The notes under the pieces are model-generated. The model was not told where the DNA came from, ran no database searches, and worked only from the letters and a program-made list of their open reading frames with translations. Shown in pieces: positions 1 to 64,000 of a stretch of 64,000 nucleotides of DNA (positions are counted from its first letter, which is position 1; the number at the start of each line of letters is the position of its first letter). This stretch comes from Gammaproteobacteria bacterium (lineage in GTDB: Bacteria > Pseudomonadota > Gammaproteobacteria > UBA9214), in assembly GCA_029860045.1 (NCBI GenBank), contig JAOUBY010000001.1, forward strand, positions 1,026 through 65,025. The letters are read 5' to 3'. A program made the position numbers and the translations under genes.

Positions 1-44
1 CCATTGAATTCCGTCCCCACGCCCTCATCTAATCTATAGTAAAG

Positions 45-857
45 ATGAGGTTTTCAATGAGCACTAACCGCCCGCCCGCTGTTGCTGGCATGTTTTATCC
101 AGCTAATCCGGCAGAATTATCCGCCGGGATCTGCGCGCTGCTGGCTGATGCCGATGCGGGTGCCTCCACGCGTTTACCCAAGGCACTGATTGTTCCCCAT
201 GCTGGCTATGTCTACTCGGGCCCGGTCGCGGCGAAAGCGTACGCCAGGCTGGCGCCGCTGGCCGGTCGTATCAAGCGGGTGGTGCTGCTGGGGCCGGTGC
301 ATCATGTGCCGGTGCGTGGTCTGGCATTGCCGCAGGCAGTGGCCTTTACTACGCCGCTGGGCGAGATTCCGCTGGATACCGCGGCCATGGCCGAATTGGC
401 GGGGCTGCCGCAAGTGTCCCGGAGCGATGCGGCCCATGCGCCGGAACATTCCCTGGAAGTGCACCTGCCTTTTCTGCAGACCGTGCTGGGTAGCTTCCGC
501 CTGTTGCCGCTGGCTGTCGGCAACGCCACGGCGGAGGAGGTTGCCGGCGTACTGGAGCGTGTGTGGGGCGGCGAAGAAACACTGATCGTCATCAGTTCCG
601 ACCTCTCGCACTTCCTGTCCTACGACGTGGCACGGCGCGTTGACCGGCAAACCGTGGAGCATATCCTTGCCCTGCAGCCGGACCTTGACCATGAACAGGC
701 CTGTGGCGCCACGCCGGTGAACGGGCTGCTGGCCTTTGCCGGTCGTCATGCCCTGCAGTCCGAGCTGCTGGACTTGCGCAACTCGGGTGACACGGCGGGT
801 GACAAGGCCCGCGTGGTGGGATATGCCGCGATTGCCTTCTATGAGTCAGCACGATGA
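45..857 (+). CDS. amrB: AmmeMemoRadiSam system protein B (MEMO1-family)
   Basis: 270 aa; MEMO1-like motifs (VPHAGYVYSG, SSDLSHF); first gene of 3-gene system, stop overlaps next gene start. Confidence 0.8.
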   Translation: MRFSMSTNRPPAVAGMFYPANPAELSAGICALLADADAGASTRLPKALIVPHAGYVYSGPVAAKAYARLAPLAGRIKRVVLLGPVHHVPVRGLALPQAVAFTTPLGEIPLDTAAMAELAGLPQVSRSDAAHAPEHSLEVHLPFLQTVLGSFRLLPLAVGNATAEEVAGVLERVWGGEETLIVISSDLSHFLSYDVARRVDRQTVEHILALQPDLDHEQACGATPVNGLLAFAGRHALQSELLDLRNSGDTAGDKARVVGYAAIAFYESAR

Positions 858-1432
858 CTGCGGTTAAACATGAACAGGGCGAGACCCTGCTGGCAGTGGC
901 GCGTTGTGCGATTGCGCGGCAGCTGGGTGAACAGGGTATCGATCACGATACGCCATCCTGGTTGCACGAGCCGGGCGCCAGTTTCGTTACCCTGACACAG
1001 CAGGGTGCGCTGCGCGGTTGTATTGGCAGTCTTGAAGCGTACCGTTCACTGGCAGAAGACGTGCATGCCAATGCTATTGCGGCGGCATTGCGCGACCCGC
1101 GTTTTCAGCCACTGGATGCCCGAGAGCTGTCACGAACGCGCATCGAGGTGTCGTTGCTTTCCGGAGCCAGGGATATGCAGTTTGACTCCGAGCAGCATGT
1201 CCTTAAGCAGTTGCGCCCCGGTGTTGACGGCGTGGTGCTGCAATACGGCAGTGCGCGTGGCACCTTCCTGCCGCAGGTGTGGGCGTCGCTGCCAGAGCCG
1301 GCTGACTATCTGGCACAGCTCAAGCGCAAGGCCGGCTTGCCGGCCGATTTCTGGCACGAGGATATCTGCCTGTCACGCTACAGCGTGACGAAGTGGAGAG
1401 AGCCGGTCGAGGCGGACCATGAACAGCCCTGA
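854..1432 (+). CDS. amrA: AmmeMemoRadiSam system protein A (AMMECR1 domain)
   Basis: 192 aa; AMMECR1-like core (GALRGCIGSLEAY...RDPRF); 4-nt overlap with upstream gene. Confidence 0.8.
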   Translation: MTAVKHEQGETLLAVARCAIARQLGEQGIDHDTPSWLHEPGASFVTLTQQGALRGCIGSLEAYRSLAEDVHANAIAAALRDPRFQPLDARELSRTRIEVSLLSGARDMQFDSEQHVLKQLRPGVDGVVLQYGSARGTFLPQVWASLPEPADYLAQLKRKAGLPADFWHEDICLSRYSVTKWREPVEADHEQP

Positions 1433-2510
1433 AGTAACCATGCAGCCGTTCCCTGCGCGCTGGTGGCACCCGTTGCCGGACGGGCGTATTCAGTGTGATC
1501 TGTGTCCGCGCGACTGCAAACTGAAGGAAGGTCAGCGTGGTGCCTGCTTTGTGCGCATGCGTGAAGGTGACCGGATGGTGCTGACGACCTACGGGCGTTC
1601 GTCCGGTTTCTGCATCGACCCCATCGAGAAGAAGCCGTTGAATCACTTCTATCCGGGTTCCTCGGTGCTGTCGTTTGGCACGGCCGGCTGCAACCTGGCC
1701 TGCAAGTTCTGCCAGAACTGGGATATCAGCAAATCCAGGGACATGGACCGGTTGATGGACCAGGCCAGTCCGGAGGCAATCGCGCTGGCGGCGCAAACCT
1801 CGGGCTGCAAGAGCGTTGCCTTCACCTACAACGACCCGGTGATCTTTGCCGAGTATGCCATCGATACGGCAACTGCCTGTCACGCGCAGGGCATCCAGAC
1901 CGTGGCGGTAACAGCGGGTTATATCCATGCTGAACCGGGGCGCGAGTTTTACGCGGCAATGGATGCCGCCAATGTGGACCTGAAGGCATTTACGGACGAG
2001 TTTTATTACAAGCTGACCGGTTCGCACTTGCAGCCGGTACTCGATTCGCTGGTCTACCTGCACCATGAAACGCAGGTGTGGACGGAAATCACCACCTTGC
2101 TGATTCCCGGCTACAACGATTCGGACCAGGAAATCGAGGCCATGAGCAAGTGGATAGTGAAAGAACTGGGTCAGGATGTGCCGCTGCATTTCACGGCCTT
2201 TCATCCGGACTTCAGGTTGCTGGAGGCACAGGGAACGACGCCCGAGGTGCTCTCAAGAGCACGGCATATTGCCCGGGCCGAGGGCGTGCGCTATGTCTAT
2301 ACCGGTAATGTGCATGACCATGAGGGTGGTACCACCTGCTGCCCGGATTGCAGCGAGCCACTCATAATTCGCGACTGGCACCGCATCCTGGACTATCGGT
2401 TAACCAAACACGGACACTGTCCGGATTGTGGTGCTGCGATAGCGGGGCGGTTTGGCAGTTATGAGGGCGGCTTCGGGCAGCGACGCATCCCGGTGCGGAT
2501 TGGCGCCTGA
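1419..2510 (+). CDS. amrS: AmmeMemoRadiSam system radical SAM enzyme
   Basis: 363 aa; CNLACKFCQNW radical-SAM CxxxCxxC motif plus N-terminal CDLCPRDC and C-terminal CCPDC/CPDC Cys clusters; overlaps amrA by 14 nt. Confidence 0.8.
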   Translation: MNSPEVTMQPFPARWWHPLPDGRIQCDLCPRDCKLKEGQRGACFVRMREGDRMVLTTYGRSSGFCIDPIEKKPLNHFYPGSSVLSFGTAGCNLACKFCQNWDISKSRDMDRLMDQASPEAIALAAQTSGCKSVAFTYNDPVIFAEYAIDTATACHAQGIQTVAVTAGYIHAEPGREFYAAMDAANVDLKAFTDEFYYKLTGSHLQPVLDSLVYLHHETQVWTEITTLLIPGYNDSDQEIEAMSKWIVKELGQDVPLHFTAFHPDFRLLEAQGTTPEVLSRARHIARAEGVRYVYTGNVHDHEGGTTCCPDCSEPLIIRDWHRILDYRLTKHGHCPDCGAAIAGRFGSYEGGFGQRRIPVRIGA

Positions 2511-2533
2511 GGCTGGTATCCAGCTGAGTAGCT

Positions 2534-3661
2534 TCACCCGTAGTTATTTTCAACAAACTGTTTCTGTATTTGCTCTACTTCTTCGATATTTTCAATCAGC
2601 GCCTTGACGCAGTCCCTGTCCAGCGTCTCGCCGGCAAGTTCATGCAGGGTTGCAATTGCGTCTTCATTGCTCCACGCATCCTTGTAGGGGCGTTGGCTGG
2701 TCAGCGCATCAAAGACATCGGCGACCGCGACGATACGCGCCTCCAAAGGAATCTGGTCGCCCTGCATCCCGGCGGGATAGCCGCTGCCGTTTACCGCCTC
2801 ATGATGGTGTTCTGCAATATTGCGCAGTACGTTCATGTATTCAACGTTCTCCAGGCCAAAGTTCCTGATAAGATCGTCAATGATTTCACGCCCCTTGTGT
2901 GCATGCGTTCTCATTATGGCTGCTTCTGCATCATCGAGTTGCCCGGGCTTGAGCAGTATTTTGTCGGGGATGCCAATCTTGCCGATATCGTGCAAGGGGG
3001 AAAACATGAAGATATGTTCGATATAACTGTCATCCAGGTCATAGTCTTCTGCCAGGGCGCTGGCAATGAGTCGGCTATAGCGTGACATGCGATCAATGTG
3101 ACTGCCCGTTTCCGGGTCGCGGGTGTGAGTGATATGGCCTGTTGTCTTGACTGCGGCGGTCAGCGTGTGAATCGAGGTTAATTCATTGATCACCATCAGG
3201 GAGATCATGTGGCCATATACATCTATCTGGCTCAGGGCGTTCTCTGAAAATACGTCTTTCTCATACGAATTGAAGAATATAAAGCCAATAAAATTACCGT
3301 CACTAAATATTGGCAGTGTATAGCTGGCGGCATACCCCTGGCGGCCGATCCTTCGGGTATGCTCATGCTCGCTGTCCTCATAAGTCAGCTGGTTATTGAT
3401 GACGCGTGGCAGGCCCTTGTCCAGTATTGCCTTGAGTGATGGGGCGTCTTCCAGCAGCGCCTGGTAATGATCAAGCGGGTTGTCGTCCCCGCTGCTGTGC
3501 ACGAAGGTTTTCAGGAGGGTTGTTTTGGGGTCGTAGATCGCAATAGCAATGCGGGCAATGAACGGGAAAACATCTCTAATTGATTCGTGTGCGGCAGCTA
3601 ATTTATTACGCAGGGGAATATGTTTGTTCAGGTCGTTAAGCGCATCGTGGTGTTTAGTCAT
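2534..3661 (-). CDS. HD-GYP domain c-di-GMP phosphodiesterase with N-terminal GAF-like sensor
   Basis: 375 aa; HD motif (SPLHDIGKIGIPD) and HHE..GSGYP motif; convergent with amrS. Confidence 0.75.
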   Translation of the reverse strand: MTKHHDALNDLNKHIPLRNKLAAAHESIRDVFPFIARIAIAIYDPKTTLLKTFVHSSGDDNPLDHYQALLEDAPSLKAILDKGLPRVINNQLTYEDSEHEHTRRIGRQGYAASYTLPIFSDGNFIGFIFFNSYEKDVFSENALSQIDVYGHMISLMVINELTSIHTLTAAVKTTGHITHTRDPETGSHIDRMSRYSRLIASALAEDYDLDDSYIEHIFMFSPLHDIGKIGIPDKILLKPGQLDDAEAAIMRTHAHKGREIIDDLIRNFGLENVEYMNVLRNIAEHHHEAVNGSGYPAGMQGDQIPLEARIVAVADVFDALTSQRPYKDAWSNEDAIATLHELAGETLDRDCVKALIENIEEVEQIQKQFVENNYG

Positions 3662-3986
3662 GACTGCCCCGGATGGTGGTGCCCAAGAGAGTTAAAGGTA
3701 AATTCGTCTTTCCGCAATTAACACCCTGTGACAGTAGTATACATAACCCGGTTACCGGATCATGTATTTCTGATTAAGGAGACTGTATCCAGCAAACCGG
3801 ACCAGAGGAAGTTTACATCCGGTAAACGGAGCAGGGGTGTGTTCGCATGTTGCAGACGAGCCGGGGAAATGACGTTTCATGCAGATCTTGCCGATCACGT
3901 CAGCTGTCTGGATGCGAGCGCCAGGCGCGTGATGCAAGTCGTGCCGGGCAACCGGCAGGAACCTGTCATGGCACTGTAGCTGCGCG

Positions 3987-4652
3987 TTACTGCTCCCACC
4001 GTTCCAGTTCGATAGACAGGCAAAGACGTACGGTCTGGCTAACCATGAACCGGTGACTGCGCATGTCGAACTCCACCCGGTCAACCTGGCCGGTACCACG
4101 TATGTAAATTTGTTCCGGACGGCCGTCCTGGCCACTATCGAGTACGTCAACCTCGATATCGAATGCCACGGGCTGCTTGACGCCATGCAGGGTCAGGTCC
4201 CCGTAGATGTAGGCGTGTATCGGGTTGTGCCAATGGAACTCCCGGCCTTCGAACAGGATCTCGGGGTAGTGTTCGATATCCATGAAGCCGTGGCCCTGGA
4301 CCAGCGAGTCGAGGTCGGGATTGCTGGATTCCATGCTGGTGGTATGTATCAGCAGCAGCGCCCTTCCAGGGCTACCCACTGCAGGTGGCAGGCTGAGGCC
4401 GCCGACGATGTTGGTAAATTCACCACGGAATTCCTGGCGTGGGAAATGTCGCACACAGAATCCGACCCGTGAGTTGCCGGGAAGGATGCGGTACAGGCGA
4501 CCCTCTGTTGCAGCTTCCCGCATTTCCGCCAGCAGCTTTGCATCGACACGCCCGCCCTCGAAAGGGGTGCAAGGCTCGGAAGCGGCAGCGCCACCAGCCA
4601 TCAGCACCAGCAGAACGGACAGGACAAGATACGGAAAGCCGGAAAGTTGCAT
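3987..4652 (-). CDS. YceI-family periplasmic (polyisoprenoid-binding) protein
   Basis: ORF 3987..4727; likely start at MQLSGFPYLVLSVLLVLMAGGAAAS signal peptide (4652); YceI-like length and beta-barrel pattern. Confidence 0.6.
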   Translation of the reverse strand: MQLSGFPYLVLSVLLVLMAGGAAASEPCTPFEGGRVDAKLLAEMREAATEGRLYRILPGNSRVGFCVRHFPRQEFRGEFTNIVGGLSLPPAVGSPGRALLLIHTTSMESSNPDLDSLVQGHGFMDIEHYPEILFEGREFHWHNPIHAYIYGDLTLHGVKQPVAFDIEVDVLDSGQDGRPEQIYIRGTGQVDRVEFDMRSHRFMVSQTVRLCLSIELERWEQ

Positions 4653-4760
4653 GTTGCGGTAACGGGGTTGATTAATCCGGTTATCAGGATAGATCAGCGG
4701 CTGGTTCTGTAACTTGATCGTGATCAAATAATGTTACGGTAACCGGTGCCGCACCTGGAC

Positions 4761-5393
4761 TTACTGACGTATCAATTCATTCTGGTCGGTATGCTCAAAC
4801 AGCTTTCCATAGATCTCTACAATTGTCGTTTCTGAATATGAAAGCCTGCCATTTCCTGCAGTGACCCGGTGGCGAAACTCTGTAGTACGCGCATTGCGCT
4901 GCATGAAGGGTGATTGAATGATTTGCCAGTCTTTGTCATCAAGTTTTGCAGAGACTTCCAGGATTGCGCTGCCATCCCCTGTTTTCTCACCGTTGTAGGT
5001 TCCTCCGGCAAGTACACTGACTGCCCGGGGTATGGTCAGTGAATGCATGATGATCCCTGCCTCTGCATCCCACATCCAGTAACCGGATTCGTCATGAAAG
5101 ACCCTGTCGTTTGATTTGCGTTGGACGATTTGACGATAGTGGACGGCCGCCAGCACCTGCGACTCCGCGTTGGTGACATCACCAATGGCGCTATAGGTAA
5201 TGGTTTCATAGTAAGGATTGTTCTCAGCGCCGTCCGGTTCAGGAGCAACGTCAAGCCCTTTATCGCCCTTCCAGACACCGATAAGTTCCCCTAGCGGGCC
5301 ATAGCCTGTTTCATTGGTGCCACTCATCTTTTTTCCATGATTGTCTGTTGGAGTCTGATGGCCTGTATTTGTGCTTTCTGTTGCCTGGTGCAA
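4761..5393 (-). CDS. heme-binding beta-barrel (nitrobindin/THAP4-like, DUF1794) protein
   Basis: 210 aa; GVWKGDKG motif typical of nitrobindin-like barrels; start may be an internal Met (MSGTNE..). Confidence 0.55.
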   Translation of the reverse strand: MHQATESTNTGHQTPTDNHGKKMSGTNETGYGPLGELIGVWKGDKGLDVAPEPDGAENNPYYETITYSAIGDVTNAESQVLAAVHYRQIVQRKSNDRVFHDESGYWMWDAEAGIIMHSLTIPRAVSVLAGGTYNGEKTGDGSAILEVSAKLDDKDWQIIQSPFMQRNARTTEFRHRVTAGNGRLSYSETTIVEIYGKLFEHTDQNELIRQ

Positions 5394-5395
5394 GA

Positions 5396-6238
5396 TTAAG
5401 GTTTTGAGCTTTCCCGGGCGGGCAAAAACAGCATTGGGTCCACGCGTGCATCGTTCAGGCTGACGCCCCAGTGCAGGTGCGGGCCGGTGACGCGGCCGGT
5501 CATGCCGATTTTCCCAATCACGTCGCCTGTTTCGACGCGAGCGCCAGGTGCGACGTCAATGGTGTTCATGTGGCAATACATGGTGACCAGTCCCTGGCCG
5601 TGATCGATGAACACGGTGTTGCCGTTGAAGAAGTAGTCGCCGGTATTAATAATGGTACCCGGGGCAGGGGCCATGATCGGCGTGCCTTCCGGGGCGGCAA
5701 TATCGAGGCCACTGTGTGGCTTGCGTGGCTGGTCGTTAAAGAAGCGCCGCAGCCCAAACGGGCTGCTGGTCTCGCCATCAACCGGCCTGCGGAATGTCAC
5801 CACGACGTTGTCCTGGTCCGACCAGTGCTCCAGTGCGGTATTGATTGATTTTTTCTCGCGGATGATACGTTCCATGTCGCGCTTCTCGGGGTTTACCTTG
5901 CGCTTGTCCTTGATGGTGATGCGTTGTTCTTCGTAGTCTTTTGCATTGACACTAAAGGCGATAGTGAGCGGCTTGCCCTGTACGGTTTTTGCGTCCAGAT
6001 GATGGCGGCCCGGTTTGGTGCCCAGTGACAGGCCGATCACGGCTGTGTTCTCACTGTCTTTGTTTGTGATCAGCACTTTGCGATCCCGGTAGCGTGCGCT
6101 GGCAGGGTCGATATCCGCAGGCAGCTTGATAATGGCGATACCGCCGGGGACCGGGGTGGTGTCGGGGGGCAGGGCAAAGATAGGTGAGGTGGTGAGCAGT
6201 AGAACAACAAGCAGGATGTGGGCCGTGATGCGGTGCAT
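5396..6238 (-). CDS. M23 family metallopeptidase (murein endopeptidase-like)
   Basis: 280 aa; signal peptide; HxxxD / HLHWG LytM-type motifs (SGLDIAAPEGTPI, GPHLHWGVS). Confidence 0.8.
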   Translation of the reverse strand: MHRITAHILLVVLLLTTSPIFALPPDTTPVPGGIAIIKLPADIDPASARYRDRKVLITNKDSENTAVIGLSLGTKPGRHHLDAKTVQGKPLTIAFSVNAKDYEEQRITIKDKRKVNPEKRDMERIIREKKSINTALEHWSDQDNVVVTFRRPVDGETSSPFGLRRFFNDQPRKPHSGLDIAAPEGTPIMAPAPGTIINTGDYFFNGNTVFIDHGQGLVTMYCHMNTIDVAPGARVETGDVIGKIGMTGRVTGPHLHWGVSLNDARVDPMLFLPARESSKP

Positions 6239-6283
6239 GATCTGGTTCCTGAGTGATTATGTGTCTGGCAGTTCCAAGGTTAC

Positions 6284-6365
6284 GTCATTGCGAGGAACAA
6301 GGTGACGAAGCAATCTCTTAATGAGGATCCCACGTTATGAGATTGTTGCGCTTCGCTCGCAATGA
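6284..6365. repeat. 82-bp palindromic extragenic repeat (GTCATTGCGAG...CTCGCAATGAC), family 2 copy 1
   Basis: Terminal inverted repeats GTCATTGCGA / TCGCAATGAC and internal GCAATCTC / GAGATTG arms; second copy at 18985-19070. Confidence 0.7.
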
Positions 6366-6384
6366 CAAGGCTAGTGTGTGCATT

Positions 6385-7767
6385 TCAGGACGACTTTACC
6401 TCATCAACCGTACATAAAAGTTTACCGTCGGCAAGTCGTGTCTCGACCTGTTCGCCGGGCTTGATGTCGGCGGCCGTGCGCAGGATTTTGCGTTGCCCCG
6501 GTCGGCTGACAATGGCATAGCCGCGTTGCAGCGTCGCTAGCGGGCTGATGGTATCCAGTGACCGGCAGGCGACTGCAAGCTGGCGTTGCCGGGTCTGCAG
6601 CAACGTGTGTATGGCGGTGTGCAGGCGTTGCTCGAGTGCATGTCTTTGCAGCTCGGTACGATGGATACGATGCGTCGGGGTTTGCTGTTTCAGTGCTGCG
6701 AGTGCTACCTGAAGAGAGGCTCGCAAGTTATTGAAATATGAGCGTGTGGCCAGCCGCATGCGGCCCTCCAGCTCGTCCAGGCGCTGGGCCTGCTGGCGCA
6801 GGTGCTGGCCCGGGTGGCGCAGCTTCAGGCGTTGTTCCAGCCAGGTCATGCGCTGGCGGGCATCGACCGCGCGTTGTTGCATGTGGCGGGTGATGCGCTG
6901 TGCCAGGCCGGTTACCTGCTGCAGCCATTCTCCCTGGTCTGGGCTCAGCAGTTCGGCGGCGGCCGATGGCGTGGGCGCGCGCTGATCAGCGACAAAGTCG
7001 GCGATAGTAAAGTCCACCTCGTGACCGACTGCACTGACGACCGGGATGTGACAGGCATGCAGTGCGCGTGCCACGGTTTCCTCATTGAACGCCCACAGGT
7101 CTTCCAGCGAACCACCGCCACGCGTGACTATCAACACATCACACTCGTTGCGGTTTGCGGCGGTGTGCAACATGGCAGCGATCTCATTGCCGGCGTCCTT
7201 GCCCTGTACAGGAACCGGATAAATCAGTACCGGGATGGCGGGAAAACGCCGCCGCAGTACACTGAGTACATCACGGATAGCTGCGCCGGTTGGCGAGGTG
7301 ATGACGCCAATACGTGTCGGCAGGGCGGGCAGGGTCTTTTTCCCGGCCGCATCAAACAGCCCCTCGGCTTCAAGTTTCTCCTTCAGGGCGTCGAAGGCAC
7401 GTTGCAAGACACCGTCACCGGCCTCCTGCATGCTCTCGGCAATCAGCTGGTAGTCACCACGTGCCTCGTACAGGCTGACCTTTGCCCGCACCAGTACCTG
7501 CATGCCTTCTTCCGGTCGAAAGCGCAGCAACTGGTTACGGCTGCGGAACATGGCGCCACGCACCTGCGCCTGGCTGTCCTTGAGCGTGAAATAGAGGTGG
7601 CCGGAAGAGGGGCGGGCGATGTTAGACAGTTCGCCCTCAATCCAGACGCGCGCCAGGCCCTGCTCCAGCAGGGTGCGTGCTGTCTGGTTGAGCCGGGAGA
7701 CACTGAATACCTCGCGTTCCGGCGGCATCATGCCCTGTTCTGTGGCGGATTCCGACATGGGGGACAA
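6385..7767 (-). CDS. xseA: exodeoxyribonuclease VII large subunit
   Basis: 460 aa; FSVSRLNQTARTLLE N-terminus as in XseA; divergent from guaB as in E. coli; true start may be the internal MMPPER Met. Confidence 0.85.
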   Translation of the reverse strand: MSPMSESATEQGMMPPEREVFSVSRLNQTARTLLEQGLARVWIEGELSNIARPSSGHLYFTLKDSQAQVRGAMFRSRNQLLRFRPEEGMQVLVRAKVSLYEARGDYQLIAESMQEAGDGVLQRAFDALKEKLEAEGLFDAAGKKTLPALPTRIGVITSPTGAAIRDVLSVLRRRFPAIPVLIYPVPVQGKDAGNEIAAMLHTAANRNECDVLIVTRGGGSLEDLWAFNEETVARALHACHIPVVSAVGHEVDFTIADFVADQRAPTPSAAAELLSPDQGEWLQQVTGLAQRITRHMQQRAVDARQRMTWLEQRLKLRHPGQHLRQQAQRLDELEGRMRLATRSYFNNLRASLQVALAALKQQTPTHRIHRTELQRHALEQRLHTAIHTLLQTRQRQLAVACRSLDTISPLATLQRGYAIVSRPGQRKILRTAADIKPGEQVETRLADGKLLCTVDEVKSS

Positions 7768-7845
7768 GGATACCCGAATCCGGACTGCGTTCGCGTCCCG
7801 GGCGGAGAAAATTTAAGCGGATTGGCGCCGAAAAGCAGTACAGTG

Positions 7846-7878
7846 CGGTTTACCGGGGCAGCCCCAGTCCCTATAATC
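7846..7878 (+). promoter_or_regulatory. candidate sigma70 promoter of guaBA (TTTACC-N17-TATAAT)
   Basis: Perfect TATAAT at 7873-7878, weak -35 17 nt upstream, 35 nt before guaB ATG. Confidence 0.35.
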
Positions 7879-7912
7879 AGCGGTCAACTTCAACCGGCGG
7901 AAACCGAACCCT

Positions 7913-9373
7913 ATGCGCATAGTGCAGGAAGCCCTTACCTTTGACGATGTCCTGCTATTGCCTGCGCATTCCACTGTCCTGCCGCGCGACGTCAGCCTGC
8001 ACAGTCAGCTGACCCGCGATATTCGTCTGAACATCCCGGTACTCTCGGCGGCCATGGATACCGTCACCGAGGCACGCCTTGCCATCACACTGGCGCAGGA
8101 AGGCGGCATCGGCATTGTGCACAAAAATCTCAGCATCGAGCAACAGGCTGCCGAGGTGCGTGGCGTCAAGAAGTTCGAGAGCGGTGTCATCAAAGACCCC
8201 ATCACGGTGTCCCCGGATACCAGCATCGAGGATGTGATCGCGTTGACTCGCGCCAACAATATTTCCGGCGTGCCGGTGGTGGATGGTGACGACCTCATTG
8301 GTATCGTCACCAGTCGTGACCGTCGCTTTGAAACCAATCTGAGCAAGCCCGTCACCAGTGTGATGACACCGAAGGATCAACTGGTGACAGTCAGGGAAGG
8401 TGCCTCCCGGGAAGAGGTCATTGCGCTGTTGCACAAGCATCGCATTGAGCGTGTGCTGGTCATCAACGATGACTTCAAGTTGCGCGGCATGATTACCGTG
8501 AAGGACATCCAGAAGTCCACCGATTTTCCCAACGCCTGCAAGGACGAGCACAGTCGCCTGCGTGTCGGGGCAGCAGTCGGTACCGGCGGCGATAGCGAGG
8601 CGCGTATCGATGCGCTGGCACAGGCCGAGGCCGACGTGGTCATCGTCGACACTGCACATGGTCACTCGCAGGGTGTGCTGGACCGGGTGCGCTGGGTGAA
8701 ACAACATTATCCACAGCTGCAGGTGATCGGCGGCAACATCGCCACCGCGGCAGCGGCACGTGCACTGGTTGATGCCGGGGCAGACGCCGTCAAGGTCGGT
8801 ATTGGCCCGGGCTCGATCTGTACCACGCGGATCATTTCCGGTATCGGTGTGCCGCAAATCAGTGCTGTTGCCAATGTCGCGGAAGAGTTGCGCAAGGACG
8901 GTATCCCGCTGATCGCCGATGGTGGTATCCGCTATTCGGGTGACGTGGCCAAGGCGCTGGCGGCCGGGGCCTGGTCGGTGATGATCGGCAGCATGCTTGC
9001 CGGTACCGAGGAGGCGCCGGGCGAGGTCGAGCTTTACCAGGGCCGGTCCTACAAGGCCTACCGTGGCATGGGTTCGCTGGGTGCCATGAAGCAGGGTTCC
9101 AGTGACCGCTACTTCCAGGAAGGCGGTGAACAGGACAAGCTGGTCCCTGAGGGCATCGAGGGTCGGGTCCCGTACAAGGGTTCCATGATTGCGATCCTGC
9201 ATCAGTTGATGGGCGGGGTGCGTTCCAGCATGGGCTATACCGGCTGTGCCAGCATCGAGGAGATGCGCACCCGTCCCGAGTTTATCCGCGTGACCAATGC
9301 CGGCATGCGTGAGAGCCACGTACACGATGTTTCGATTACCAAGGAAGCGCCGAACTACCGAACGGAAAGCTGA
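7913..9373 (+). CDS. guaB: IMP dehydrogenase
   Basis: 486 aa; near-identical N-terminus to GuaB ([19 protein letters not shown]), CBS pair, catalytic [11 protein letters not shown]. Confidence 0.95.
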
Positions 9374-9405
9374 GGCAGCATCGGCGACCCTGTCCGTACA
9401 CTTTC

Positions 9406-10986
9406 ATGACTGACAATATTCATGCCCACCGGATCCTGATACTGGATTTCGGCTCCCAGTACACCCAGCTGATTGCGCGCCGCGTGCGTGAACTGGGTGT
9501 CTATTGCGAGATCTTTCCATGGGATATCGAGCCGGAAAGAATTGAAGAATTTGCCGCGCGCGGCTTCATCCTGTCCGGCGGACCCGAGACGGCCACGGCT
9601 GCCGAGGCCCCGCGTGTACCGGAGGTCGTGTTTTCCAGTGGCATGCCCGTGCTTGGTATTTGCTATGGCATGCAGAGTATGGCGGCACAGCTCGGTGGCC
9701 AGGTGGAGAACGCCGATCACCATGAATACGGTTATGCGCAGGTGCGCGCGCGCGGGCATTCCCGCCTGCTCAAGGATATCGAGGATCACGCCACCGAAGA
9801 TGGTTACGGCCTGCTCGATGTATGGATGAGTCATGGCGATCGCGTCATGCAGTTGCCGGAAGGATTCAAGGTGATTGCCAGCACCGACAGCGCGCCTATC
9901 GCCGGCATGGCGGATGACGCACGCGGTTACTATGGCATCCAGTTCCACCCGGAAGTGACGCACACCCACCAGGGCGGCCGGATCCTGCAGCGTTTCGTGA
10001 TCGAAATCTGCGACTGTGATGCACTGTGGACGTCGGATCATATCGTCGAGAGCAGCATCTATGATATTCGTGCACAGGTTGGTAGCGGCAAGGTGCTGCT
10101 GGGCCTGTCCGGTGGCGTCGACTCTTCGGTGGTTGCCGCCCTGTTGCACAAGGCGATTGGCGACCAGCTGGTGTGTGTGTTTGTCGATAATGGACTGCTG
10201 CGCCATCACGAGGGTGACCAGGTGATGGCCACCTTTGCCGAGCACATGGGCGTGCATGTTATCCGGGTTGATGCCGAACAACGCTTCCTGGCTGCGCTGG
10301 AAGGCGTGGCGGACCCGGAGCAGAAACGCAAGGTCATCGGTAACCTGTTTATCGAGGTGTTCGAGGAAGAGGCCGGCAAGCTGCCTGAGGATACCCGCTG
10401 GCTGGCACAGGGTACGATTTATCCCGACGTGATCGAGTCGGCCGGCGCCAGCACCGGCAAGGCGCACCTGATCAAGTCGCATCACAATGTCGGTGGCCTG
10501 CCCGAGGAGATGAAGCTGGAACTTCTGGAGCCGCTGCGTGAGCTGTTCAAGGACGAGGTGCGCAAGCTCGGCGTTGAACTCGGTCTGCCCTATGACATGG
10601 TCTATCGCCACCCCTTCCCGGGTCCCGGTCTGGGCGTGCGCATCCTCGGCGAGGTGAAAAAGGAATACGCCGACTGCCTGCGCCTGGCCGATCACATCTT
10701 CATCGAGGAACTGCGCAATAATGACCTGTATGACAAGGTCAGCCAGGCCTTCACGGTGTTTCTGCCGGTGCGTTCGGTGGGGGTGACCGGCGACGGGCGT
10801 CGCTATTCCTGGGTGGTGGCATTGCGTGCCGTGGAGACTATCGATTTCATGACGGCCCGCTGGGCGCACTTGCCCTATGAATTCCTGGATACGGTATCGC
10901 GTCGTATCATCAATGAAGTGCCGCACATCTCGCGCGTGGCGTACGATATTTCCGGCAAGCCGCCGGCGACCATCGAGTGGGAATAG
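9406..10986 (+). CDS. guaA: GMP synthase (glutamine-hydrolysing)
   Basis: 526 aa; [26 protein letters not shown] start, ends ...PATIEWE like E. coli GuaA. Confidence 0.95.
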
Positions 10987-10997
10987 GGAAAGTTGCA

Positions 10998-11231
10998 CAA
11001 CATGCGGACTTCTTTCCGCAGCCGCATCAGTTCCTCGCGTTCATCCGCACCCAGCCCCGCACCGGGAGCCGCTTCCTCGAACTCCCGCTTCCAGCGCCGT
11101 ATCAGGTTATCCCCAATACCCAGGCTCCGGGCTGCCTCGGAGGGCTTGTAACCCTGTTCTGTTACCGGCGCCACTGCATCCCTCTTGAATTCTTCCGTGT
11201 AATCCCGTCTCTTTCTCGTCTCTGTTGTCAT
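10998..11231 (-). pseudogene. IS3-family transposase OrfA N-terminal fragment (HTH)
   Basis: MTTETRKRRDYTEEFKRDAVAPVTEQGYKPSEAARSLGIGDNLIRRWKREF...LMRLRKEVRML, then unrelated residues; no orfB downstream. Confidence 0.6.
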
Positions 11232-11294
11232 TCCTCGCCTCGTTATGGCATTTTACAGCCTTAACCTGGTGTCCGAATTAAGTAGGCCACTTCA
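10998..11294 (-). mobile_element. truncated IS3-family (IS3-group) element remnant: left IR plus 5' part of orfA
   Basis: Terminal sequence TGAAGTGGCCTACTTAATTCGGACACCAGGTTAAG resembles the IS3 left IR; orfA reading frame loses similarity about 12 nt past the guaA stop. Confidence 0.6.
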
Positions 11295-11381
11295 AGCATA
11301 CAGGGGTTGCTGAAAATGACTTGCCGCAGGACCTGCCGCGTTCACTGCAGATCGATATCAAGGCATAGAAGGAGTCGTCCT

Positions 11382-13130
11382 GTGAAAGGGCAAGGTAAGT
11401 CTGTGCTACTTATGGCCTTTACAGCATTAGCTTCGGTAATCGGGCTTTTGTTTGGCGGACTACTCGGGATTTGGCCGGCTGATGCATGGGCGGCTATTGA
11501 GTTGGGCACCGGTAATAAATCCGTGGCGGAACTGGGCGCACTGGTTCTCGGGGGGATCGGGATTTTCCTGGTCGGGATTCATTTTGCCGGTGAACATTTT
11601 CAGCAAATGACCGGTAGCGGTTTTCGGGAAAAAGTCACGAATGTCAGCGAGCGTGGGATCGGCGAGTTATTTGCCGGCCTGTTCCTGGGCTTCTTTACCC
11701 AGAGCGGCAAGGCTGTCGCATTCATCCTGGCTGGTTTTGTGCAGGCGAATCTACTGAAAGTCAGGGAAAGCGGGCCGATCATCTTCTGGGGCAATGTTGG
11801 CAGCAGCCTGATCATCTTTTTATCCATGCTGACGATTAAAGTCTTTGCGCTGATCGTGCTTGGCGTGACAGCGCTCGGGCTGACATTTCGCGCTCCCAGG
11901 AAACTGGTGCATGCTCATGGCGCGCTCTTCGGCATCGCCATGATCATGTACGGGCTATTCCTGGTCAAGGAGGGTGCGGGTGGATTCGCGGGAAGTGCCT
12001 GGGTACACACCGTGCTGGAAGGCATGGCCGGTCTTTACCTGCCCGCATTCCTGGCCGGGATGCTGCTGACAGTACTGATCCAGTCCAATATAGCCATGGT
12101 ACTGATTGCAGTCGCGCTGGCTTCCGCCGGATTGTTGAGCCTGGAAGAGGCTGCGATGTCGATCTATGGGGTGCAGGCCGGCACAGGTATACTGACTTAT
12201 ATATTTTCCTCGAACGTGCATGGCCGCGCCAGGCAGGTCGTCATGGGTCAGGTCGCGTTCGATGCGATTACGACCACCGTGTTTTTCCTGATCTTCTTTG
12301 TGGAGAGCTTTTCCGGCCTGCCCCTGGTGTTGACCCTCGCAAGGACTGTCGTCGGAGATCCGGGCGGTCAGGTGATTGTTTTGGCATTGGGGTTTCAACT
12401 GGCGGGTGCGTTGATTCTTCTGACAGTCAGGAAACCTGTGTACGATTTCATCGAGCAGCGCTTTCCGCCATCCACAGCAGAGATACTTTCGGCCACTGAA
12501 TTCCTGCATGACCGGGCGGCAGAGAGCCCCAGTACGGCGTTACTGCTGCTTGAGAAAGAGCAATCCCGGTTGCTGGGAAGGTTGCCGGCGTATATCGATT
12601 TTGCGCGGCCGGAAACCGATCGGGCCGGCTTGCCGAGCCCTGCGGATTACCATGACGCATTCGGGAGTATCAACCAAACGATTAGTGCTACATTCAGCGC
12701 GATGTCGAGGAGGCGCCTGGCAACGGAAGTATCGGAAAGGCTGATACAGGTCGCAAAATCACAGGAGCAGCTTGTCAGCCTGGAGGGTTACGTGTATCAG
12801 CTCGTCAGTCACTTCTCCACCGTTGATCATGGCGGAAAGGCTGAAGAACTCGGGCGAAACATTCTGGAAAGCGTCGACTTCATGATTCTGACTGCAATCG
12901 ATGCAATAGAGTCCAAAGACAGTGGGGAGGTCGAGACGCTGGAACAGCTGACCCAGGATCGTACCGAGATGATGAAGAGGTTACGGCAGAATTATTTCGC
13001 CAGCGAACGGCAAATGACAGAAACTGAACGCAATTTCGTGCTCGATGTCACGATGTTGCTGGAGAATGTGGTCCAGACACTGGCGCGTTATGGCGGATTG
13101 CTTGAGTCTGAGGCAGGCGCTCCGGGTTAG
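11382..13130 (+). CDS. Na+/phosphate cotransporter family protein (NptA/YjbB-like) with C-terminal PhoU-like domain
   Basis: Multi-TM N-terminal half with duplicated Na/Pi-cotransporter repeats; soluble helical C-terminal half. Start taken as GTG 11382 with AAGGAG RBS (alternative ATG 11412); the ORF-track N-extension from 11307 was rejected. Confidence 0.7.
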   Translation: MKGQGKSVLLMAFTALASVIGLLFGGLLGIWPADAWAAIELGTGNKSVAELGALVLGGIGIFLVGIHFAGEHFQQMTGSGFREKVTNVSERGIGELFAGLFLGFFTQSGKAVAFILAGFVQANLLKVRESGPIIFWGNVGSSLIIFLSMLTIKVFALIVLGVTALGLTFRAPRKLVHAHGALFGIAMIMYGLFLVKEGAGGFAGSAWVHTVLEGMAGLYLPAFLAGMLLTVLIQSNIAMVLIAVALASAGLLSLEEAAMSIYGVQAGTGILTYIFSSNVHGRARQVVMGQVAFDAITTTVFFLIFFVESFSGLPLVLTLARTVVGDPGGQVIVLALGFQLAGALILLTVRKPVYDFIEQRFPPSTAEILSATEFLHDRAAESPSTALLLLEKEQSRLLGRLPAYIDFARPETDRAGLPSPADYHDAFGSINQTISATFSAMSRRRLATEVSERLIQVAKSQEQLVSLEGYVYQLVSHFSTVDHGGKAEELGRNILESVDFMILTAIDAIESKDSGEVETLEQLTQDRTEMMKRLRQNYFASERQMTETERNFVLDVTMLLENVVQTLARYGGLLESEAGAPG

Positions 13131-13137
13131 TGTCGTT

Positions 13138-13596
13138 GTGCATTACTCACTTACCCTGAATAACCAACTCACGGATATTGCTCACCTGAATGAGAGCATC
13201 GAGAGTTTTTCGATCCGCGCAGGACTGAATCAACGGCTTTCGCTGCAGATGAAAGTAGTGTTGGATGAAATCGTCGGGAACATTATTAAATACGGTTTTA
13301 CAGACAACCGGAACTCATCTGGCAAAATCAATGTCGAAATAGCGATATCCAGTGACACCCTGATTCTGATCGTCACTGACAATGCTCGATTCTTCAACCC
13401 ACTGACTCAATCCAGGCCTGATTTATCAAGCAATCCCGAAAACAGAGAATTAGGCGGCCTGGGCATCTACATTGTTGGTAAAATCATGGACGAAATGCAG
13501 TATCAGCGAATCGACGGCAAAAATGTGCTGACATTGTCCAAAAGCATCCCGGATGAATCTGTCAGTGGTGATCGACCTGACTCGAAAACCATTTAA
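13138..13596 (+). CDS. anti-sigma regulatory factor / serine-protein kinase (RsbW/SpoIIAB-like HATPase)
   Basis: HATPase_c_2-like (ELGGLGIYIVGKIMDEMQY G-box); likely GTG start 13138 just after the upstream stop (ORF-track ATG 13045 would overlap it by 86 nt). Confidence 0.7.
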   Translation: MHYSLTLNNQLTDIAHLNESIESFSIRAGLNQRLSLQMKVVLDEIVGNIIKYGFTDNRNSSGKINVEIAISSDTLILIVTDNARFFNPLTQSRPDLSSNPENRELGGLGIYIVGKIMDEMQYQRIDGKNVLTLSKSIPDESVSGDRPDSKTI

Positions 13597-13608
13597 CGGA
13601 AAATTTGT

Positions 13609-13950
13609 ATGAAAGTTATTCTGACTTACACGGAAAGTATATTGGTTGCACAATTTAACGGCAGCCTGGACACAGTCACGGCGCCCGAGGCTGAAACACA
13701 ACTGATGAACAAGGTTGATGAGGGTGCAAAATTCATCGTGATTGATTTTGGTATGACAGAATATATTGCCAGCTCCGGCCTGCGGGTGCTGCTGAAGCTT
13801 TCCAGGACATTAAAGAAGCAGGGAGGCCGTGTTTCTCTTTGCCGGGGTAATCAGCAGGTGCAGGAAGTGCTGGAGATCAGCGGTTTCCTGCAAATATTTG
13901 AGCATTTTCCTACTCTGGAAGAGGCGATGAATTCTGTCACTATGGCGTAA
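13609..13950 (+). CDS. STAS-domain anti-sigma-factor antagonist (SpoIIAA/RsbV-like)
   Basis: 113 aa; conserved phosphorylatable Ser in DFGMTEYIASSGLRVLL. Confidence 0.8.
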   Translation: MKVILTYTESILVAQFNGSLDTVTAPEAETQLMNKVDEGAKFIVIDFGMTEYIASSGLRVLLKLSRTLKKQGGRVSLCRGNQQVQEVLEISGFLQIFEHFPTLEEAMNSVTMA

Positions 13951-13965
13951 GCATCCCAGCGACTG

Positions 13966-15552
13966 TTAACACTTGTCATCCAGCCTGGTATGAATCGCCA
14001 TCATCGTAATGTCATCTGCCTGTGGTGCTTCATCCGCAAATCGATCAATATCTTCAATCACAGCTTTTAATATCGTCTCAGGGTTGGCCTTTAACTGCCC
14101 ATTTAAAAGTTCCACAAGGCGCGGCACGGAATATAATTGCCCTTCCATGTCTTTCGCCTCGGTCACGCCATCGGTGTATAAAAACAGGGTGTCACTGCTC
14201 GAAAGTTGATGATTCCCATTTTCGTACACGGCCTTATCCAGTACGCCCAGGGCGATACCCGGCTTGCATTCCAGGTTTGTAACACCATCTGCAGGCGATA
14301 AAACAAACGGCGAATCGTGCCCGGCTGAGCAGTACACCAGTTTGCCAGTCTGTAAATCCAGCACGCCGCAAAATACCGTCACGAACATGCAGGCATCATT
14401 GTTGACACACAGCTCCCTGTTAACCGATTGCAGCAAATCGCCGGGTTGGGAATAATTATTGGCCTTGGTCCTTAGCAAGGTGCAGGTCATTGACATGAAT
14501 AATGCCGCTGGCACGCCTTTACCGGCAACATCACCGATTACAAAAAACAGCTTTCTGCCAAACTCACCGGTTTTTGAATCTGCGCCGTGTTCGCCCAGGT
14601 AAAAACAATCGAAAAGATCTCCGCCCACTTCTTTGGCCGAGCGCACCATGGCATAAACAATTACGTTCTTGTGCAGTTTCTTCAAGGTGGCCTGATCCGG
14701 CAGCATTTTTAGCTGGATTTCCCTGGCTACAGCCAGTTCAGTGTTAATCCGCTCCTGGGCTGCGACATTGCTGGCCAGGGTTTTAACTGATTCTGCGAGG
14801 GCGTCCTCCATGAAAATAAATGATTTGGCCAGCTCGCCAATTTCATCGTGTGAGTGACTGGTCAGTCGCGCAATTTCGTGCTTGAAGCAGTCGATATTTT
14901 CAATATCCACGCTGGCCAGTTTTTCAGCGTGCCGGTTCAGAACAGTTAAGGGCTGCGAGATTTTATCGATCAGAAAGTACGTAATGATGATACTCAGGAT
15001 CATTAATAATAAAACGATGCCCTGCTGCTGCAGGATAATAGACAGAATCTGATCCTTGATCAGGCTTTTATCCATACCCACCAGCACGTAACCCGCCTCA
15101 CCGCCTAAAATGGGTGAAACAATGTTTTGATGACGCTCCATTTCGTGGATGTCATTGTCAAACGTACCGGCCCGGTGGTTTACCAGGTCAAGCTTCAAAT
15201 TGTGCGTGAGTTGCGCAATATCATTCGGGATACCCGGAACAAAAGTGTGTGCAACGATGTCACCCGCCCTGTCGGCTATTAACACATGAGAAACACCCTC
15301 AACTCCCAGGTATTCATCAATCGTGGATTGCAGTGCCGCCGGGTTATCTGCCATCAGGGCCGCAATGCTCGCTTCGGCCAGAATGCTGCCGATAGAATGG
15401 CCTTTGACGTCAAACTCCTGTGTCATGCCGGTGTAGATCGACCAGGCAGATAATATTGAGATGCTGGTCGAGATCAACCCGAACAGCACCACTACAACAA
15501 TGAGAGTTTTTTTAAAGAGGCGGGACACCGGGACTCCAGCCTGACCAATCAT
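13966..15552 (-). CDS. membrane HAMP-PP2C (SpoIIE/RsbU-type) serine phosphatase with periplasmic sensor domain
   Basis: 528 aa; two TM segments flanking a ~130-aa periplasmic region, a HAMP-like linker, then PP2C motifs (GGDLFDCF, VIGDVAGKG, DGVTE); convergent with the STAS gene. Confidence 0.8.
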   Translation of the reverse strand: MIGQAGVPVSRLFKKTLIVVVVLFGLISTSISILSAWSIYTGMTQEFDVKGHSIGSILAEASIAALMADNPAALQSTIDEYLGVEGVSHVLIADRAGDIVAHTFVPGIPNDIAQLTHNLKLDLVNHRAGTFDNDIHEMERHQNIVSPILGGEAGYVLVGMDKSLIKDQILSIILQQQGIVLLLMILSIIITYFLIDKISQPLTVLNRHAEKLASVDIENIDCFKHEIARLTSHSHDEIGELAKSFIFMEDALAESVKTLASNVAAQERINTELAVAREIQLKMLPDQATLKKLHKNVIVYAMVRSAKEVGGDLFDCFYLGEHGADSKTGEFGRKLFFVIGDVAGKGVPAALFMSMTCTLLRTKANNYSQPGDLLQSVNRELCVNNDACMFVTVFCGVLDLQTGKLVYCSAGHDSPFVLSPADGVTNLECKPGIALGVLDKAVYENGNHQLSSSDTLFLYTDGVTEAKDMEGQLYSVPRLVELLNGQLKANPETILKAVIEDIDRFADEAPQADDITMMAIHTRLDDKC

Positions 15553-16744
15553 CGATGCTCACATAATGCCCATCCTGTACGGTGTTGAAATAAACGCTTT
15601 GCAGGCCCTGGTTATTTGCCTCGCTAAAATGCACGCGTTCACCAATCCCGATATCATGGTCAACCAGGGTATTCATGGTGCTTTTAATGTTGGCCCGGTT
15701 TATATCGCCTCCCGTACGCCGTAATATTTCGACCATCAGTTTAGCGTTTAAATAGCCCTCAAAGCTGACAAACCCCAGCTCCTCAAGATCATTTTCCTGC
15801 ATTAACCGGCGATACTCGAGCGCGGCAGGGTAACTATCGTCGTGATAGTTGGGTACCACCTCGGAATTGATCAGGTTGGCGGTGTAGTCCCTGCCGCTTG
15901 ATGATGACTCGGCTACCAGCAACCCGAGCAAACTTTCACTATCGACAAACGAGATATTTGCGATAGGTACAGCCCAATCGGCATTTCTGCTATCCCGGAT
16001 AAATCCGGCCGCGGCGGCGTAGGCGCCTATGGAAATAACCACATCCGGCGTGGATTCCCGCAAAATCTCTACCTGTTGATTAAAACTCTCGTCATAGGGC
16101 GTTCCTCTACGGTAAGTTGCTTCTCCAACAATACTCAAACCATGCTCTTTTAATGCTCTGCGCACGCCATCCCAACCGCTTCTGCCATAGGCGTCTGCCT
16201 GATAAAAAACGGCAATCCTGTCTCTGCCAATGTTGACCAGGTGATCAACCAGGCCCCTGGTTTCCTGGCGGTATGAGGGCCGCAAATTATAGGCGTAAGC
16301 GCTGAATGGCGGCTGACGCTGGGGCTCAGCACCGGTAAAGGGGAAAAACAGCAAAAGATTTTTATTGTCGTAGATATTAAGCAGTGGTAAAACGCGCGTT
16401 ACGGTAGGTGTGCCGATGTAACCGATCAGGGCGGAAACTTTATCTTCCTCAATTAATTTTAAGGTATTTTTTATGGCGGGTTCAGGGTCGTAACCATCAT
16501 CGTATTCTTGCAGACGGATTGACCTGCCGTTGATGCCACCCTGGGCATTAATATGCTCAAAGTAGACGGACATTCCATTGTACAGCGCGCTACCCAGCCT
16601 GGCCGATGTTCCGCTGAATGCCCCGGACATTCCTAGGACAATGTCAGCTTTTTGTGCTGTGGGCTCATTTTGTTTAAGTGGCTTGTCGCTCAAATCATGT
16701 TGGGCAAAACCAACTAGCGGCAGGATCATAAACAAAAGCGCCAT
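15512..16744 (-). CDS. periplasmic substrate-binding protein, type-1 PBP (LivK/branched-chain amino acid-binding-like)
   Basis: Start taken at Met14 (16744), which has an AAGG RBS and a signal peptide MALLFMILPLVGFA; Peripla_BP_6-like pattern; 3' end overlaps the phosphatase start by 41 nt. Confidence 0.7.
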   Translation of the reverse strand: MALLFMILPLVGFAQHDLSDKPLKQNEPTAQKADIVLGMSGAFSGTSARLGSALYNGMSVYFEHINAQGGINGRSIRLQEYDDGYDPEPAIKNTLKLIEEDKVSALIGYIGTPTVTRVLPLLNIYDNKNLLLFFPFTGAEPQRQPPFSAYAYNLRPSYRQETRGLVDHLVNIGRDRIAVFYQADAYGRSGWDGVRRALKEHGLSIVGEATYRRGTPYDESFNQQVEILRESTPDVVISIGAYAAAAGFIRDSRNADWAVPIANISFVDSESLLGLLVAESSSSGRDYTANLINSEVVPNYHDDSYPAALEYRRLMQENDLEELGFVSFEGYLNAKLMVEILRRTGGDINRANIKSTMNTLVDHDIGIGERVHFSEANNQGLQSVYFNTVQDGHYVSIDDWSGWSPGVPPL

Positions 16745-16782
16745 TTTATACCTTGTTGAACGGGTTCTTGCCATGGGCCACA

Positions 16783-17043
16783 TTACTCCAGAAACCCGGG
16801 CATGCGTTTCCTCTCCATCGCGTTGAGTTCGTCAATAATGTATCGGGCTCCCATCAACCTTATTTGAACCGGAAATGATTCCATCACGACGACATTCTCA
16901 TGTATCCCGTCCTCTTCCGACTCCATGACTCGCTCCAAAACGGGATCCGGCGACTCCGCGCTACCCACAATGACAGAGGAAATCATGTCTTTCTTAAAAC
17001 CCGTATCACCGCTATCCGTCATCAAGCATCCTGCGGCAATCAA
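16783..17043 (-). CDS. hypothetical small acidic protein (possible first gene of the SBP-phosphatase operon)
   Basis: 86-aa ORF ending 38 nt upstream of the SBP start; lower-GC; no recognisable motif. Confidence 0.2.
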   Translation of the reverse strand: MIAAGCLMTDSGDTGFKKDMISSVIVGSAESPDPVLERVMESEEDGIHENVVVMESFPVQIRLMGARYIIDELNAMERKRMPGFLE

Positions 17044-17282
17044 GGAATCGGCAGATAGAGCGATTTAGGGTCTGACATGAATTACACCTTGTTACTGTGT
17101 AGTAATGAATGACTGGCGGTTTCGATGCCTTGCCCTCGATGCCACCGGTTATCTCTCATCCGTTTCTTGTACCTGTGCATGACCAGCCCGATGACATCGC
17201 TAACCACGATGTAGCCATAACCGGTAATCGGCTTACGGAAATCCGGATGCGGCATCAGGTCGTTTCGCCCGCTAAATCCCCC

Positions 17283-18482
17283 TCATACGTTGAAGCGGAA
17301 GAGGTGGTAGAAATCCGTCGGGTCGGCGAACACCTGCCGGCCAGAGCCGAAGCCTGCAGCGCGGCCGAGTTCAAGCCACTGATCGGCACCCTCCGGAAAG
17401 TCACAGGTCGACACGTGATCCCACATCTGCTCCCACTCCGGCTTGCTCAGGTAGTCCCATAGCCGGAAGTTTGTCTGCAGGAAGCGTTCCAGGTAAGCCT
17501 CGCGGTCTTCGCCATTGCCACAGGTCGGCTCATAGAGGAGGAAGACACCGCCCCGTCCCAGTGCGTCGTGGATTGCCCTCAGCACGTCGAGTTTGTTGTC
17601 TGTCGCCAGATGGTGGATCGACAGGCTGCACCAGGCAACATCTGCATGCTCGGTGCGGCGTGCCAACGCCTTGAAAAAGTCCCGATGGTCGAGATCGACC
17701 TCGCAAGGCAGTTCAGCCAGGTTGGCCGCAGCCAGCTCCAGCGCCGGCTGTGACAGGTCGATGCCGTGGTAGTGTCGAACCGGGACCCCGTGCAGGGCCT
17801 CCGTCATGATGCTCGCATCGCCGCATGCAATATCGAGAAAGTCAAAGGGCGCAGTGAACCGTTCGGAGAGGGTGGCGTGCAGTATATCTTTTACCTCGCG
17901 GTGTGAGAGCGAGTTGTTCGAGACCAGCTTGCCGTAGGTGGCCCATTGCTGCTGGAACTGGCCGAGAGCCGCGGCATCCAGTACTGCGCCATCCGGTTTG
18001 AACTGATGGATGTGTACATGCCCGCTGTTGATCATTGCCTGCCTCAGTGTGCTGTTGTTACCGGTGCTGGAGACAGCGAACCCCAGGTAAGAGTAAGGGA
18101 TTACCGACTCACAGCTTATCACCCGCTTAATTATGCCCATATCCTGGTGACATTCACCATGCCCTGACGCCAATTTCTCTGCGGCGCCCAAGCGGGAGAG
18201 GGCTATCTGGCAAGGATTCCCGTGCAAAGTCACGGCGCGCTGGGCAAGATTCGTGAATTCATCCTGCGGATCACTGAACGGGTGCTCAAGAGGATCGAGC
18301 GCAGCAGCAACCGGCCCTTGCCGATCGGGATGATCAAGAAGTTGCCCTGCCGTTAGGACGGTGCGGGTTTCCAGGCCCGCGATGTGAACGGCGTCGCTCA
18401 CAGAAAGAGCTCGCGCTGGGCCGGTTGGTTGCGGTGCAGAATGAGTGCCGGCACCGGGTCGGTACACCCGTCGATCAGACAA
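17283..18482 (-). CDS. class I SAM-dependent methyltransferase (start uncertain; possibly at internal Met near 18140)
   Basis: Motif I FLDIACGDASIMTEAL and downstream MTase motifs in the C-terminal ~220 aa; the N-terminal 115 aa is Ala/Pro/Arg-rich and may not be coding. Confidence 0.6.
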   Translation of the reverse strand: MSDRRVYRPGAGTHSAPQPTGPARALSVSDAVHIAGLETRTVLTAGQLLDHPDRQGPVAAALDPLEHPFSDPQDEFTNLAQRAVTLHGNPCQIALSRLGAAEKLASGHGECHQDMGIIKRVISCESVIPYSYLGFAVSSTGNNSTLRQAMINSGHVHIHQFKPDGAVLDAAALGQFQQQWATYGKLVSNNSLSHREVKDILHATLSERFTAPFDFLDIACGDASIMTEALHGVPVRHYHGIDLSQPALELAAANLAELPCEVDLDHRDFFKALARRTEHADVAWCSLSIHHLATDNKLDVLRAIHDALGRGGVFLLYEPTCGNGEDREAYLERFLQTNFRLWDYLSKPEWEQMWDHVSTCDFPEGADQWLELGRAAGFGSGRQVFADPTDFYHLFRFNV

Positions 18483-18607
18483 GTACTGACATCAGTTTCA
18501 GCCGTTGCCGGCATCCGTAGTGTCTGACTGACTGCTAGCCTGAATAGAAACACTCCGTCACAAGGATGTGTCATGCCGCCATTGCCGGCTGGCAGGGAAG
18601 CCGGTGA

Positions 18608-18820
18608 CGTCGATACCGACAAGGCGGTGCTGCGCGACTATATCAACACGACGATCGGGTTCGAAAACTCTCCCGGGGCTTCGACAAGTCGAGCAAGAGT
18701 CTCATGCGTATGTTCGGGCCAAAAGGGAATCCCCAGGCGAGCAACCTGTTTGCGGTGATCAGTTATCTGCAGGTGCAGGAAGGTATACACTTGGAAGTCA
18801 AAGCCCGGAAGGTAGCCTAG
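18608..18820 (+). pseudogene. possible HigA-like addiction-module antidote remnant (C-terminal HTH part, frameshifted)
   Basis: Frame-2 translation ...KSLMRMFGPKGNPQASNLFAVISYLQVQEGIHLEVKA* resembles the C-terminus of TIGR02684-type antidotes; no in-frame start, N-terminal part in another frame. Confidence 0.3.
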
Positions 18821-18984
18821 GGTGCTGTGTGGCAGTGCTCAATCAGCAATTTTTCCGGGCAATTGGCAGAATTTATTGAATATGGTATTTTTCATGGTAT
18901 TACCGCCTAACACAACAAATAAGCCATTGATATTAAATTGTAAAAATGGCTCGTTTACAATCAAGTGGGAATAGCTGACTGGCT

Positions 18985-19070
18985 GTCATTGCGAACCGCG
19001 ATAGCGGCGTGGCAATCTCCTGATCAAACAGCCAGAAATCTGGAGATTGCTTCGCTTTGCTCGCAATGAC
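18985..19070. repeat. 86-bp palindromic extragenic repeat, family 2 copy 2
   Basis: GTCATTGCGAA...GGCAATCTCC...GGAGATTGC...CTCGCAATGAC; same termini as copy at 6284-6365. Confidence 0.7.
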
Positions 19071-19083
19071 GGGAGTATCTTGA

Positions 19084-19557
<474 letters not shown>

Positions 19558-19605
19558 GGCACGCGGCATTTGCCGCTAACGGATACAGGTAGTATTGTTT
19601 ACTTG

Positions 19606-20616
19606 ATGAGTATTTCACAGGAAAAACAGGCTAAAAAGACCTGCCTGGCGCGCACCTTGCTGGCAAGTCTCCTGTTGTGCGTGACTTCCCAGTCATTTGC
19701 AGAGACCGACGAGCAACCGGTTGAATATGCGCCGACGACGGTCGACATGACCCTGAAGCAGGTGTCAGAGCATGTCTATTTCGTTGAAGGCGTGCCCGGC
19801 ATTCCCACGGACAACGAGGGTTTTATCTCCAATGCCGGGGTCGTTGTGACCGGTGCCGGTGTGGTGGTGTTTGATGCGCTGGGCACGCCGTCACTGGCAA
19901 ACAAGCTGCTGGAAAAGATCCGCGAAATTACCGATCAGCCAGTGGTGCGTGTGGTTGTCAGTCATTATCACGCCGACCACATCTATGGCCTGCAGGTATT
20001 TGCCGATCTCGATGCCGAAATCCTTGCGCCGGTTGGGTCCGACCTCTATCTCGCCTCGGAAAATGCGCGGGAACGCCTGGAGGATCGGCGTTTTACACTG
20101 GATCCGTGGGTCAACGACGATACCCGGCTGGTGTATCCGGACCAGATGCTGAAGCACGGCACGCGTTTCCGGCTGGGCGATGTTGATTTCACGGTTACTG
20201 TGGTAGGTAACGCCCACTCGGATGGCGACATGACCCTGTATGTCGAACCGGATCGTGTGCTGTTTTCCGGCGATATTATTTTCGAGGGGCGGGTGCCGTT
20301 CCTGGGCGATTCGAACACCAAACACTGGGTGCAGGTGCTGGAACGCATGGAGCATGAAAAACTGGTTGCGCTGGTGCCCGGACATGGCGGTGTGGCGGAG
20401 AAGCCTAACGAGACGATTCGCCTGACACGACGCTACCTTGCCTTTTTGCGCGAGCAGATGAAACAGGCGGTGGATGAAATGCTACCGTTTGACGAGGTAT
20501 ACGCGGGGATCGACTGGAGTGAATTCGAGGCGCTGCCGGCGTTCGCCGAGGCCAACCGCCGCAATGCCTACCAGGTCTATCTCTCGCTCGAAGAAGAGTT
20601 GCTCGGTACCCCGTAG
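19606..20616 (+). CDS. secreted MBL-fold metallo-hydrolase
   Basis: HYHADH motif; signal peptide from internal Met (MSISQEK...SQSFAE); inserted between tadA and mltF. Confidence 0.7.
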   Translation: MSISQEKQAKKTCLARTLLASLLLCVTSQSFAETDEQPVEYAPTTVDMTLKQVSEHVYFVEGVPGIPTDNEGFISNAGVVVTGAGVVVFDALGTPSLANKLLEKIREITDQPVVRVVVSHYHADHIYGLQVFADLDAEILAPVGSDLYLASENARERLEDRRFTLDPWVNDDTRLVYPDQMLKHGTRFRLGDVDFTVTVVGNAHSDGDMTLYVEPDRVLFSGDIIFEGRVPFLGDSNTKHWVQVLERMEHEKLVALVPGHGGVAEKPNETIRLTRRYLAFLREQMKQAVDEMLPFDEVYAGIDWSEFEALPAFAEANRRNAYQVYLSLEEELLGTP

Positions 20617-20625
20617 TTTCCGTGC

Positions 20626-22020
20626 TTACAATGCCGGAGAATCGAACCGTAATGGTTCAGGCGGCTGGCCGTTTTCGGCCACTTTCTGCTCCGTAAGCCA
20701 TACCAGGATGTCATAGTAGGTGCGGATATTCTGCACATAGCGCACCGGCTCGCGGCCACGCGCATAGCCATAGCGGGTTTGCTGGAACCATTTTTTCTTG
20801 CTGAGCAGGGGCAGGTTCTTTTTGACGTCCACCCACCTGTCCGGGTCACCCTTGTTCTTGATGGTCAGCTTGCGGGCATCTTCCAGGTGTCCCAGCCCGA
20901 CATTGTAGGCGGCCAGCGCCATCCAGGTGCGATCCGGTTCTGGAATATGCTCCGGCAGGCGTTTCGCCATACGCGCAAGATATTCGGCGCCGCCCATGAT
21001 GCTTTGCACCGGGTCGCTGCGGTTCTCTATACCCAGGTCCTTTGCGGCGTTGCGTGTCAGCATCATCAATCCGCGCACCCCGGTGGGTGAGACCGCGCCC
21101 GGGTCCCAGTGGGATTCCTGGTAACCAATCGCGGCCAGCAGTCGCCAGTCCATTCCAATTCCGCTGGCTGCCTCGGTAAACAGCTCCAGGTACTGCGGGA
21201 GCCGTTGTTCGACATGGGCCTGGTAGCGTCGCGTGCCTACATAATCGAATGTCTCGATATGTCCGAAGTAGCGTTCGATCAATTGTTCCAGCGTCCCGTC
21301 GTGCATGATCTGTTTAAAGAACGCGCCTGCCGCCAGGAACAGGCTGTTGTCCTCACTATTGGGGAAAGCCCATGCCAGGGGCTGGGGTTCATCCAGGTCA
21401 AAGGCGGGTTTGAGCTCCGGGTAATAGTGTCGGTTTACCGCAAGCTCGTGTGAATCCGCCACGGTATAGTCGATCAATTGCTGCCAAACCAGGGTCAGCA
21501 GTTCTTCGCTGCTTTGCTCCGGCTGGGCTTCCCAGCTCAGTTCCGTAAATTCCTGCTTGAGTTCTTCCAGCCGCTCCTCGTGACTGCTGCCGGCAACGAC
21601 TTCGAGTGTGCCCTGCAGGTCGCCCGCTGACCTGGGCCGTTTTGAGCCGCTGCGATAAACCAGTTGCGGGGTAATCTGGTGGTAATTCGGGCCGAAGCGT
21701 ACCTTCTCCCGGCGTTTCTCGGTGGCGGTAAGGCCGGCCGCTGCCAGGTGTGCGTCACCGAGTGCGACCAGTGGCAGGATGTCATTGAAGTTGGGCGGGA
21801 TAACGATGTGCAGCTCCACGCCCAGGTAATCGGCAAAGCGTTTCGCCAGTTCGTACTCAAAGCCGGTTGGTCCGTTGGGACCCTCATAGTAGGTCGTTGC
21901 ACTGTTGCGGGAAATGACGATCAGCTCATTTTTCTGCTGAACCTGTTCCAGCATGGAGGGCGCAGGTCCACAGGCCATCAGTCCGAGACAGAGTATGCAG
22001 CCCAGTAGAAACACAGGCAT
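20626..22020 (-). CDS. mltF: membrane-bound lytic murein transglycosylase F
   Basis: N-terminal SBP_bac_3-like domain plus C-terminal SLT domain (AIGYQESHWDP); start at MPVFLLGCILCLGLMACG lipoprotein signal. Confidence 0.85.
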   Translation of the reverse strand: MPVFLLGCILCLGLMACGPAPSMLEQVQQKNELIVISRNSATTYYEGPNGPTGFEYELAKRFADYLGVELHIVIPPNFNDILPLVALGDAHLAAAGLTATEKRREKVRFGPNYHQITPQLVYRSGSKRPRSAGDLQGTLEVVAGSSHEERLEELKQEFTELSWEAQPEQSSEELLTLVWQQLIDYTVADSHELAVNRHYYPELKPAFDLDEPQPLAWAFPNSEDNSLFLAAGAFFKQIMHDGTLEQLIERYFGHIETFDYVGTRRYQAHVEQRLPQYLELFTEAASGIGMDWRLLAAIGYQESHWDPGAVSPTGVRGLMMLTRNAAKDLGIENRSDPVQSIMGGAEYLARMAKRLPEHIPEPDRTWMALAAYNVGLGHLEDARKLTIKNKGDPDRWVDVKKNLPLLSKKKWFQQTRYGYARGREPVRYVQNIRTYYDILVWLTEQKVAENGQPPEPLRFDSPAL

Positions 22021-22211
22021 GGCAGTTGCCACTGTGCATGCGCTAGAATGTGCAGCCGCAACAGCTTGCTGGAATCGCGCCGTGTTCGGTACTGCTTGTG
22101 TAGACTGCCTGGTCATTCCTGCACAGATGATATTCCTGATTGATTGTGGGGTTATAATACCCTAATTGGGTGCTAAATATTTCAGATATATACCCGTTAT
22201 TCCAGTTTTCT

Positions 22212-22302
22212 GGAGAGGTACCGAAGCGGTCATACCGGCACCGACTCGAAATCGGTTGGTCCTTAACTGGGCACAAGGGTTCGAATCCCTTCCTCTCCGC
22301 CA
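22212..22302 (+). tRNA. tRNA-Ser (anticodon CGA)
   Basis: GGAGAGG acceptor stem, anticodon stem ACCGA/TCGGT with loop CTCGAAA, long variable arm, TTCGAATCC T-loop, encoded CCA. Confidence 0.85.
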
Positions 22303-22308
22303 AACAAT

Positions 22309-22335
22309 AAAGGCCCCATCCGGGGCCTTTTGTAT
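22309..22335 (+). terminator. rho-independent terminator after tRNA-Ser(CGA)
   Basis: AGGCCCCatcCGGGGCCT hairpin followed by TTTTGTATTTG. Confidence 0.7.
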
Positions 22336-22461
22336 TTGTGGTGGGGAAGACTTTTTTAGGTAAGGAGACGGCCGGGTCGGCAGTACCTGCAGGGCTTCGA
22401 CTGATTTGCCGGGAACCCATAGTATCCGGCGCAGGGAGTGCTGGACAAACTCGGGCTTTAT

Positions 22462-24486
22462 TTACTTGTTCGCGGTCGCGCGTTGTTGTACGCCAGATAA
22501 CGGCACAAACTGGTCCAGCGGTTTCGGTGTGTCGATGCCGAAGCCTTGGGCATAATCAACGCCGATGTCGTGCAGTTTTTCCAGGATCTGGTCATTTTCG
22601 ACAAATTCAGCGATCGTTTCCTTGCCCATAACGTGACCGATTTCATTAATGGAGCGGACCATCGCCTCATCGATCGGGTCGTCTACAATGTCCTTGACGA
22701 AGCTGCCGTCGATCTTGAGATAATCTACCGGCAGGTTCTTTAAATAGGCAAATGATGAGAGGCCGCTGCCGAAATCGTCAAGCGCAAACGAACAACCGAT
22801 TTCTTTCAACCGCGAAATGAATTCCGTTGCTTCGCTGAGGTTGGTAATCGCCGCTGTCTCGGTGATTTCAAAACAGATCTTTCCTGCGGGGACTGCGGAT
22901 TCAGTGAGTAAGTCCAGCAAGTAATCCAGGAACCGGGCATCACTGATCGACTGGCCTGACAGGTTGATCGAGCACTTGCCCAGTTGGTCGGTTATGTGTG
23001 AATTCCTGTCTAACCACTCAAAGGTCGTTTTCACTACCCAGCGGTCCAGGGATGTCATGAGATTGTATCGTTCCGCCGCGGGGATAAATGCCCCTGGCGG
23101 GATCAGTTTACCTTTCTCGTCTTTCATGCGAACCAGGATTTCGATCAAACCCAGCGGGCATGCACCGGTACTGCCGACCGAAATTATTTGCTGACAGAAT
23201 AGCTGGAACCTGTTGTTTTCAAGGGCCTCGTTGATTCGCGCTACCCACTGCATTTCCCCGTAGCGATCAACAATCATTGCGTCGTTCTTCCCGAAAACAT
23301 GAATGCGGTTCCGGCCGGCATCCTTGGCGCTGTAACAGGCGGCATCGGCGGCACTCATGATGTTGGCAATGCCCCCGCTGTCCTTGTCGACCAGTACGAC
23401 ACCTATACTGGCGCCTATTACGAAGCTTTTATCTTCCCATACAAAACGGAATTCCTGGACGGTACTCAACAGGGAATTTGCCACGCTGATGGTGTGTTCA
23501 GGCGTACAGTGCTCCAGTAACACGCCGAATTCATCACCCCCGAGGCGCACCAGGATATCGCTATTGCGTATTTTCTGTTGCAATACCGTCGACAATTGCC
23601 GCAACAGTTCGTCACCTGCAACATGACCACAGGTATCGTTGACTATCTTGAACTGATCCAGATCGATATACAGCATCGCATGTGTTGCTTGCTCAGTGAC
23701 AACGCTTTCCAGTGCCCGCTCCAGGTGGTTCTCGAATTCAAACCGGTTGATCAAGCCGGTAAGGGCGTCGTGACTGGCCTGGTAGGATAACTGTTTCTGG
23801 AGTTTCCGTTCCTGGATGATCTGTTTGAACAGCACATCCTCAGTCTGGCTGGTGCGACGCATGACGAAGAACGCGACAACAATGCCGACAGCGATCGCTA
23901 TGGCCAGCAGGATGCCGATAAATACGACTGTTTCGCGATAAGCTTCCCTGGACTCGTCCATTGCGCGCCTGGCGGCGACCTGCTGATACTCCAGCATCTG
24001 GCCTAGTTGCACCAGGACTCTGTCCTGTGCAGGGATTGCATGGTCGAACAGCAACCGGGTGGCACGCTCCGCTTCTTCGTCTACCAGTAACTGTACAACC
24101 TGCTCTTGCAGGGGAACTGACTTGGCCGTCAGTCTTCCCTGCTCATTGTGTAAGGTCAACTCCTCTGGCCCCAGGCCTTTCTTGCTGAGTGCGATGCGGG
24201 CCAGGGCAAACTCCGTTGCCAGCCCGTTCATGCGCATATATTCTTCGTCCCGATCGAAGGGGTCCTTCTGGTTCACCATTCTCAACAGGCTGATGGACCG
24301 CTCGCGGGCGGCATTGTACATGTCGATAATGTGATCAGTTTTTACGTTGTACTGGTCAACGATTGTCTCCATTCTTTGTTTGTTTTCAGCCATCCGGGTG
24401 AGGCCAACCGCCGCCACCATGACCACCAGCGCCATGACGGCTGCAAAACTCACCAGGATGCGGAATTTAGAAGAGATGGTCGACAT
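22462..24486 (-). CDS. membrane sensor GGDEF-EAL protein (diguanylate cyclase / phosphodiesterase)
   Basis: Two TM segments flanking a periplasmic helical domain, then GGDEF (RLGGDEFGVLL) and EAL (EITET...DDFGSG) domains; start at MSTISSKFRIL. Confidence 0.8.
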   Translation of the reverse strand: MSTISSKFRILVSFAAVMALVVMVAAVGLTRMAENKQRMETIVDQYNVKTDHIIDMYNAARERSISLLRMVNQKDPFDRDEEYMRMNGLATEFALARIALSKKGLGPEELTLHNEQGRLTAKSVPLQEQVVQLLVDEEAERATRLLFDHAIPAQDRVLVQLGQMLEYQQVAARRAMDESREAYRETVVFIGILLAIAIAVGIVVAFFVMRRTSQTEDVLFKQIIQERKLQKQLSYQASHDALTGLINRFEFENHLERALESVVTEQATHAMLYIDLDQFKIVNDTCGHVAGDELLRQLSTVLQQKIRNSDILVRLGGDEFGVLLEHCTPEHTISVANSLLSTVQEFRFVWEDKSFVIGASIGVVLVDKDSGGIANIMSAADAACYSAKDAGRNRIHVFGKNDAMIVDRYGEMQWVARINEALENNRFQLFCQQIISVGSTGACPLGLIEILVRMKDEKGKLIPPGAFIPAAERYNLMTSLDRWVVKTTFEWLDRNSHITDQLGKCSINLSGQSISDARFLDYLLDLLTESAVPAGKICFEITETAAITNLSEATEFISRLKEIGCSFALDDFGSGLSSFAYLKNLPVDYLKIDGSFVKDIVDDPIDEAMVRSINEIGHVMGKETIAEFVENDQILEKLHDIGVDYAQGFGIDTPKPLDQFVPLSGVQQRATANK

Positions 24487-24991
24487 CGTCTGATTTAATT
24501 TAACCGGTACCCGCGCCGGGGGCAGCCGCATTGAGGCGGCCAGGTGCGACGCATTCAAGTATAAGTTCCTGTTTTTCAATATCTCCCATAGCAATAGCCC
24601 CGACGGCGATGGGTAGCCAGTTCGCATCACTAGTTGAGGGATTGGTTCTTCGTTATAGGCTAGCGGTCAACATTTGGATTTCATTAGTTTCTTATCCGGG
24701 AGTGATTTACTGATTTCTTGTCGGAATCACACGGCACACAGGACCCCGACCATTGCAGAATGACTGCAAAGTCTCGAATTACGGCCGATACTGTTTTACC
24801 GGTTCTGGATTAGTGGGGCTGAGATAACTAACTGATTGCCCGGCCCGGTTATACTCATCACGCGCTTGATTTAAGCGGTGTGCTCAATACACATACTAAA
24901 AAGAGGGCGATGTGCCGAATCAGGGAAGGGATATATCGGGGGCCGGCGCGCCACTTGCATTTGTTATCCTGATGCGTTGGCTGCGTAATTA

Positions 24992-27838
24992 ATGAAAATC
25001 AAGGGCAAACTTGTTGTGACTTTTGTGTCATTGGCGCTTGCTACGCTGATGGTGCTGGGCGCGATTGCCTATTACAGCGCAGAAAACGCACTCTCTGACC
25101 AGGTTCTCGATAACCTGGAGAGTGTTGCCACGACACAAAAACACAGAATTGAAAGCATTATCGAGCAAAACCTGGAAAGGCTTGCCCTGGTCTCTTCAAG
25201 AACCCAGCTACGGATCAGCCTGAAGGAATACATCGCAGAGCCCAATCAGCAGTCGCGCGATAAAATGAACCGTATCCTGGGCGATGCCGCTGTTTCGATC
25301 AGCGACTTGCGCGGGCTTTTCATCCAGACACTTGACGGCCGGATCGTGGCATCTACAGACCCGGCCTTGATCGGCCAGGTATACGCAGATGAGGACTTTT
25401 TCCTCGCCGGCCTGCACGACAGTCGCGCAGACCTGTTTCATCGGGACGAGGCTCATGCTCACCGGCACGGACCCGGGCACCTGGGAATATATCTTTCGGG
25501 GCCGCTGTCCCTGGAGGAGCAGCGGCTGGGCGTGCTGGTCATTGATACTGATGCATCCAACATCATTGAATCGATCACGGACTACCACGGGCTTGGGAAA
25601 ACCGGAGAGACCTTGCTGGTACGTCGCAATAATGCCGGTGATGCCCTGTTCCTTACGCCTGCCAGGTTCGAGCCGGATTCCGCATTGAGCCGAACGGTGC
25701 AAGCGGGCAATTTGCAATCCCCGTTTACCCGGGCCCTGCTGAAACAGGAGCAATTGCTCACTGATGCGGTGGATTATACAGGCAGGGCCGTTATTGCGGT
25801 TACGCGTTACATTGAGAACGCCGGCTGGGGCCTCATTGTTCAGAGACGTAAGGACGATGCGTATGCGCCGATTGTTGCGTTGCGTCACTCCTTGTTGTTG
25901 CTGATCGGATTATCCGCAGTCGCGGTAGTTCTGGCGTCACTGTATATAGCCGGCACCATCACACGTCCAATCATCCGCCTCACGGAGGTTGCAACCCGGA
26001 TCAGTGGCGGGGCACTTGGGGAACGTGCCGAGGTGAGCACGGGTGATGAAGTCGGCATCCTGGCCAGGGCCTTCAACCAGATGACTGAAGACCTGGTTGA
26101 CGATATCAATGAGCGGCGACAGGCTGAGGAAAAATTTCAGGCGCTGCTGAAGTCTGCGCCTGATGCGATTGTGATTGTCGATCACACGGGCCAGATTATT
26201 CTCGCCAACCTGCGCGCAGAGCTGTTGTTCGGCTATAAAAGCGCAGAATTGATTGGTAAGCCGGTCGAGATGCTGGTGTCAAAGCGCCATCGTCATGAGA
26301 CTGTCTCCATGTGGCAAGCCTTCGTTGATGAGCCACACCATCAGCCGATGGAGGATAGTCATGATCAGTACGGGCTGCACAAGGATGGAACGGAGATTCC
26401 AATCGAGATCAGTCTTGCACCTATAGAAACGCGCGAGGGCCTGCTGGTCGCAAGCGCAATTCGTGATATTACCGACCGCAAGGAGGCGGAAACCCGTCTT
26501 GTGCAGCAGGCCAACTTCGATACCCTGACCGGCTTGCCCAACCGGTCACTGGCTGCAGACCGCCTGTCTCAGGCAATGGCACATGCCCGCAGGGCGCGGG
26601 AGTGCGTGGCTGTTATGTTTCTGGATGTTGATCACTTCAAGAATGTCAACGATACGCTCGGACACGCAGCCGGCGACAAACTGCTTACAGAGGTGGCACA
26701 CCGTCTGAGTCGTTGTGCGCGTACTGAAGATACGGTGGCACGTCTGGGCGGTGACGAGTTCCTGATCATACTTTCCGGGCTGAATACAATCACCTCGGCC
26801 AAGGGCGTGGCCGAGAAACTACTCGAAGCATTAAGTATTCCCTTTGCCCTGGACGGACGTGAACTGTTCCTCGGTGCCAGCATAGGTATAACCGGTTACC
26901 CTGAGGATGGTGACGAATCCGATGTCTTGCTGCGCAATGCTGACGCAGCCATGTACCGGGCGAAAGAGGCCGGGAGAAATACCTACCGGTTCTTTACGCC
27001 CGAGATGAATATTCAGTTGCTCCAACGCCTGGAAATGGAGTCTCACCTGCGTTATGCCGTCAGCAAGAAAGAACTGTCACTCCATTTCCAACCACAGGTT
27101 GACATAAAAAGCGGCGAGCTGGTTGGCGCCGAAGCATTGTTGCGCTGGCACAATCCCGAGCTCGGCCATATTGCACCGGATGACTTCATCCCGCTTGCCG
27201 AAGAGACCGGGCTTATTAATGAAATTGGCGAATGGGTGTTGATGCAGACCTGCCAGACGGCCAGGACCTGGCAGGGCAGGGATACTGCTGTTCGTGTATC
27301 GGTCAATATTTCACCCGTACAGTTCAGGGGCGGTGATCTCGTCGAAACAGTGTCCCGAGCACTTCAGGAGAGCGGTTTGCCCGCGTCACTGCTGGATCTC
27401 GAGATCACCGAACGGGTGCTGGTTGAGGACAATCCCAATACAAGCCGTATCCTGAATGACCTCAAGCGGATGGGTATCCGGCTCACACTGGACGACTTTG
27501 GCAAAGGCTATTCGTCGCTAAGTTACCTCAAACGCTTTCCGTTCGACGTACTCAAGATTGATCGGGCATTTGTGTCGAGCGTGACGGTGGACCCCGAGGA
27601 CGCTGCCCTGTGCAAGGCGATTACCGCGATGGCAAGCAGCCTGAGTCTGCTGGTGGTGGCAGAGGGAGTGGAGACGCTGGATCAGTGGGAGTACCTCCAT
27701 ACGCTCGGTGTCGACCTGGCCCAGGGTTACTACATCAGCAGGCCGCTGGGTAATGAGGCATTTATCAGCTTCATAACAGACGCAGAAAGGTTTCTGCTGG
27801 GTCGTGCCGAGATGAACTGGGACCGTCGCGGCATCTGA
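24992..27838 (+). CDS. Cache-like sensor / HAMP / PAS / GGDEF / EAL signalling protein
   Basis: 948 aa; periplasmic domain between 2 TMs, HAMP, PAS (PDAIVIVDHTGQI), GGDEF (RLGGDEFLIIL), EAL (EITERVL...DDFGKGYSS). Confidence 0.85.
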   Translation: MKIKGKLVVTFVSLALATLMVLGAIAYYSAENALSDQVLDNLESVATTQKHRIESIIEQNLERLALVSSRTQLRISLKEYIAEPNQQSRDKMNRILGDAAVSISDLRGLFIQTLDGRIVASTDPALIGQVYADEDFFLAGLHDSRADLFHRDEAHAHRHGPGHLGIYLSGPLSLEEQRLGVLVIDTDASNIIESITDYHGLGKTGETLLVRRNNAGDALFLTPARFEPDSALSRTVQAGNLQSPFTRALLKQEQLLTDAVDYTGRAVIAVTRYIENAGWGLIVQRRKDDAYAPIVALRHSLLLLIGLSAVAVVLASLYIAGTITRPIIRLTEVATRISGGALGERAEVSTGDEVGILARAFNQMTEDLVDDINERRQAEEKFQALLKSAPDAIVIVDHTGQIILANLRAELLFGYKSAELIGKPVEMLVSKRHRHETVSMWQAFVDEPHHQPMEDSHDQYGLHKDGTEIPIEISLAPIETREGLLVASAIRDITDRKEAETRLVQQANFDTLTGLPNRSLAADRLSQAMAHARRARECVAVMFLDVDHFKNVNDTLGHAAGDKLLTEVAHRLSRCARTEDTVARLGGDEFLIILSGLNTITSAKGVAEKLLEALSIPFALDGRELFLGASIGITGYPEDGDESDVLLRNADAAMYRAKEAGRNTYRFFTPEMNIQLLQRLEMESHLRYAVSKKELSLHFQPQVDIKSGELVGAEALLRWHNPELGHIAPDDFIPLAEETGLINEIGEWVLMQTCQTARTWQGRDTAVRVSVNISPVQFRGGDLVETVSRALQESGLPASLLDLEITERVLVEDNPNTSRILNDLKRMGIRLTLDDFGKGYSSLSYLKRFPFDVLKIDRAFVSSVTVDPEDAALCKAITAMASSLSLLVVAEGVETLDQWEYLHTLGVDLAQGYYISRPLGNEAFISFITDAERFLLGRAEMNWDRRGI

Positions 27839-27871
27839 TCCATATTCTTTCAGGGCAGAGGCTGCTGCTGA

Positions 27872-28477
27872 TTATTCCAGGTCGGCGATCATTGCCAGTC
27901 TGACCAGTTCGGTAGACGAGATTGCCTCCATCTTTGTCATGAGATTGGCTCGGTGTAGTTCCACGGTCTTGACGCTGATACCAAGTGCCTGGGCAATGAC
28001 CTTGTTTTGCGACGAGCGGATGACATGTCCCATGACTTCCCGCTCACGCGGCGTGAGCAGTTGCGAGCGCTGCCTGATTTCGTCGACCCGCTCCTGGTTG
28101 CGTCGGTTGTCACGGTCATAGGCAATGGCGCCCTGAACCCGTTCGAGCATGAGTGCATCGTTGTAGGGCTTCTCGATGAAATCCCAGGCGCTGGCCTTCA
28201 TCGCGCGCACGGCCATGGCGACATCCGCGTGTCCGGTAACAATAATGACGGGGATGTCGGCGCCGCATTCGCGGAGTTTTGCGTGCAACTCCATGCCGTT
28301 GATATCGGGCATGCGCACATCAAGCACGACACAACCGGGGTCTCCAATCTTGTAGTGGTCAAGAAATGCCATGCCATTCTCGAATACGCGCACTGCCTGG
28401 CCTGCGGACTCGATGAGCCACTGGAGCGATTCCCGGGCCAGGCGATCATCATCGATGATGTAGACGATGGGTTGCAT
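27872..28477 (-). CDS. FixJ/LuxR-family two-component response regulator (TtrR-like)
   Basis: REC domain (DDD...VLDVRMP...K) plus LuxR-type HTH; 3-nt gap from the histidine-kinase gene. Confidence 0.85.
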   Translation of the reverse strand: MQPIVYIIDDDRLARESLQWLIESAGQAVRVFENGMAFLDHYKIGDPGCVVLDVRMPDINGMELHAKLRECGADIPVIIVTGHADVAMAVRAMKASAWDFIEKPYNDALMLERVQGAIAYDRDNRRNQERVDEIRQRSQLLTPREREVMGHVIRSSQNKVIAQALGISVKTVELHRANLMTKMEAISSTELVRLAMIADLE

Positions 28478-28480
28478 GGT

Positions 28481-30889
28481 TCAGGCGGCCTCGTGTATTG
28501 GCAGTTCGAAGGAGAATTCCGCGCCACCGCCGGCCAGCGTCCTGGCAAAGATGTTGCCGGCGTGGGACTCGACTATGGAACGACTGATCGATAGCCCGAT
28601 CCCCATGCCGTCCGGCTTGGTCGAATAAAATGCATCGAATATTTTCGGTAGTGCTTCCTTGGATACGCCTTGTCCGGTATCAGAAGCGATGAGCTGTACG
28701 GTCTCCCCGTTACTGCGCGTGGTAATCTTTAGCTGGCGGCTTCCTGTCTCGGTCATATCCATGGCGTCAATGCTGTTGCGGATGAAGTTCAGTATCACCT
28801 GTTCGAGCTGGATCATGTTGCCCAGTACGGGCGGCAGTTCCTTGTCCAGGTCGAGTTCGATACCGACATCATGCCTGCGCGCTTCCATCATGACCAGCGC
28901 GGTAATGTTGCTGGCCGCCTTGTTCAGGTCCACCAGAGTACGTTCAGCGCTTTCTTTTTGCACAAATTCACGGATATTGCGGATGATATTGGCCGCCAGT
29001 GTGGCGCCTTCAATAGCCCGCTCCATGCCCTCGACGATCTTGTCAGTATCACTCGTGCCATCGCGCAAAAGACGCAGGCAGCCGCTGCTGTAGTTGATAG
29101 CGCCAGTCAGCGGCTGGTTGAGTTCATGGGCGAGGCTGGCCGCCATCTCGCCGATCGTGCTCATGCGCGAGACGCGCGCCAGTTCCGACTGGTGCCGCTG
29201 CTGTGATTCAGAGGCTAGTTGTCGTTCCATTTCGTCACCGATCCACTGGGCCATGACCTTGAGCAACTCGAGGTCCCATTTGCTGAGGTGCTTTTCGCGA
29301 ATCCCTGTACCGGCGAACTCCAGTGTGCAATGGACGCGTCCTTCCACCAGCACTGCGGTGCCGAGGTAGCTCTGCAAGCCCTGTACCTCGCAGTCCGGGC
29401 AGGACACCCTGGCCGCGGAGAGGTCCGGTACATCGAGCGGTTCGCCATGCAATGCGATCAGTTTACTTGCGCCCTTTGCATTCAGGGGGCCCGGGTTTTC
29501 AGGTATCAGGCCTGCCTCGCCGGAGGTCTTGCAGTGGCAAACACCCTGCTCGTTACGCTCGGCACTGGACAGTACCGCAACGGGAAGATCGAAATACGCG
29601 CGACCCGTCTCCAGCAGACGGGACATCCGCTCGTCGTGTGAGAGTTCCGGGGCACTGGTAATGCGCACCAGTTCGCGTAGCGCCACCCGGCTTTTCTCCA
29701 GCCCCTCGTTGGTGGTCTTCAGGTCTTCGGTACGCGTCGCGACCTGTTCTTCCAGCGTGTCGCGGTAGCGAGCCAGTTTCGCCTGTGATTTTTCGCGTTC
29801 CTTGATTTCCCGGCGCAGGTTACGCTCGGTATCCTTGAGCCTGCGGTTGGTGTTGGATATATAGCCGTTCAGCAGCACCAGGAAGCCCAGCAGCAGCCCA
29901 ATCCCGACAAACCACCAGGCGTAGCGCTTGAGCATCCCGAGAAAGGAAGCCTGGCGCAGTACTTCGTAGGGGCCAATCTGCAGTGCCTGCATCAGATCAT
30001 GCACAGGGGAGTAGTCCAGCGGTACCGTCCATCCGGCCATGCGCGCCGCCTGTGTGGCGGGGTGGTTGGCCGGCATCGATAGCAGTGCCTGGGCCACGCG
30101 GGTGGCGAGTTCCCTGGGGGCATTCTTTGTCATTGCGAATGGCCACTCGGGGTATAAGCGAGTACTCAGCGGGAAGGGCGTGTTGTCCAGGCTCTGCGGA
30201 TTGAGGATGCAAAACTCGCCCTCGGCCACCTTGCCGCTTTCAATCATCCGCACCAGTGTTTCGGCCCGCACTGTCGCCGCATCGATCTCGCCCTTGTGTA
30301 CGGCCATGATGATCTTGTCCTGGGGAAAACCGGCAAAGTGCAGTTCGCGGATGTCGCTGAAGGGATCAATGCCATGCTCATTCAGTTCCCGCCAGGCCAT
30401 CTGGAAACCGCCAAAGGCTTTTTGGCTGACGGCCATAAAGGATTTGCCTTTCAGGTCAGCAAGCGTAGTGATGTCGGGTCGGTCGGCGCGCGCGATGATC
30501 ACGGCGCCATAGCGAACGCGGGTTTGCTCGCCCTCGCGGGTCTGCATGGTGGCGATACGTGAAACACCGTGGCTTGTTTCCAGGCTGACATAGTTGCCCG
30601 GATTGGTGAGTGTAAAGTGGATGTATCCTTCCTGAATGGCCCGGGGCATTTCCTCGAGGTTGACGGGCACAATCTCGAAGTGATGGGTGGTTATTCTTTC
30701 AGACAGATAGTCTGCGGTCGGTGACCAGCGCTCCACCGCCTCTTGCTTGCCACGGTGGGCCAGCACACCGATGCGTACGACCGTGACCTGATCAGTGGGC
30801 GAGGCCGGGGTCGCAGGCGTGCTCACCAGCAGCATGGGCAGCAGCAGTGGCACCAGCAAGTGCCAGCGTGGTTTGATTGACCGGAACAT
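28481..30889 (-). CDS. sensor histidine kinase with periplasmic PhnD/SsuA-like binding domain (TtrS-like)
   Basis: Signal peptide, ~300-aa periplasmic PBP-like domain, TM, coiled coil, GAF-like region, HisKA (HELNQPL) and HATPase (GMGIGLSISRSIV). Confidence 0.8.
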   Translation of the reverse strand: MFRSIKPRWHLLVPLLLPMLLVSTPATPASPTDQVTVVRIGVLAHRGKQEAVERWSPTADYLSERITTHHFEIVPVNLEEMPRAIQEGYIHFTLTNPGNYVSLETSHGVSRIATMQTREGEQTRVRYGAVIIARADRPDITTLADLKGKSFMAVSQKAFGGFQMAWRELNEHGIDPFSDIRELHFAGFPQDKIIMAVHKGEIDAATVRAETLVRMIESGKVAEGEFCILNPQSLDNTPFPLSTRLYPEWPFAMTKNAPRELATRVAQALLSMPANHPATQAARMAGWTVPLDYSPVHDLMQALQIGPYEVLRQASFLGMLKRYAWWFVGIGLLLGFLVLLNGYISNTNRRLKDTERNLRREIKEREKSQAKLARYRDTLEEQVATRTEDLKTTNEGLEKSRVALRELVRITSAPELSHDERMSRLLETGRAYFDLPVAVLSSAERNEQGVCHCKTSGEAGLIPENPGPLNAKGASKLIALHGEPLDVPDLSAARVSCPDCEVQGLQSYLGTAVLVEGRVHCTLEFAGTGIREKHLSKWDLELLKVMAQWIGDEMERQLASESQQRHQSELARVSRMSTIGEMAASLAHELNQPLTGAINYSSGCLRLLRDGTSDTDKIVEGMERAIEGATLAANIIRNIREFVQKESAERTLVDLNKAASNITALVMMEARRHDVGIELDLDKELPPVLGNMIQLEQVILNFIRNSIDAMDMTETGSRQLKITTRSNGETVQLIASDTGQGVSKEALPKIFDAFYSTKPDGMGIGLSISRSIVESHAGNIFARTLAGGGAEFSFELPIHEAA

Positions 30890-31336
30890 GGTGCACAGGC
30901 AGGACTGACTTGTCTCTACTCCCCCTTTTTTTGTTTATTTATTTGTTATTGAGACCACCGCCGCACTGGAATACTGCATCTACCGTTTGGCGTTTAGACC
31001 TTTAATATAAGTAATCTCAATGGAGAGTCAAAATATTATTGCTGATGCAGGGTGCCAGAACACATCATTTTGGTCAGCTTGCACGATGCTGAGCGGTGCA
31101 GACGGTGACCGTGAAATATCTGCAGGTATACGCTTCAAATGTCTGATATATATACTATATATAAGTCAGTCATCTATCGGTGGTATAGGTCGTGATGGCT
31201 TGCCTGGGCATCACGTGGCAGGTGGCCGTTAATTGTATTCATTTAACGCGAGGGGTTCATTTGAACCACTGCAGGTTCTGGTTTACCCTTGCGCGTCCCG
31301 CGAAAGAGGGGTTGTCCGGAAGACGGCAAAAAATCC

Positions 31337-31426
31337 GGAGAGGTGTCCGAGTGGTTGAAGGAGCACGCCTGGAAAGTGTGTATACGTGCAAACGTATCGA
31401 GGGTTCGAATCCCTCTCTCTCCGCCA
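31337..31426 (+). tRNA. tRNA-Ser (anticodon GGA)
   Basis: GGAGAGG...anticodon stem CACGC/GTGTG with loop CTGGAAA, long variable arm, GAGGG-TTCGAAT-CCCTC, TCTCTCC-G-CCA. Confidence 0.85.
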
Positions 31427-31796
31427 AGCAGTCTGGTCTCTGTCCCGCGTCTCTGCGGGGCAGGGCCAATCCAACAAGAATTCAGCTGCTTACGCGGTAT
31501 TAGTGGCTACATTAAGACCCTCAAACCGAACTGCTTCGCGTGATATTTCCAAGAAATCCCGAATCGTCTCAAACGCGAATTTTGCGAGTTCGGTTTCGTG
31601 TTTTTTCTTGGCAATTAAAGCATTAGGTAATGTGTATTTGCTTGAATTGAAAAACACGAAAATAGACGATTTGAAATAGGCATTCCGGCAGCTGCGAACT
31701 CGAGGTACGGTTTGGGTGTTGAAGCAAAATGCTGGCCTGACAGAATGGTGTTAGATGTGTTCGATTTACGTATGACCGTTATGGCCATGTCCGGAG
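31408..31796 (+). repeat. direct repeat copy 1: tRNA-Ser(GGA) 3' end plus ~370 bp downstream flank
   Basis: Matches 33934-34170 and 36643-36850; copy 2 lacks the 31586-31708 block (CGGTTT microhomology at the deletion edges). Confidence 0.8.
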
Positions 31797-31892
31797 GCTT
31801 AAATATAAAAAATAATGACTCCTGGTGGAGCCGTTATCGATGCTGGCAGAGGGGATAACTTTTTGTCGTTAATCCAAGTATCGTTTCTCAAA

Positions 31893-32171
31893 TCAGAATT
31901 TATCAATCATGTCACGCAAACGCTTCTGTAACGATTCGGGGGTATGCTTTGTAGCCGCGTTTTTTATGCGGGCCGATAATGCACTTTCAACCTGTGAACG
32001 CGTGAAACAACTATGGCAGTGCTCCAGATGATACTCTAGCTTGCCGATTGAATCGGCATCATCGACCTCGCCATCGAGATAGGCGTAGAGCTTGTCGATC
32101 GCTTCTGTGCAGTTAATATCTTCTATATTTTCACTGTCTTTATCAGTCGTCATTTGATTTTCCTTCCGCAC
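31893..32171 (-). CDS. zinc-binding (ZAS, zf-HC2) anti-sigma factor
   Basis: 92 aa; HLEHCHSC = HxxxCxxC; overlaps upstream ECF sigma gene by 29 nt. Confidence 0.75.
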   Translation of the reverse strand: MRKENQMTTDKDSENIEDINCTEAIDKLYAYLDGEVDDADSIGKLEYHLEHCHSCFTRSQVESALSARIKNAATKHTPESLQKRLRDMIDKF

Positions 32172-32766
32172 ATTTACACTCGATCAAACCTTCGTCACTG
32201 GCCTGTTGCCAGAGCGCTTTTTGCAACAGCGTACGTCCGCGCTTCATGCGGGAATGAACTGTGCCGGGCGGCACACCAAGCACCACTGCCGTTTCATCGT
32301 AAGATAAACCCTCGACGTTAACCAGCAATATGGTCGTCCTGAATGCATCAGGCAGGCTGTCGATGGCCATCATGATGTCCTCGCCGAGCAGGCTGTTTAC
32401 AAACGCCTTTTCCGGATTGGCCCACCAGTACATAAACTCGTTTGACTGCTGGATTACCAGGTCGCCGATTTCATCCTTGCCTTCCGCAACTGACAACTCA
32501 TCGTAGCTGGACTCACAGGGGCGCGCCGACTTTTTCCGATAGTCACTGATAAAGCAGTTGTGCAGGATACGAAACAGCCAAGGCCGAAACCGGCTTCGAT
32601 CCTCCAGCTTCCCAACCGCCGCCCATGCCTTTGCCACGGACTCAGCTACAAGGTCTTCAGCTTCTGCATTGTTGCGCGTCAGGCGAAAAGCTACGCTGAA
32701 CAATGAACCCATGTTTTCCTCAATACCCTGGCTGAACCAGGCTTTGAGAATTTCCCTATCCGACAT
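32143..32766 (-). CDS. ECF (sigma-70 family, group IV) RNA polymerase sigma factor
   Basis: 207 aa; region 2 (FRPWLFRILHNCFISDYRK) and region 4 (LSYDETAVVLGVPPGTVHSRMKRGR) signatures. Confidence 0.8.
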   Translation of the reverse strand: MSDREILKAWFSQGIEENMGSLFSVAFRLTRNNAEAEDLVAESVAKAWAAVGKLEDRSRFRPWLFRILHNCFISDYRKKSARPCESSYDELSVAEGKDEIGDLVIQQSNEFMYWWANPEKAFVNSLLGEDIMMAIDSLPDAFRTTILLVNVEGLSYDETAVVLGVPPGTVHSRMKRGRTLLQKALWQQASDEGLIECKCAEGKSNDD

Positions 32767-32945
32767 TAATCCTTATTCCTCGTCATTTTCGGCACTCCGG
32801 CCCTGTTTCTGTGCCTCATTATATTCCCTCCGGTCCTGTGTCTCCTTCTTGTGCTTCGGTCGAGCGCATGGATCATGAGGCATACCAACTTATGTGACAG
32901 GCCCCGAAACTGGTAACAATTTCAGGGCCTGCATGAATATGTTCA

Positions 32946-33314
32946 TCAGAAACTCAACGTGGTCGCACCCTGTCTGACCTTCTCCAGCATCGCCACAGAA
33001 CCAGCAAACTGCACACCGTCAATAAAGTCTTCCTGGTCGTAACCGCGAACTTTCGCACAGGGCGGACAGCACATGATGGTACCGCCATTGTTAATAATGC
33101 CATCAATCATTTCCCTGGCCGGCGGGTCTAGTGGGTTCAATCGGGCTGCATCGGCGGCCCCTTTACGAACCCAGTCCACACCAGAGCTGACCAGGAACAT
33201 CGTTACTTCAAAGTCTGAAGCAATTCCGCCATTCGCTACGCTCCAGGCGACTGATGACCTTTCGTTATCGAGACCATTTGTTACCACAACAACCAGTTTT
33301 TTCTTGTCCGACAT
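32946..33314 (-). CDS. DsrE/DsrF/YchN-like family protein
   Basis: 122 aa; strand order and C-terminus resemble YchN (KLVVVVTNG..., ...GVQFAGSVAMLEKVRQGATTLSF); Cys pair CCPPC. Confidence 0.55.
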   Translation of the reverse strand: MSDKKKLVVVVTNGLDNERSSVAWSVANGGIASDFEVTMFLVSSGVDWVRKGAADAARLNPLDPPAREMIDGIINNGGTIMCCPPCAKVRGYDQEDFIDGVQFAGSVAMLEKVRQGATTLSF

Positions 33315-33636
33315 AACTATCTCCTTTGCGTGTATATTCTTAACAAGCTGATTTCCTCAGCAGTTGGCACGAATAATTGCGTGCTTACCAGTTAAGACGC
33401 AAAAGAAAGCTGTTCAGGTCCCGGAATCCAGAGATTTTCTGAAATAATTAAATATCGCTCTAGCAAGGGCGTATCACCAAACGCTAAATAACCGTTTCGG
33501 GTCGAACACCGTCGTTTAGCAATCATTCATATAAGGCGATGGCGTGAGTCGTCTAGTAGGGCTTGTTGCTCTAGATCTGATACTGTTAATCAGCATAGAT
33601 AACGACAAATACAGCCTGGGGAAACCGAACTGGCAA

Positions 33637-33720
33637 GTATTTCGACTCCCAGTGAAACGGCCAGAAATATGGTCCTTGTCTCTTCCAGCGAATTCGGGCT
33701 TTTTCGAGGGTATTACTCGC
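33637..33720 (+). repeat. degenerate partial copy of the tRNA-Ser(GGA) flank (AAACCGAACTG...GCGAATT)
   Basis: Shares AAACCGAACTG, ATTTC, CAGAAAT, GTCTC, GCGAATT blocks in the same order as 31513-31580. Confidence 0.35.
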
Positions 33721-33754
33721 CAAGTTTCAGGAGGTTGCAATTCGTAGCAGTACC

Positions 33755-33817
33755 GAGGTTTCGAATCCATATCTCTCCGCCAATAATCAAAAAGGCTCCA
33801 AATGGAGCCTTTTTGAT
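33755..33817 (+). repeat. degenerate tRNA-Ser 3'-end remnant (T-loop and acceptor: GGTTTCGAATCCATATCTCTCCGCCA) followed by terminator-like hairpin
   Basis: 21/24 identity to the tRNA-Ser(GGA) 3' end; followed by AAAAAGGCTCCaaatGGAGCCTTTTT, like the terminator after tRNA-Ser(CGA). Confidence 0.5.
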
Positions 33818-33933
33818 TATCAGTAAAGGGGTTCGAACCTTCAATGATCAATTGGCGGTTCGACAAAATCGCCGGGAGCGATTCTGAGTGAGCGATGCGA
33901 ACCTGAAGGGCAGGGCACAGGGAAGTGCCCTGC

Positions 33934-34170
33934 AATCCCTCTCTCTCCGCCAAGCAGTCTGGTCTCTGTCCCGCCTCTCTGCGGGGCAGGGCCAATCCAA
34001 TAAGAATTCAGCTGCAAGACCCTCAAACCGAACTGCTTCACGTGACATTTCCAAGAAATCCCGAATCGTCTCAAACGCGAATCTTGCGAATTCGGTTTGG
34101 GTGCTTTAGAAAATGTTGCCCTGACAGAATAGTGTCAGATGTGATTGACTCGCGAATGACCGTTTACGGT
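33934..34170 (+). repeat. direct repeat copy 2: last 19 nt of tRNA-Ser(GGA) plus flank
   Basis: AATCCCTCTCTCTCCGCCAAGCAGTCTGGTCTCTGTCCCGC... collinear with copy 1, with internal deletion. Confidence 0.8.
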
Positions 34171-34284
34171 GGCGGTCTCAATGGGTCGACGCAACACCCG
34201 CACGAGACCGCGCTCCCAGGTCTCGGCCATCAAAGTCAATTTAGAGCTATCCAGAGCACTGGCACGATAAGGGCTTGCCTGTGA

Positions 34285-34502
34285 TCGAGCGAATACCTCG
34301 AACAACAGTTAAGCGCCGAAAAACGCTGTCTGAATAGGCGTTCGCCGCTGGGCATTACCGATCTGACCACAGAAGATGGCCGCGTCACCATCATGATGCC
34401 GCATCCGGAGCGCGTGTCCGTACGTACACCAACTCTTGGCATCCGGCAGAGTGGGGCCAGGATGGCCCGTGGCTGCGCATGTTCCGCAATGCGCGTGCGT
34501 AG
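34285..34502 (+). pseudogene. purL: 3'-terminal fragment of purL (phosphoribosylformylglycinamidine synthase), frameshifted
   Basis: Translation ...[28 protein letters not shown] then -1 shift ...[23 protein letters not shown] matches the last ~55 residues of single-chain PurL; in-frame stop immediately upstream. Confidence 0.65.
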
Positions 34503-34538
34503 GTGAATTAGAGGGAAGCTGGCTGTTTTTCCCTGGTT

Positions 34539-35117
34539 TTAAAGAACGCAGCTTGGGGAAGTCAGCGAAGAGGCCACCGTGGATCCGGACGGCATAACTT
34601 TTATTTCCCGCCCGTAACTGGTACCGCGATCATCGCAGATGGACATGACAGCAGTACCTCCATTCCCGTCAGCGTTTCCTGAGTAGCCAAATCTGATATT
34701 GCTGTCCCACGCGGTGTTTGTATGTATTACCACATCCTGCGCGGCTGCCTGGCTGCGGCGAAGTAAAATATCAGTTCCTGCATCATAGATAGTGTTCGTT
34801 TTTTTACCGTCATCTGCAAAGATAAGGTACCCACCAGTCCATACCTGCTGGGTTCCGCCGCAGCTTGGGCTGGTTGCGTCGGGGTTGGCGCTCCGGCACA
34901 TGATTACAGTCGTGCTGCGCTTGACAGCCTCGTTACGGGCAAAATGGATGTCAGTGATAATACTGTTCGTCTGGGTTGCGAGCCGGCTGCTTTTTATCAT
35001 GGCGCTGAATGATGGGACTGCAGCAGACAGAAGAATTGCAACAACCACCAGTGTGATCATCATCTCAACGAGGGTGAAGCCGCCGCTGTATTTGATAGCC
35101 CTTGGTCCGGTTTTCAT
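34539..35117 (-). CDS. type IV pilus minor pseudopilin, GspH/FimT family (orphan)
   Basis: Prepilin N-terminus KYSGGFTLVEMMITLVVVAILL (G-F-T-L-V-E cleavage/methylation motif); no neighbouring pilus genes. Confidence 0.7.
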   Translation of the reverse strand: MKTGPRAIKYSGGFTLVEMMITLVVVAILLSAAVPSFSAMIKSSRLATQTNSIITDIHFARNEAVKRSTTVIMCRSANPDATSPSCGGTQQVWTGGYLIFADDGKKTNTIYDAGTDILLRRSQAAAQDVVIHTNTAWDSNIRFGYSGNADGNGGTAVMSICDDRGTSYGREIKVMPSGSTVASSLTSPSCVL

Positions 35118-35404
35118 AGTTCGTCCACCGTATTGCTAGTGTATGTTTACTATTATTTTGCAGGTACACGTATATCCTATATATAAAAACACCATCAATA
35201 TATTGGACTAAAGTGCAGGCAGTAGAAGGATTCATCCTCTGCCGCTTCATTCCTCGATTAAGAAATGCATTTGCGACATCTGGTGCTCAATAACTCATGG
35301 AATCTTTAACAGAAGAATGGAAAAGAGTTGGGCTATAATTGTGTGTATTCAAACATCACTCAATGAGTAGAAATACGGTGAGGGCCTCCCCAAAACTGGA
35401 GCAC

Positions 35405-36172
35405 TCATAAGTCGAGATTTCCGGCTTCAAGGTGCCGATCCCTGAATTCGATCGGCGTTAAATCTTTCAGCGATGAGTGTGGGCGAAAGGTATTGTATTC
35501 CTCCCGCCACGACTCGATCTTCTCACGCGCATCATCCAGCGACAAGAACCAGTGACTGTTCAGACATTCATCCCGAAAGCTGCCGTTAAATGATTCGATA
35601 AACGGGTTATCCGTTGGTTTCCCCGGCCTGGAGAAGTCCAATGTCACACCGTTCTCGTAGGCCCACTTATCCAGAACCTTCGAAATAAACTCGCTGCCGT
35701 TGTCCACCTGAATGCGATCAGGGCATCGGTCATGGCATCGCTGCATGTGTGCCATGATACCCACAACATGCTCTCCTCGGATGCTGCGATCAACATGGAT
35801 AAGCATGCATTCTCGACTAAAATTATCGACCACAGTTAACGCCCGAATGCGCGAGCCGTCAAACAGATTGTCGGCTACAAAATCCATGCTCCAGCACTGA
35901 TCGATTGTAGACAGCTCGGGGCGCTCCATCCGGTGTGCTGCCGCAACATGGCGCCTTGGCCGCTTGCTCCTTAGATTTAACCCTTCCTCTTTGTATATGC
36001 GGTGAACTTTCTTATGGTTGACCTGCCAGCCTTCTCGCCGAAGCAACACGTGGATGCGCTGATAACCATAACGCATCCGCGTGGCTGCAATCTCCTTGAT
36101 CCGTTGACGCAGTACCGTATCGGGGCTGCGCCGTGACTTGTAGTGATAGACTGACTCCGATATCGCTACCAC
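35405..36172 (-). CDS. IS3-family transposase OrfB (DDE integrase core), expressed by -1 frameshift from OrfA
   Basis: rve-domain pattern (DNGSEF..., HSSLKDLTPIEF). Confidence 0.85.
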   Translation of the reverse strand: MVAISESVYHYKSRRSPDTVLRQRIKEIAATRMRYGYQRIHVLLRREGWQVNHKKVHRIYKEEGLNLRSKRPRRHVAAAHRMERPELSTIDQCWSMDFVADNLFDGSRIRALTVVDNFSRECMLIHVDRSIRGEHVVGIMAHMQRCHDRCPDRIQVDNGSEFISKVLDKWAYENGVTLDFSRPGKPTDNPFIESFNGSFRDECLNSHWFLSLDDAREKIESWREEYNTFRPHSSLKDLTPIEFRDRHLEAGNLDL

Positions 36173-36246
36173 CTTGCAGGCCCGACGTATTGATGCTCGA
36201 TACGCATCGCGCAGGAAATCAACGAGCTCCCGACGCTTGGCTGGCT

Positions 36247-36513
36247 TCAGAGCTTTTTTTGCAGCACATCCTGAAGCATTTGTTTATCCAGGCTTAAATC
36301 CGCCACCATACGCTTCAATCGGTAGTTCTCGTCTTCCAACTGTTTTAGGCGCCTGACCTCTGAGACCCCAAGCCCACCGTACTTCTTCTTCCAGTTGTAA
36401 AACGTGGCCTCTGATATCCCCATCTTGCGACAGACCTCGTTAACCCGTGCACCTGTCTCAGCTTGGCGCAATGCAAAAGCGATCTGTTGATCTGTGAACT
36501 TTGTTCTCTTCAT
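36247..36513 (-). CDS. IS3-family transposase OrfA (HTH)
   Basis: MKRTKFTDQQIAFALRQAETGARVNEVCRKMGISEATFYNWKKKYGG... leucine-zipper tail; slippery AAAAAAG near its 3' end. Confidence 0.85.
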   Translation of the reverse strand: MKRTKFTDQQIAFALRQAETGARVNEVCRKMGISEATFYNWKKKYGGLGVSEVRRLKQLEDENYRLKRMVADLSLDKQMLQDVLQKKL

Positions 36514-36642
36514 GGCAAATGACTCCTCCTGCTCGTCAATTTTGCCAGAATCCTCTAGTTTTGGATGCTCCAGTTTTCAGGGGGGAGGCCCTCAAGCGCA
36601 GGGAAACTCTAAAAGTATGTGGCACTAAAGTGGGGAGGTTTA

Positions 36643-36850
36643 CCAAGCAGTCTGGTCTCTGTCCCGAGTCTCTGCGGGACAGAGCCAATCCAACAGGAAT
36701 TCAGCAGCTTAGGCTTAAGAAGAGGGTAGATACAGGCCCTGAAACCGAACTGCTTCGCGCGGAATTTCCGCAAATTCCCGAATCGTCTCAAATGCCGAAT
36801 TTGCCAGTTCGGTTTTGTGTTTCTTTTTGGCGATTAATGCCTTAGTTCCT
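36643..36850 (+). repeat. direct repeat copy 3 of the tRNA-Ser(GGA) downstream flank (retains only CCA of the tRNA)
   Basis: CCAAGCAGTCTGGTCTCTGTCCCGAGTCTCTGCGGGAC... collinear with copy 1 to ~31629; compensatory change keeps the GTCCCG/CGGGAC hairpin. Confidence 0.75.
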
Positions 36851-36941
36851 GGAATCCAGCTTAGTGTAGGAGATTCAAATTAGGCCCCGCATCCTTTGGG
36901 GATGGTGAACATGGCGTGTCCTGCCTCGGACAGCATCATGA

Positions 36942-36969
36942 GGAACCTGGACTCTATTGGCTGGTCTAT
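36942..36969 (+). promoter_or_regulatory. candidate ECF-sigma-type promoter GGAACCT-N15-GTCTAT upstream of bufA
   Basis: GGAAC (36942-46), 17-nt spacer, GTC (36964-66); about 68 nt upstream of the bufA ATG. Confidence 0.45.
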
Positions 36970-37036
36970 ATCCGTGCTGACAGTGGCTCGGGCGGTTTTG
37001 CCCGGCACGCTGTTCCTAGTTAGGAGGGAATCTCTT

Positions 37037-37327
37037 ATGAAGAGTAAAAGCACTGTTGTAAATGCAGCTATTGCCGGTGTTCTGGCCATGGGCAGTGGTC
37101 TTGCTACTGTGGCTCATGCGGTTCCGGATCAACCGGCGGAATGGGAAAAGTGTGCAGGTATTGCCAGGGCCGGCATGAATGATTGTGGCGCCCTGGATGG
37201 CAAGCATTCCTGTGCGGGACAGGCCGCTGTTGATAATGACGCAAACGAATGGGTCTACGTTCCCAAAGGTACCTGCACAAAGATCACCGGTGGCGTAGTG
37301 GCTGCGGTGAAACCAGCCAAGAAGTAG
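37037..37327 (+). CDS. bufA: bufferin-type RiPP precursor, BufA1/DUF2282 family
   Basis: 96 aa; AGGAGGG RBS 8 nt upstream; Sec signal MKSKSTVVNAAIAGVLAMGSGLATVAHA; core with 4 Cys in EKCAG..NDCG..HSCAGQ..GTC pattern. Confidence 0.75.
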   Translation: MKSKSTVVNAAIAGVLAMGSGLATVAHAVPDQPAEWEKCAGIARAGMNDCGALDGKHSCAGQAAVDNDANEWVYVPKGTCTKITGGVVAAVKPAKK

Positions 37328-37330
37328 AGT

Positions 37331-38209
37331 TTGTCTACTCAACCTTTGAACACCCTCCGCCCGGGTAACCGGGCGGAGGGTCGCATCACAGGTACTGGCA
37401 TCGGGCTGCGCAGCCCACATATCCGCGAAGTGCTGGATACGCAGCCTGACGTCCCGTGGTTTGAGATACTTACGGACAACCATACCGCGGCTGGTGGGCG
37501 TACTGCAGCGGAACTCATGGCAATCCGTGAATGCTATCCGATAACCTTTCATTGTGTCGGCCTCTCACTTGGCAGCAGCGATCCTTTGGATCAGGGGTAC
37601 CTGGACACGTTGAAGACCATGCATGCACGCTATGAGCCGGCATGGATTTCCGATCATCTGTGCTTCAGCAGCCTCGATGGCACCCATTACCATGATTTAT
37701 TACCATTACCTTTCACCGAAGAGGCGGTAGAGCATGTGGCCAGGCGCATTGGTTTCGTACAGGAATTCCTGGGCCAGCGCATTCTTGTCGAAAATGTCTC
37801 CAGCTATATGGCCTATACCCACTCAGTCCTTTCGGAAGCCGAATTTCTGGCGGCCGTATCCGAGACTGCAGATTGCGACCTGCTACTGGACATCAATAAT
37901 ATCTATGTCAACGAATTCAATCATGGCCTGTCCGGCATCGACTATCTGGATGCCATCCCGTTGCGGCGGGTACGTGAAATCCACCTGGGAGGTTTTGAAG
38001 ACAAGGGAGCCTTTTTGCTGGACGCCCACAATCATGCTGTCAGCAAACCCGTATGGGCCTTGTACCGGGAATGTATAAAGCGTATTCCGGGTACCCCCAC
38101 CTTGATCGAATGGGACAACGATATCCCCGGATTTTCTATATTACAACAGGAAGCTGAAACCGCGCGGCGCATCGCTGCGGAGCAGTCAGCGGCGCAAAAC
38201 GGAGCCTGA
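37331..38209 (+). CDS. bufB: MNIO family (DUF692) multinuclear non-heme iron oxidative enzyme
   Basis: 292 aa; GIGLRSPH...VPWFEILTDNH N-terminal signature of DUF692/MbnB-like TIM barrel; 3-nt gap from bufA. Confidence 0.75.
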   Translation: MSTQPLNTLRPGNRAEGRITGTGIGLRSPHIREVLDTQPDVPWFEILTDNHTAAGGRTAAELMAIRECYPITFHCVGLSLGSSDPLDQGYLDTLKTMHARYEPAWISDHLCFSSLDGTHYHDLLPLPFTEEAVEHVARRIGFVQEFLGQRILVENVSSYMAYTHSVLSEAEFLAAVSETADCDLLLDINNIYVNEFNHGLSGIDYLDAIPLRRVREIHLGGFEDKGAFLLDAHNHAVSKPVWALYRECIKRIPGTPTLIEWDNDIPGFSILQQEAETARRIAAEQSAAQNGA

Positions 38210-38213
38210 CAGA

Positions 38214-38996
38214 ATGCAACTGGCCGACTTCGAGCGCCGTATTATGCAGGGTATCACCCCAGTAGCTGCTACCCAGGACCGGCAAGCCACGGAACAGATG
38301 CTGAAGCCTGGTGGGGAGTTGACGGCCAAAGAGTGTCTGGCTGTTTACCGTAACAACATCACGAGTACCCGGGTGCGTGCGCTGCAAGCCATTTACCCCG
38401 TGTGCGAAACTATTCTGGGCAGTGATTGTTTTCGTGTCCTGGCGAGGGAGTTTGCCTGGCAGGCGGCCGATGCCTGTGCGGACCTCAATGTCTATGGCGG
38501 GCAGCTTGCAGAATACCTGGGCGCACAGCAGCGGAGTAATTTTTCACTGCTACCCTACCTGAAAGAACTGGCCCGGCTGGAATGGAATTGGCACACTGCC
38601 TACTATGCCGCGGATACTGCGCCTTTCGCTTACCAATCATTTTCTAGCGCTGCGGCTCACCCTGAACGATTGCGCTTTACCCTTGCTGACGGTCTTGCTT
38701 TGCTGGAAACAAAATATCCAGTGAGGGAAATCTGGCAACGGCATCGTGCGCGGGAAAATCCGGATAGCATCCCTGCGCTTGAAGCCTGCGAATACCTGTG
38801 CATCCACCGTCCTGATTATGGACCCCAGGTTACATCTCTGGGTAAAACAACATATGTCTTGCTTACACGTATCCAAAAGGGCAGTACGCTGGAACAACTC
38901 GGGGATACAGCAGAGCTAAGCGAAAATCTGGCTGAACTACTACCGGTTCTGATCCAGCGGGGCTGGGTGTCAGGATTCCAGTTGTTGTCGGTATAG
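38214..38996 (+). CDS. bufC: DUF2063 partner protein of MNIO enzyme
   Basis: 260 aa; N-terminal AVYRNNITSTRVRALQAIYPV signature of DUF2063. Confidence 0.7.
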   Translation: MQLADFERRIMQGITPVAATQDRQATEQMLKPGGELTAKECLAVYRNNITSTRVRALQAIYPVCETILGSDCFRVLAREFAWQAADACADLNVYGGQLAEYLGAQQRSNFSLLPYLKELARLEWNWHTAYYAADTAPFAYQSFSSAAAHPERLRFTLADGLALLETKYPVREIWQRHRARENPDSIPALEACEYLCIHRPDYGPQVTSLGKTTYVLLTRIQKGSTLEQLGDTAELSENLAELLPVLIQRGWVSGFQLLSV

Positions 38997-39249
38997 ACTG
39001 GAAGTCCGGCAACAGTCCCGATATGCCGTAATCTGCCATTAATCTCAGTTCGAACTCCAGTGCATCGAATGTCTGCTGGGCAAATACCTTACTTATGATA
39101 TTGCACCAAAGTGCAGTCTGCGCCTGTCTGTATGCGCCAGGACTTTGGTACAAGAGAAGTTCTTGTAATGCTTTGGGGAATGGGCAGAAAGGCGGCAGCT
39201 GGAGCGGGCATCCTGCCTGTAGGCAGCTGGGGATGGTGGCGGGGATGCT

Positions 39250-42200
39250 CTAGTCGAGCGGTTCGAGCTCTTTTTCCAGTTGGCGTGCGACGCGATGCGG
39301 GGAGCCGGTGTGGCGCGCCATCAGGTCATAGGCCACCGGTACCACGAACAGGGTGAAGAAGGTTGCGGACAGGATGCCGGCCAGGATGACGGTGCCGATC
39401 ACGGTTCGTGTCTCGGTGCCGGCGCCGGAGGATAACAGCAACGGGATGGAGCCAGCTGCCGTGGTGATGCCGGTCATGACAATCGGCCGCAGGCGAATCA
39501 CAGAAGCTTCGACCAGCGCTTCCCGGAAGGAATGGCCGGCATCACGCAGTTGATTGGTGAACTCGACGATCAGGATGCCGTTCTTTGCGGACAGGCCGAC
39601 CAGCATGATCAGGCCAATCTGGCTGTAGATATTCAGGGTCTGGTCAGACATGTACAGACCGAGCAGGGCACCGGCCATGGCCAGTGGCACGGTCAGCATG
39701 ATCACGAACGGATGTATCCAGCTTTCAAACTGCGCAGCCAGCACCAGGAAGACGACCACGATGCCAAGCAGGAAGGTAAACATGATCGCACTGCCGCTGG
39801 ACTGGTAATCGCGTGACAGACCTTTGTAATCAATGATTACGTCACCGGTCAGGTGCTCGCTGACCAGCTGGTTGAGGCTGTCCAGTGCATCGCCTAGCGA
39901 AACCCCCTCGGCAAGGTTGGCCGACAGCGTGATCGAGCGCACACGGTTGTAGCGATTGAGCCTGATGGAGTCCGCGAATTCCTCCAGCCTGATCAGGTTG
40001 GAAAGCGGAATCAGTTGTTGGGTGCGGTCCGATCGTACGTAGATGTTTTCCATGTTGGTCGGTGTGCGCTGGGTGCTGCGTTCGCCTTCCAGGATGACAT
40101 CGTACTCCTCGCCGGCATCTATATAGGTAGTGACGCGCCGCGAGCCCAGCAGGGTTTCCAGGGTACGGCCAATAGTGCTGATGGTGACACCCAGTTCCGC
40201 GGCGCGGTCGTAATCGATGGCCACGCGCAGTTGTGGCTTGGTTTCCTTGTAATCCCAGTCCAGTCCGACCAGGCCGGGGTTGTTCTGTTCGATTTTCTCG
40301 ACCAGGATGTCGCGCCATTGCGCCAGTTCAGCATAGGTGCCGCCGCCGATGACATACTGCACCGGCTTTTGTACGCGTGCGCCAAAGCCCTTGCGCATAA
40401 TCGGAAAGACGCGCACACCGGGCAAGTCCTTGAGTCGGTCTCGCACTTCATCCATGATGACCCACGCCGAGCGACGGTTGGCCCAGTCGTCCAGTACGTT
40501 GATAACGATGCCGGTATTGAAGATTTCAAAGTTCCCGAAGGCGCGCGGCGCACGAACCAGCAGGCGGCTGATCTCGCCACTTTCCACCAGCGGCATCATG
40601 CGCTGTTCAATTTCCGTCATATAGGCGGCGATGTACTGGTAAGACGAGCCCTCCGGCCCGGTTACCATCAGGTAGAACACGCCGCGGTCTTCCTTGGGCG
40701 AGTATTCGTTGGGGAGCTGCTCGAGCAGCCAGAGTGAACCGCCGAGCAGGCCGGCAAACACCACCCCCACCAGCCAGGCCTTGCTGAGTGCGTGCCGCAG
40801 TACCACGTGGTAGCCCTCGCGCACCCTGCCGAAGGCCCCGTCGACCAGCCTCGACAGGCGTGACCGGCTGGCGCCCTGTGGCAGGATTTTCGACGCCAGC
40901 ATGGGAGACAGGGACAAAGCGACAAAACTGGAGAACGCCACGGCGGCGGCCATGGTCAGTGCAAACTCTGAGAACAGGCGGCCGATATCACCCTGCAGGA
41001 AGGCGATCGGCACAAAGACTGCGACCAGTGCCACGGTCGTGGCGATAACCGCAAACCCGACCTGGCGGGTACCCCGGAATGCGGCGACCAGGCGTGTCTC
41101 GCCATGGGTCTCCATGCGCCGGTGGATGTTTTCCAGTACCACGATGGCGTCATCCACGACCAGGCCGATGGCCAGCACCAGGGCGAGCAGGGTAAGGATG
41201 TTGAGCGAGAAATTCAGGCCCAGTAGTACCATCGAGGTGGCCACCAGCGATACCGGTACCGTGATTGCGGGTACCAGCATGGCGCGGACGCTGCCGAGAA
41301 ACAGGTAAATCACACCAATCACCATGATGATGGCGATAAACAGGGTCTTGTATACCTCGCGGATGGCCCCCTCGACAAACACTGAACTGTCATAACTTTG
41401 CTTGATGGCCATACCCTCTGGGAGGGTGGCATTGATACGGTCCCTTTCGGCCTTGGCGGCCTTGGCGACAGCCAGCGTGTTTGCGGTTGATTGCTTGGTG
41501 ATGCCGATGCCAACCATGGGGATGCCATTGCCACGAAAGAACAGCCGGTCTTCCGCAGTGCCACGCTCCACGCGCGCCACGTCGCCCAGCCTGACCAGGT
41601 AGCCATCTTCGCCCCGTGCCAGCACCAGTCGGGAGAAATCATCGGCATTGGTAAAAGTGCGTTCGGTGCGCACCGTGAACTGGCGACCCTCGGAGTCGAT
41701 ACTGCCGGCCGGTAACTCCAGGTTCTCTGCGCGCAGTGCTGCTTCCACATCGGCCACGGTCAGGTTGCGTGCGGCCAGCTCGCTACGGTTCAGCCAGATG
41801 CGCATGGCGTAGACCTGGCCACCACCGACACGGACCCGGGCCACGCCATCGAGCACTGAAAACCGGTCGACAAGGTAGCGCCGTGCATAATCGGTCAGTT
41901 CCGGGATGCTCATGCCCGTACCTTGCAGGTTGAGCCACATCACTACATCCTCGTCGCTGTCCTCCTTGCGAATGTCCGGCGGATCGGCCTCGGCCGGCAG
42001 GTTATCGAGAATGGCCGCGACGCGGTCGCGGATATCATTGGCAGCGGCATCGACGTCACGGTCAACATCGAACTCGATGGTGATCCGGGAACGGCCGTCC
42101 TCGCTGACCGAGGAAATAAAGCGAATGCCTTCCACGCCCGAGATGCGGTCCTCGATCAGTTCGGTGATGCGGTTCTCAACAACGCTGGCAGCAGCTCCGG

Positions 42201-42354
42201 GGTAGGAGGTGGAGACGGTCACCAGCGGCGGGTCGATGTCCGGGTATTCGCGCAGCGGCAGGCGGTCAAACGAGATCAGGCCAAAGGCGATCAGCAGCAG
42301 TGACATGACCGCCGCAAACACCGGGCGTTTGACCGAGAGGTCGGAAAGAATCAT
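39250..42354 (-). CDS. RND efflux transporter permease, AcrB/HAE-1 type
   Basis: 1034 aa, 12-TM topology; LVVDDAIVVLENI motif typical of AcrB-like pumps rather than heavy-metal (HME) RND pumps. Confidence 0.9.
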   Translation of the reverse strand: MILSDLSVKRPVFAAVMSLLLIAFGLISFDRLPLREYPDIDPPLVTVSTSYPGAAASVVENRITELIEDRISGVEGIRFISSVSEDGRSRITIEFDVDRDVDAAANDIRDRVAAILDNLPAEADPPDIRKEDSDEDVVMWLNLQGTGMSIPELTDYARRYLVDRFSVLDGVARVRVGGGQVYAMRIWLNRSELAARNLTVADVEAALRAENLELPAGSIDSEGRQFTVRTERTFTNADDFSRLVLARGEDGYLVRLGDVARVERGTAEDRLFFRGNGIPMVGIGITKQSTANTLAVAKAAKAERDRINATLPEGMAIKQSYDSSVFVEGAIREVYKTLFIAIIMVIGVIYLFLGSVRAMLVPAITVPVSLVATSMVLLGLNFSLNILTLLALVLAIGLVVDDAIVVLENIHRRMETHGETRLVAAFRGTRQVGFAVIATTVALVAVFVPIAFLQGDIGRLFSEFALTMAAAVAFSSFVALSLSPMLASKILPQGASRSRLSRLVDGAFGRVREGYHVVLRHALSKAWLVGVVFAGLLGGSLWLLEQLPNEYSPKEDRGVFYLMVTGPEGSSYQYIAAYMTEIEQRMMPLVESGEISRLLVRAPRAFGNFEIFNTGIVINVLDDWANRRSAWVIMDEVRDRLKDLPGVRVFPIMRKGFGARVQKPVQYVIGGGTYAELAQWRDILVEKIEQNNPGLVGLDWDYKETKPQLRVAIDYDRAAELGVTISTIGRTLETLLGSRRVTTYIDAGEEYDVILEGERSTQRTPTNMENIYVRSDRTQQLIPLSNLIRLEEFADSIRLNRYNRVRSITLSANLAEGVSLGDALDSLNQLVSEHLTGDVIIDYKGLSRDYQSSGSAIMFTFLLGIVVVFLVLAAQFESWIHPFVIMLTVPLAMAGALLGLYMSDQTLNIYSQIGLIMLVGLSAKNGILIVEFTNQLRDAGHSFREALVEASVIRLRPIVMTGITTAAGSIPLLLSSGAGTETRTVIGTVILAGILSATFFTLFVVPVAYDLMARHTGSPHRVARQLEKELEPLD

Positions 42355-43496
42355 TTGGCTTTACTGTTACCTGGCAGGGACCGGAGTATTTCCGCCAGTG
42401 ACTGTGTGCCGTCGTCTACAGCGCTGATGGTCACCTGCTGGCCGGGGCGCACCTTGAGGGTGCCGTGGCTGATGACCTGTTCACCGGCCTGCAGGCCTTC
42501 CAGTACCTCCACTTCGCCGGGACGGCGACTGCCGATGCGTATCTCGCGTTTCATGGCCTTGTTGCCGTCTGTTGTATCGACCGTGTAGACGATTTGCCGG
42601 GTGCCCTGCGGGATCAGCGCCTCTTCCGGAATGACCAGTGTCTCGCGCGGGTTGTTCAGTAGCACTACCTGCATCAGCATGCCGGGTTTCAGTATCCGCT
42701 TCGGGTTGGGCAGGATGGCGCGTACCCGGATGGAGCGGGTAATCGGGTCGATGCGGCTGTTGACGGATTTGACGCTGCCTTCAAAGCTTTTCCCGGGGAA
42801 TCCGCGCGCCGTGGCAATCACTTCAAGGTCGGGGCGAACGGCATCCAGGTAGGTGCCGGGTACCTGGAATTCCAGCTTCATGACGCTGTCATCGTCCAGC
42901 GTGGTGATCAGGTCGCCTGGCTGCACCAGCGCACCAACGCTAAGGTCACGTAACCCCAGTACACCGGAGAACGGTGCCTTGATGAGACGATCGGCAAGTC
43001 GTGATTCGATTGCGGCCAGGCGTGCGCGCGCGGTTTCCCATTCGCGTTGACGCTGGTCGAGCAGCGACTTCGCTGCCGTGCCCTGCGCCTCGAGTGACTT
43101 GATGCGCTGGTATTGCCGTTTCGCCTCGTTGACGGTTGCGCGCGCCTCCTCAAGCTGGGCATGTTCTTCGCGGCTGGTCATTTCAACGAGGACCTGGCCC
43201 TGCTCGACACGTTCGCCATCGTCGAAATGGATTGCGCTGACGGTTTCGGAGACGGTCGCGGTCAGTTCCACGGACTCGTTGGCCATCAGTGTGCCCAACG
43301 CCTCCATGCGGTCAGCAAAGTGGTTGACGCGGACCTCGGACACAATCACGCCAGGCGCAGGGCGGTCGGCGGCCTGTGTCCATCCGGCCAGCGAGGCGAG
43401 GCCGACTAATAGCAACAGGCGTGGTTTACAGCAGCTGGCGATCATGTTTCTCCAGAGTATCGAATTGCCGGTTAAGTCCATGATGTGGTTGATCAT
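42351..43496 (-). CDS. RND efflux periplasmic adaptor (membrane fusion protein)
   Basis: 381 aa; coiled-coil/lipoyl/beta-barrel pattern; 4-nt overlap with permease gene; alternative start at Met18 (43445). Confidence 0.85.
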   Translation of the reverse strand: MINHIMDLTGNSILWRNMIASCCKPRLLLLVGLASLAGWTQAADRPAPGVIVSEVRVNHFADRMEALGTLMANESVELTATVSETVSAIHFDDGERVEQGQVLVEMTSREEHAQLEEARATVNEAKRQYQRIKSLEAQGTAAKSLLDQRQREWETARARLAAIESRLADRLIKAPFSGVLGLRDLSVGALVQPGDLITTLDDDSVMKLEFQVPGTYLDAVRPDLEVIATARGFPGKSFEGSVKSVNSRIDPITRSIRVRAILPNPKRILKPGMLMQVVLLNNPRETLVIPEEALIPQGTRQIVYTVDTTDGNKAMKREIRIGSRRPGEVEVLEGLQAGEQVISHGTLKVRPGQQVTISAVDDGTQSLAEILRSLPGNSKAK

Positions 43497-43634
43497 ATCC
43501 TATTGATACAGATCATGACATCTATTTGGTGGCAAGGTTCTGCATGGTTGTTGCGCCGCTTTATCTGCATCCGGCAGCGTCATGGAATCATCCGGCTTTT
43601 CTATAAGTTATGAACAGGTGCAGAAAAAAAGCGC

Positions 43635-43663
43635 AAAAAAAACCCGCAACGCAGGTTGCGGGT
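43635..43663 (-). terminator. rho-independent terminator (minus strand) after the actP operon
   Basis: ACCCGCAACgcagGTTGCGGGT hairpin followed (minus strand) by an 8-T run. Confidence 0.75.
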
Positions 43664-43687
43664 CTTGTGTTTGCGCGGTCTTTTTAT

Positions 43688-43906
43688 TTACTGCAGCTTC
43701 TGCGCCGGTTGGGCTTCTGTCAGTGTAAATTCCTCGACATATATTTCATTCAGGACGTAGTTGTTCATGCGTCGTTCCGGCTGACGGCTACGGTTGAACG
43801 GGACTACACAGCCACTACGGTCGGTAAGGGGGAAACTGGCAGGTTTCCCGAGCTGGCGGCGTTCTTTTGCGGTTCTTGTTTTCATTTTGTTGATTCTCTG
43901 CTCCAA
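43688..43906 (-). CDS. small basic hypothetical protein (last gene of actP operon)
   Basis: 72-aa ORF (possibly 66 aa from MKTRTAKERR), Arg-rich, single Cys; followed by a strong terminator. Confidence 0.4.
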   Translation of the reverse strand: MEQRINKMKTRTAKERRQLGKPASFPLTDRSGCVVPFNRSRQPERRMNNYVLNEIYVEEFTLTEAQPAQKLQ

Positions 43907-44082
43907 CTATACAGTTCCCTCTGGTAGGGCCGCGGCGCTTCCCTGCCTGCCGGGGCGCTTGATAAAGGTTAGTGGCTTTTTCTTGTTATGGTTGCCACTT
44001 GCAAACAGGATAGGAAACCCGCCCCGGACTGTATATTGGTCTTTGGTACATTGCTCCCTGGTACAGGGCGTGTGGAGCCGTA

Positions 44083-45894
44083 TCAGGCCTGTCGTGGTAT
44101 GCGGATATGCTCAACCAGTTGCTGGATATGCGCCGGGGGCGGGGCCGTATTACGTGCCACCGCGGTGGCAACGGCGAAATTGATTACCATGCCAATCACG
44201 CCGGCACCTTCGGGTGAAATACCCAGGATCCAGTTCTCCGGTACGTTGGCGGCCATGGGCTCGATAAACACGCCCTTGAAGTAAATGATGTATCCCAGCG
44301 TGAAGCTGAGACCTGCGAGCATGCCGCTGATCGCGCCCCATTTGTTCATGCGTTTGTTGAAGATACCCATCAGGATGACCGGGAACAGCGAGGCAGCTGC
44401 GAGTCCGAATGCAAACGCCACCACCTGGGCAACGAACGCGGGTGGATGCAGGCCCAGGTAACCGGCAACACCGATGGCCGCGGCCGCGGCCATGCGTCCG
44501 GCCATCAGCTCGTTTTTCTCGCTGATGTTCTTCATGAACGTCCCCTTGAGCAGGTCATGCGAGATGCTTGAGGAAATTACCAGCAGCAGGCCGGCCGCGG
44601 TGGACAGTGCGGCGGCAATGCCGCCGGCGGCAACCAGCGCGATGATCCAGTTGGGCAGGCCGGCGATCTCCGGGTTGGCCAGTACCATGATGTCGCGGTC
44701 GACGTAGATTTCATTGGCATGCGGTGCACCGCCCTGGATCTCGCCGTCACCGGGGTTGCTGGTGGCGCGCTCGCCCTGGCTGCCGCGTTGATCGCCGTCA
44801 AAGACCGGCTTGCCGTTGCCGGCAAAGGCCTTGCCGGCGGCGTATTGCACCTTGCCGTCCTGGTTGTGGTCATACCAGGCCAGTAGCCCGGAGTTTTCCC
44901 AGGTCTTGAACCAGTCGGGCATGGCGGCATAGTGCGTGCCGCTGCCCTCGGTACCATTAACGGTTTCCACCAGGTTCATGCGTGCCAGCGCCCCGACGGC
45001 GGGCGCCGTGGTATATAGAATGGTAATGAACAGCAACGCCCAGCCGGCCGATATGCGGGCGTCGCGCACCCGGGGTACCGTGAAGAAACGCACGATCACG
45101 TGTGGCAGGCCGGCGGTACCGACCATCAGTGCCAGCGTAATCGCACACACATCGATCATCGACTTGTCATTGAATGGCTCGGTGTAGGAACCAAAGCCAA
45201 GGTCAACCAGGGTCTGGTCGAGTTTTCCCAGCAGCGAGGCGGAGCCATCCACCAGTTCACTACCCAGTGCCAGCTGCGGCAACGGGTTGCCGGTGGCGTT
45301 AATGGCTATGAACACGGCCGGTACGGTGTAGGCAAAGATCAGTACGCAATACTGGGCGACCTGGGTGTAGGTGATGCCCTTCATGCCGCCGAGTACGGCA
45401 TAGATGAACACGACGCCCATACCTACAAACAGGCCGGTCTCGACCGGGACCTCCAGAAAGCGCGAGAACACGATACCGACGCCGCGCATCTGGCCCGCGA
45501 CATAGGTAAACGAGATAAATATCAGGCAGATGACCGCGACCACGCGTGCCAGCTGCGAGTAATAGCGGTCGCCGATGAATTCCGGGACAGTGAACTTGCC
45601 GAATTTGCGCAGGTAGGGCGCCAGCAGCATCGCCAGCAGCACGTAGCCACCGGTCCAGCCCATCAGGTACATGCCGCCTTCATAGCCGAGAAAGCTGATC
45701 AGTCCGGCCATGGAGATGAACGAGGCCGCCGACATCCAGTCGGCCGCGGTGGCCATGCCGTTGGCAACCGGGTGCACGTGTTTCCCGGCGACATAGAAAT
45801 CGCCGGTGCTGGTTGCGCGCGAGCCGATGGCAATAGCGATATACAGGGCAAAGCTCAGACCCACGGTGAGGAACGTCAGTGTTTGCAGTTCCAT
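44083..45894 (-). CDS. actP: cation/acetate symporter (solute:sodium symporter family)
   Basis: 603 aa; SSS-family TM pattern and ActP-like N-terminus (GDFYVAGK..., AADWMSAASFISMAGL); ~50-aa longer loop than E. coli ActP. Confidence 0.85.
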   Translation of the reverse strand: MELQTLTFLTVGLSFALYIAIAIGSRATSTGDFYVAGKHVHPVANGMATAADWMSAASFISMAGLISFLGYEGGMYLMGWTGGYVLLAMLLAPYLRKFGKFTVPEFIGDRYYSQLARVVAVICLIFISFTYVAGQMRGVGIVFSRFLEVPVETGLFVGMGVVFIYAVLGGMKGITYTQVAQYCVLIFAYTVPAVFIAINATGNPLPQLALGSELVDGSASLLGKLDQTLVDLGFGSYTEPFNDKSMIDVCAITLALMVGTAGLPHVIVRFFTVPRVRDARISAGWALLFITILYTTAPAVGALARMNLVETVNGTEGSGTHYAAMPDWFKTWENSGLLAWYDHNQDGKVQYAAGKAFAGNGKPVFDGDQRGSQGERATSNPGDGEIQGGAPHANEIYVDRDIMVLANPEIAGLPNWIIALVAAGGIAAALSTAAGLLLVISSSISHDLLKGTFMKNISEKNELMAGRMAAAAAIGVAGYLGLHPPAFVAQVVAFAFGLAAASLFPVILMGIFNKRMNKWGAISGMLAGLSFTLGYIIYFKGVFIEPMAANVPENWILGISPEGAGVIGMVINFAVATAVARNTAPPPAHIQQLVEHIRIPRQA

Positions 45895-45898
45895 GTCA

Positions 45899-46153
45899 TC
45901 AGTCCTCGTTTACGCCGTAGTGGCGGTCCAGCCGGTTCATGCGGATGGCGTAGTAAAAGATCAGTACCAGGAAGGTGATCAGAGAGCCCTGTTGCGCGAA
46001 CCAGAAACCGAGCGGGTATCCGCCGATGTGGAACTGGTTGAAGAAATCGACCAGCAGGATGCCGGCGCCGAACGAAACCGTCCCCCAGACCACCAGGCAA
46101 CTGATAACGAGTTTGATGTTGGCCTTCCAGTAGGCCTGGTGCTGCTGGTCCAT
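45899..46153 (-). CDS. DUF4212-type small membrane subunit associated with the SSS symporter
   Basis: Start at MDQQHQAYWKANIKL (AAGGGGGA RBS); two TMs; 4-nt gap to actP. Confidence 0.6.
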   Translation of the reverse strand: MDQQHQAYWKANIKLVISCLVVWGTVSFGAGILLVDFFNQFHIGGYPLGFWFAQQGSLITFLVLIFYYAIRMNRLDRHYGVNED

Positions 46154-46404
46154 GGTGCTCCCCCTTGTTGATTGTGCACCCTGAATAACAGCGATTGTGA
46201 GGTAAATCAAGCCGCTTAAAAAACTGTGCGACACCCTCTATAATGGGCCCGGTTATGGTGGCTTGTGCCGGTCCCCCCGCGACGATAAGCTGTGAACCCC
46301 GTCAGGCCCGGAAGGGAGCAGCGGCAGCAGTGGACTCGGGCGCCGGGGTGTGGCTGGTGCAGGTCGCCTCCATTATTTTGCAAAATACCAAAACAAGGCC
46401 ATAA

Positions 46405-48045
46405 ATGAGTTATCAGGTCCTGGCACGCAAGTGGCGTCCCCGCAATTTTTCCGAGCTGGTTGGCCAGGAGCATGTGCAACGTGCCCTGGTGAACGCACTG
46501 GACAATGACCGCCTGCACCACGCCTACCTGTTTACCGGTACGCGCGGGGTCGGCAAGACCACCATTGCACGTATCTTTGCAAAATCACTGAATTGCGAGG
46601 CCGGTGTCAGTTCCAGCCCGTGCGGGCAGTGCGCTGCCTGCCAGGAGATCAGCGAGGGTCGCTTCGTCGACCTGGTCGAGGTCGATGCCGCTTCGCGCAC
46701 CAAGGTGGAAGACACCCGCGAACTGCTCGAGAATGTGCAGTACGCGCCAACGCGTGGGCGTTACAAGGTCTACCTCATCGACGAGGTACACATGCTCTCC
46801 GGGCACAGCTTCAATGCGTTGTTGAAGACACTGGAAGAGCCGCCACCACACGTGAAATTCCTGCTTGCGACCACCGACCCGCAACGCCTGCCGGTCACGG
46901 TGCTGTCGCGCTGCCTGCAGTTCAATCTCAAGAGCCTGACGATGGCGCAGATCACCGGGCAGCTGGAAACGATACTCGGTCAGGAAGGCATCCAGGCCGA
47001 TGCCGGCGCGCTGCGCGAGCTGGCACTGGCCGCCAGTGGCAGTATGCGCGATGCGCTCAGTCTGCTGGACCAGGCGATTGCCTTTTGTGCGGGCAACCTG
47101 GTTGAGACGGAGGTGCGCAGTATGCTGGGCACCATCGACCGTGACGTCATCTACCGCCTGCTGGATGCGCTGGCGGCAAACGATGCGGCCCGGTTACTTG
47201 CGGAAATAGCCACGGCGGACGACTTTGCGCCGGATTACGCGGCATTGCTGGGGGAGACCGTGTCGCTGCTGCAGCGCGTAGCAGTGGCGCAGACCCTGCC
47301 GGATGCCATTGATGACAATTGCGGCGACCGGCAGGCGGTGCTGGAACTGGTGGACAAGCTGAGTCCGGAAGACGTTCAACTGTATTACCAGATCGGCCTG
47401 ATCGGGCGGCGCGACCTGTCGCTGTCGCCCGAACCGCGCGGCGGTTTTGAAATGGTCATGTTGCGCATGCTGGCGTTTCGTCCGGCTGAAGCCGGACAGG
47501 CTGTTGGTAAGCCACGCCAGGCGGGTACGCCGGCCCGTCCGGCAGCGGCTAAGCCGCCGGCCAAGCAGTCAAAGGCGAATCCGGCAAATCCGCCAGCCGG
47601 TCATTCGCCGGGCACACAGCCAAAGGTGAGTGCCACAAGCCAGGCGACGCGGGTTGAGACTGAAAGCGTGGAGTGGTCAACGATTATTGGGCGTCTCAAT
47701 CTCACGGGCATGGTGCGGGAGATGGCGCTGAACTGCGTGTTTCATGGACTGGAGGGCGATATCGTGCGGTTGTCGATGGAGCAGGTCCATGCCCATCTGC
47801 ACAGCCCGACACGTATGAAGCAGATGGAAGCCGCGCTGTGCGAGCATTTCGGACGTACGGTTACCGTCAACCTGGCACGTGAGCGCCAGCTCGAAAAGGA
47901 AACTCCGGCGCGCCGCCAGTCACGCGAACAGCAGGAACGTCAGCAAAGCGCGGTTGCGGCAATCGCTGGCGATGTCAACATCAAGGCTATCCAGGAAACG
48001 TTTGGTGCCACGGTCAACGAAGAGTCGATTCGGCCCAAGGACTGA
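46405..48045 (+). CDS. dnaX: DNA polymerase III subunit gamma/tau
   Basis: MSYQVLARKWRPRNFSELVGQEHV...GTRGVGKTT. Confidence 0.95.
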   Translation: MSYQVLARKWRPRNFSELVGQEHVQRALVNALDNDRLHHAYLFTGTRGVGKTTIARIFAKSLNCEAGVSSSPCGQCAACQEISEGRFVDLVEVDAASRTKVEDTRELLENVQYAPTRGRYKVYLIDEVHMLSGHSFNALLKTLEEPPPHVKFLLATTDPQRLPVTVLSRCLQFNLKSLTMAQITGQLETILGQEGIQADAGALRELALAASGSMRDALSLLDQAIAFCAGNLVETEVRSMLGTIDRDVIYRLLDALAANDAARLLAEIATADDFAPDYAALLGETVSLLQRVAVAQTLPDAIDDNCGDRQAVLELVDKLSPEDVQLYYQIGLIGRRDLSLSPEPRGGFEMVMLRMLAFRPAEAGQAVGKPRQAGTPARPAAAKPPAKQSKANPANPPAGHSPGTQPKVSATSQATRVETESVEWSTIIGRLNLTGMVREMALNCVFHGLEGDIVRLSMEQVHAHLHSPTRMKQMEAALCEHFGRTVTVNLARERQLEKETPARRQSREQQERQQSAVAAIAGDVNIKAIQETFGATVNEESIRPKD

Positions 48046-48091
48046 CATGTGGCATGCGCAGGCATGCTACTCACTACATTGAAAGACAGAG

Positions 48092-48424
48092 GTGACGATT
48101 ATGAAAGGCGGATTGGGAAACCTGATGAAGCAGGCACAGGAGATGCAGGCCAGCATGCAGCGTGCGCAGGAAGAGCTGGCCGGTCTCGAGGTGACCGGTG
48201 AATCAGGCGGCGGACTGGTCAAGGTGACCATGAGCGGTCGTCACGAGGTGCGTCGCATCAGTATCGATGACAGCCTGGTCGGAGATGACAAGGATATGCT
48301 GGAAGACCTCGTTGCGGCGGCCGTTAATGATGCCGTGCACAAGGTCGAGTCCACTACCAAGGAACGCATGAGCGGGTTGACTGCGGGCATGAACCTGCCG
48401 CCCGGCATGAAACTGCCGTTCTGA
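48092..48424 (+). CDS. ybaB: nucleoid-associated protein YbaB/EbfC
   Basis: 110 aa; [13 protein letters not shown]... Confidence 0.9.
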
Positions 48425-48434
48425 ACCGGCGCCT

Positions 48435-49031
48435 GTGTCCACCTCACGCCTGATCGGGCAGCTGATTGAGAACCTGCGTTGTCTGCCGGGCGTTGGTCCG
48501 AAGTCTGCGCAGCGCATGGCATTTCATTTGCTGGAGCACAATCGTGACGGCGGCCGCCAGCTGGCCGAGGCGCTGAATCTGTCCATGGACCGGGTTGGCA
48601 ATTGCAGTGTATGTCGCACCCTAAGCGAGGAAACAGTGTGTGCCCTGTGTGCCAGCGAGCGGCGCGACAAGAGCCTGCTGTGCGTGGTCGAGACGCCCGC
48701 CGACGTGCAGGCACTGGAACAGTCGACCGGCTACCAGGGGCGCTATTTTGTACTCATGGGGCACCTGTCACCGCTGGACGGCATTGGTCCTGAACAACTC
48801 GGGCTGGAGCTGCTGGAAGCCCGGCTGGCCAGTGGCGAGGTGAAGGAACTGATCCTGGCCACCAATCCCACCGTGGAAGGCGAGGCCACGGCGCACTTCA
48901 TCAGTGAGCTGGCACGGGCGCACGCTGTGCGTCCGACGCGTATTGCGCACGGTGTGCCAATGGGTGGAGAGCTGGAATATATTGATGGCGGGACATTGTC
49001 GCATGCGTTTGCCGGACGCCAGGAAATCTAG
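48435..49031 (+). CDS. recR: recombination protein RecR
   Basis: 198 aa; CxxC zinc finger (CSVCRT...CALC), Toprim. Confidence 0.95.
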
Positions 49032-49056
49032 AAGGCTTTTTACGGGTAAATTTACA

Positions 49057-49122
49057 GTAGGAGCGGATCTCATCCGCGACCATACGACCTGAAGTGCTGG
49101 CGCGCATGAGATGCGCTCCTAC
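49057..49122. repeat. REP-like palindromic pair, family 1 (GTAGGAGCGGATCTCATCCGCG / CGCGCATGAGATGCGCTCCTAC)
   Basis: Two 22-nt arms in inverted orientation 22 nt apart, between recR and the HIT gene. Confidence 0.8.
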
Positions 49123-49169
49123 AGGTAATTGATGGTCTGCAGGCAGGGTTCCGCTACGGAGATATCCAA

Positions 49170-49514
49170 ATGTCTGACTGCCTGTTTTGCAAAATGGTGG
49201 CCGGTGAAATCAAGCCGGACGTGGTGTATGAAGACGATGATGTGCTGGCGTTCCGCGACGTGAATCCACAGGCGCCGACGCATGTTCTGGTGATCCCGAA
49301 GCAGCACATTGCGACCACTAACGACCTCGATGCCGCTACGGCGCCCCTGCTTGGTAAATTGTTTCTTGCCGCGAAACAGATTGCCGGGGACGCCGGGATC
49401 GCCGAGTCCGGGTACCGTTCCGTGATGAACTGCAATCCCGGGGCCGGGCAGTCGGTGTATCACATCCACCTGCATGTGCTCGGTGGGCGGCCGATGGGCT
49501 GGCCGCCGGGGTAA
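49170..49514 (+). CDS. HIT-family (HinT-like) nucleotide hydrolase
   Basis: 114 aa; HIHLHVLGG histidine triad. Confidence 0.9.
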   Translation: MSDCLFCKMVAGEIKPDVVYEDDDVLAFRDVNPQAPTHVLVIPKQHIATTNDLDAATAPLLGKLFLAAKQIAGDAGIAESGYRSVMNCNPGAGQSVYHIHLHVLGGRPMGWPPG

Positions 49515-49518
49515 TGAA

Positions 49519-49715
49519 GCGCGGATGAGCTCCGCTCCTGTAACCAAATTCTCCGTCATCCCCGCGAAAGCGGGGATCCAGCCAGAAATTGATCGCCAAC
49601 TCTATCGCGCCTGCAAGGCGCTCCTACAGGCGTATCTGACTGTTGCAGGAGCGCCTTGCAAGCGCGATGGTTTTTTTGCAAGAAAAGATCGCGGGCGCGG
49701 TCCGCTCCTGCTAGC
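49519..49715. repeat. cluster of REP family-1 half-sites and small hairpins (BIME-like)
   Basis: GCGCGGATGAGCTCCGCTCCTG, GGATCCCCGCgaaaGCGGGGATCC hairpin, ATCGCGCCTGCAAGGCGCTCCTAC, GCAGGAGCGCCTTGCAAGCGCGAT, GCGGTCCGCTCCTGC. Confidence 0.75.
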
Positions 49716-50655
49716 ACAACTCCAGCAGCCGGTGATAACTCTGCATGCGCCGTTTACTGATCTTCCCCTGATCGACTGCATCTGCAATGGCACAGCCGGG
49801 TTCGCCCTGATGCAGGCAGTCGTTGAAGCGGCACTGCCCAAGCCAGTCATGAAATTCCCGGAACCCGCTGCCCAGTCTGACGGACTCAACAGTGCCGAGC
49901 TTGAAATCGCGCACCCCGGGTGAATCGATCAGTGCCCCGCCATCGGGCAAGTGATAGAGCATGGTGGCGGTGGTGGTGTGCTTGCCCTGGCCGGAGGCGG
50001 CGGAGAGCTTGCCGGTGGTGATGTCGAGGTCCGGCAACAGGCGTTTTACCAGGGAGGACTTGCCGACGCCGGACTGGCCAACCAGGATGCTGGTCTTGCT
50101 GGCCAATTGATCACGGAATGCCTCGATGCCGGTATTTTTCAGTGCACTGGTATACAGGCAGGGATAGCCAATGACGCGGAATTCCTCCAGTAGTGTGTCG
50201 ATAGCGTGTCGATCCTGCGCTGACAGCAGGTCAGCCTTGTTAATGACGATCAGTGCGCTGCTATGCGCCAGTTCGGCGGCAACGGTGTATTTGTCGATCA
50301 GGAAACTGTCCAGTGTCGGTTCGGTAGCGGCTTCAATGACCAGTTGGTCGATGTTCGCTGCCAGCGGTCGTTGCGTATGGCTGCCCGTGTCGCGCTGCAA
50401 TACCGAGTCGCGCGGCTGGACGGATACGATGACACCTGCATTTTCACCGTTTTCCTGCCAGCTCACCTGGTCGCCGCAGACGACTGCGCCAATATTGCGC
50501 CGGGCCACGCAGTTGACCAGTTGGCCGGTTTCACTCTCGACCAGCATGTGCTTGCCGTAGTTGACGATGACCAGGCCCGGCAGGCCGGATTCTACGGCGT
50601 TGTCGGGGTGCTTGGTTGTGCGTTTGTGTTGCGGCGGAACCTGTTGTGCGCACAT
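49711..50655 (-). CDS. rsgA: ribosome small-subunit biogenesis GTPase RsgA
   Basis: GQSGVGKSSL P-loop; CRFNDCLHQGEPGCA zinc finger. Confidence 0.9.
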   Translation of the reverse strand: MCAQQVPPQHKRTTKHPDNAVESGLPGLVIVNYGKHMLVESETGQLVNCVARRNIGAVVCGDQVSWQENGENAGVIVSVQPRDSVLQRDTGSHTQRPLAANIDQLVIEAATEPTLDSFLIDKYTVAAELAHSSALIVINKADLLSAQDRHAIDTLLEEFRVIGYPCLYTSALKNTGIEAFRDQLASKTSILVGQSGVGKSSLVKRLLPDLDITTGKLSAASGQGKHTTTATMLYHLPDGGALIDSPGVRDFKLGTVESVRLGSGFREFHDWLGQCRFNDCLHQGEPGCAIADAVDQGKISKRRMQSYHRLLELC

Positions 50656-50666
50656 GCCGGAAAGGG

Positions 50667-51017
50667 TTAGGCGGCTGCCGGGAGCAGTGCGTCGATTTTT
50701 GCGGCACAGATGAAATCGTTATTCGACAGGCCGCCGATCATGTGCGTGCTGTAGCGAACATGGCAGCGTTTATAGCTGACCTCAATGTCGGGGTGGTGGT
50801 CTTCACTATGCGCTATCCAGGCCAGCGCATTGACGAAGGCCATGGTCTGATAATAGTTTTTGAATTCATACGTGCGGCTGATTTCCCTGTCATCCGCTGA
50901 CAGCATCCAGTCACTGTGCAGTTGCTCTAACAGGGTGCTGGCCTGTTCCCGATCCAGTGGCCTGGTATCATTTGCGCACGGCTGGCAGTGGGATTCAGAC
51001 AGTGCGTTGGCAGACAT
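50667..51017 (-). CDS. phhB: pterin-4a-carbinolamine dehydratase
   Basis: 116 aa; EDHHPDIEV...Y motif. Confidence 0.85.
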   Translation of the reverse strand: MSANALSESHCQPCANDTRPLDREQASTLLEQLHSDWMLSADDREISRTYEFKNYYQTMAFVNALAWIAHSEDHHPDIEVSYKRCHVRYSTHMIGGLSNNDFICAAKIDALLPAAA

Positions 51018-51020
51018 GAA

Positions 51021-51296
51021 CTATTTGAACTTGTAAAAGGTGTCGTTGAGATAGTCGGACACGGCGTCGATATCCTCGTCGAACCACTGCAGGCCAAGCG
51101 TCTGTTCGCAGCGGCGTACCTGTTTTTGCAGACCGTCCGGCGTGGTGACCTTGCGATTCTCGCGGGTATACATGCCGTCATCATGGCAACTCATGCAGTT
51201 TTCCTGCTGCAGCTTCTTGCCATGACTGATATCTTCCGCAAAGACGGGGTTTGCTCCAACAGCCAGCACAAGGAGGGTTGTGTACTGTGTTTTCAT
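51021..51296 (-). CDS. small c-type cytochrome
   Basis: 91 aa; signal peptide; CMSCH haem-binding motif. Confidence 0.7.
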   Translation of the reverse strand: MKTQYTTLLVLAVGANPVFAEDISHGKKLQQENCMSCHDDGMYTRENRKVTTPDGLQKQVRRCEQTLGLQWFDEDIDAVSDYLNDTFYKFK

Positions 51297-51312
51297 TGAC
51301 AGGTCTCCGAAT

Positions 51313-52560
51313 TCAGGTGCTCATGTTAGCGTAAATGTGTGCAATCCGCACCGGCGCCGGTGGGTGCGAGTCATGGTATGCCGAGTACAGGGGGTCCGGT
51401 GTCAGTGTGCTGGCATTTTCGCGGTACATCTTGACCAGTGCGTGCACCAGGTCCGCGCCACTGGACTGTTGTACTGCGTATGCATCGGCCTCGAACTCAT
51501 GTTTGCGTGACAGTCGCGACAGTAGCGGCTGCAGGAAGAAGGAAAACACCGGTAGCACCATCATGAACAGCAGCAGGGCCATCCAGTCAGAAGGCTGGCT
51601 CACGCCCAGGCCCTGGTAGAACCAGCCCTGGTCGACCAGCCAGCCGAGCAGGGCGAGTGCAGCAAGACTCAGTGCCATGGTCGAGAACAGGCGTTTCTGG
51701 ATGTGTTTAAGGCGGAAATGACCGAGCTCGTGTGCCAGCACGGCCTCGATCTCGATCGGCTCCAGCGATTCGAGCAGGGTATCGAAAAATACGATGCGCT
51801 TGTTGTTGCCAAAGCCGGTGAAGTAGGCATTGCCGTGACCGGAACGCTTTGAGCCGTCCATGACGAAGATGCCGTTGCTGTGAAAACCGCACTTGTCCAT
51901 CAAAGCCTGGATGCGCTGTTTCAGGTCTTCATCCTGCAAAGGCGAGAATTTGTTGAACAGTGGTGCGATCACGGTAGGCCAGGCCCAGAACATCACCAGT
52001 GTGAACGTCATCCAGACGAGCCAGACGTATAGCCACCACAGGCCGCCGGAGGCGTCCATGATCCACAGTGCCAGTGCGATCAGCGGGGCACCGATCACTG
52101 CCAGTAGTGCGCCCTGCTTGAGGAGATCGGAAATGAACAAACCGGGTGTCGAGCGATTGAAGCCAAAACGCTCTTCTACCACGAAGGTGTGATAGAGGCT
52201 GAACGGCAGGTCCAGCAGTGTCATCAATACCATGGCGCTGAGCATGACCAGTGTCCCGGTAAGTACCGGGCTGTAGCCGGCGCTGCTCCAGCTGCCGTCC
52301 AGCCAGTCCAGTCCGCCGCCCAGTGTCCAGCCCAGCAACAGCAGTGCGTCATATCCCAGCGCCAGCATGCCTGTATGTGTGTTGGTGATTGTGTAGTCAG
52401 CGGCCTTGCGGTGATCTTCATCTGTGATCCGGCCGGTGAACGATTCGGGTATGCTGCCGCGGTGCCTGCGGATATGCGCCACATGCCGGTTGGCCAGCCA
52501 CAGGCGCAGCAGTATCGAAGCGGCGAGTGCGGCAATGAAAAGCCAGGTAAACGAATTCAT
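51313..52560 (-). CDS. M48-family (Ste24-like) integral membrane zinc metallopeptidase
   Basis: 415 aa; multi-TM; HELGH...E zinc motif ([13 protein letters not shown]). Confidence 0.85.
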
Positions 52561-52641
52561 GGATGTCCTCTATTAATGACTAAACAGCAGATTAGCCTCT
52601 GCTACAATGCGACTCAACCATTATATTTGAAAGGAAGAAGC

Positions 52642-53184
52642 ATGGCCCAAGATGCAAACAACCTGATCTGGATCGATCTGGAGATGACCGGCCTGGATAC
52701 AGCCAAGGACGCAATTATCGAGATTGCCACCATTGTTACCGACAGCCAGCTGAACATACTGGCGGAAGGCCCGGTGCTGGCTATACATCAGCCGAACGAG
52801 GCACTGAATGGCATGGATGAATGGAATACCCGCCAGCATGGCGGTTCCGGTCTGACCGAACGGGTGCGCAAGAGTGCGCTGAACGAGCAGCAGGCCGAAC
52901 AGCAGACTATCGCTTTTCTGAGTGAATACGTGCCGGCCAATGCCTCGCCGATGTGCGGCAACAGTATTTGCCAGGACCGTCGCTTCATGGCGCGCTGCAT
53001 GCCGGAGCTGGAGCGTTATTTTCACTACCGCAACCTCGATGTCAGTTCCATCAAGGAGCTGGCAGTGCGCTGGTCACCCACGGTCGCAAAGGGCTTCAAG
53101 AAGGGCAGTACCCACCTCGCGCTGGATGACACGCGCGATTCCATCCGTGAACTGAAATATTACCGCGAGTACTTCTTCAAGTAG
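52642..53184 (+). CDS. orn: oligoribonuclease
   Basis: Start at [19 protein letters not shown] (ORF-track N-extension rejected); DEDDh exonuclease motifs. Confidence 0.9.
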
Positions 53185-53332
53185 GAGCGCCTTGCAGGCG
53201 CGATCTGCTCAAATCTGAATTTTATCGCGCCTGCAAGGCGCTCCTGCAACAATCAGATACCCCTGCAGGAGCGCATCTCATCCGCGAACGGGATTAACGA
53301 TCATGCATGTCGCGCATGAGATGTGCTCCTAC
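53182..53332. repeat. REP family-1 cluster: two inverted pairs (type GTAGGAGCGCCTTGCAGGCGCGAT and type GTAGGAGCGCATCTCATCCGCG)
   Basis: Four arms at 53182-205, 53224-247, 53264-287, 53310-332; first arm contains the orn stop codon, last arm overlaps the 3' end of the rhodanese gene. Confidence 0.8.
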
Positions 53333-54144
53333 TCTACGGGTAGTGAGGGATCATTCCCCCAGTCTGACCAGGAACCCGGGTAGCCCTTGATATCCGGGTA
53401 ACCCAGCTGCTTCAGTACCAGGTAGGTGTGCGCAGAGCGGTGATGAGTCTGGCAATAGCAGATTACCTGCTTGTCCGGTGTGGCACCGACACTGTCGAGC
53501 AGGGCGGTTAGTTCGGTGTCCGGTTTAAAACGCAGGTTGCGTCCCGCGTCAATTGCCTGCGTCCATTCCATGTTGACGGCGCCGGGGATGTGGCCGGCGC
53601 GCTCGGCATATTTTTTCACCCCAAGGTATTCATCCGGGCTGCGCACATCGAGCAGGCAACAGGTACTGTCACCCAGGTGTTCCCGGATGTAGTCGCTGCG
53701 TGCGATAGGGGTATCCCGGTGCTGTACGACAAACGACTTTGCGACCGGGGTGACAACCGTGTTGTCGTAGCGATGCCCCTCGTTGGCCCAGGCATGCAGG
53801 CCGCCGTTTAGCAAAGAGAAACGTTCGTGGCCGGCGGTCTCCAGTGTCCACAACAGGCGCGCGGCACGGCCACCGCCCTCGTCGTCGTAGGCCACGACAT
53901 GGGTATCGGTATCGATGCCGAGCGCGGAGAATTGTTTTTCCAGTGTGTCGTCGTCCGGTAGCAGGCCCATGACCGGTTTCCGCATGGCAACGATTTGCGC
54001 GTAATCAAGGTGTACCGCGCCAGGTACGTGCAGTTTGCGGTAGTTGTCGGGCTTACTCAGGTCAACAATCAGGAGGTTGTCGTAACCCAAAGATTCTTCG
54101 AGAATGTCCGGCTCGATCAGTAGCGGCAGATTGTCGGTGCTCAT
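53329..54144 (-). CDS. two-domain rhodanese-family sulfurtransferase
   Basis: 271 aa; tandem rhodanese domains; active-site Cys in CYCQTHHRS. Confidence 0.8.
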   Translation of the reverse strand: MSTDNLPLLIEPDILEESLGYDNLLIVDLSKPDNYRKLHVPGAVHLDYAQIVAMRKPVMGLLPDDDTLEKQFSALGIDTDTHVVAYDDEGGGRAARLLWTLETAGHERFSLLNGGLHAWANEGHRYDNTVVTPVAKSFVVQHRDTPIARSDYIREHLGDSTCCLLDVRSPDEYLGVKKYAERAGHIPGAVNMEWTQAIDAGRNLRFKPDTELTALLDSVGATPDKQVICYCQTHHRSAHTYLVLKQLGYPDIKGYPGSWSDWGNDPSLPVE

Positions 54145-55373
54145 TATGTTTCCTGGTGATTCAGCGCAGAGAGTAATTCAACCCAGTGCACGACCGGTAC
54201 CCTGGCCTGTCCGGCCATATGCGCAAGACAGCCGATGTTGGCCGTGGCAATCAGTTCCGGGTCCTCGGCCTGCAATGCAGCGAGCTTGTTATCGCGCAGC
54301 GGGGTTGCCAGCTTGTCCTGCAGGATGGAATAGGTGCCGGCCGAGCCGCAACACAGGTGCGCATTGGCAACCGGCACCAGCTGGTAGCCGAGCCGCGTGA
54401 GCATGTCCTCGACCACGCCGACAATGCGCTGACCGTGCTGCAGGGTGCAGGGGGCATGAAAGGCGATGCGCCTGGCGGATGCGGCAGGCAGCGTCTGCCA
54501 GGGTTGTTCGGCAGCAATGACCTCGCTGATGTCTTTTGCAAGTTCACTGACCTGTGCGGCTTTGCGCGCATAGCGAAAATCGTCCGCCAGCAGTCGCCCG
54601 TAATCCTTGACCATGGGTGCACAGCCGCTGGCCGTCACCACGATGGCCTCGGCACCACGTTCAATATGCGGCCACCAGGCATCGATGTTGTGGCGCATGA
54701 AGTCCTTTGCTTCCGCGCTTGCGTTGAGGTGGAAACTCAGCGCGCCGCAGCAGCCATCACCGTTCTCCTTTACCACGTTGATACCAAGTGCATACAGGAC
54801 CTGCTGTGCGGCATGATTGATCTGTGGTGCCATTCCTGGCTGTACGCAGCCGTTCAGCATCAGTACCGAGCGCCTGTGCCTGGGGCCAGGTGAGGCTGCC
54901 TTGATGTTGCGGTAGGCCGGAATGCGCTGCTTCAGCCGTCCCGGTAACAGTGGCCGCAACAGCTGTCCGCTACGCAACAGCAGGGTAAAACGCGAGCGGT
55001 GCGCCAGCAGCTTGCGCAGTGCAAGACGCAGTAGCCGCTCCGTCAGCGGACGCCGGGTCGCCTGTTCCGTGAGTTCGCGCCCGGTATCCAGCAGTCGGTG
55101 GTAGTCGACACCGGACGGGCAGGTCGTCTCGCAGGCGCGGCAGGTCAGGCAGCGGTCCAGGTGCAGCCGGGTTTTGCTTGTCGGTGGCGTGCCTTCCAGT
55201 ACCTGCTTGATGAGGTAGATGCGCCCGCGTGGTCCGTCCAGTTCGTCGCCGGTCAGCTGGTAGGTCGGGCAGGTCGCATTGCAGAAGCCGCAGTGCACAC
55301 AGTTACGCAAAATCTCGTCTGCCTCACGGCCGGTGTCCGTCTGCAGCAGCTTGTCGGGTAGCGCGGTCTGCAT
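54144..55373 (-). CDS. glcF: glycolate oxidase iron-sulfur subunit
   Basis: 409 aa; two 4Fe-4S CxxCxxCxxxCP motifs and CCG domains. Confidence 0.9.
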   Translation of the reverse strand: MQTALPDKLLQTDTGREADEILRNCVHCGFCNATCPTYQLTGDELDGPRGRIYLIKQVLEGTPPTSKTRLHLDRCLTCRACETTCPSGVDYHRLLDTGRELTEQATRRPLTERLLRLALRKLLAHRSRFTLLLRSGQLLRPLLPGRLKQRIPAYRNIKAASPGPRHRRSVLMLNGCVQPGMAPQINHAAQQVLYALGINVVKENGDGCCGALSFHLNASAEAKDFMRHNIDAWWPHIERGAEAIVVTASGCAPMVKDYGRLLADDFRYARKAAQVSELAKDISEVIAAEQPWQTLPAASARRIAFHAPCTLQHGQRIVGVVEDMLTRLGYQLVPVANAHLCCGSAGTYSILQDKLATPLRDNKLAALQAEDPELIATANIGCLAHMAGQARVPVVHWVELLSALNHQET

Positions 55374-55375
55374 GC

Positions 55376-56431
55376 TCAGAACTCCCGGTACAGGCGTCCC
55401 GGATTCAGGATGCCGGCCGGGTCAAAAGTCTGCTTGATGCGCTGATGCAGTGCCAGCAACGCAGGTGGCAGGGGGTGAAAGATCTCGCTGTCACGCTCGC
55501 CGCCACGGAACAGCGTGGCATGGCCTCCGGCTGCAGCTGCAGCAAGGCGGATGTCTCGTGCTGGCAAGTCACTCGCCAGCCAGCGCTGTGCGCCGCCCCA
55601 GTCCAGCAGCCAGTGGCCGTCAAGGTCCAGTGGCGCGCTGGCCGGTGGCACCGAGAGGCGCCAGAGAGTGCTTGCCGAGGTGAAGAACGCCAGTTGCTGT
55701 TCTCGTAATTGCTGCCAGAAGGTGTTGCTCTCATCCAGTTGCTCGCCGCCCAGTGTCCGGGCAGCGGCGCTGACACTGCGGGCACTGCCGGAGAGCCGGA
55801 TCATCAGTTGATTCTCGTCGTGGCTGGCGCCACTCAGTGGCAACGCCTGCCCGGCCCAGCGGTTGCAGCGCTGGATTGCCTCGTCAGCAGAACAGTCCTG
55901 GTAGAGCGTGATTTCCTGTTGCGGTTTTGGCAACACCTTGAGATGCACGTCGAGCAGCACCGCCAGCGTTCCCAACGAGCCGGTCAGTGTGCGTGACAGG
56001 TCGTAACCGGCGACATTTTTCATTACCTGCCCACCCAGGCGCAGTTGCTCGCCGCGGCCATTGATGCAGTTAACGCCCAGCACAAAATCACGCGCCGCGC
56101 CGGCATACGGTCGTCTCGGTCCGGACAGGCCGCAGGCGATAGTGCCGCCCAGTGTTGCGCTGGCAGCAAAGCGCGGGGGTTCGAATGCCAGCATCTGGCC
56201 TTCTGCTGCGAGGGTGTTTTCCAGTTCAGACAGTGTGGTACCGGCGCGAGCCGAGACCACCAGCTCTGACGGTGTGTAATCGATGATGCCGCTGTATTGT
56301 GCAACCGGGAGCGGTGAGCCATTTACAGCGCGCCCGTAAAACGCCTTGCTGTTGCCGCCCTGGATCGCGAGCGCGGTGCCGCTGGCTGCGGCCTCGCGCA
56401 CCTGTTCGCTCAGAGTCTGTACATCTTGCAT
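55376..56431 (-). CDS. glcE: glycolate oxidase FAD-binding subunit
   Basis: 351 aa; FAD_binding_4 pattern; between glcD and glcF. Confidence 0.85.
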   Translation of the reverse strand: MQDVQTLSEQVREAAASGTALAIQGGNSKAFYGRAVNGSPLPVAQYSGIIDYTPSELVVSARAGTTLSELENTLAAEGQMLAFEPPRFAASATLGGTIACGLSGPRRPYAGAARDFVLGVNCINGRGEQLRLGGQVMKNVAGYDLSRTLTGSLGTLAVLLDVHLKVLPKPQQEITLYQDCSADEAIQRCNRWAGQALPLSGASHDENQLMIRLSGSARSVSAAARTLGGEQLDESNTFWQQLREQQLAFFTSASTLWRLSVPPASAPLDLDGHWLLDWGGAQRWLASDLPARDIRLAAAAAGGHATLFRGGERDSEIFHPLPPALLALHQRIKQTFDPAGILNPGRLYREF

Positions 56432-56442
56432 GGGCAGGGAGA

Positions 56443-57897
56443 TCAGAATCGTTCCAGTTCGGGGTGCGGGAGCTGCCCATGGTGGACATGCATGGCACCG
56501 AATTCCGCACAGCGGTGCAGGGTGGGGATGGCCTTGCCGGGATTGAGCAGCCCGTGTGGATCAAAAGCGGCCTTGACGGCGTGAAACTGCTGCAGTTCGG
56601 CATTGTTGAATTGCACACACATCTGATTGATTTTTTCCAGGCCAACACCGTGCTCGCCGGTAATGGTGCCGCCCACGGCAACGCAGAGTTCCAGAATTTT
56701 TCCGCCCAGTTCTTCGGTGCGTTCCAGTTCGCCGGGCTTGTTGGCATCGTACAGGATCAGCGGGTGCAGGTTGCCGTCGCCGGCGTGGAACACATTGCAG
56801 ATCGGCAGGTTGTATTCCTGTGACAGGCGTTCGATCTCGTTCAGTACCTGTGCCAGGTGCTTGCGGGGAATGGTGCCGTCCATGCAGTAGTAGTCCGGCG
56901 ACAGTCGACCCATGGCGGGAAACGCGGCCTTGCGACCGGCCCAGAAGCGCATGCGTTCGGCCTCGTTGTGCGAGACCTGCAGCGAGCTACAGCCGGCTTC
57001 ATGAAATACGCTGCTGACCTGTTCGACCTGTGCCACGACATCATCCGCGTCGCCATCCAGTTCGCACAGCAGGATGGCAGCGGCATCGGTCGGATAACCG
57101 GTCGACATGAACTTGTCCACCGCCCGGATGGCGGGGTTGTCGAGCAGTTCCAGGCCGGCCGGGATGATGCCGCTGGCAATGGTCGCAGTCACCGCGGCAC
57201 CGGCAGCGTCGACCGAGTCAAATGCCGCCAGCACCACCTGTGCTGCTTGTGGGCATGGCAGCAGCTTGACGGTGATCTCGGTGATCACGCCAAGCAGGCC
57301 CTCCGAGCCGGTCAGCAATGCCAGCAGGTCAAAGCCGGGGGCATCGAGTGCCTGGCTGCCCAGGGTGAGTTGTTCGCCGTCAATGGTGAGCAGTTCGAGC
57401 GACTGGATGTTGTGTGTGGTCAGTCCGTATTTAAGACAGTGCACGCCGCCGGCATTTTCCGCCACATTGCCGCCGATGGAGCAGGCGATCTGGGATGACG
57501 GGTCCGGTGCGTAGTAAAGTCCGTAGGGTTCGGCTGCCCTGGAGATGGCCAGGTTGGTTACGCCTGGCTGCACCCTGGCTACGCGGTTATCACGGTCGAT
57601 GGCAATGATACGGTTGAATTTTGCCAGGCTGAGTATCACGCCATCGGCCAGCGGCATGGCGCCGCCGGACAGTCCCGTGCCGGAGCCGCGCGCCACCACG
57701 GGTACCCTGTGCTCCGTGCAGAGGGCCAGCGTGGTACGCAACTGTTGCTCCGTTGCCGGGATGACCACCGCCATGGGTAACTGGCGGTAGGCGGACAGCG
57801 CGTCGCATTCGTACGGGCGCAGGTCCTCCGGGTCGAACAGCACGCACTCGGCAGGCAGTTGCCCGCGCAGTCGGGAAATGATCGTTTTGTCAGACAT
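56443..57897 (-). CDS. glcD: glycolate oxidase subunit GlcD (FAD-linked oxidase)
   Basis: 484 aa; FAD-linked oxidase N- and C-terminal domains. Confidence 0.9.
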   Translation of the reverse strand: MSDKTIISRLRGQLPAECVLFDPEDLRPYECDALSAYRQLPMAVVIPATEQQLRTTLALCTEHRVPVVARGSGTGLSGGAMPLADGVILSLAKFNRIIAIDRDNRVARVQPGVTNLAISRAAEPYGLYYAPDPSSQIACSIGGNVAENAGGVHCLKYGLTTHNIQSLELLTIDGEQLTLGSQALDAPGFDLLALLTGSEGLLGVITEITVKLLPCPQAAQVVLAAFDSVDAAGAAVTATIASGIIPAGLELLDNPAIRAVDKFMSTGYPTDAAAILLCELDGDADDVVAQVEQVSSVFHEAGCSSLQVSHNEAERMRFWAGRKAAFPAMGRLSPDYYCMDGTIPRKHLAQVLNEIERLSQEYNLPICNVFHAGDGNLHPLILYDANKPGELERTEELGGKILELCVAVGGTITGEHGVGLEKINQMCVQFNNAELQQFHAVKAAFDPHGLLNPGKAIPTLHRCAEFGAMHVHHGQLPHPELERF

Positions 57898-58029
57898 GAG
57901 TGGCCTATTATGTCAAGCATTGACGGCTTATCAAGTAATGTTGATTATCGCCGATAGTGCTTGAAATACCAGCAGGCAGTGAATGTCTGCATAAGCGGTA
58001 CCGTATTTTGACCATGTTATGATTCGACT

Positions 58030-58551
58030 ATGCAATGCACCGTCAGACATTTTCTTCATCACGGCATCCCCGCGAAAAATTTCGCCGGGTTGATGGAACT
58101 GTACGAGTGTAATTACATACGCCTGCGTAACCTGGTGCCGGATGCCGATGACATTCCGGACAACGTGATCTCGCGAATTGAGGGTGTACTGGATCTGCAC
58201 CTGCGCGTGGTGGAGCGTTGCAAATTCACTACCACGCTCAATCTCACCTATTACTTTCACGATCGCGAGGGCGAGTTTCCCGCACCGGACATGCAGGTAC
58301 GCCTGTACCACGATGCCCAGGTGGGCGAGGTGATCTCCTGCGGTCGTCGGCGCGGACAGCGTCATGCAGTCTACAATCGCATGTTCCATACCTATACGCT
58401 GGCCGAGAAATGGCGCATGAACCGTTTTCTGCAGAAATGGCTGGGTTACTGTCTGATGCAGGGTCACCGTTTCATTCCCGGTCGTGTGCTGGTGCCGGAA
58501 CAGGCCGCACCCGATGCCCAGACGCACAGCGTGGCCAGCGTCGAAACCTGA
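58030..58551 (+). CDS. DUF1249 (YqiB-like) protein
   Basis: VRLYHDAQVGEV and FLQKWLGYCL match E. coli YqiB blocks. Confidence 0.7.
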   Translation: MQCTVRHFLHHGIPAKNFAGLMELYECNYIRLRNLVPDADDIPDNVISRIEGVLDLHLRVVERCKFTTTLNLTYYFHDREGEFPAPDMQVRLYHDAQVGEVISCGRRRGQRHAVYNRMFHTYTLAEKWRMNRFLQKWLGYCLMQGHRFIPGRVLVPEQAAPDAQTHSVASVET

Positions 58552-58624
58552 GCAGAATTTCCCCCGGTATATCTCTATTGTGATAGTGCCCGGCGCTTGC
58601 ATGCATCGCGCCGCGCCCTCATAA

Positions 58625-58655
58625 TATTTCCTGACTATTTTACTTGGTTATTATC
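58625..58655 (+). promoter_or_regulatory. candidate IscR type-1 box / promoter region upstream of iscR
   Basis: TCCTGACTATTTTACTTGG resembles CCCGACTAAATCAGTCAAG type-1 IscR sites; CTCATAATA -10-like element just upstream. Confidence 0.3.
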
Positions 58656-58700
58656 CCGTGAGCGCCAATTCCACGGCTTTCTTGCGGGAATTTCATACCT

Positions 58701-59177
58701 ATGCGGCTATCGACAAAAGGACGTTATGCAGTAACCGCCATGCTGGACCTGGCCATTCATCATGGCGAGGGTGCTGTGACGCTTGCTGACATCTCCGAGG
58801 CGCAGGGCATTTCCCTGTCCTACCTCGAACAACTGTTCGCGCGACTGCGCAAGAACGGGCTGGTCGAGGGTATTCGGGGTCCCGGCGGGGGTTACCAGCT
58901 GTCGCGTCCGCCGACCGAGATATCGGTTGCACACGTAATCGATGCCATTGGTGAGGGTGTCGATGTGACCCTGTGTGGCGGCAAGACGGATTGCCAGGAA
59001 GGCGAGCGCTGCCTGACCCACGAGCTCTGGCAGCAACTCGGTGGCAGGATCCACGAGTTCCTTGAAGGTATTACCCTGGACAGCTTCCTGAAACGGAAGA
59101 ACGTCAACGCGGTAGTGCGTCGGCAGCAGAACGATCTCGCCGTCGAGACGCCCCGTCTGCGCAAGACGGTGGCCTGA
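58701..59177 (+). CDS. iscR: Fe-S cluster assembly transcriptional regulator IscR (Rrf2 family)
   Basis: [18 protein letters not shown]...; three cluster-ligand Cys ([13 protein letters not shown]). Confidence 0.9.
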
Positions 59178-59225
59178 GGCCAAGTGTTTACGAATCTGGA
59201 TTAACCTGTAGAGAAGGCAGATTGC

Positions 59226-60446
59226 ATGAACATCAGCATACCAATTTACATGGACTATTCAGCAACCACGCCGGTTGATGAGCGCGTTGCTGAAAAAATG
59301 ATGAGCTACCTGACACGTCAGGGCAAGTTTGGTAATCCTGCGTCACGTTCCCATTCCTTTGGCTGGGCGGCGGACGAGGCCGTGGTGCAGGCGCGCCAGG
59401 ACGTTGCGCAACTGGTCAATGCCGACCCGCGCGAGATTGTCTGGACCTCCGGTGCGACCGAGTCCGATAACCTGGCTATCAAGGGTGCGGCTCATTTCTA
59501 CAAGAAGGGCGGCAAGCACATCGTTACCCTGAAGACGGAACACAAGGCGGTGCTGGACTCCTGTCGTCAGCTGGAACGCGAAGGTTATGAAGTGACTTAC
59601 CTGGAGCCGGAGTCCAACGGGTTGCTTGATCTGAAAAAGCTGGAGGCGGCCCTGCGCGATGACACCATCCTGGTCAGTGTCATGCACGTCAACAACGAGA
59701 TCGGTGTTATCCAGGATATCGAGGCAATCGGCGAACTCTGTCGTGCCCGCAAGATCGTGTTTCATGTCGATGCTGCCCAGAGCGCAGGCAAGATTCCGAT
59801 CGACCTGGGTACACTCAAGGTCGACCTGATGTCGTTCTCGGCACACAAGATTTATGGCCCCAAGGGGATTGGTGCGCTGTATGTGCGCCGTAAGCCGCGT
59901 GTGCGCCTGGAGGCGCAGATGCACGGTGGCGGGCACGAACGTGGCCTGCGTTCCGGTACGCTGGCGACACACCAGATCGCCGGCATGGGTGAGGCGTTCC
60001 GCATAGCGCGCGAAGAGATGGCCGAGGAGGGCAAACGCATCCAGGCATTGCGCGATCGTCTCTGGAACGGACTGAACGAGATGGAAGAGGTCTACCTGAA
60101 TGGCGATATGGAACATCGTATACCGGGCAACCTGAACGTCAGTTTCAACTACGTGGAAGGTGAAAGCCTGATTATGGCGCTGAAGGACATGGCTGTTTCT
60201 TCCGGCTCGGCCTGTACCAGTTCCAGCCTGGAGCCGTCCTATGTACTGCGCGCCATCGGCCGCAATGACGAATTGGCACACAGCTCCATCCGCTTTACCA
60301 TTGGTCGTTTCACCACGGAAGAGGAAGTCGACTACATAATCGACCGGGTCAGGGAAAAGGTCGACAAGCTACGCGAGCTGTCACCGCTCTGGGATATGTA
60401 CAAGGACGGCATCGATCTGGATTCAGTCCAGTGGGCGGCACACTAG
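59226..60446 (+). CDS. iscS: cysteine desulfurase IscS
   Basis: 406 aa; PLP Lys ([12 protein letters not shown]), SSGSACTS active-site loop, C-terminus ...[22 protein letters not shown]. Confidence 0.95.
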
Positions 60447-60454
60447 GAAAAATT

Positions 60455-60778
60455 ATGGCGATAACCCTGACTGAAAACGCGGCGGAGCGCATCAGGAGCT
60501 TCATGGAGCAGCGGGGCGAGTGTGTCGCGCTGCGTCTTGCGGTCAAGACCACCGGCTGCTCGGGCATGGCCTACGTGATGGAATACGCCGATGTGATCGA
60601 GGATGACGACGTGCTGTTCGAGGATCATGGCGTCAAGCTGGTGGTCAATCCCAAGAGCCTGGTCTACCTTGACGGCACCGAGCTGGATTTCGCGCGGGAG
60701 GGTCTGAACGAGGGCTTCAAATTCAACAACCCGAACGTCAAGGACATGTGCGGTTGCGGCGAGAGCTTCAACGTTTAA
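60455..60778 (+). CDS. iscA: iron-sulfur cluster insertion protein IscA
   Basis: 107 aa; C-x-G...CGCGESF; starts 9 nt after the iscS stop, leaving no room for iscU. Confidence 0.9.
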
Positions 60779-60821
60779 TGTCAGTCGGTCACTGACGTCG
60801 CTGATTCAGCGTTCTACCCTT

Positions 60822-61373
60822 ATGGCTGTGGAGTCTTCCTCATCCCACTTTGAGTTGTTCGGTCTGCCCCGTTCGTTCGGTGTGGACCGGCAGTTGCTGG
60901 ATGCGCATTACAGGGAGCTGCAACGCACGGTACACCCGGATCGCTTCGTTAATGCCACGGATACCGAGCGCAGGTTGTCCGCGCAGCAGGCGACGCGTAT
61001 CAACGAGGGCTACCAGACGCTGAAAGACCCGCTGCTACGCGGACGCTACCTGCTGGAACTGGCGGGTATCGACCATAATGATGAGCATCGCACCACCCGG
61101 GACGCACGTTTCCTGATGGAACAGATGGATTTGCGCGAGACCCTGTCCGGGGTGCGCGATGCAGCGAACGTGTTTGCTGCGCTGGAGGAGATCATGGACC
61201 GTATCGGTACGGAACTGGATAATCTTACCGCCGAGGTCTCGGATCTGCTGGAGCGTGGCGATGCAGACAGCCTGGCCGGGGCCGGCGAGGCATTGATGAA
61301 GATGCAGTTCTACCGGCGACTGCAGGACGAGGCGGTGGAGCTGGAAGTGGAACTGGAAGACGAACTGGCCTGA
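60822..61373 (+). CDS. hscB: co-chaperone HscB
   Basis: J-domain HPD motif (TVHPDRF), three-helix C-terminal domain. Confidence 0.9.
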   Translation: MAVESSSSHFELFGLPRSFGVDRQLLDAHYRELQRTVHPDRFVNATDTERRLSAQQATRINEGYQTLKDPLLRGRYLLELAGIDHNDEHRTTRDARFLMEQMDLRETLSGVRDAANVFAALEEIMDRIGTELDNLTAEVSDLLERGDADSLAGAGEALMKMQFYRRLQDEAVELEVELEDELA

Positions 61374-61416
61374 ACCCGCATTCGACTGTTATTGACAACC
61401 TTGTTAGCTGACTCAA

Positions 61417-63294
61417 ATGGCACTGCTGCAAATCTCTGAACCCGGTCAGTCGACCGCGCCGCACCAGCACCGGCTGGCCGCTGGTATCGATCTGGGCACC
61501 ACCAATTCACTGGTGGCGAGCGTGCGCAGTGGCGTGGCCGATACCCTGCCGGATATGGACGGTCGCCACCTGTTGCCATCGGTGGTGCGTTACGGTGCAG
61601 AAGCCGCGCCTGTTGTTGGCCATGTCGCGCTGGATGCTGCGGTGGAAGATCCACTCAATACCATTGCCTCGGTGAAACGCCTGATGGGGCGTGGCATTGC
61701 CGACGTCAAGCACATTGGTTCGCAGCTGCCTTATGAGTTTGTCAGTGGTTCGAGCGGCATGCCGCTGCTGCACACCGCGGCGGGCGATGTCAGTCCGGTC
61801 GAGGTGTCGGCGCAGATCCTGCGCAGCCTGAAGGCGCGCGCCGAGCAAACCCTGGGTGGCGATTTGCAGGGCGTGGTTATTACCGTGCCGGCGTATTTCG
61901 ATGAGGCACAGCGCCAGGCGACCAAGGATGCCGGCCGGCTGGCCGGGCTGAACGTACTGCGCCTGCTGAACGAACCCACGGCCGCGGCCGTTGCCTACGG
62001 GCTCGATCAGGGTGCCGAGGGTGTCATCGCAATCTATGATCTCGGTGGGGGTACCTTTGATATTTCCATTCTGCGTCTCAACAAGGGCGTGTTCGAAGTG
62101 TTGTCCACGTCCGGGGACACGGCACTCGGTGGTGATGACCTGGACCGCGCTGTTGCGGGCTGGATCATGCAGCAGGCCGGCATAGCGGATGATGCCGGGC
62201 ACAGTGCCATGCGTCACCTGCTGCAACTGGCCTGTCATGCCAAGGAAACGTTGACCAGCCAGGACAGCGCTGAGCTCAGCATCACGCGGGCTGACGGCAG
62301 TGAGTGGCAGGGTATCCTGTCACGCGAGACATTCAACGCGCTGATAACGCCGCTGGTGGAAAAGACGCTGGGACCGTGCCGGCGTGCCTTGCGCGATGCC
62401 GGTGTGCGCGCACACGAGATACAGTCCGTGGTGATGGTCGGTGGCTCCACGCGGGTACCGCTGGTGCGTGAACGGGTTGCTGATCATTTCAGGACCGAAC
62501 CCATGGTCGATATCGACCCGGACAAGGTGGTTGCGGTGGGCGCTGCCATCCAGGCCGATATCCTTGCCGGCAACAAGCCGGATGAGGAAATGCTGTTGCT
62601 GGACGTGATCCCGCTGTCACTGGGGCTGGAGACCATGGGTGGACTGACGGAAAAGATTATTACACGCAATACCACCATCCCGGCGGCACGCGCGCAGGAA
62701 TTTACTACCTTCAAGGACGGCCAGACGGCCATGTCGCTGCACGTGGTGCAGGGCGAGCGTGAACTGGTTGACGACTGTCGTTCGCTGGCGAAGTTCGAAT
62801 TGCGCGAGATCCCGCCGCTGGTGGCCGGTGCCGCGCGCATCCGCGTTACCTTCCAGGTCGATGCCGATGGCTTGCTGAACGTGACCGCCGAAGAGCAGAC
62901 CACGGGGGTAAAGAGCAGTATCGAGATCAAGCCGTCATACGGCTTGAGTGATCGCGAGATTGAGACCATGCTGAAGGATTCCATGGAGTTTGCCGCCGAT
63001 GACCGCGATGCGCGGCGCCTGCGCGAGGAACAGGTCGAGGCCGACCGCGTGCTGGAGGCGGTGCATGCGGCGCTGGCAGTCGACGGTGATGTGTTGCTTG
63101 ATGAGCAGGAGCGGGCCCGCATTGATACGGCTGTTGCTGTGCTGACGGAACAACGCAACGGCAGCGACTATCGCGCCATCAGGCAGGCAATCGAGGCCGT
63201 CGAGCAGGCCAGCAGTGCCTGGGTTGAGCGGCGCATGAACAACAGTATCCGCGCAGCCATGGCCGGGCACAGCGTGGACGAATTCAAATCCTGA
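61417..63294 (+). CDS. hscA: Fe-S assembly chaperone HscA (Hsp70 family)
   Basis: 625 aa; IDLGTTNS..., DLGGGTFD Hsp70 signatures. Confidence 0.95.
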
Positions 63295-63331
63295 AATTTA
63301 TAAACCGTTTTACCATGAGATCCTGAATACC

Positions 63332-63670
63332 ATGCCGCAAATTATTTTCCTGCCCCACGAAGAGATCTGTCCGGAGGGGGCTGTCATCCAGGTAGAACCG
63401 GGTACCACCATTTGTGATGCCGCCCTGAAACAGGGTATCGAGATCGAGCACGCTTGCGAAAAGTCCTGTGCGTGCACGACCTGCCACGTGTATATCCGCG
63501 AGGGTGGAGAATCCCTCGATGAGACGACCGAAGACGAGGATGACCTGCTTGACAAGGCCTGGGGGCTGGACCCGGATTCGCGGCTCAGTTGCCAGGCCGT
63601 GGTGGGTGATGTCGACCTGGTAATCGAGATACCGAAATACACCATCAACATGGTGTCGGAGAATCATTAA
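63332..63670 (+). CDS. fdx: ISC-system [2Fe-2S] ferredoxin
   Basis: 112 aa; CEKSCACTTCHV...C cluster ligands. Confidence 0.9.
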   Translation: MPQIIFLPHEEICPEGAVIQVEPGTTICDAALKQGIEIEHACEKSCACTTCHVYIREGGESLDETTEDEDDLLDKAWGLDPDSRLSCQAVVGDVDLVIEIPKYTINMVSENH

Positions 63671-63685
63671 GGTTTATTACGGGTG

Positions 63686-63752
63686 TAGGAGCGCCTTGCA
63701 GGCGCGATTCAATTCCAGTGGTATTTCTATCGCGCCTGCAAGGCGCTCCTAC
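63686..63752. repeat. REP family-1 inverted pair (GTAGGAGCGCCTTGCAGGCGCGAT ... ATCGCGCCTGCAAGGCGCTCCTAC)
   Basis: Perfect 24-nt arms separated by 19 nt between fdx and iscX. Confidence 0.85.
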
Positions 63753-63784
63753 AGGTCTCAAATTTGCATGTCAGGAGAGCAAAC

Positions 63785-63985
63785 ATGTCACTGAAATGGA
63801 CAGATAGCCTCGATATCGCCATCGAACTGGAGGAGGCGCGCCCGGATGCCGATCCGCTCAAGGTCAATTTCGTCGACCTGCGCAACTGGGTCATGGAACT
63901 GGAATCATTCGACGATGATTCAGAACACTGTGGCGAACGCATCCTCGAGGCAATCCAGATGGCCTGGATAGAGGAACGTGATTAA
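63785..63985 (+). CDS. iscX: Fe-S assembly protein IscX (YfhJ)
   Basis: Start at MSLKWTDSLDIAIEL; acidic 66-aa protein. Confidence 0.8.
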   Translation: MSLKWTDSLDIAIELEEARPDADPLKVNFVDLRNWVMELESFDDDSEHCGERILEAIQMAWIEERD

Positions 63986-64000
63986 CGCTGCCGCATGCTT

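Follow-up and report, generated by a model that had tools for sequence, protein, structure and literature searches.

A very large family of RiPPs that chelate copper in the periplasm, the bufferins, was described in 2024. The characterised cluster closest to the one analysed here is buf1ABCD of Caulobacter vibrioides (CCNA_03363-03366; CC3254-CC3257; PMC11626156, PMC3511200), which encodes a DUF2282 precursor with a Sec signal and four cysteines, a multinuclear non-haem iron oxidative enzyme (MNIO, formerly DUF692) and a DUF2063 partner protein. BufB and BufC are necessary and sufficient for the bufferin product, which binds copper and protects against it (PMC11626156, PMC12452194), while DoxX (BufD) is dispensable for modification and function in Caulobacter (PMC11626156), where the cluster is controlled by sigmaF through GTAACC-N16-CGAA (PMC3511200). 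The gig (gold-induced genes) operons of Cupriavidus metallidurans and Legionella pneumophila belong to the same family and are gold/copper-induced (PMC11626156), a link that we take from the literature. HvfABC/oxazolin, fontiphorin and gonophorin ('captophorins', PMC13097082) and methanobactin MbnABC likewise employ an MNIO and a partner on peptide cysteines and yield copper-related products, but their precursors are EGKCG-repeat peptides or the short MbnA, in contrast to the DUF2282 precursor considered here.

We describe here a bufABC locus within a 64-kb stretch of DNA from a gammaproteobacterial MAG (the window; Table 1). The locus is an intact and ordinary member of the known bufferin family, of the Buf1/DUF2282 type. 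It has the same three kinds of gene in the same order as buf1ABCD. As there, the promoter is of ECF type, its -35 box reading G-N-AACC and its spacer measuring 16 nt. In contrast to the Caulobacter cluster, it has neither DoxX nor an adjacent sigF/nrsF, its -10 element is GTCT rather than CGAA, and it lies in a gammaproteobacterial host, beside an IS3 element in a region of low GC3 that adjoins a tRNA.

Table 1. Positions of the bufABC operon and of the neighbouring features in the window.
Feature	Position	Strand	Description
tRNA-Ser(GGA)	31337-31426	+	ARAGORN and Rfam; anchors the low-GC region on its left
Repeat copy 1	31408-31626		repeat of about 200 nt downstream of tRNA-Ser
zf-HC2/RsrA-like anti-sigma	31893-32171	-	Pfam/NCBIfam
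ECF sigma, SigH/SigR-like	32143-32766	-	Pfam/NCBIfam; sole ECF sigma in the window
DsrE-like gene	32946-33314	-	Pfam/NCBIfam
Repeat copy 2	33934-34113		includes 19 nt of the tRNA 3' end
IS3-family insertion sequence	35379-36594	-	orfA 36247-36513, orfB 35405-36172; TG...CA ends
Repeat copy 3	36627-36845	+	begins at the tRNA end; about 80% identical to copy 1
-35-like box GGAACCT	36942-36948	+	95 nt upstream of the bufA ATG; invariant 7-mer in five loci
-10-like box GTCTATA	36964-36970	+	15 nt after the -35-like box; conserved in five loci
Shine-Dalgarno AGGAGGG	37022-37028	+	8 nt 5' of the bufA ATG; read from the sequence
bufA	37037-37327	+	96 aa, ATG start; bufferin precursor, DUF2282/BufA1
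bufB	37331-38209	+	292 aa, TTG start; MNIO
bufC	38214-38996	+	260 aa, ATG start; DUF2063 partner protein, C-terminal RRE-like domain

Gene content and family assignment

The three genes run head to tail on the forward strand, with gaps of 3 nt between bufA and bufB (37328-37330) and 4 nt between bufB and bufC (38210-38213), as the initial annotation had reported. Its assignment of the products to DUF2282, DUF692 and DUF2063 is also sustained, since all three exceed the curated cut-offs of the family models: BufA scores 86.3 bits against PF10048 (cut-off 22.4), covering profile positions 1-51 of 53, BufB 340 bits against PF05114 (cut-off 25) and BufC 57.2 bits against PF09836 (cut-off 27.2).

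The precursor had been proposed to carry a Sec signal peptide and the four-cysteine pattern of BufA1, and both features are present. By inspection its N-terminus is of the Sec type, with K2 and K4, hydrophobic residues 7-26 and then AHA|VP; cleavage is predicted after residue 28, giving a signal peptide of residues 1-28 (37037-37120) and a core of residues 29-96. Among 43 homologues A28, V29 and P30 vary little or not at all, and Cys39, Cys50, Cys59 and Cys80 are all invariant in the same alignment, the sequence agreeing with the clade consensus EKCaGIaKaGmNDCG..gkH.CaGQ. BufA has 1453 homologues at E<=1e-5, the nearest being 81-89% identical. A sequence search of BufA against the PDB gave no match, and its structure model, of moderate confidence (pLDDT 66), was set aside. 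The initial annotation further expected the cysteines to become thiooxazoles, with a shift of -4 Da for each. This agrees with the Buf1 literature for the two central cysteines, which are converted to 5-thiooxazoles, but not for all four: the first and last form a disulfide and the total expected for characterised Buf1 is -10 Da (PMC11626156, PMC12452194).

BufB passes the cut-off of the NCBIfam equivalog model for MNIO_BufB (NF050167; 345 bits, cut-off 310). In an alignment of 79 BufB sequences 57 columns are conserved at 93% or more, and BufB of the window has the consensus residue in every one of them. Its nearest solved structure is 3bww. For BufC, a sequence search against the PDB gave no match and the similarity came from a fold search: with the AlphaFold model (pLDDT 88), the best three PDB folds were TglI (two entries) and NGO1945 (3DEE), each with a probability of 1.00. 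TglI is itself the partner of the MNIO TglH. An identical BufC protein is present at NCBI in a gammaproteobacterial MAG (P0121).

Membership in a different MNIO RiPP class, namely oxazolin/HvfABC with its EGKCG repeats, methanobactin or pearlin, could be suspected from the fact that BufB also matches the HvfB, ApyH, MbnB and ChrH models and BufC, weakly, that of HvfC. However, every one of the BufB matches is below its cut-off, those to HvfB (249 bits against 360) and MbnB (57 against 325) far below, as is that of BufC to HvfC (41 against 142), and the precursor is a DUF2282 protein with four spaced cysteines and no EGKCG repeats. The family scores thus refute such an assignment, to which we give virtually no chance. 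The Buf1-type identity, by contrast, follows from the curated cut-offs passed, the conserved residues, the matching fold of the partner and a bufA-bufB-bufC order that is kept in about 150 related loci. We therefore consider it highly probable that promoter, bufA, bufB and bufC together form a complete Buf1-type bufferin (captophorin) biosynthetic cassette, which the family models would tie to Buf1 of Caulobacter.

Relatives and the genes missing after bufC

Searches of genome and JGI metagenome collections yielded no BufB match above 67% identity, and closer relatives were found only by the BufA protein search, on short contigs. These form the sub-clade of the window and are ABC-only cassettes on metagenome contigs (L163, L164, L166/L179, L174-L178), with identities to the window of 84-89% for BufA, 78-88% for BufB and 63-65% for BufC. 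Neither a sigma nor a DoxX gene was seen on them; where bufC is included, the contig stops 108-173 nt beyond it. Their flanks differ (HemY-like, small ORFs and others), and none lies beside a tRNA-Ser repeat, an IS3 or an RND pump. More distant are the gammaproteobacterial loci in which bufABC is linked to a sigma and an anti-sigma gene (e.g. L005, L013, L168, L170). These share the gene order of the window and are about 70-76% identical to it in BufA and about 50-60% in BufB. They have an ECF-type promoter about 80-120 nt upstream of bufA and, right after bufC, genes for a dedicated ECF sigma and a single-pass anti-sigma of about 200 aa, which the locus of the window does not have.

The initial annotation had singled out the lack of DoxX. 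The absence itself is confirmed, as no DoxX gene follows bufC and the next ORF, past 253 nt of non-coding DNA, is a convergent RND pump gene; as a distinguishing feature it does not hold, because only 8 loci out of 112 related ones have a DoxX gene and 104 have none. What is unusual is instead the absence of a dedicated ECF sigma/anti-sigma pair: a sigma gene directly follows bufC in 68 of the 112 relatives and a linked sigma is found in 76, while 32 have the ABC-only architecture. When every stop-to-stop frame of 40 aa or longer was screened with hmmsearch, no remnant of sigma or DoxX emerged after bufC, and the 253-nt spacer is not homologous to relatives and does not fold unusually (z = -0.26). 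The neighbouring RND pump was considered as a link to metal efflux and rejected, the pump being of the multidrug (HAE1) rather than the CusA/CzcA type.

Genomic setting

The operon was initially placed in a site prone to integration, and the surroundings bear this out with a tRNA-Ser, three copies of a repeat, an IS3 element and low GC3. From 31.4 to 39.2 kb both GC and GC3 are lowered; every gene between 31.9 and 39.0 kb has a GC3 of 0.50-0.62, and the operon one of 0.50-0.59, against 0.71-0.78 in flanking and core genes. The IS3 element is identified by the Pfam domains HTH_Tnp_1 and rve and by its inverted repeats, and no clear target-site duplication was found around it. Among the seven ORFs scanned between 31.4 and 39.2 kb no integrase domain was detected, only an IS3 transposase. 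Homology to relatives extends from the promoter to the bufC stop codon and no further, and the contexts are non-syntenic.

The low GC3, the tRNA-Ser with its three repeats, the IS3 and the non-syntenic setting of related cassettes support horizontal acquisition of the cassette, as a minimal unit with its own stress-type promoter. Very probably, the cassette entered by horizontal transfer and now forms an insert within a degenerate island beside tRNA-Ser.

The promoter upstream of bufA

The upstream regions of five loci (the window, L163, L164, L166 and L174) are only 38-58% identical outside two short elements. GGAACCT, whose GGAAC starts at position 36942, and GTC are the sole invariant runs of at least three columns in the 202 upstream columns, and when the columns were shuffled 100,000 times, an invariant run of seven columns or more came up in 3 of the shuffles. 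All five loci have the -10-like pattern GTC[TC]A[TC]A at a spacing of 15-16 nt. On its own, GGAAC-N15-18-GTCT is not significant, with one match in the 64-kb window where 1.48 are expected by chance; the motif is significant because it is conserved in relatives. Such conservation across five lineages implies that the boxes are probably under selection. The sequence upstream of bufA showed no sigma-70-like promoter, and a terminator-like hairpin that ends repeat copy 3 (36794-36813 plus a T run) isolates the operon from upstream transcription.

Judged by this phylogenetic footprint, the ECF-like promoter of bufA appears to be real. Of the initial proposal that the operon is under ECF sigma control, the conserved, ECF-shaped promoter thus stands, while the control of bufABC by such a sigma is what we infer from it. 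The GGAG of the bufA Shine-Dalgarno sequence is also kept in relatives. The 5'-UTR of the window folds with z = -2.1, and an RNAalifold comparison of four relatives supported no shared hairpin, only a GUUCCU/AGGAG pairing without covariation. A whole-length global alignment of the promoter region with that of L003 gave no informative homology.

The promoter of the window is of a different type from that of the sigma-linked relatives, TGCAATCAAA-N13-TTCGTCT. On a PWM built from 26 instances of the latter it scores -5.5, which is background, and we reject the idea that the two are the same.

Which sigma reads the bufA promoter may be approached from its sequence. It could be an ECF sigma whose gene lies on the chromosome beyond the window, either of the RpoE/AlgU type that serves general envelope stress or an unlinked one of the bufferin type, and the cassette would then have joined a stress regulon of its host; we regard this as close to an even call, just short of probable. 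The E. coli sigmaE promoters rpoH P3, rpoE P2 and degP read GGAACTT-N16-TCTGA or TCTAA, and GGAACCT-N16-TCTAT of the window is laid out like them. Its -35 hexamer, GGAACC, is also one mismatch away from the sigmaF box GTAACC of Caulobacter, both having a 16-nt spacer, and the closest ABC-only relatives, L003 and L083, retain GCAAC-N18-GTCTAT without an adjacent sigma. However, the -10 element differs from both the sigmaE and the sigmaF consensus, the promoter scores at background on the sigma-linked PWM, and the window holds no rpoE-like gene or known sigmaE-regulon promoter for comparison.

The promoter might instead be read by the SigH/SigR-like sigma of the island, which an RsrA-like zinc/thiol anti-sigma would hold; thiol-reactive or oxidative stress would then induce the operon, in place of a dedicated bufferin sigma. 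This is unlikely in our view, even though this sigma is the only one of ECF type in 64 kb and lies inside the same low-GC3 region. The relaxed pattern GG[AG]ACC-N14-19-GTC[TC][AT] has only two matches in the window, the bufA promoter and a site at 33422-33394 on the reverse strand (GGGACCT-N17-GTCTT), the latter upstream of the DsrE-like/sigma/anti-sigma operon and in the right orientation. SigR/SigH-type promoters have the form GGAA[TC]-N17-19-GTT. Yet two matches are what chance predicts (1.84), and the spacer of 17 nt at the sigma operon differs from the 15-16 nt of the buf sub-clade. Near the related bufABC loci retrieved, no homologues of the island sigma, the anti-sigma or the DsrE-like gene were found, and the sigma sits in a repeat-bounded module separate from bufABC. 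It also belongs to a clade other than that of the buf-linked sigmas: with an HMM of the latter, the only match in the window is at 32146-32772 with 73.6 bits, compared with 170-218 for members of the family.

Finally, the operon might be a silent or decaying remnant that was severed from its sigma/anti-sigma module on moving and is no longer usefully expressed. In addition to the missing sigma gene and the adjoining IS3 without a clear target duplication, the related L165/L180 lineage would fit such a fate; there, both bufB and bufC carry frameshifts, and decay of such cassettes is therefore possible. Set against this are three intact ORFs with tight spacing and a strong Shine-Dalgarno sequence, the retention of every conserved BufB residue, the promoter boxes conserved in five lineages and the frequency of the ABC-only architecture among relatives, and we consider a remnant quite improbable.

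Discussion

The preferred reading of the locus is thus an intact Buf1-type cassette with its own ECF-like promoter. Chemistry, export route, copper binding and inducing signal are assigned by homology, from which the following pathway may be proposed. BufC, through its RRE-like domain, would bind the 96-aa BufA precursor in the cytoplasm, where the iron-dependent oxidase BufB would convert the central Cys50 and Cys59 to 5-thiooxazoles. The Sec machinery would then export the peptide, with the signal peptide cut after Ala28, and a Cys39-Cys80 disulfide would form in the periplasm. The folded 68-residue product would chelate periplasmic copper and so buffer metal stress. Transcription would start from the ECF-type promoter GGAACCT-N15-GTCTATA, which is carried with the cassette, and the sigma factor reading it would be encoded away from the operon.

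The sub-clade of the window may have shed the sigma/anti-sigma pair and now travel as a minimal 2.1-kb cassette of promoter and bufABC, the promoter having switched from TGCAATCAAA-N13-TTCGTCT to GGAACCT-N15/16-GTCTATA. This scenario is possible, though we hold it only tentatively. If it is true, copper buffering would have come under a different ECF sigma, either that of a host envelope-stress response or the thiol-sensing SigR/RsrA-like pair of the island.

The locus leaves the picture of how bufferins work unchanged and adds one more intact example to the family. The three-gene form is common in gammaproteobacterial relatives, indicating that neither DoxX nor a linked sigma is a required feature. 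Given that loci with and without a linked sigma differ in promoter type, the two motifs offer a pair for studying the rewiring of expression after horizontal transfer. Together with the low GC3 and the tRNA/IS setting, the boundaries of the cassette, at the promoter and at the bufC stop codon, suggest that the capacity to buffer metals can be transferred in a unit of 2 kb.

Operon assignment and the three proteins

The initial annotation had described bufA, bufB and bufC as a bufferin operon, and the ORF coordinates bear out that arrangement: the three genes are head-to-tail ORFs on the forward strand, spaced by 3 and 4 nt. When the suggested HMM check against the DUF2282, DUF692 and DUF2063 families was run, all three assignments passed, with Pfam scores far over the gathering score for bufA (DUF2282/BufA1, 86 bits), bufB (MbnB_TglH_ChrH, 340 bits) and bufC (DUF2063/HvfC_N, 57 bits). 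The bufB product also scores 345 against the NCBIfam equivalog 'MNIO family bufferin maturase' (curated cut-off 310), and the observation of a bufferin operon is therefore confirmed. HvfB, ApyH, MbnB and ChrH were rejected as identities for BufB, their scores lying well under the NCBIfam cut-offs. An identical locus is present on two metagenome contigs, and BufC is on record in NCBI for a Gammaproteobacteria MAG (protein P0121).

The N-terminus of BufA is of the Sec type, with Lys2 and Lys4 followed by a hydrophobic stretch and an AHA-VP junction after residue 28; the cysteines of the protein stand at positions 39, 50, 59 and 80. A 43-sequence alignment of homologues from the databases shows no variation at the four Cys or around the V29-P30 cleavage site, and the entire core fits the clade consensus EKCaGIaKaGmNDCG..gkH.CaGQ...EWvYvP.GTC.KItGG; the family is large, with 1453 proteins matching at E<=1e-5, the nearest being 81-89% identical. 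BufB carries the consensus residue at each of the 57 columns conserved to 93% or more among 79 BufB sequences, conserved His, Asp and Glu positions included, and its nearest solved structure is the DUF692 protein 3bww. The BufC sequence found no match in the PDB; the three best fold matches of a model built from nine homologues (pLDDT 88) are two entries of TglI, the partner of the MNIO TglH, and the DUF2063 prototype NGO1945 (3DEE), each with probability 1.00. Given these conserved residues and fold matches, all three genes therefore look functional, and we regard bufABC as a genuine bufferin operon of the Buf1 type that is apparently functional.

In Caulobacter Buf1, BufB and BufC are necessary and sufficient for converting the two central Cys to 5-thiooxazoles, and a disulfide joins the first and last Cys, which brings the mass change to -10 Da in all. 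Sec exports the Buf1 precursor, copper is bound by the mature small protein, which allows better growth in copper stress, and DoxX is needed neither for modification nor for function (PMC11626156; PMC12452194). The anticipated shift of -4 Da per Cys therefore holds for two cysteines and, by this chemistry, not for the other two. Later work confirmed the 5-thiooxazole assignment for related products, grouped as 'captophorins' (PMC13097082). By analogy with this characterised system, the operon studied here most likely works in the same steps: BufB and BufC would convert Cys50 and Cys59, the expected modification sites, to 5-thiooxazoles, Cys39 and Cys80 would form the disulfide, Sec would export the precursor, and the mature product, predicted to span residues 29-96, would bind copper and aid growth under copper stress.

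Genomic setting

Features of the bufABC region and of related loci
Feature	Coordinates	Strand	Remarks
tRNA-Ser(GGA)	31337-31426
tRNA-Ser repeat copies	31408-31780, 33934-34164, 36627-36845		direct, 200-370 nt
ECF sigma gene	32143-32766		only ECF sigma in 64 kb
IS3-family element	35379-36594		TG...CA ends
bufA	37037-37327	+	96 aa, ATG start; AGGAGGG 8 nt before ATG
bufB	37331-38209	+	292 aa, TTG start
bufC	38214-38996	+	260 aa
Post-sigma gene	L013:12164-12766, L005:12193-12834, L168:5814-6428		related loci; in most sigma-linked loci; ~200 aa, one transmembrane segment

From the tRNA-Ser(GGA) 3' end runs a segment of about 200 nt that recurs twice downstream; identity is 95-98% in the second copy, which takes in 19 nt of the tRNA, and about 80% in the third. 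Between the copies lie a module of DsrE-like, sigma and anti-sigma genes and one of a GspH-like pilin and the IS3-family element; bufABC stands after the third. Serial integration may have left these repeats as a scar, or they may be a duplicated tRNA-trailer element. Each copy has two hairpins, one G+C-rich (GTCTCTGTCCCG.GTCTCTGCGGG.CAG) and one terminator-like, and the copies are far longer than a usual att site. Since no target-site duplication of the IS3-family element is recognisable (ACGG on one side, AGCG on the other), a rearrangement or deletion beside it is possible. GC3 is 0.50-0.62 for every gene from 31.9 to 39.0 kb and 0.71-0.78 in the flanking histidine kinase, RND pump, symporter and dnaX. 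No integrase was found in the seven ORFs scanned between 31.4 and 39.2 kb, so the island is degenerate. Given its position past the last repeat copy, bufABC could also be an older insert beside the original tRNA flank and not part of a tRNA-integrating element.

Homology between the window and the relatives of its own sub-clade (the metagenome loci described with the promoter below) starts near the promoter and ends at the bufC stop codon, and the genes flanking bufABC differ in every sub-clade case. There is good support for a promoter-bufABC unit of ~2.1 kb having been acquired horizontally. The downstream RND pump is of multidrug type, not CusA/CzcA, so no functional link is implied.

Elsewhere in the window, a second tRNA-3'-end-like fragment (GTACCGAGGTTTCGAATCCATATCTCTCCGCCA) followed by a perfect 18-bp palindrome (33750-33820) is probably what is left of a further tRNA-Ser gene and its terminator, and a second low-GC stretch with two large ORFs on the reverse strand (13966-16783; GC 0.47-0.50, GC3 0.53-0.57) is probably another acquired segment. 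ARAGORN called a 94-nt tRNA-Gly within the histidine-kinase ORF (29108-29201); it lacks Rfam support, so it is probably a false positive. Rfam identifies a bacterial small SRP RNA (68 bits) directly upstream of dnaX, at 46266-46362.

DoxX and the linked sigma among relatives

From species-representative genomes and JGI metagenomes we fetched 160 loci encoding BufB relatives and classified the region 3' of bufC with purpose-built HMMs, cross-checked against Pfam; the downstream census was limited to the 112 loci with at least 700 nt past bufC. An ECF sigma gene directly follows bufC in 68 of the 112 and is itself followed, in the loci examined, by a ~200-aa single-pass protein without Pfam match. 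A related sigma stands upstream in 8/112, DoxX occurs in 8/112 (4 of these 8 also have the upstream sigma), and bufABC alone, or bufBC alone where no bufA ORF was called, in 32/112. The nearest relatives (L003, L083, L004, L015, L020, L008) are ABC-only; in L003, a convergent ferritin-like gene and an IS200-type transposase come after bufABC. The locus does lack DoxX, as initially annotated, but this is ordinary: loci of this part of the bufferin family as a rule lack it, and the absent sigma/anti-sigma module is what separates the window locus from most relatives.

The L013 and L005 copies of the post-sigma protein have no Pfam or NCBIfam match. The Caulobacter anti-sigma NrsF/DUF1109 is six-helix, whereas the post-sigma protein of gammaproteobacterial loci has a single transmembrane segment, so it likely represents a family of anti-sigma factors, not yet described, that regulates bufferins in Gammaproteobacteria.

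Two metagenome loci of one related lineage (L165 and L180; JGI 3300048494 and 3300048057) have bufB and bufC each broken into two ORFs, through either pseudogenisation or assembly indel errors. Four Logan contigs from several sequencing runs (L175-L178; 2742-2750 nt), each with a related bufABC, all start 616 nt before bufA and stop 165-173 nt past bufC; assembly seems to stop at common flanking points, such as repeats or places where the context varies.

The bufA promoter and its sigma factor

The sub-clade (L163, L164, L166 matched by L179, and L174-L178), found on metagenome contigs by BufA protein search, is 84-89% (BufA), 78-88% (BufB) and 63-65% (BufC) identical to the window, and its upstream regions share only 38-58% identity with one another. 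Every sub-clade locus compared nevertheless keeps GGAACCT, then GTC[TC]A[TC]A 15-16 nt on, 63-103 nt before the ATG. These boxes hold the only invariant runs of at least 3 in 202 aligned upstream columns, and an invariant run of 7 was reached in 3/100,000 column shuffles. No sigma-70-like site was found upstream of bufA, and a terminator-like hairpin (36794-36813) closes off transcription from upstream. The ECF-like promoter originally proposed matches GGAAC-N15-18-GTCT once in the window, at 36942, which alone is at chance level (1.48 expected); with its boxes kept across the sub-clade, we conclude from the alignment that the ECF-shaped promoter is apparently real and moves with the cassette.

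In sigma-linked relatives a very conserved ECF promoter, TGCAATCAAA-N13-TTCGTCT, stands some 80-120 nt before bufA; it occurs in about 35/75 related loci (e.g. L013 at -101, L005 at -81), and its presence tracks that of the linked sigma gene. The window promoter does not match this motif, scoring -5.5 against its PWM, at background level, and we conclude that it is of another type than in the sigma-linked clade. Its layout resembles that of E. coli sigmaE promoters (GGAACTT-N16-TCTGA or TCTAA), which is a lead. The Caulobacter sigmaF promoter was defined experimentally as GTAACC-N16-CGAA (PMC3511200), from which the window -35, GGAACC, differs by one mismatch with an equal spacer.

Between promoter and start codon, GTTCCT (37010-37027 region), kept in 4/5 sub-clade loci 5-6 nt before the Shine-Dalgarno, can pair with AGGAG and so may mask the ribosome-binding site. 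The stretch 36979-37014 folds into a stable hairpin (z = -2.1), with no covariation support in the alignment.

The island's own ECF sigma scores 73.6 bits against the HMM of buf-linked sigmas, true members of which reach 170-218; it is SigH/SigR-like and paired with an RsrA-like zf-HC2 anti-sigma. A relaxed motif search returned exactly two window sites, the bufA promoter and one upstream of the DsrE-like/sigma/anti-sigma operon (GGGACCT-N17-GTCTT), which is suggestive of this sigma reading bufA. However, two sites are what chance predicts (1.84 expected), the spacer at the sigma-operon site is longer than in the sub-clade, and no homologue of the island sigma lies near the fetched related buf loci, and we think it unlikely that this sigma reads the promoter. 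That a chromosomal ECF sigma encoded outside the window does so has, in our judgement, nearly an even chance.

The bufABC operon described here is one more member of a family already known to hold thousands of clusters. We tentatively entertain, while leaning somewhat against it, that a promoter switch may have put the minimal bufferin cassette, acquired from elsewhere, under another ECF sigma.

Follow-up and report, generated by a model that had tools for sequence, protein, structure and literature searches.

Few operon architectures in Beta- and Gammaproteobacteria are as conserved as the gene order iscRSUA-hscBA-fdx, in which iscS and iscU are usually assumed to be transcribed together. The stretch of DNA analysed here (64 kb, hereafter the window) comes from an uncultured gammaproteobacterium of sediments and carries an isc operon in which iscS is followed directly by iscA. 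This raises the question of whether the locus truly lacks the scaffold gene iscU and, if it does, whether the scaffold is encoded elsewhere or has been replaced, the two possibilities left side by side by the initial annotation.

The open reading frames and the sequence define seven intact genes, all on the plus strand, and the NCBIfam models, which name all seven proteins, confirm the initially annotated order iscR-iscS-iscA-hscB-hscA-fdx-iscX. The first gene, iscR (58701-59177), encodes a 158-aa Rrf2-family Fe-S-sensing regulator that passes the Rrf2 superfamily model and scores 198.2 bits against TIGR02010, slightly below the cut-off of 207.55; the alignment shows all four cluster ligands in place, C92, C98, C104 and H107 in the numbering of E. 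coli. The 406-aa cysteine desulfurase IscS (59226-60446, with the TAG stop at 60444-60446; NCBI record MDH3978932.1) is full length, spanning positions 2-406 of 406 in NF010611 with 775.9 bits (cut-off 548) and reaching 762 bits against TIGR02006 (cut-off 643.2). The A-type Fe-S carrier IscA (107 aa, ATG at 60455 to 60778) is likewise full length, covers positions 1-107 of 107 in TIGR02011 (169 bits, cut-off 150.6) and displays the GCSG and C-terminal CGCGESF motifs with the three conserved cysteines. The chaperone pair comprises the J-type co-chaperone HscB (60822-61373, 183 aa; TIGR00714, 105.7 bits, cut-off 46.75), with a conserved HPD motif, and the Hsp70-type chaperone HscA (61417-63294, 625 aa), which scores 1000.4 bits against NF003520 and 905.4 bits against TIGR01991 (cut-off 708.55). 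The operon closes with the ISC [2Fe-2S] ferredoxin gene fdx (63332-63670, 112 aa; TIGR02007, 183.5 bits, cut-off 132.1) and with iscX (63785-63985, 66 aa; TIGR03412, 111.8 bits, cut-off 40.4), for which the ATG at 63785 fits the family model, the frame itself opening at a TTG at 63764. The window therefore holds IscS, IscA, HscB with HscA, ferredoxin with IscX, and an IscR with its [2Fe-2S] ligands, that is, the parts by which an ISC system is recognised, except for an iscU between iscS and iscA.

Directly upstream of iscR, and also on the plus strand, lies a gene assigned to DUF1249 by Pfam and NCBIfam (58030..58551), whose product is not a known Fe-S factor. In the plus-strand region ahead of iscR (58597..58700), reading of the sequence gave a probable promoter, TTGCAT and CATAAT separated by 17 nt, together with an operator-like element, CCTGACTATTTTACTTGG, which we take to resemble the type-1 site of E. 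coli iscR. A consensus scan of this region did not flag CCTGACTATTTTACTTGG.

The iscA start codon opens at the ninth base after the iscS stop, exactly as first annotated, leaving on the plus strand a spacer of 8 nt (60447-60454, GAAAAATT) in the place occupied by iscU in canonical operons; a Shine-Dalgarno-like AGGA overlaps the iscS stop just ahead of iscA. Because IscS and IscA are both full length, as their model coverage bears out, there is no room for iscU at this junction and no fusion. We also considered whether IscU might be fused into another neighbouring gene, a caveat attached to the initial annotation, and ruled this out, as all seven proteins are of normal length with full model coverage and no frame of the operon has the spare length for an IscU domain. 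A tblastn search of the 64-kb window with E. coli IscU returned a best match of only E=2, no iscU lies upstream of iscR in the window, and an IscU HMM applied without any filtering found nothing at E of 10 or below in six-frame translations of the window and 16 related loci, which together span 316 kb. The longer iscS-iscA spacers of other clade members (24-85 nt, stop included) contain no detectable iscU remnants, scoring no better than shuffled sequence. The absence of iscU between iscS and iscA is genuine.

The window lies on a contig of 110,154 bp that was assembled from a metagenome, and an assembly or binning artefact, or an operon caught in decay, might in principle produce such a gap. 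The same junction, with proteins 100% identical, is however present in an independent ENA metagenome assembly (L001), and a junction without iscU is also found in 15 other species-representative MAGs, which are all of the 15 nearest species-level MAGs that cover it. Furthermore, it is reproduced in 79 of 80 sediment metagenome contigs retrieved by a junction pattern for which chance would be expected to yield a handful of matches at most. Against decay, the seven genes are intact, score at or near the equivalog cut-offs and match canonical operons in their rate of conservation. The worry about mis-assembly is thereby removed, the relatives prove to share the deletion, and a reading of the gap as artefact or decay, to which we would assign next to no probability, is already refuted.

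The clade to which the window belongs, uncultured sediment gammaproteobacteria including the MAG UBA9214, is monophyletic for the iscU-less operon in 100 of 100 bootstraps. In the window and the loci of this main clade iscS follows iscR directly, with no nifS-like gene between them, and in those loci that reach far enough the DUF1249 gene lies approximately 150-310 nt upstream of iscR. This gene stands next to iscR in no iscU-containing and in no Thiogranum-type locus, and serves as a syntenic marker for the clade without iscU. Of the 80 loci with the best HscB matches, those with an HscB identity of 55% or lower all carry iscU, with the single exception of one Thiogranum-type locus (L039). 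Fifteen genomes, one of them the complete 2.6-Mb MAG chromosome CP070821.1, each occur only once among these 80 loci, and on this ground we rejected the idea that these genomes hold a further, canonical isc operon.

The gap is not confined to this clade. It arose independently in a Thiogranum-type lineage, represented by isc operons without iscU at L039 and seven metagenome loci, as well as in several deeper ones. That the clade and Thiogranum share one loss event was rejected, since monophyly of all iscU-less loci was recovered in 0 of 100 bootstraps, and L039 groups with iscU-containing loci (L017, L018, L022 and L025) in 88 of 100. The layout is fixed in a diverse clade that is abundant in sediments, and it has come about several times; its description as an unusual architecture holds when it is set against textbook operons, but it is no one-off.

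We compared the proteins that contact IscU with those of iscU-containing relatives. The roles of HscB residues in IscU binding (PMC3040723) and the contacts of IscS with IscU (PMC2854127) have been described previously. The HscB of the window keeps the IscU-binding residues L92, L96 (as M), F153, R99 and E100, and across 14 clade members L92, F153 and R99 are each conserved in 14/14 and E100 in 13/14; the methionine at position 96, found in all 14, is also present in 52 of 63 iscU-containing relatives. In IscS, the pattern of α8 (309-316), E347 and α12 (379-391) is identical to that of iscU-containing relatives, and the substrate-binding region of HscA with its peptide cleft (395-445) is conserved as it is in those relatives. 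Columns at least 95% conserved in iscU-containing relatives are kept in the clade at 99.5% in IscS, 96% in HscA and 90% in HscB. The distances of HscB, HscA and IscS to their E. coli orthologues are equal in the clade and in iscU-containing relatives, and the two chaperones show no rate acceleration. The IscU contacts are conserved and the chaperones do not evolve faster, and the ISC machinery of the clade therefore still appears, as judged from these alignments, to serve an IscU-type scaffold, although structural constraint could be an alternative cause of conservation for the IscS residues.

These observations bear on the possibility that the clade has no IscU- or NifU-type scaffold at all and builds its clusters on another protein, such as IscA, the SufBCD complex or an Nfu-type protein, with HscB and HscA serving some other client or IscA alone, the obvious candidate. 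No IscU was found for the clade in any search made, and IscA and IscX are somewhat more diverged: the distance to E. coli is 0.457 in the clade against 0.374 in iscU-containing relatives for IscA, and 0.849 against 0.688 for IscX. There is also a clade-specific D65N change in IscA, and the somewhat faster evolution of IscA and IscX could hint at a changed role. We nevertheless regard the absence of any such scaffold as unlikely. HscB residues known only for their part in IscU binding are invariant in 14 genomes (E100 in 13) in which HscB falls to 56% identity, and the conserved HscA cleft and steady chaperone rates point the same way. An LPP[VILEQ]K motif that would mark a new chaperone client is absent from every ORF of the clade loci, and Pfam scans of approximately 55 ORFs in the window revealed no suf, nif or nfu genes. 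Moreover, E. coli genetics shows that A-type carriers cannot replace IscU or SufBCD (PMC2682760), and both relatives in which the scaffold could be traced have kept iscU.

The evidence from these relatives is direct. In Thiogranum longum DSM 19610, Thiogranum sp. and vent MAGs and contigs, iscU resides in a conserved module of two genes, Rrf2-iscU, far from any isc gene; T. longum was examined at this module, and the gap on the operon side rests on L039 and the seven metagenome loci. The IscU of the module scores 227 bits, above the TIGR01999 cut-off, and its partner is an IscR-like regulator that lacks C92, C98, C104 and H107; in T. longum DSM 19610 the IscU is WP_132973605.1, in the record SMFX01000001.1. 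Both halves of the arrangement occur in one vent metagenome (Ga0256832), the isc operon half as L137 and the Rrf2-iscU half as L229. A second solution is seen in L114 (JGI Ga0209554_1005559), ordered trmJ-cysE-iscU-iscR-nifS-like-iscS-iscA-hscB, where iscU lies at the head of the cluster and ends 1 nt before the iscR start; no other IscU was found in a six-frame HMM search of 453 kb of metagenome loci. In these relatives iscU has been relocated rather than lost, and lineages neighbouring the window's clade that share its gap carry the gene elsewhere.

An equivalent gene was also sought for the window's own clade. Two IscU queries, from L018 and P0045, against a collection of 5.8 billion proteins gave no IscU attributable to it among the 240 closest proteins, a weak negative in that these are the best 120 matches for each query, all of at least 85% identity. 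The genome context of nine IscU candidates revealed the Thiogranum-type module and several canonical operons and nothing attributable to the clade, and none of the NCBI-named IscU candidates examined could be attributed to the window's genome. The window and 16 related loci (316 kb) contain no Rrf2-iscU module of the main clade, and no obvious IscS paralogue next to an iscU was seen among the best 120 IscS matches, all of which are 404-409 aa long and at least 86% identical.

A scaffold of different type or origin, such as a three-domain NifU from a nif cluster or a SufU-like protein, would amount to replacement rather than relocation. The initial annotation had suggested a paralogue of this kind, and among the matches listed no IscU at least 85% identical to that of the neighbouring lineages was seen for the clade; many related sulfur oxidisers also have an additional nifS-like desulfurase gene in their operon, indicating that NIF-type parts circulate in this group. 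That gene is, however, absent from the operon in the window's clade, the HscA cleft is unchanged here whereas the NifU of A. vinelandii carries LPPEK rather than LPPVK, and the relatives that could be traced use a true IscU scoring above the equivalog cut-off. We consider such a replacement improbable.

It is likely, in our assessment, that the ISC pathway of the window is canonical but that its scaffold gene iscU is unlinked and encoded elsewhere in the genome. The earlier view that the scaffold is encoded elsewhere or replaced is supported directly in the relatives, by the Thiogranum-type module and by the iscU preceding iscR in L114. For the window's organism, whose own scaffold gene was not found, the argument is indirect, running through the conserved contacts of HscB, HscA and IscS and the unaccelerated chaperones; we infer 'elsewhere' rather than 'replaced', and its genome most likely also carries an unlinked iscU.

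We propose the following account. The window would represent the single housekeeping ISC operon of this organism. In an ancestor of the clade iscU was probably removed cleanly from between iscS and iscA, and the resulting order, DUF1249-iscR-iscS-iscA-hscB-hscA-fdx-iscX, would have been inherited since. Sulfur from IscS and electrons from Fdx would still pass to an IscU-type scaffold, transcribed separately from iscS from its unlinked gene. The scaffold would be bound by the hydrophobic patch of HscB and by the LPPVK-binding cleft of HscA, and the cluster thus released would be passed to IscA and target proteins.

This clade-wide iscRSA-hscBA variant is apparently undescribed, as a search of the literature for such an operon, or for Fe-S biogenesis in the clade, found no description. 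Repeated removal of the scaffold gene with the IscU interfaces kept in every partner indicates that desulfurase and scaffold need not be coupled stoichiometrically. An unlinked gene points to separate regulation of the scaffold, and the uncoupling may allow scaffold and multi-purpose desulfurase to be controlled apart; in the Thiogranum-type arrangement, pairing of the scaffold with an IscR paralogue unable to bind a cluster through the known ligands suggests a regulatory design. There is also a practical side to this for inferring Fe-S pathways from genomes: a pipeline in which an iscSU pair is mandatory would wrongly call the ISC system incomplete in this clade, a common one in coastal and vent sediments. 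Should the scaffold truly be absent, the clade would offer a natural experiment on scaffold-independent ISC function and would reopen, with a natural system, the question of IscA as an alternative scaffold.

Comparison with known systems places the window close to the isc operon of E. coli K-12 (b2531-b2524; L082), with which it shares its seven genes, their order and their orientation, short intergenic distances, the IscR ligands and the IscU-contact residues of IscS, HscB and HscA. It differs in that the E. coli iscU (128 aa, between iscS and iscA) is replaced by 8 nt, and in that a DUF1249 gene stands upstream where E. coli has trmJ; on the downstream side the window has genes for malyl-CoA lyase and malate thiokinase. 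A further parallel is the split ISC system of the Thiogranum type, iscR-nifS-like-iscS-iscA-hscBA-fdx-iscX with a separate Rrf2-iscU module, which likewise places iscA directly after iscS, keeps the chaperones and ferredoxin and belongs to closely related sediment and vent Gammaproteobacteria. Unlike the window, it reflects an independent loss, has an extra nifS-like gene after iscR, lacks the DUF1249 marker and has an iscU that could be located. The L114-type cluster shares the iscS-iscA junction, but its iscU is still in the cluster, at the head before iscR. Finally, minimal two-gene IscS-IscU/NifS-NifU systems, such as the ISC system of Methanosarcina acetivorans (PMC7585200), indicate that desulfurase and scaffold are workable as a module apart from chaperones and carriers; they are without HscB, HscA, Fdx and IscX, and the operon of the window is their reverse, complete with chaperones and missing the scaffold alone.

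The isc operon of the window (58701-63985, + strand) comprises seven co-oriented genes, each named by NCBIfam: iscR (58701-59177), iscS (59226-60446), iscA (60455-60778), hscB (60822-61373), hscA (61417-63294), fdx (63332-63670) and iscX (63785-63985). Coordinates and model names thus bear out the gene order put forward in the initial annotation. All products score above their equivalog cut-offs except IscR, which falls slightly under its own (198.2 bits against 207.55) and keeps the four cluster ligands. IscS and IscA had been described as full-length, with no space for iscU between them, and this description holds: IscS covers model positions 2-406 of 406 and IscA 1-107 of 107, and the iscS stop (TAG, 60444-60446) is followed by an 8-nt spacer and the iscA ATG at 60455. 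Such a spacer cannot accommodate a 128-residue scaffold, and no gene of the operon is long enough to contain a fused IscU domain, the possibility that had been raised against the claim. A tblastn search of the whole 64 kb with E. coli IscU yielded no match better than E=2, and Pfam scans of some 55 further window ORFs found no suf, nif or nfu genes.

The same junction, with proteins 100% identical to those of the window, is present in an independent assembly (ENA contig L001). The proposed check of relatives for the same deletion also found it common to the clade. When the window HscB was scanned against 185,579 species-representative genomes and the 80 best loci were classified by tblastn, iscS was followed directly by iscA in all junction-covering loci with an HscB identity of at least 56% (L002-L004, L006-L015 and L037), while every locus of lower identity among the 80 contained iscU except L039, from a Thiogranum sp. 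MAG. There was one HscB locus per genome among the 80, the complete MAG chromosome CP070821.1 included, and this is therefore the only isc locus of its kind in the clade genomes. With filters off, an HMM made from the IscU proteins of 54 relatives found nothing at E<=10 in the six-frame-translated window and 16 iscU-less loci (316 kb), and no iscU remnant was detectable in the clade's iscS-iscA spacers (6-85 nt including the stop). The clade has a marker in a DUF1249 gene, which lies some 150-310 nt ahead of iscR and is missing from iscU-containing loci and from those of the Thiogranum type, a neighbouring lineage with its own iscU-less operon. A degenerate DNA pattern was designed to run from the end of iscS to the GCSGMAY motif of iscA. 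It matched 15 of the 17 known iscU-less loci, none that contain iscU and, in JGI metagenome contigs, at least 119 stretches; no IscU was seen in 79 of the 80 metagenome loci listed, and in nearly all of these iscA comes straight after iscS. Set beside these occurrences, an artefactual gap has a negligible probability.

The history of the gap was examined in a neighbour-joining tree of IscA, HscB, HscA and Fdx (59 taxa, 1041 columns, 100 bootstrap replicates). The window's clade was recovered as a monophyletic group in 100/100 replicates, all iscU-less loci together in 0/100. L039 joins the iscU-containing L017, L018, L022 and L025 in 88/100 replicates and the main clade joins the iscU-containing L016 in 87/100; iscU therefore left the operon at least twice. 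A second tree, limited to the 96 loci whose length allowed placement, put 20 metagenome loci within the window's clade and seven in the Thiogranum-type clade, with five deep separate lineages (L096, L117, L120, L140, L158). Fitch parsimony on it gives at least five changes, a count that is approximate because a simple distance method was applied to proteins of the operon itself.

The partner proteins, aligned with their E. coli orthologues and 36-63 iscU-containing relatives, retain the surfaces expected to meet IscU. In HscB, L92, L96 and F153 are the largest contributors to IscU binding, with R99 and E100 modest (PMC3040723). In the clade, L92, F153 and R99 are kept in 14/14 members and E100 in 13/14, and position 96 is M in 14/14, as in most relatives (52/63). 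As HscB has diverged within the clade down to 56% identity, this invariant patch reflects selection. The IscS segments that touch IscU (α8 309-316, E347 and α12 379-391; PMC2854127) are indistinguishable in alignment from those of iscU-containing relatives, and region 395-445 of the HscA substrate-binding domain, for which a peptide-bound structure is available (PMC6506825), is conserved. Columns with at least 95% conservation among the iscU-containing relatives are retained in 99.5% of cases for IscS, 96% for HscA and 90% for HscB, and distances to E. coli are the same in clade and relatives (1.14 vs 1.10 for HscB, 0.46 vs 0.47 for HscA, 0.31 vs 0.30 for IscS); IscA and IscX are somewhat farther from E. 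coli in the clade.

We consider it likely that the operon functions as an ordinary ISC system and that an unlinked locus encodes its IscU-type scaffold. The clade's own IscU was not found in two IscU protein searches (the best 120 matches each, all at least 85% identical to the query), nor did any NCBI-named IscU candidate have an accession near that of the window IscS (MDH3978932.1), both being weak negatives. These would fit a clade without any IscU-type scaffold, which we regard as unlikely given the preserved interfaces. The LPP[VILEQ]K motif, a possible mark of a substitute client, is absent from every ORF in the clade loci, and E. coli A-type carriers are unable to replace IscU or SufBCD (PMC2682760). 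That the scaffold is of a different type, for example NifU or a SufU-like protein, we judge very unlikely.

Relocation of iscU is directly visible in relatives. L114 has the order trmJ-cysE-iscU-iscR-nifS-like-iscS-iscA-hscB, its iscU (227.8 bits; cut-off 192.4) stopping one base ahead of the iscR start. The genomic context of IscU proteins near those of neighbouring lineages revealed a separate two-gene module, Rrf2 (151 aa) then IscU (131-135 aa), far from any isc gene; amt, mazG, rsd and an HDOD-domain gene lie to one side of it, RibD_C, NUDIX and PilZ genes to the other. This module is carried by the cultured Thiogranum longum DSM 19610 (SMFX01000001.1, ~2.49 Mb; L219:7498-8396; IscU WP_132973605.1), by Thiogranum sp. 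MAGs and by vent metagenomes, with further loci at L213, L214, L220-L223 and L228-L233. Its Rrf2 protein is IscR-like (145 bits, below the cut-off) and lacks C92, C98, C104 and H107; with all four cluster ligands missing, it could, judged by the known ligands, function only as an apo-type IscR. Thiogranum-type operons without iscU comprise L039 and seven metagenome loci, and the vent metagenome Ga0256832 holds both halves, an iscU-less operon (L137) and a module (L229).

Relatives also show different rearrangements at this position. The MAG GCA_018819175.1 and the metagenome ENA ERZ27247117 carry two iscS-iscU copies (L202/L203 against L205/L206), 96-97% identical in DNA, one in a canonical operon and the second with unrelated genes after it (a 74-aa ORF, DUF938 and Fe-ADH). 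L208 (3822-5432) lacks iscS and reads DUF1249-iscR-iscU-iscA-hscBA-fdx-iscX. Comparison of this contig (ENA ERZ25043462 NODE_648) with L209 (ERZ25043444 NODE_36) shows 99.96% identity to the canonical contig, starting 15 nt ahead of iscU; the left part resembles DUF1249-iscR of the window's clade, and the join between the two is clean, with 5 nt separating the iscR stop from the RBS. L208 may represent either a natural recombinant or a chimera. In this group the 5' part of the operon is evidently a hot spot for rearrangement.

Several further features were recorded in their own right. HscA position 410 (E. coli numbering; gene 61417-63294) is P in 49/50 iscU-containing relatives and variable in the iscU-less clade (P in 7, H in 4, T in the window), and IscA D65 (gene 60455-60778) is N in 12/15 clade members. 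Upstream of the operon, 53329-57897 (- strand) encodes glycolate oxidase (glcD, glcE, glcF) and then a two-domain rhodanese, with a 1-nt overlap between the rhodanese stop and the glcF start; L001 has malyl-CoA lyase and malate thiokinase genes downstream of iscX, which together suggests glycolate/glyoxylate assimilation typical of autotrophs. A MbnB/TglH/ChrH-family (DUF692) gene followed by a DUF2063 gene (37331-38996, +) forms a pair typical of peptide-modifying (RiPP-like) clusters. In the segment 31337-36513, tRNA-Ser(GGA) precedes an ECF sigma/zf-HC2 anti-sigma pair, a GspH-like pseudopilin and an element of the IS3 family (orfA 36247-36513, orfB 35405-36172); the segment may have been acquired, since its GC3 is lower. 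Adjoining Memo-like, AMMECR1 and radical SAM genes (45-2510, +) make up an AmmeMemoRadiSam trio, and a partner-switching module at 13045-15552 (HATPase_c_2 anti-sigma-type kinase, STAS-domain protein, SpoIIE-type phosphatase) adjoins a periplasmic binding protein. A small SRP RNA (46266-46362, +; 68.4 bits) lies immediately upstream of dnaX-ybaB-recR. The tRNA-Gly(GCC) predicted by ARAGORN at 29108-29201 (+), within a histidine-kinase ORF (28481-30889), is probably a false positive, as Rfam makes no matching call.

It is likely that iscU was relocated out of the operon in an ancestor of this clade. IscS also supplies tRNA thiolation and cofactor synthesis, and control of the scaffold separately from IscS could therefore plausibly be of benefit. 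In full-text literature searches, neither an iscRSA-hscBA-fdx operon nor the Rrf2-iscU module nor the Fe-S biogenesis of this clade was found described, and 'UBA9214' appeared only as the name of a sediment clade. Many related sulfur-oxidiser lineages carry a NifS-like cysteine desulfurase between iscR and iscS (L036, L039, L047, L050, L054, L055, L057, L067, L069, L070, L086, L100, L114, L117, L126, L129 and L130), ~376-379 aa long, ~40% identical to IscS and below all equivalog cut-offs; unlike them, the window's clade has no such extra gene. The iscU-less operon is probably conventional in mechanism, and its layout is a real, ancient, recurrent and environmentally common variation on a well-known system.
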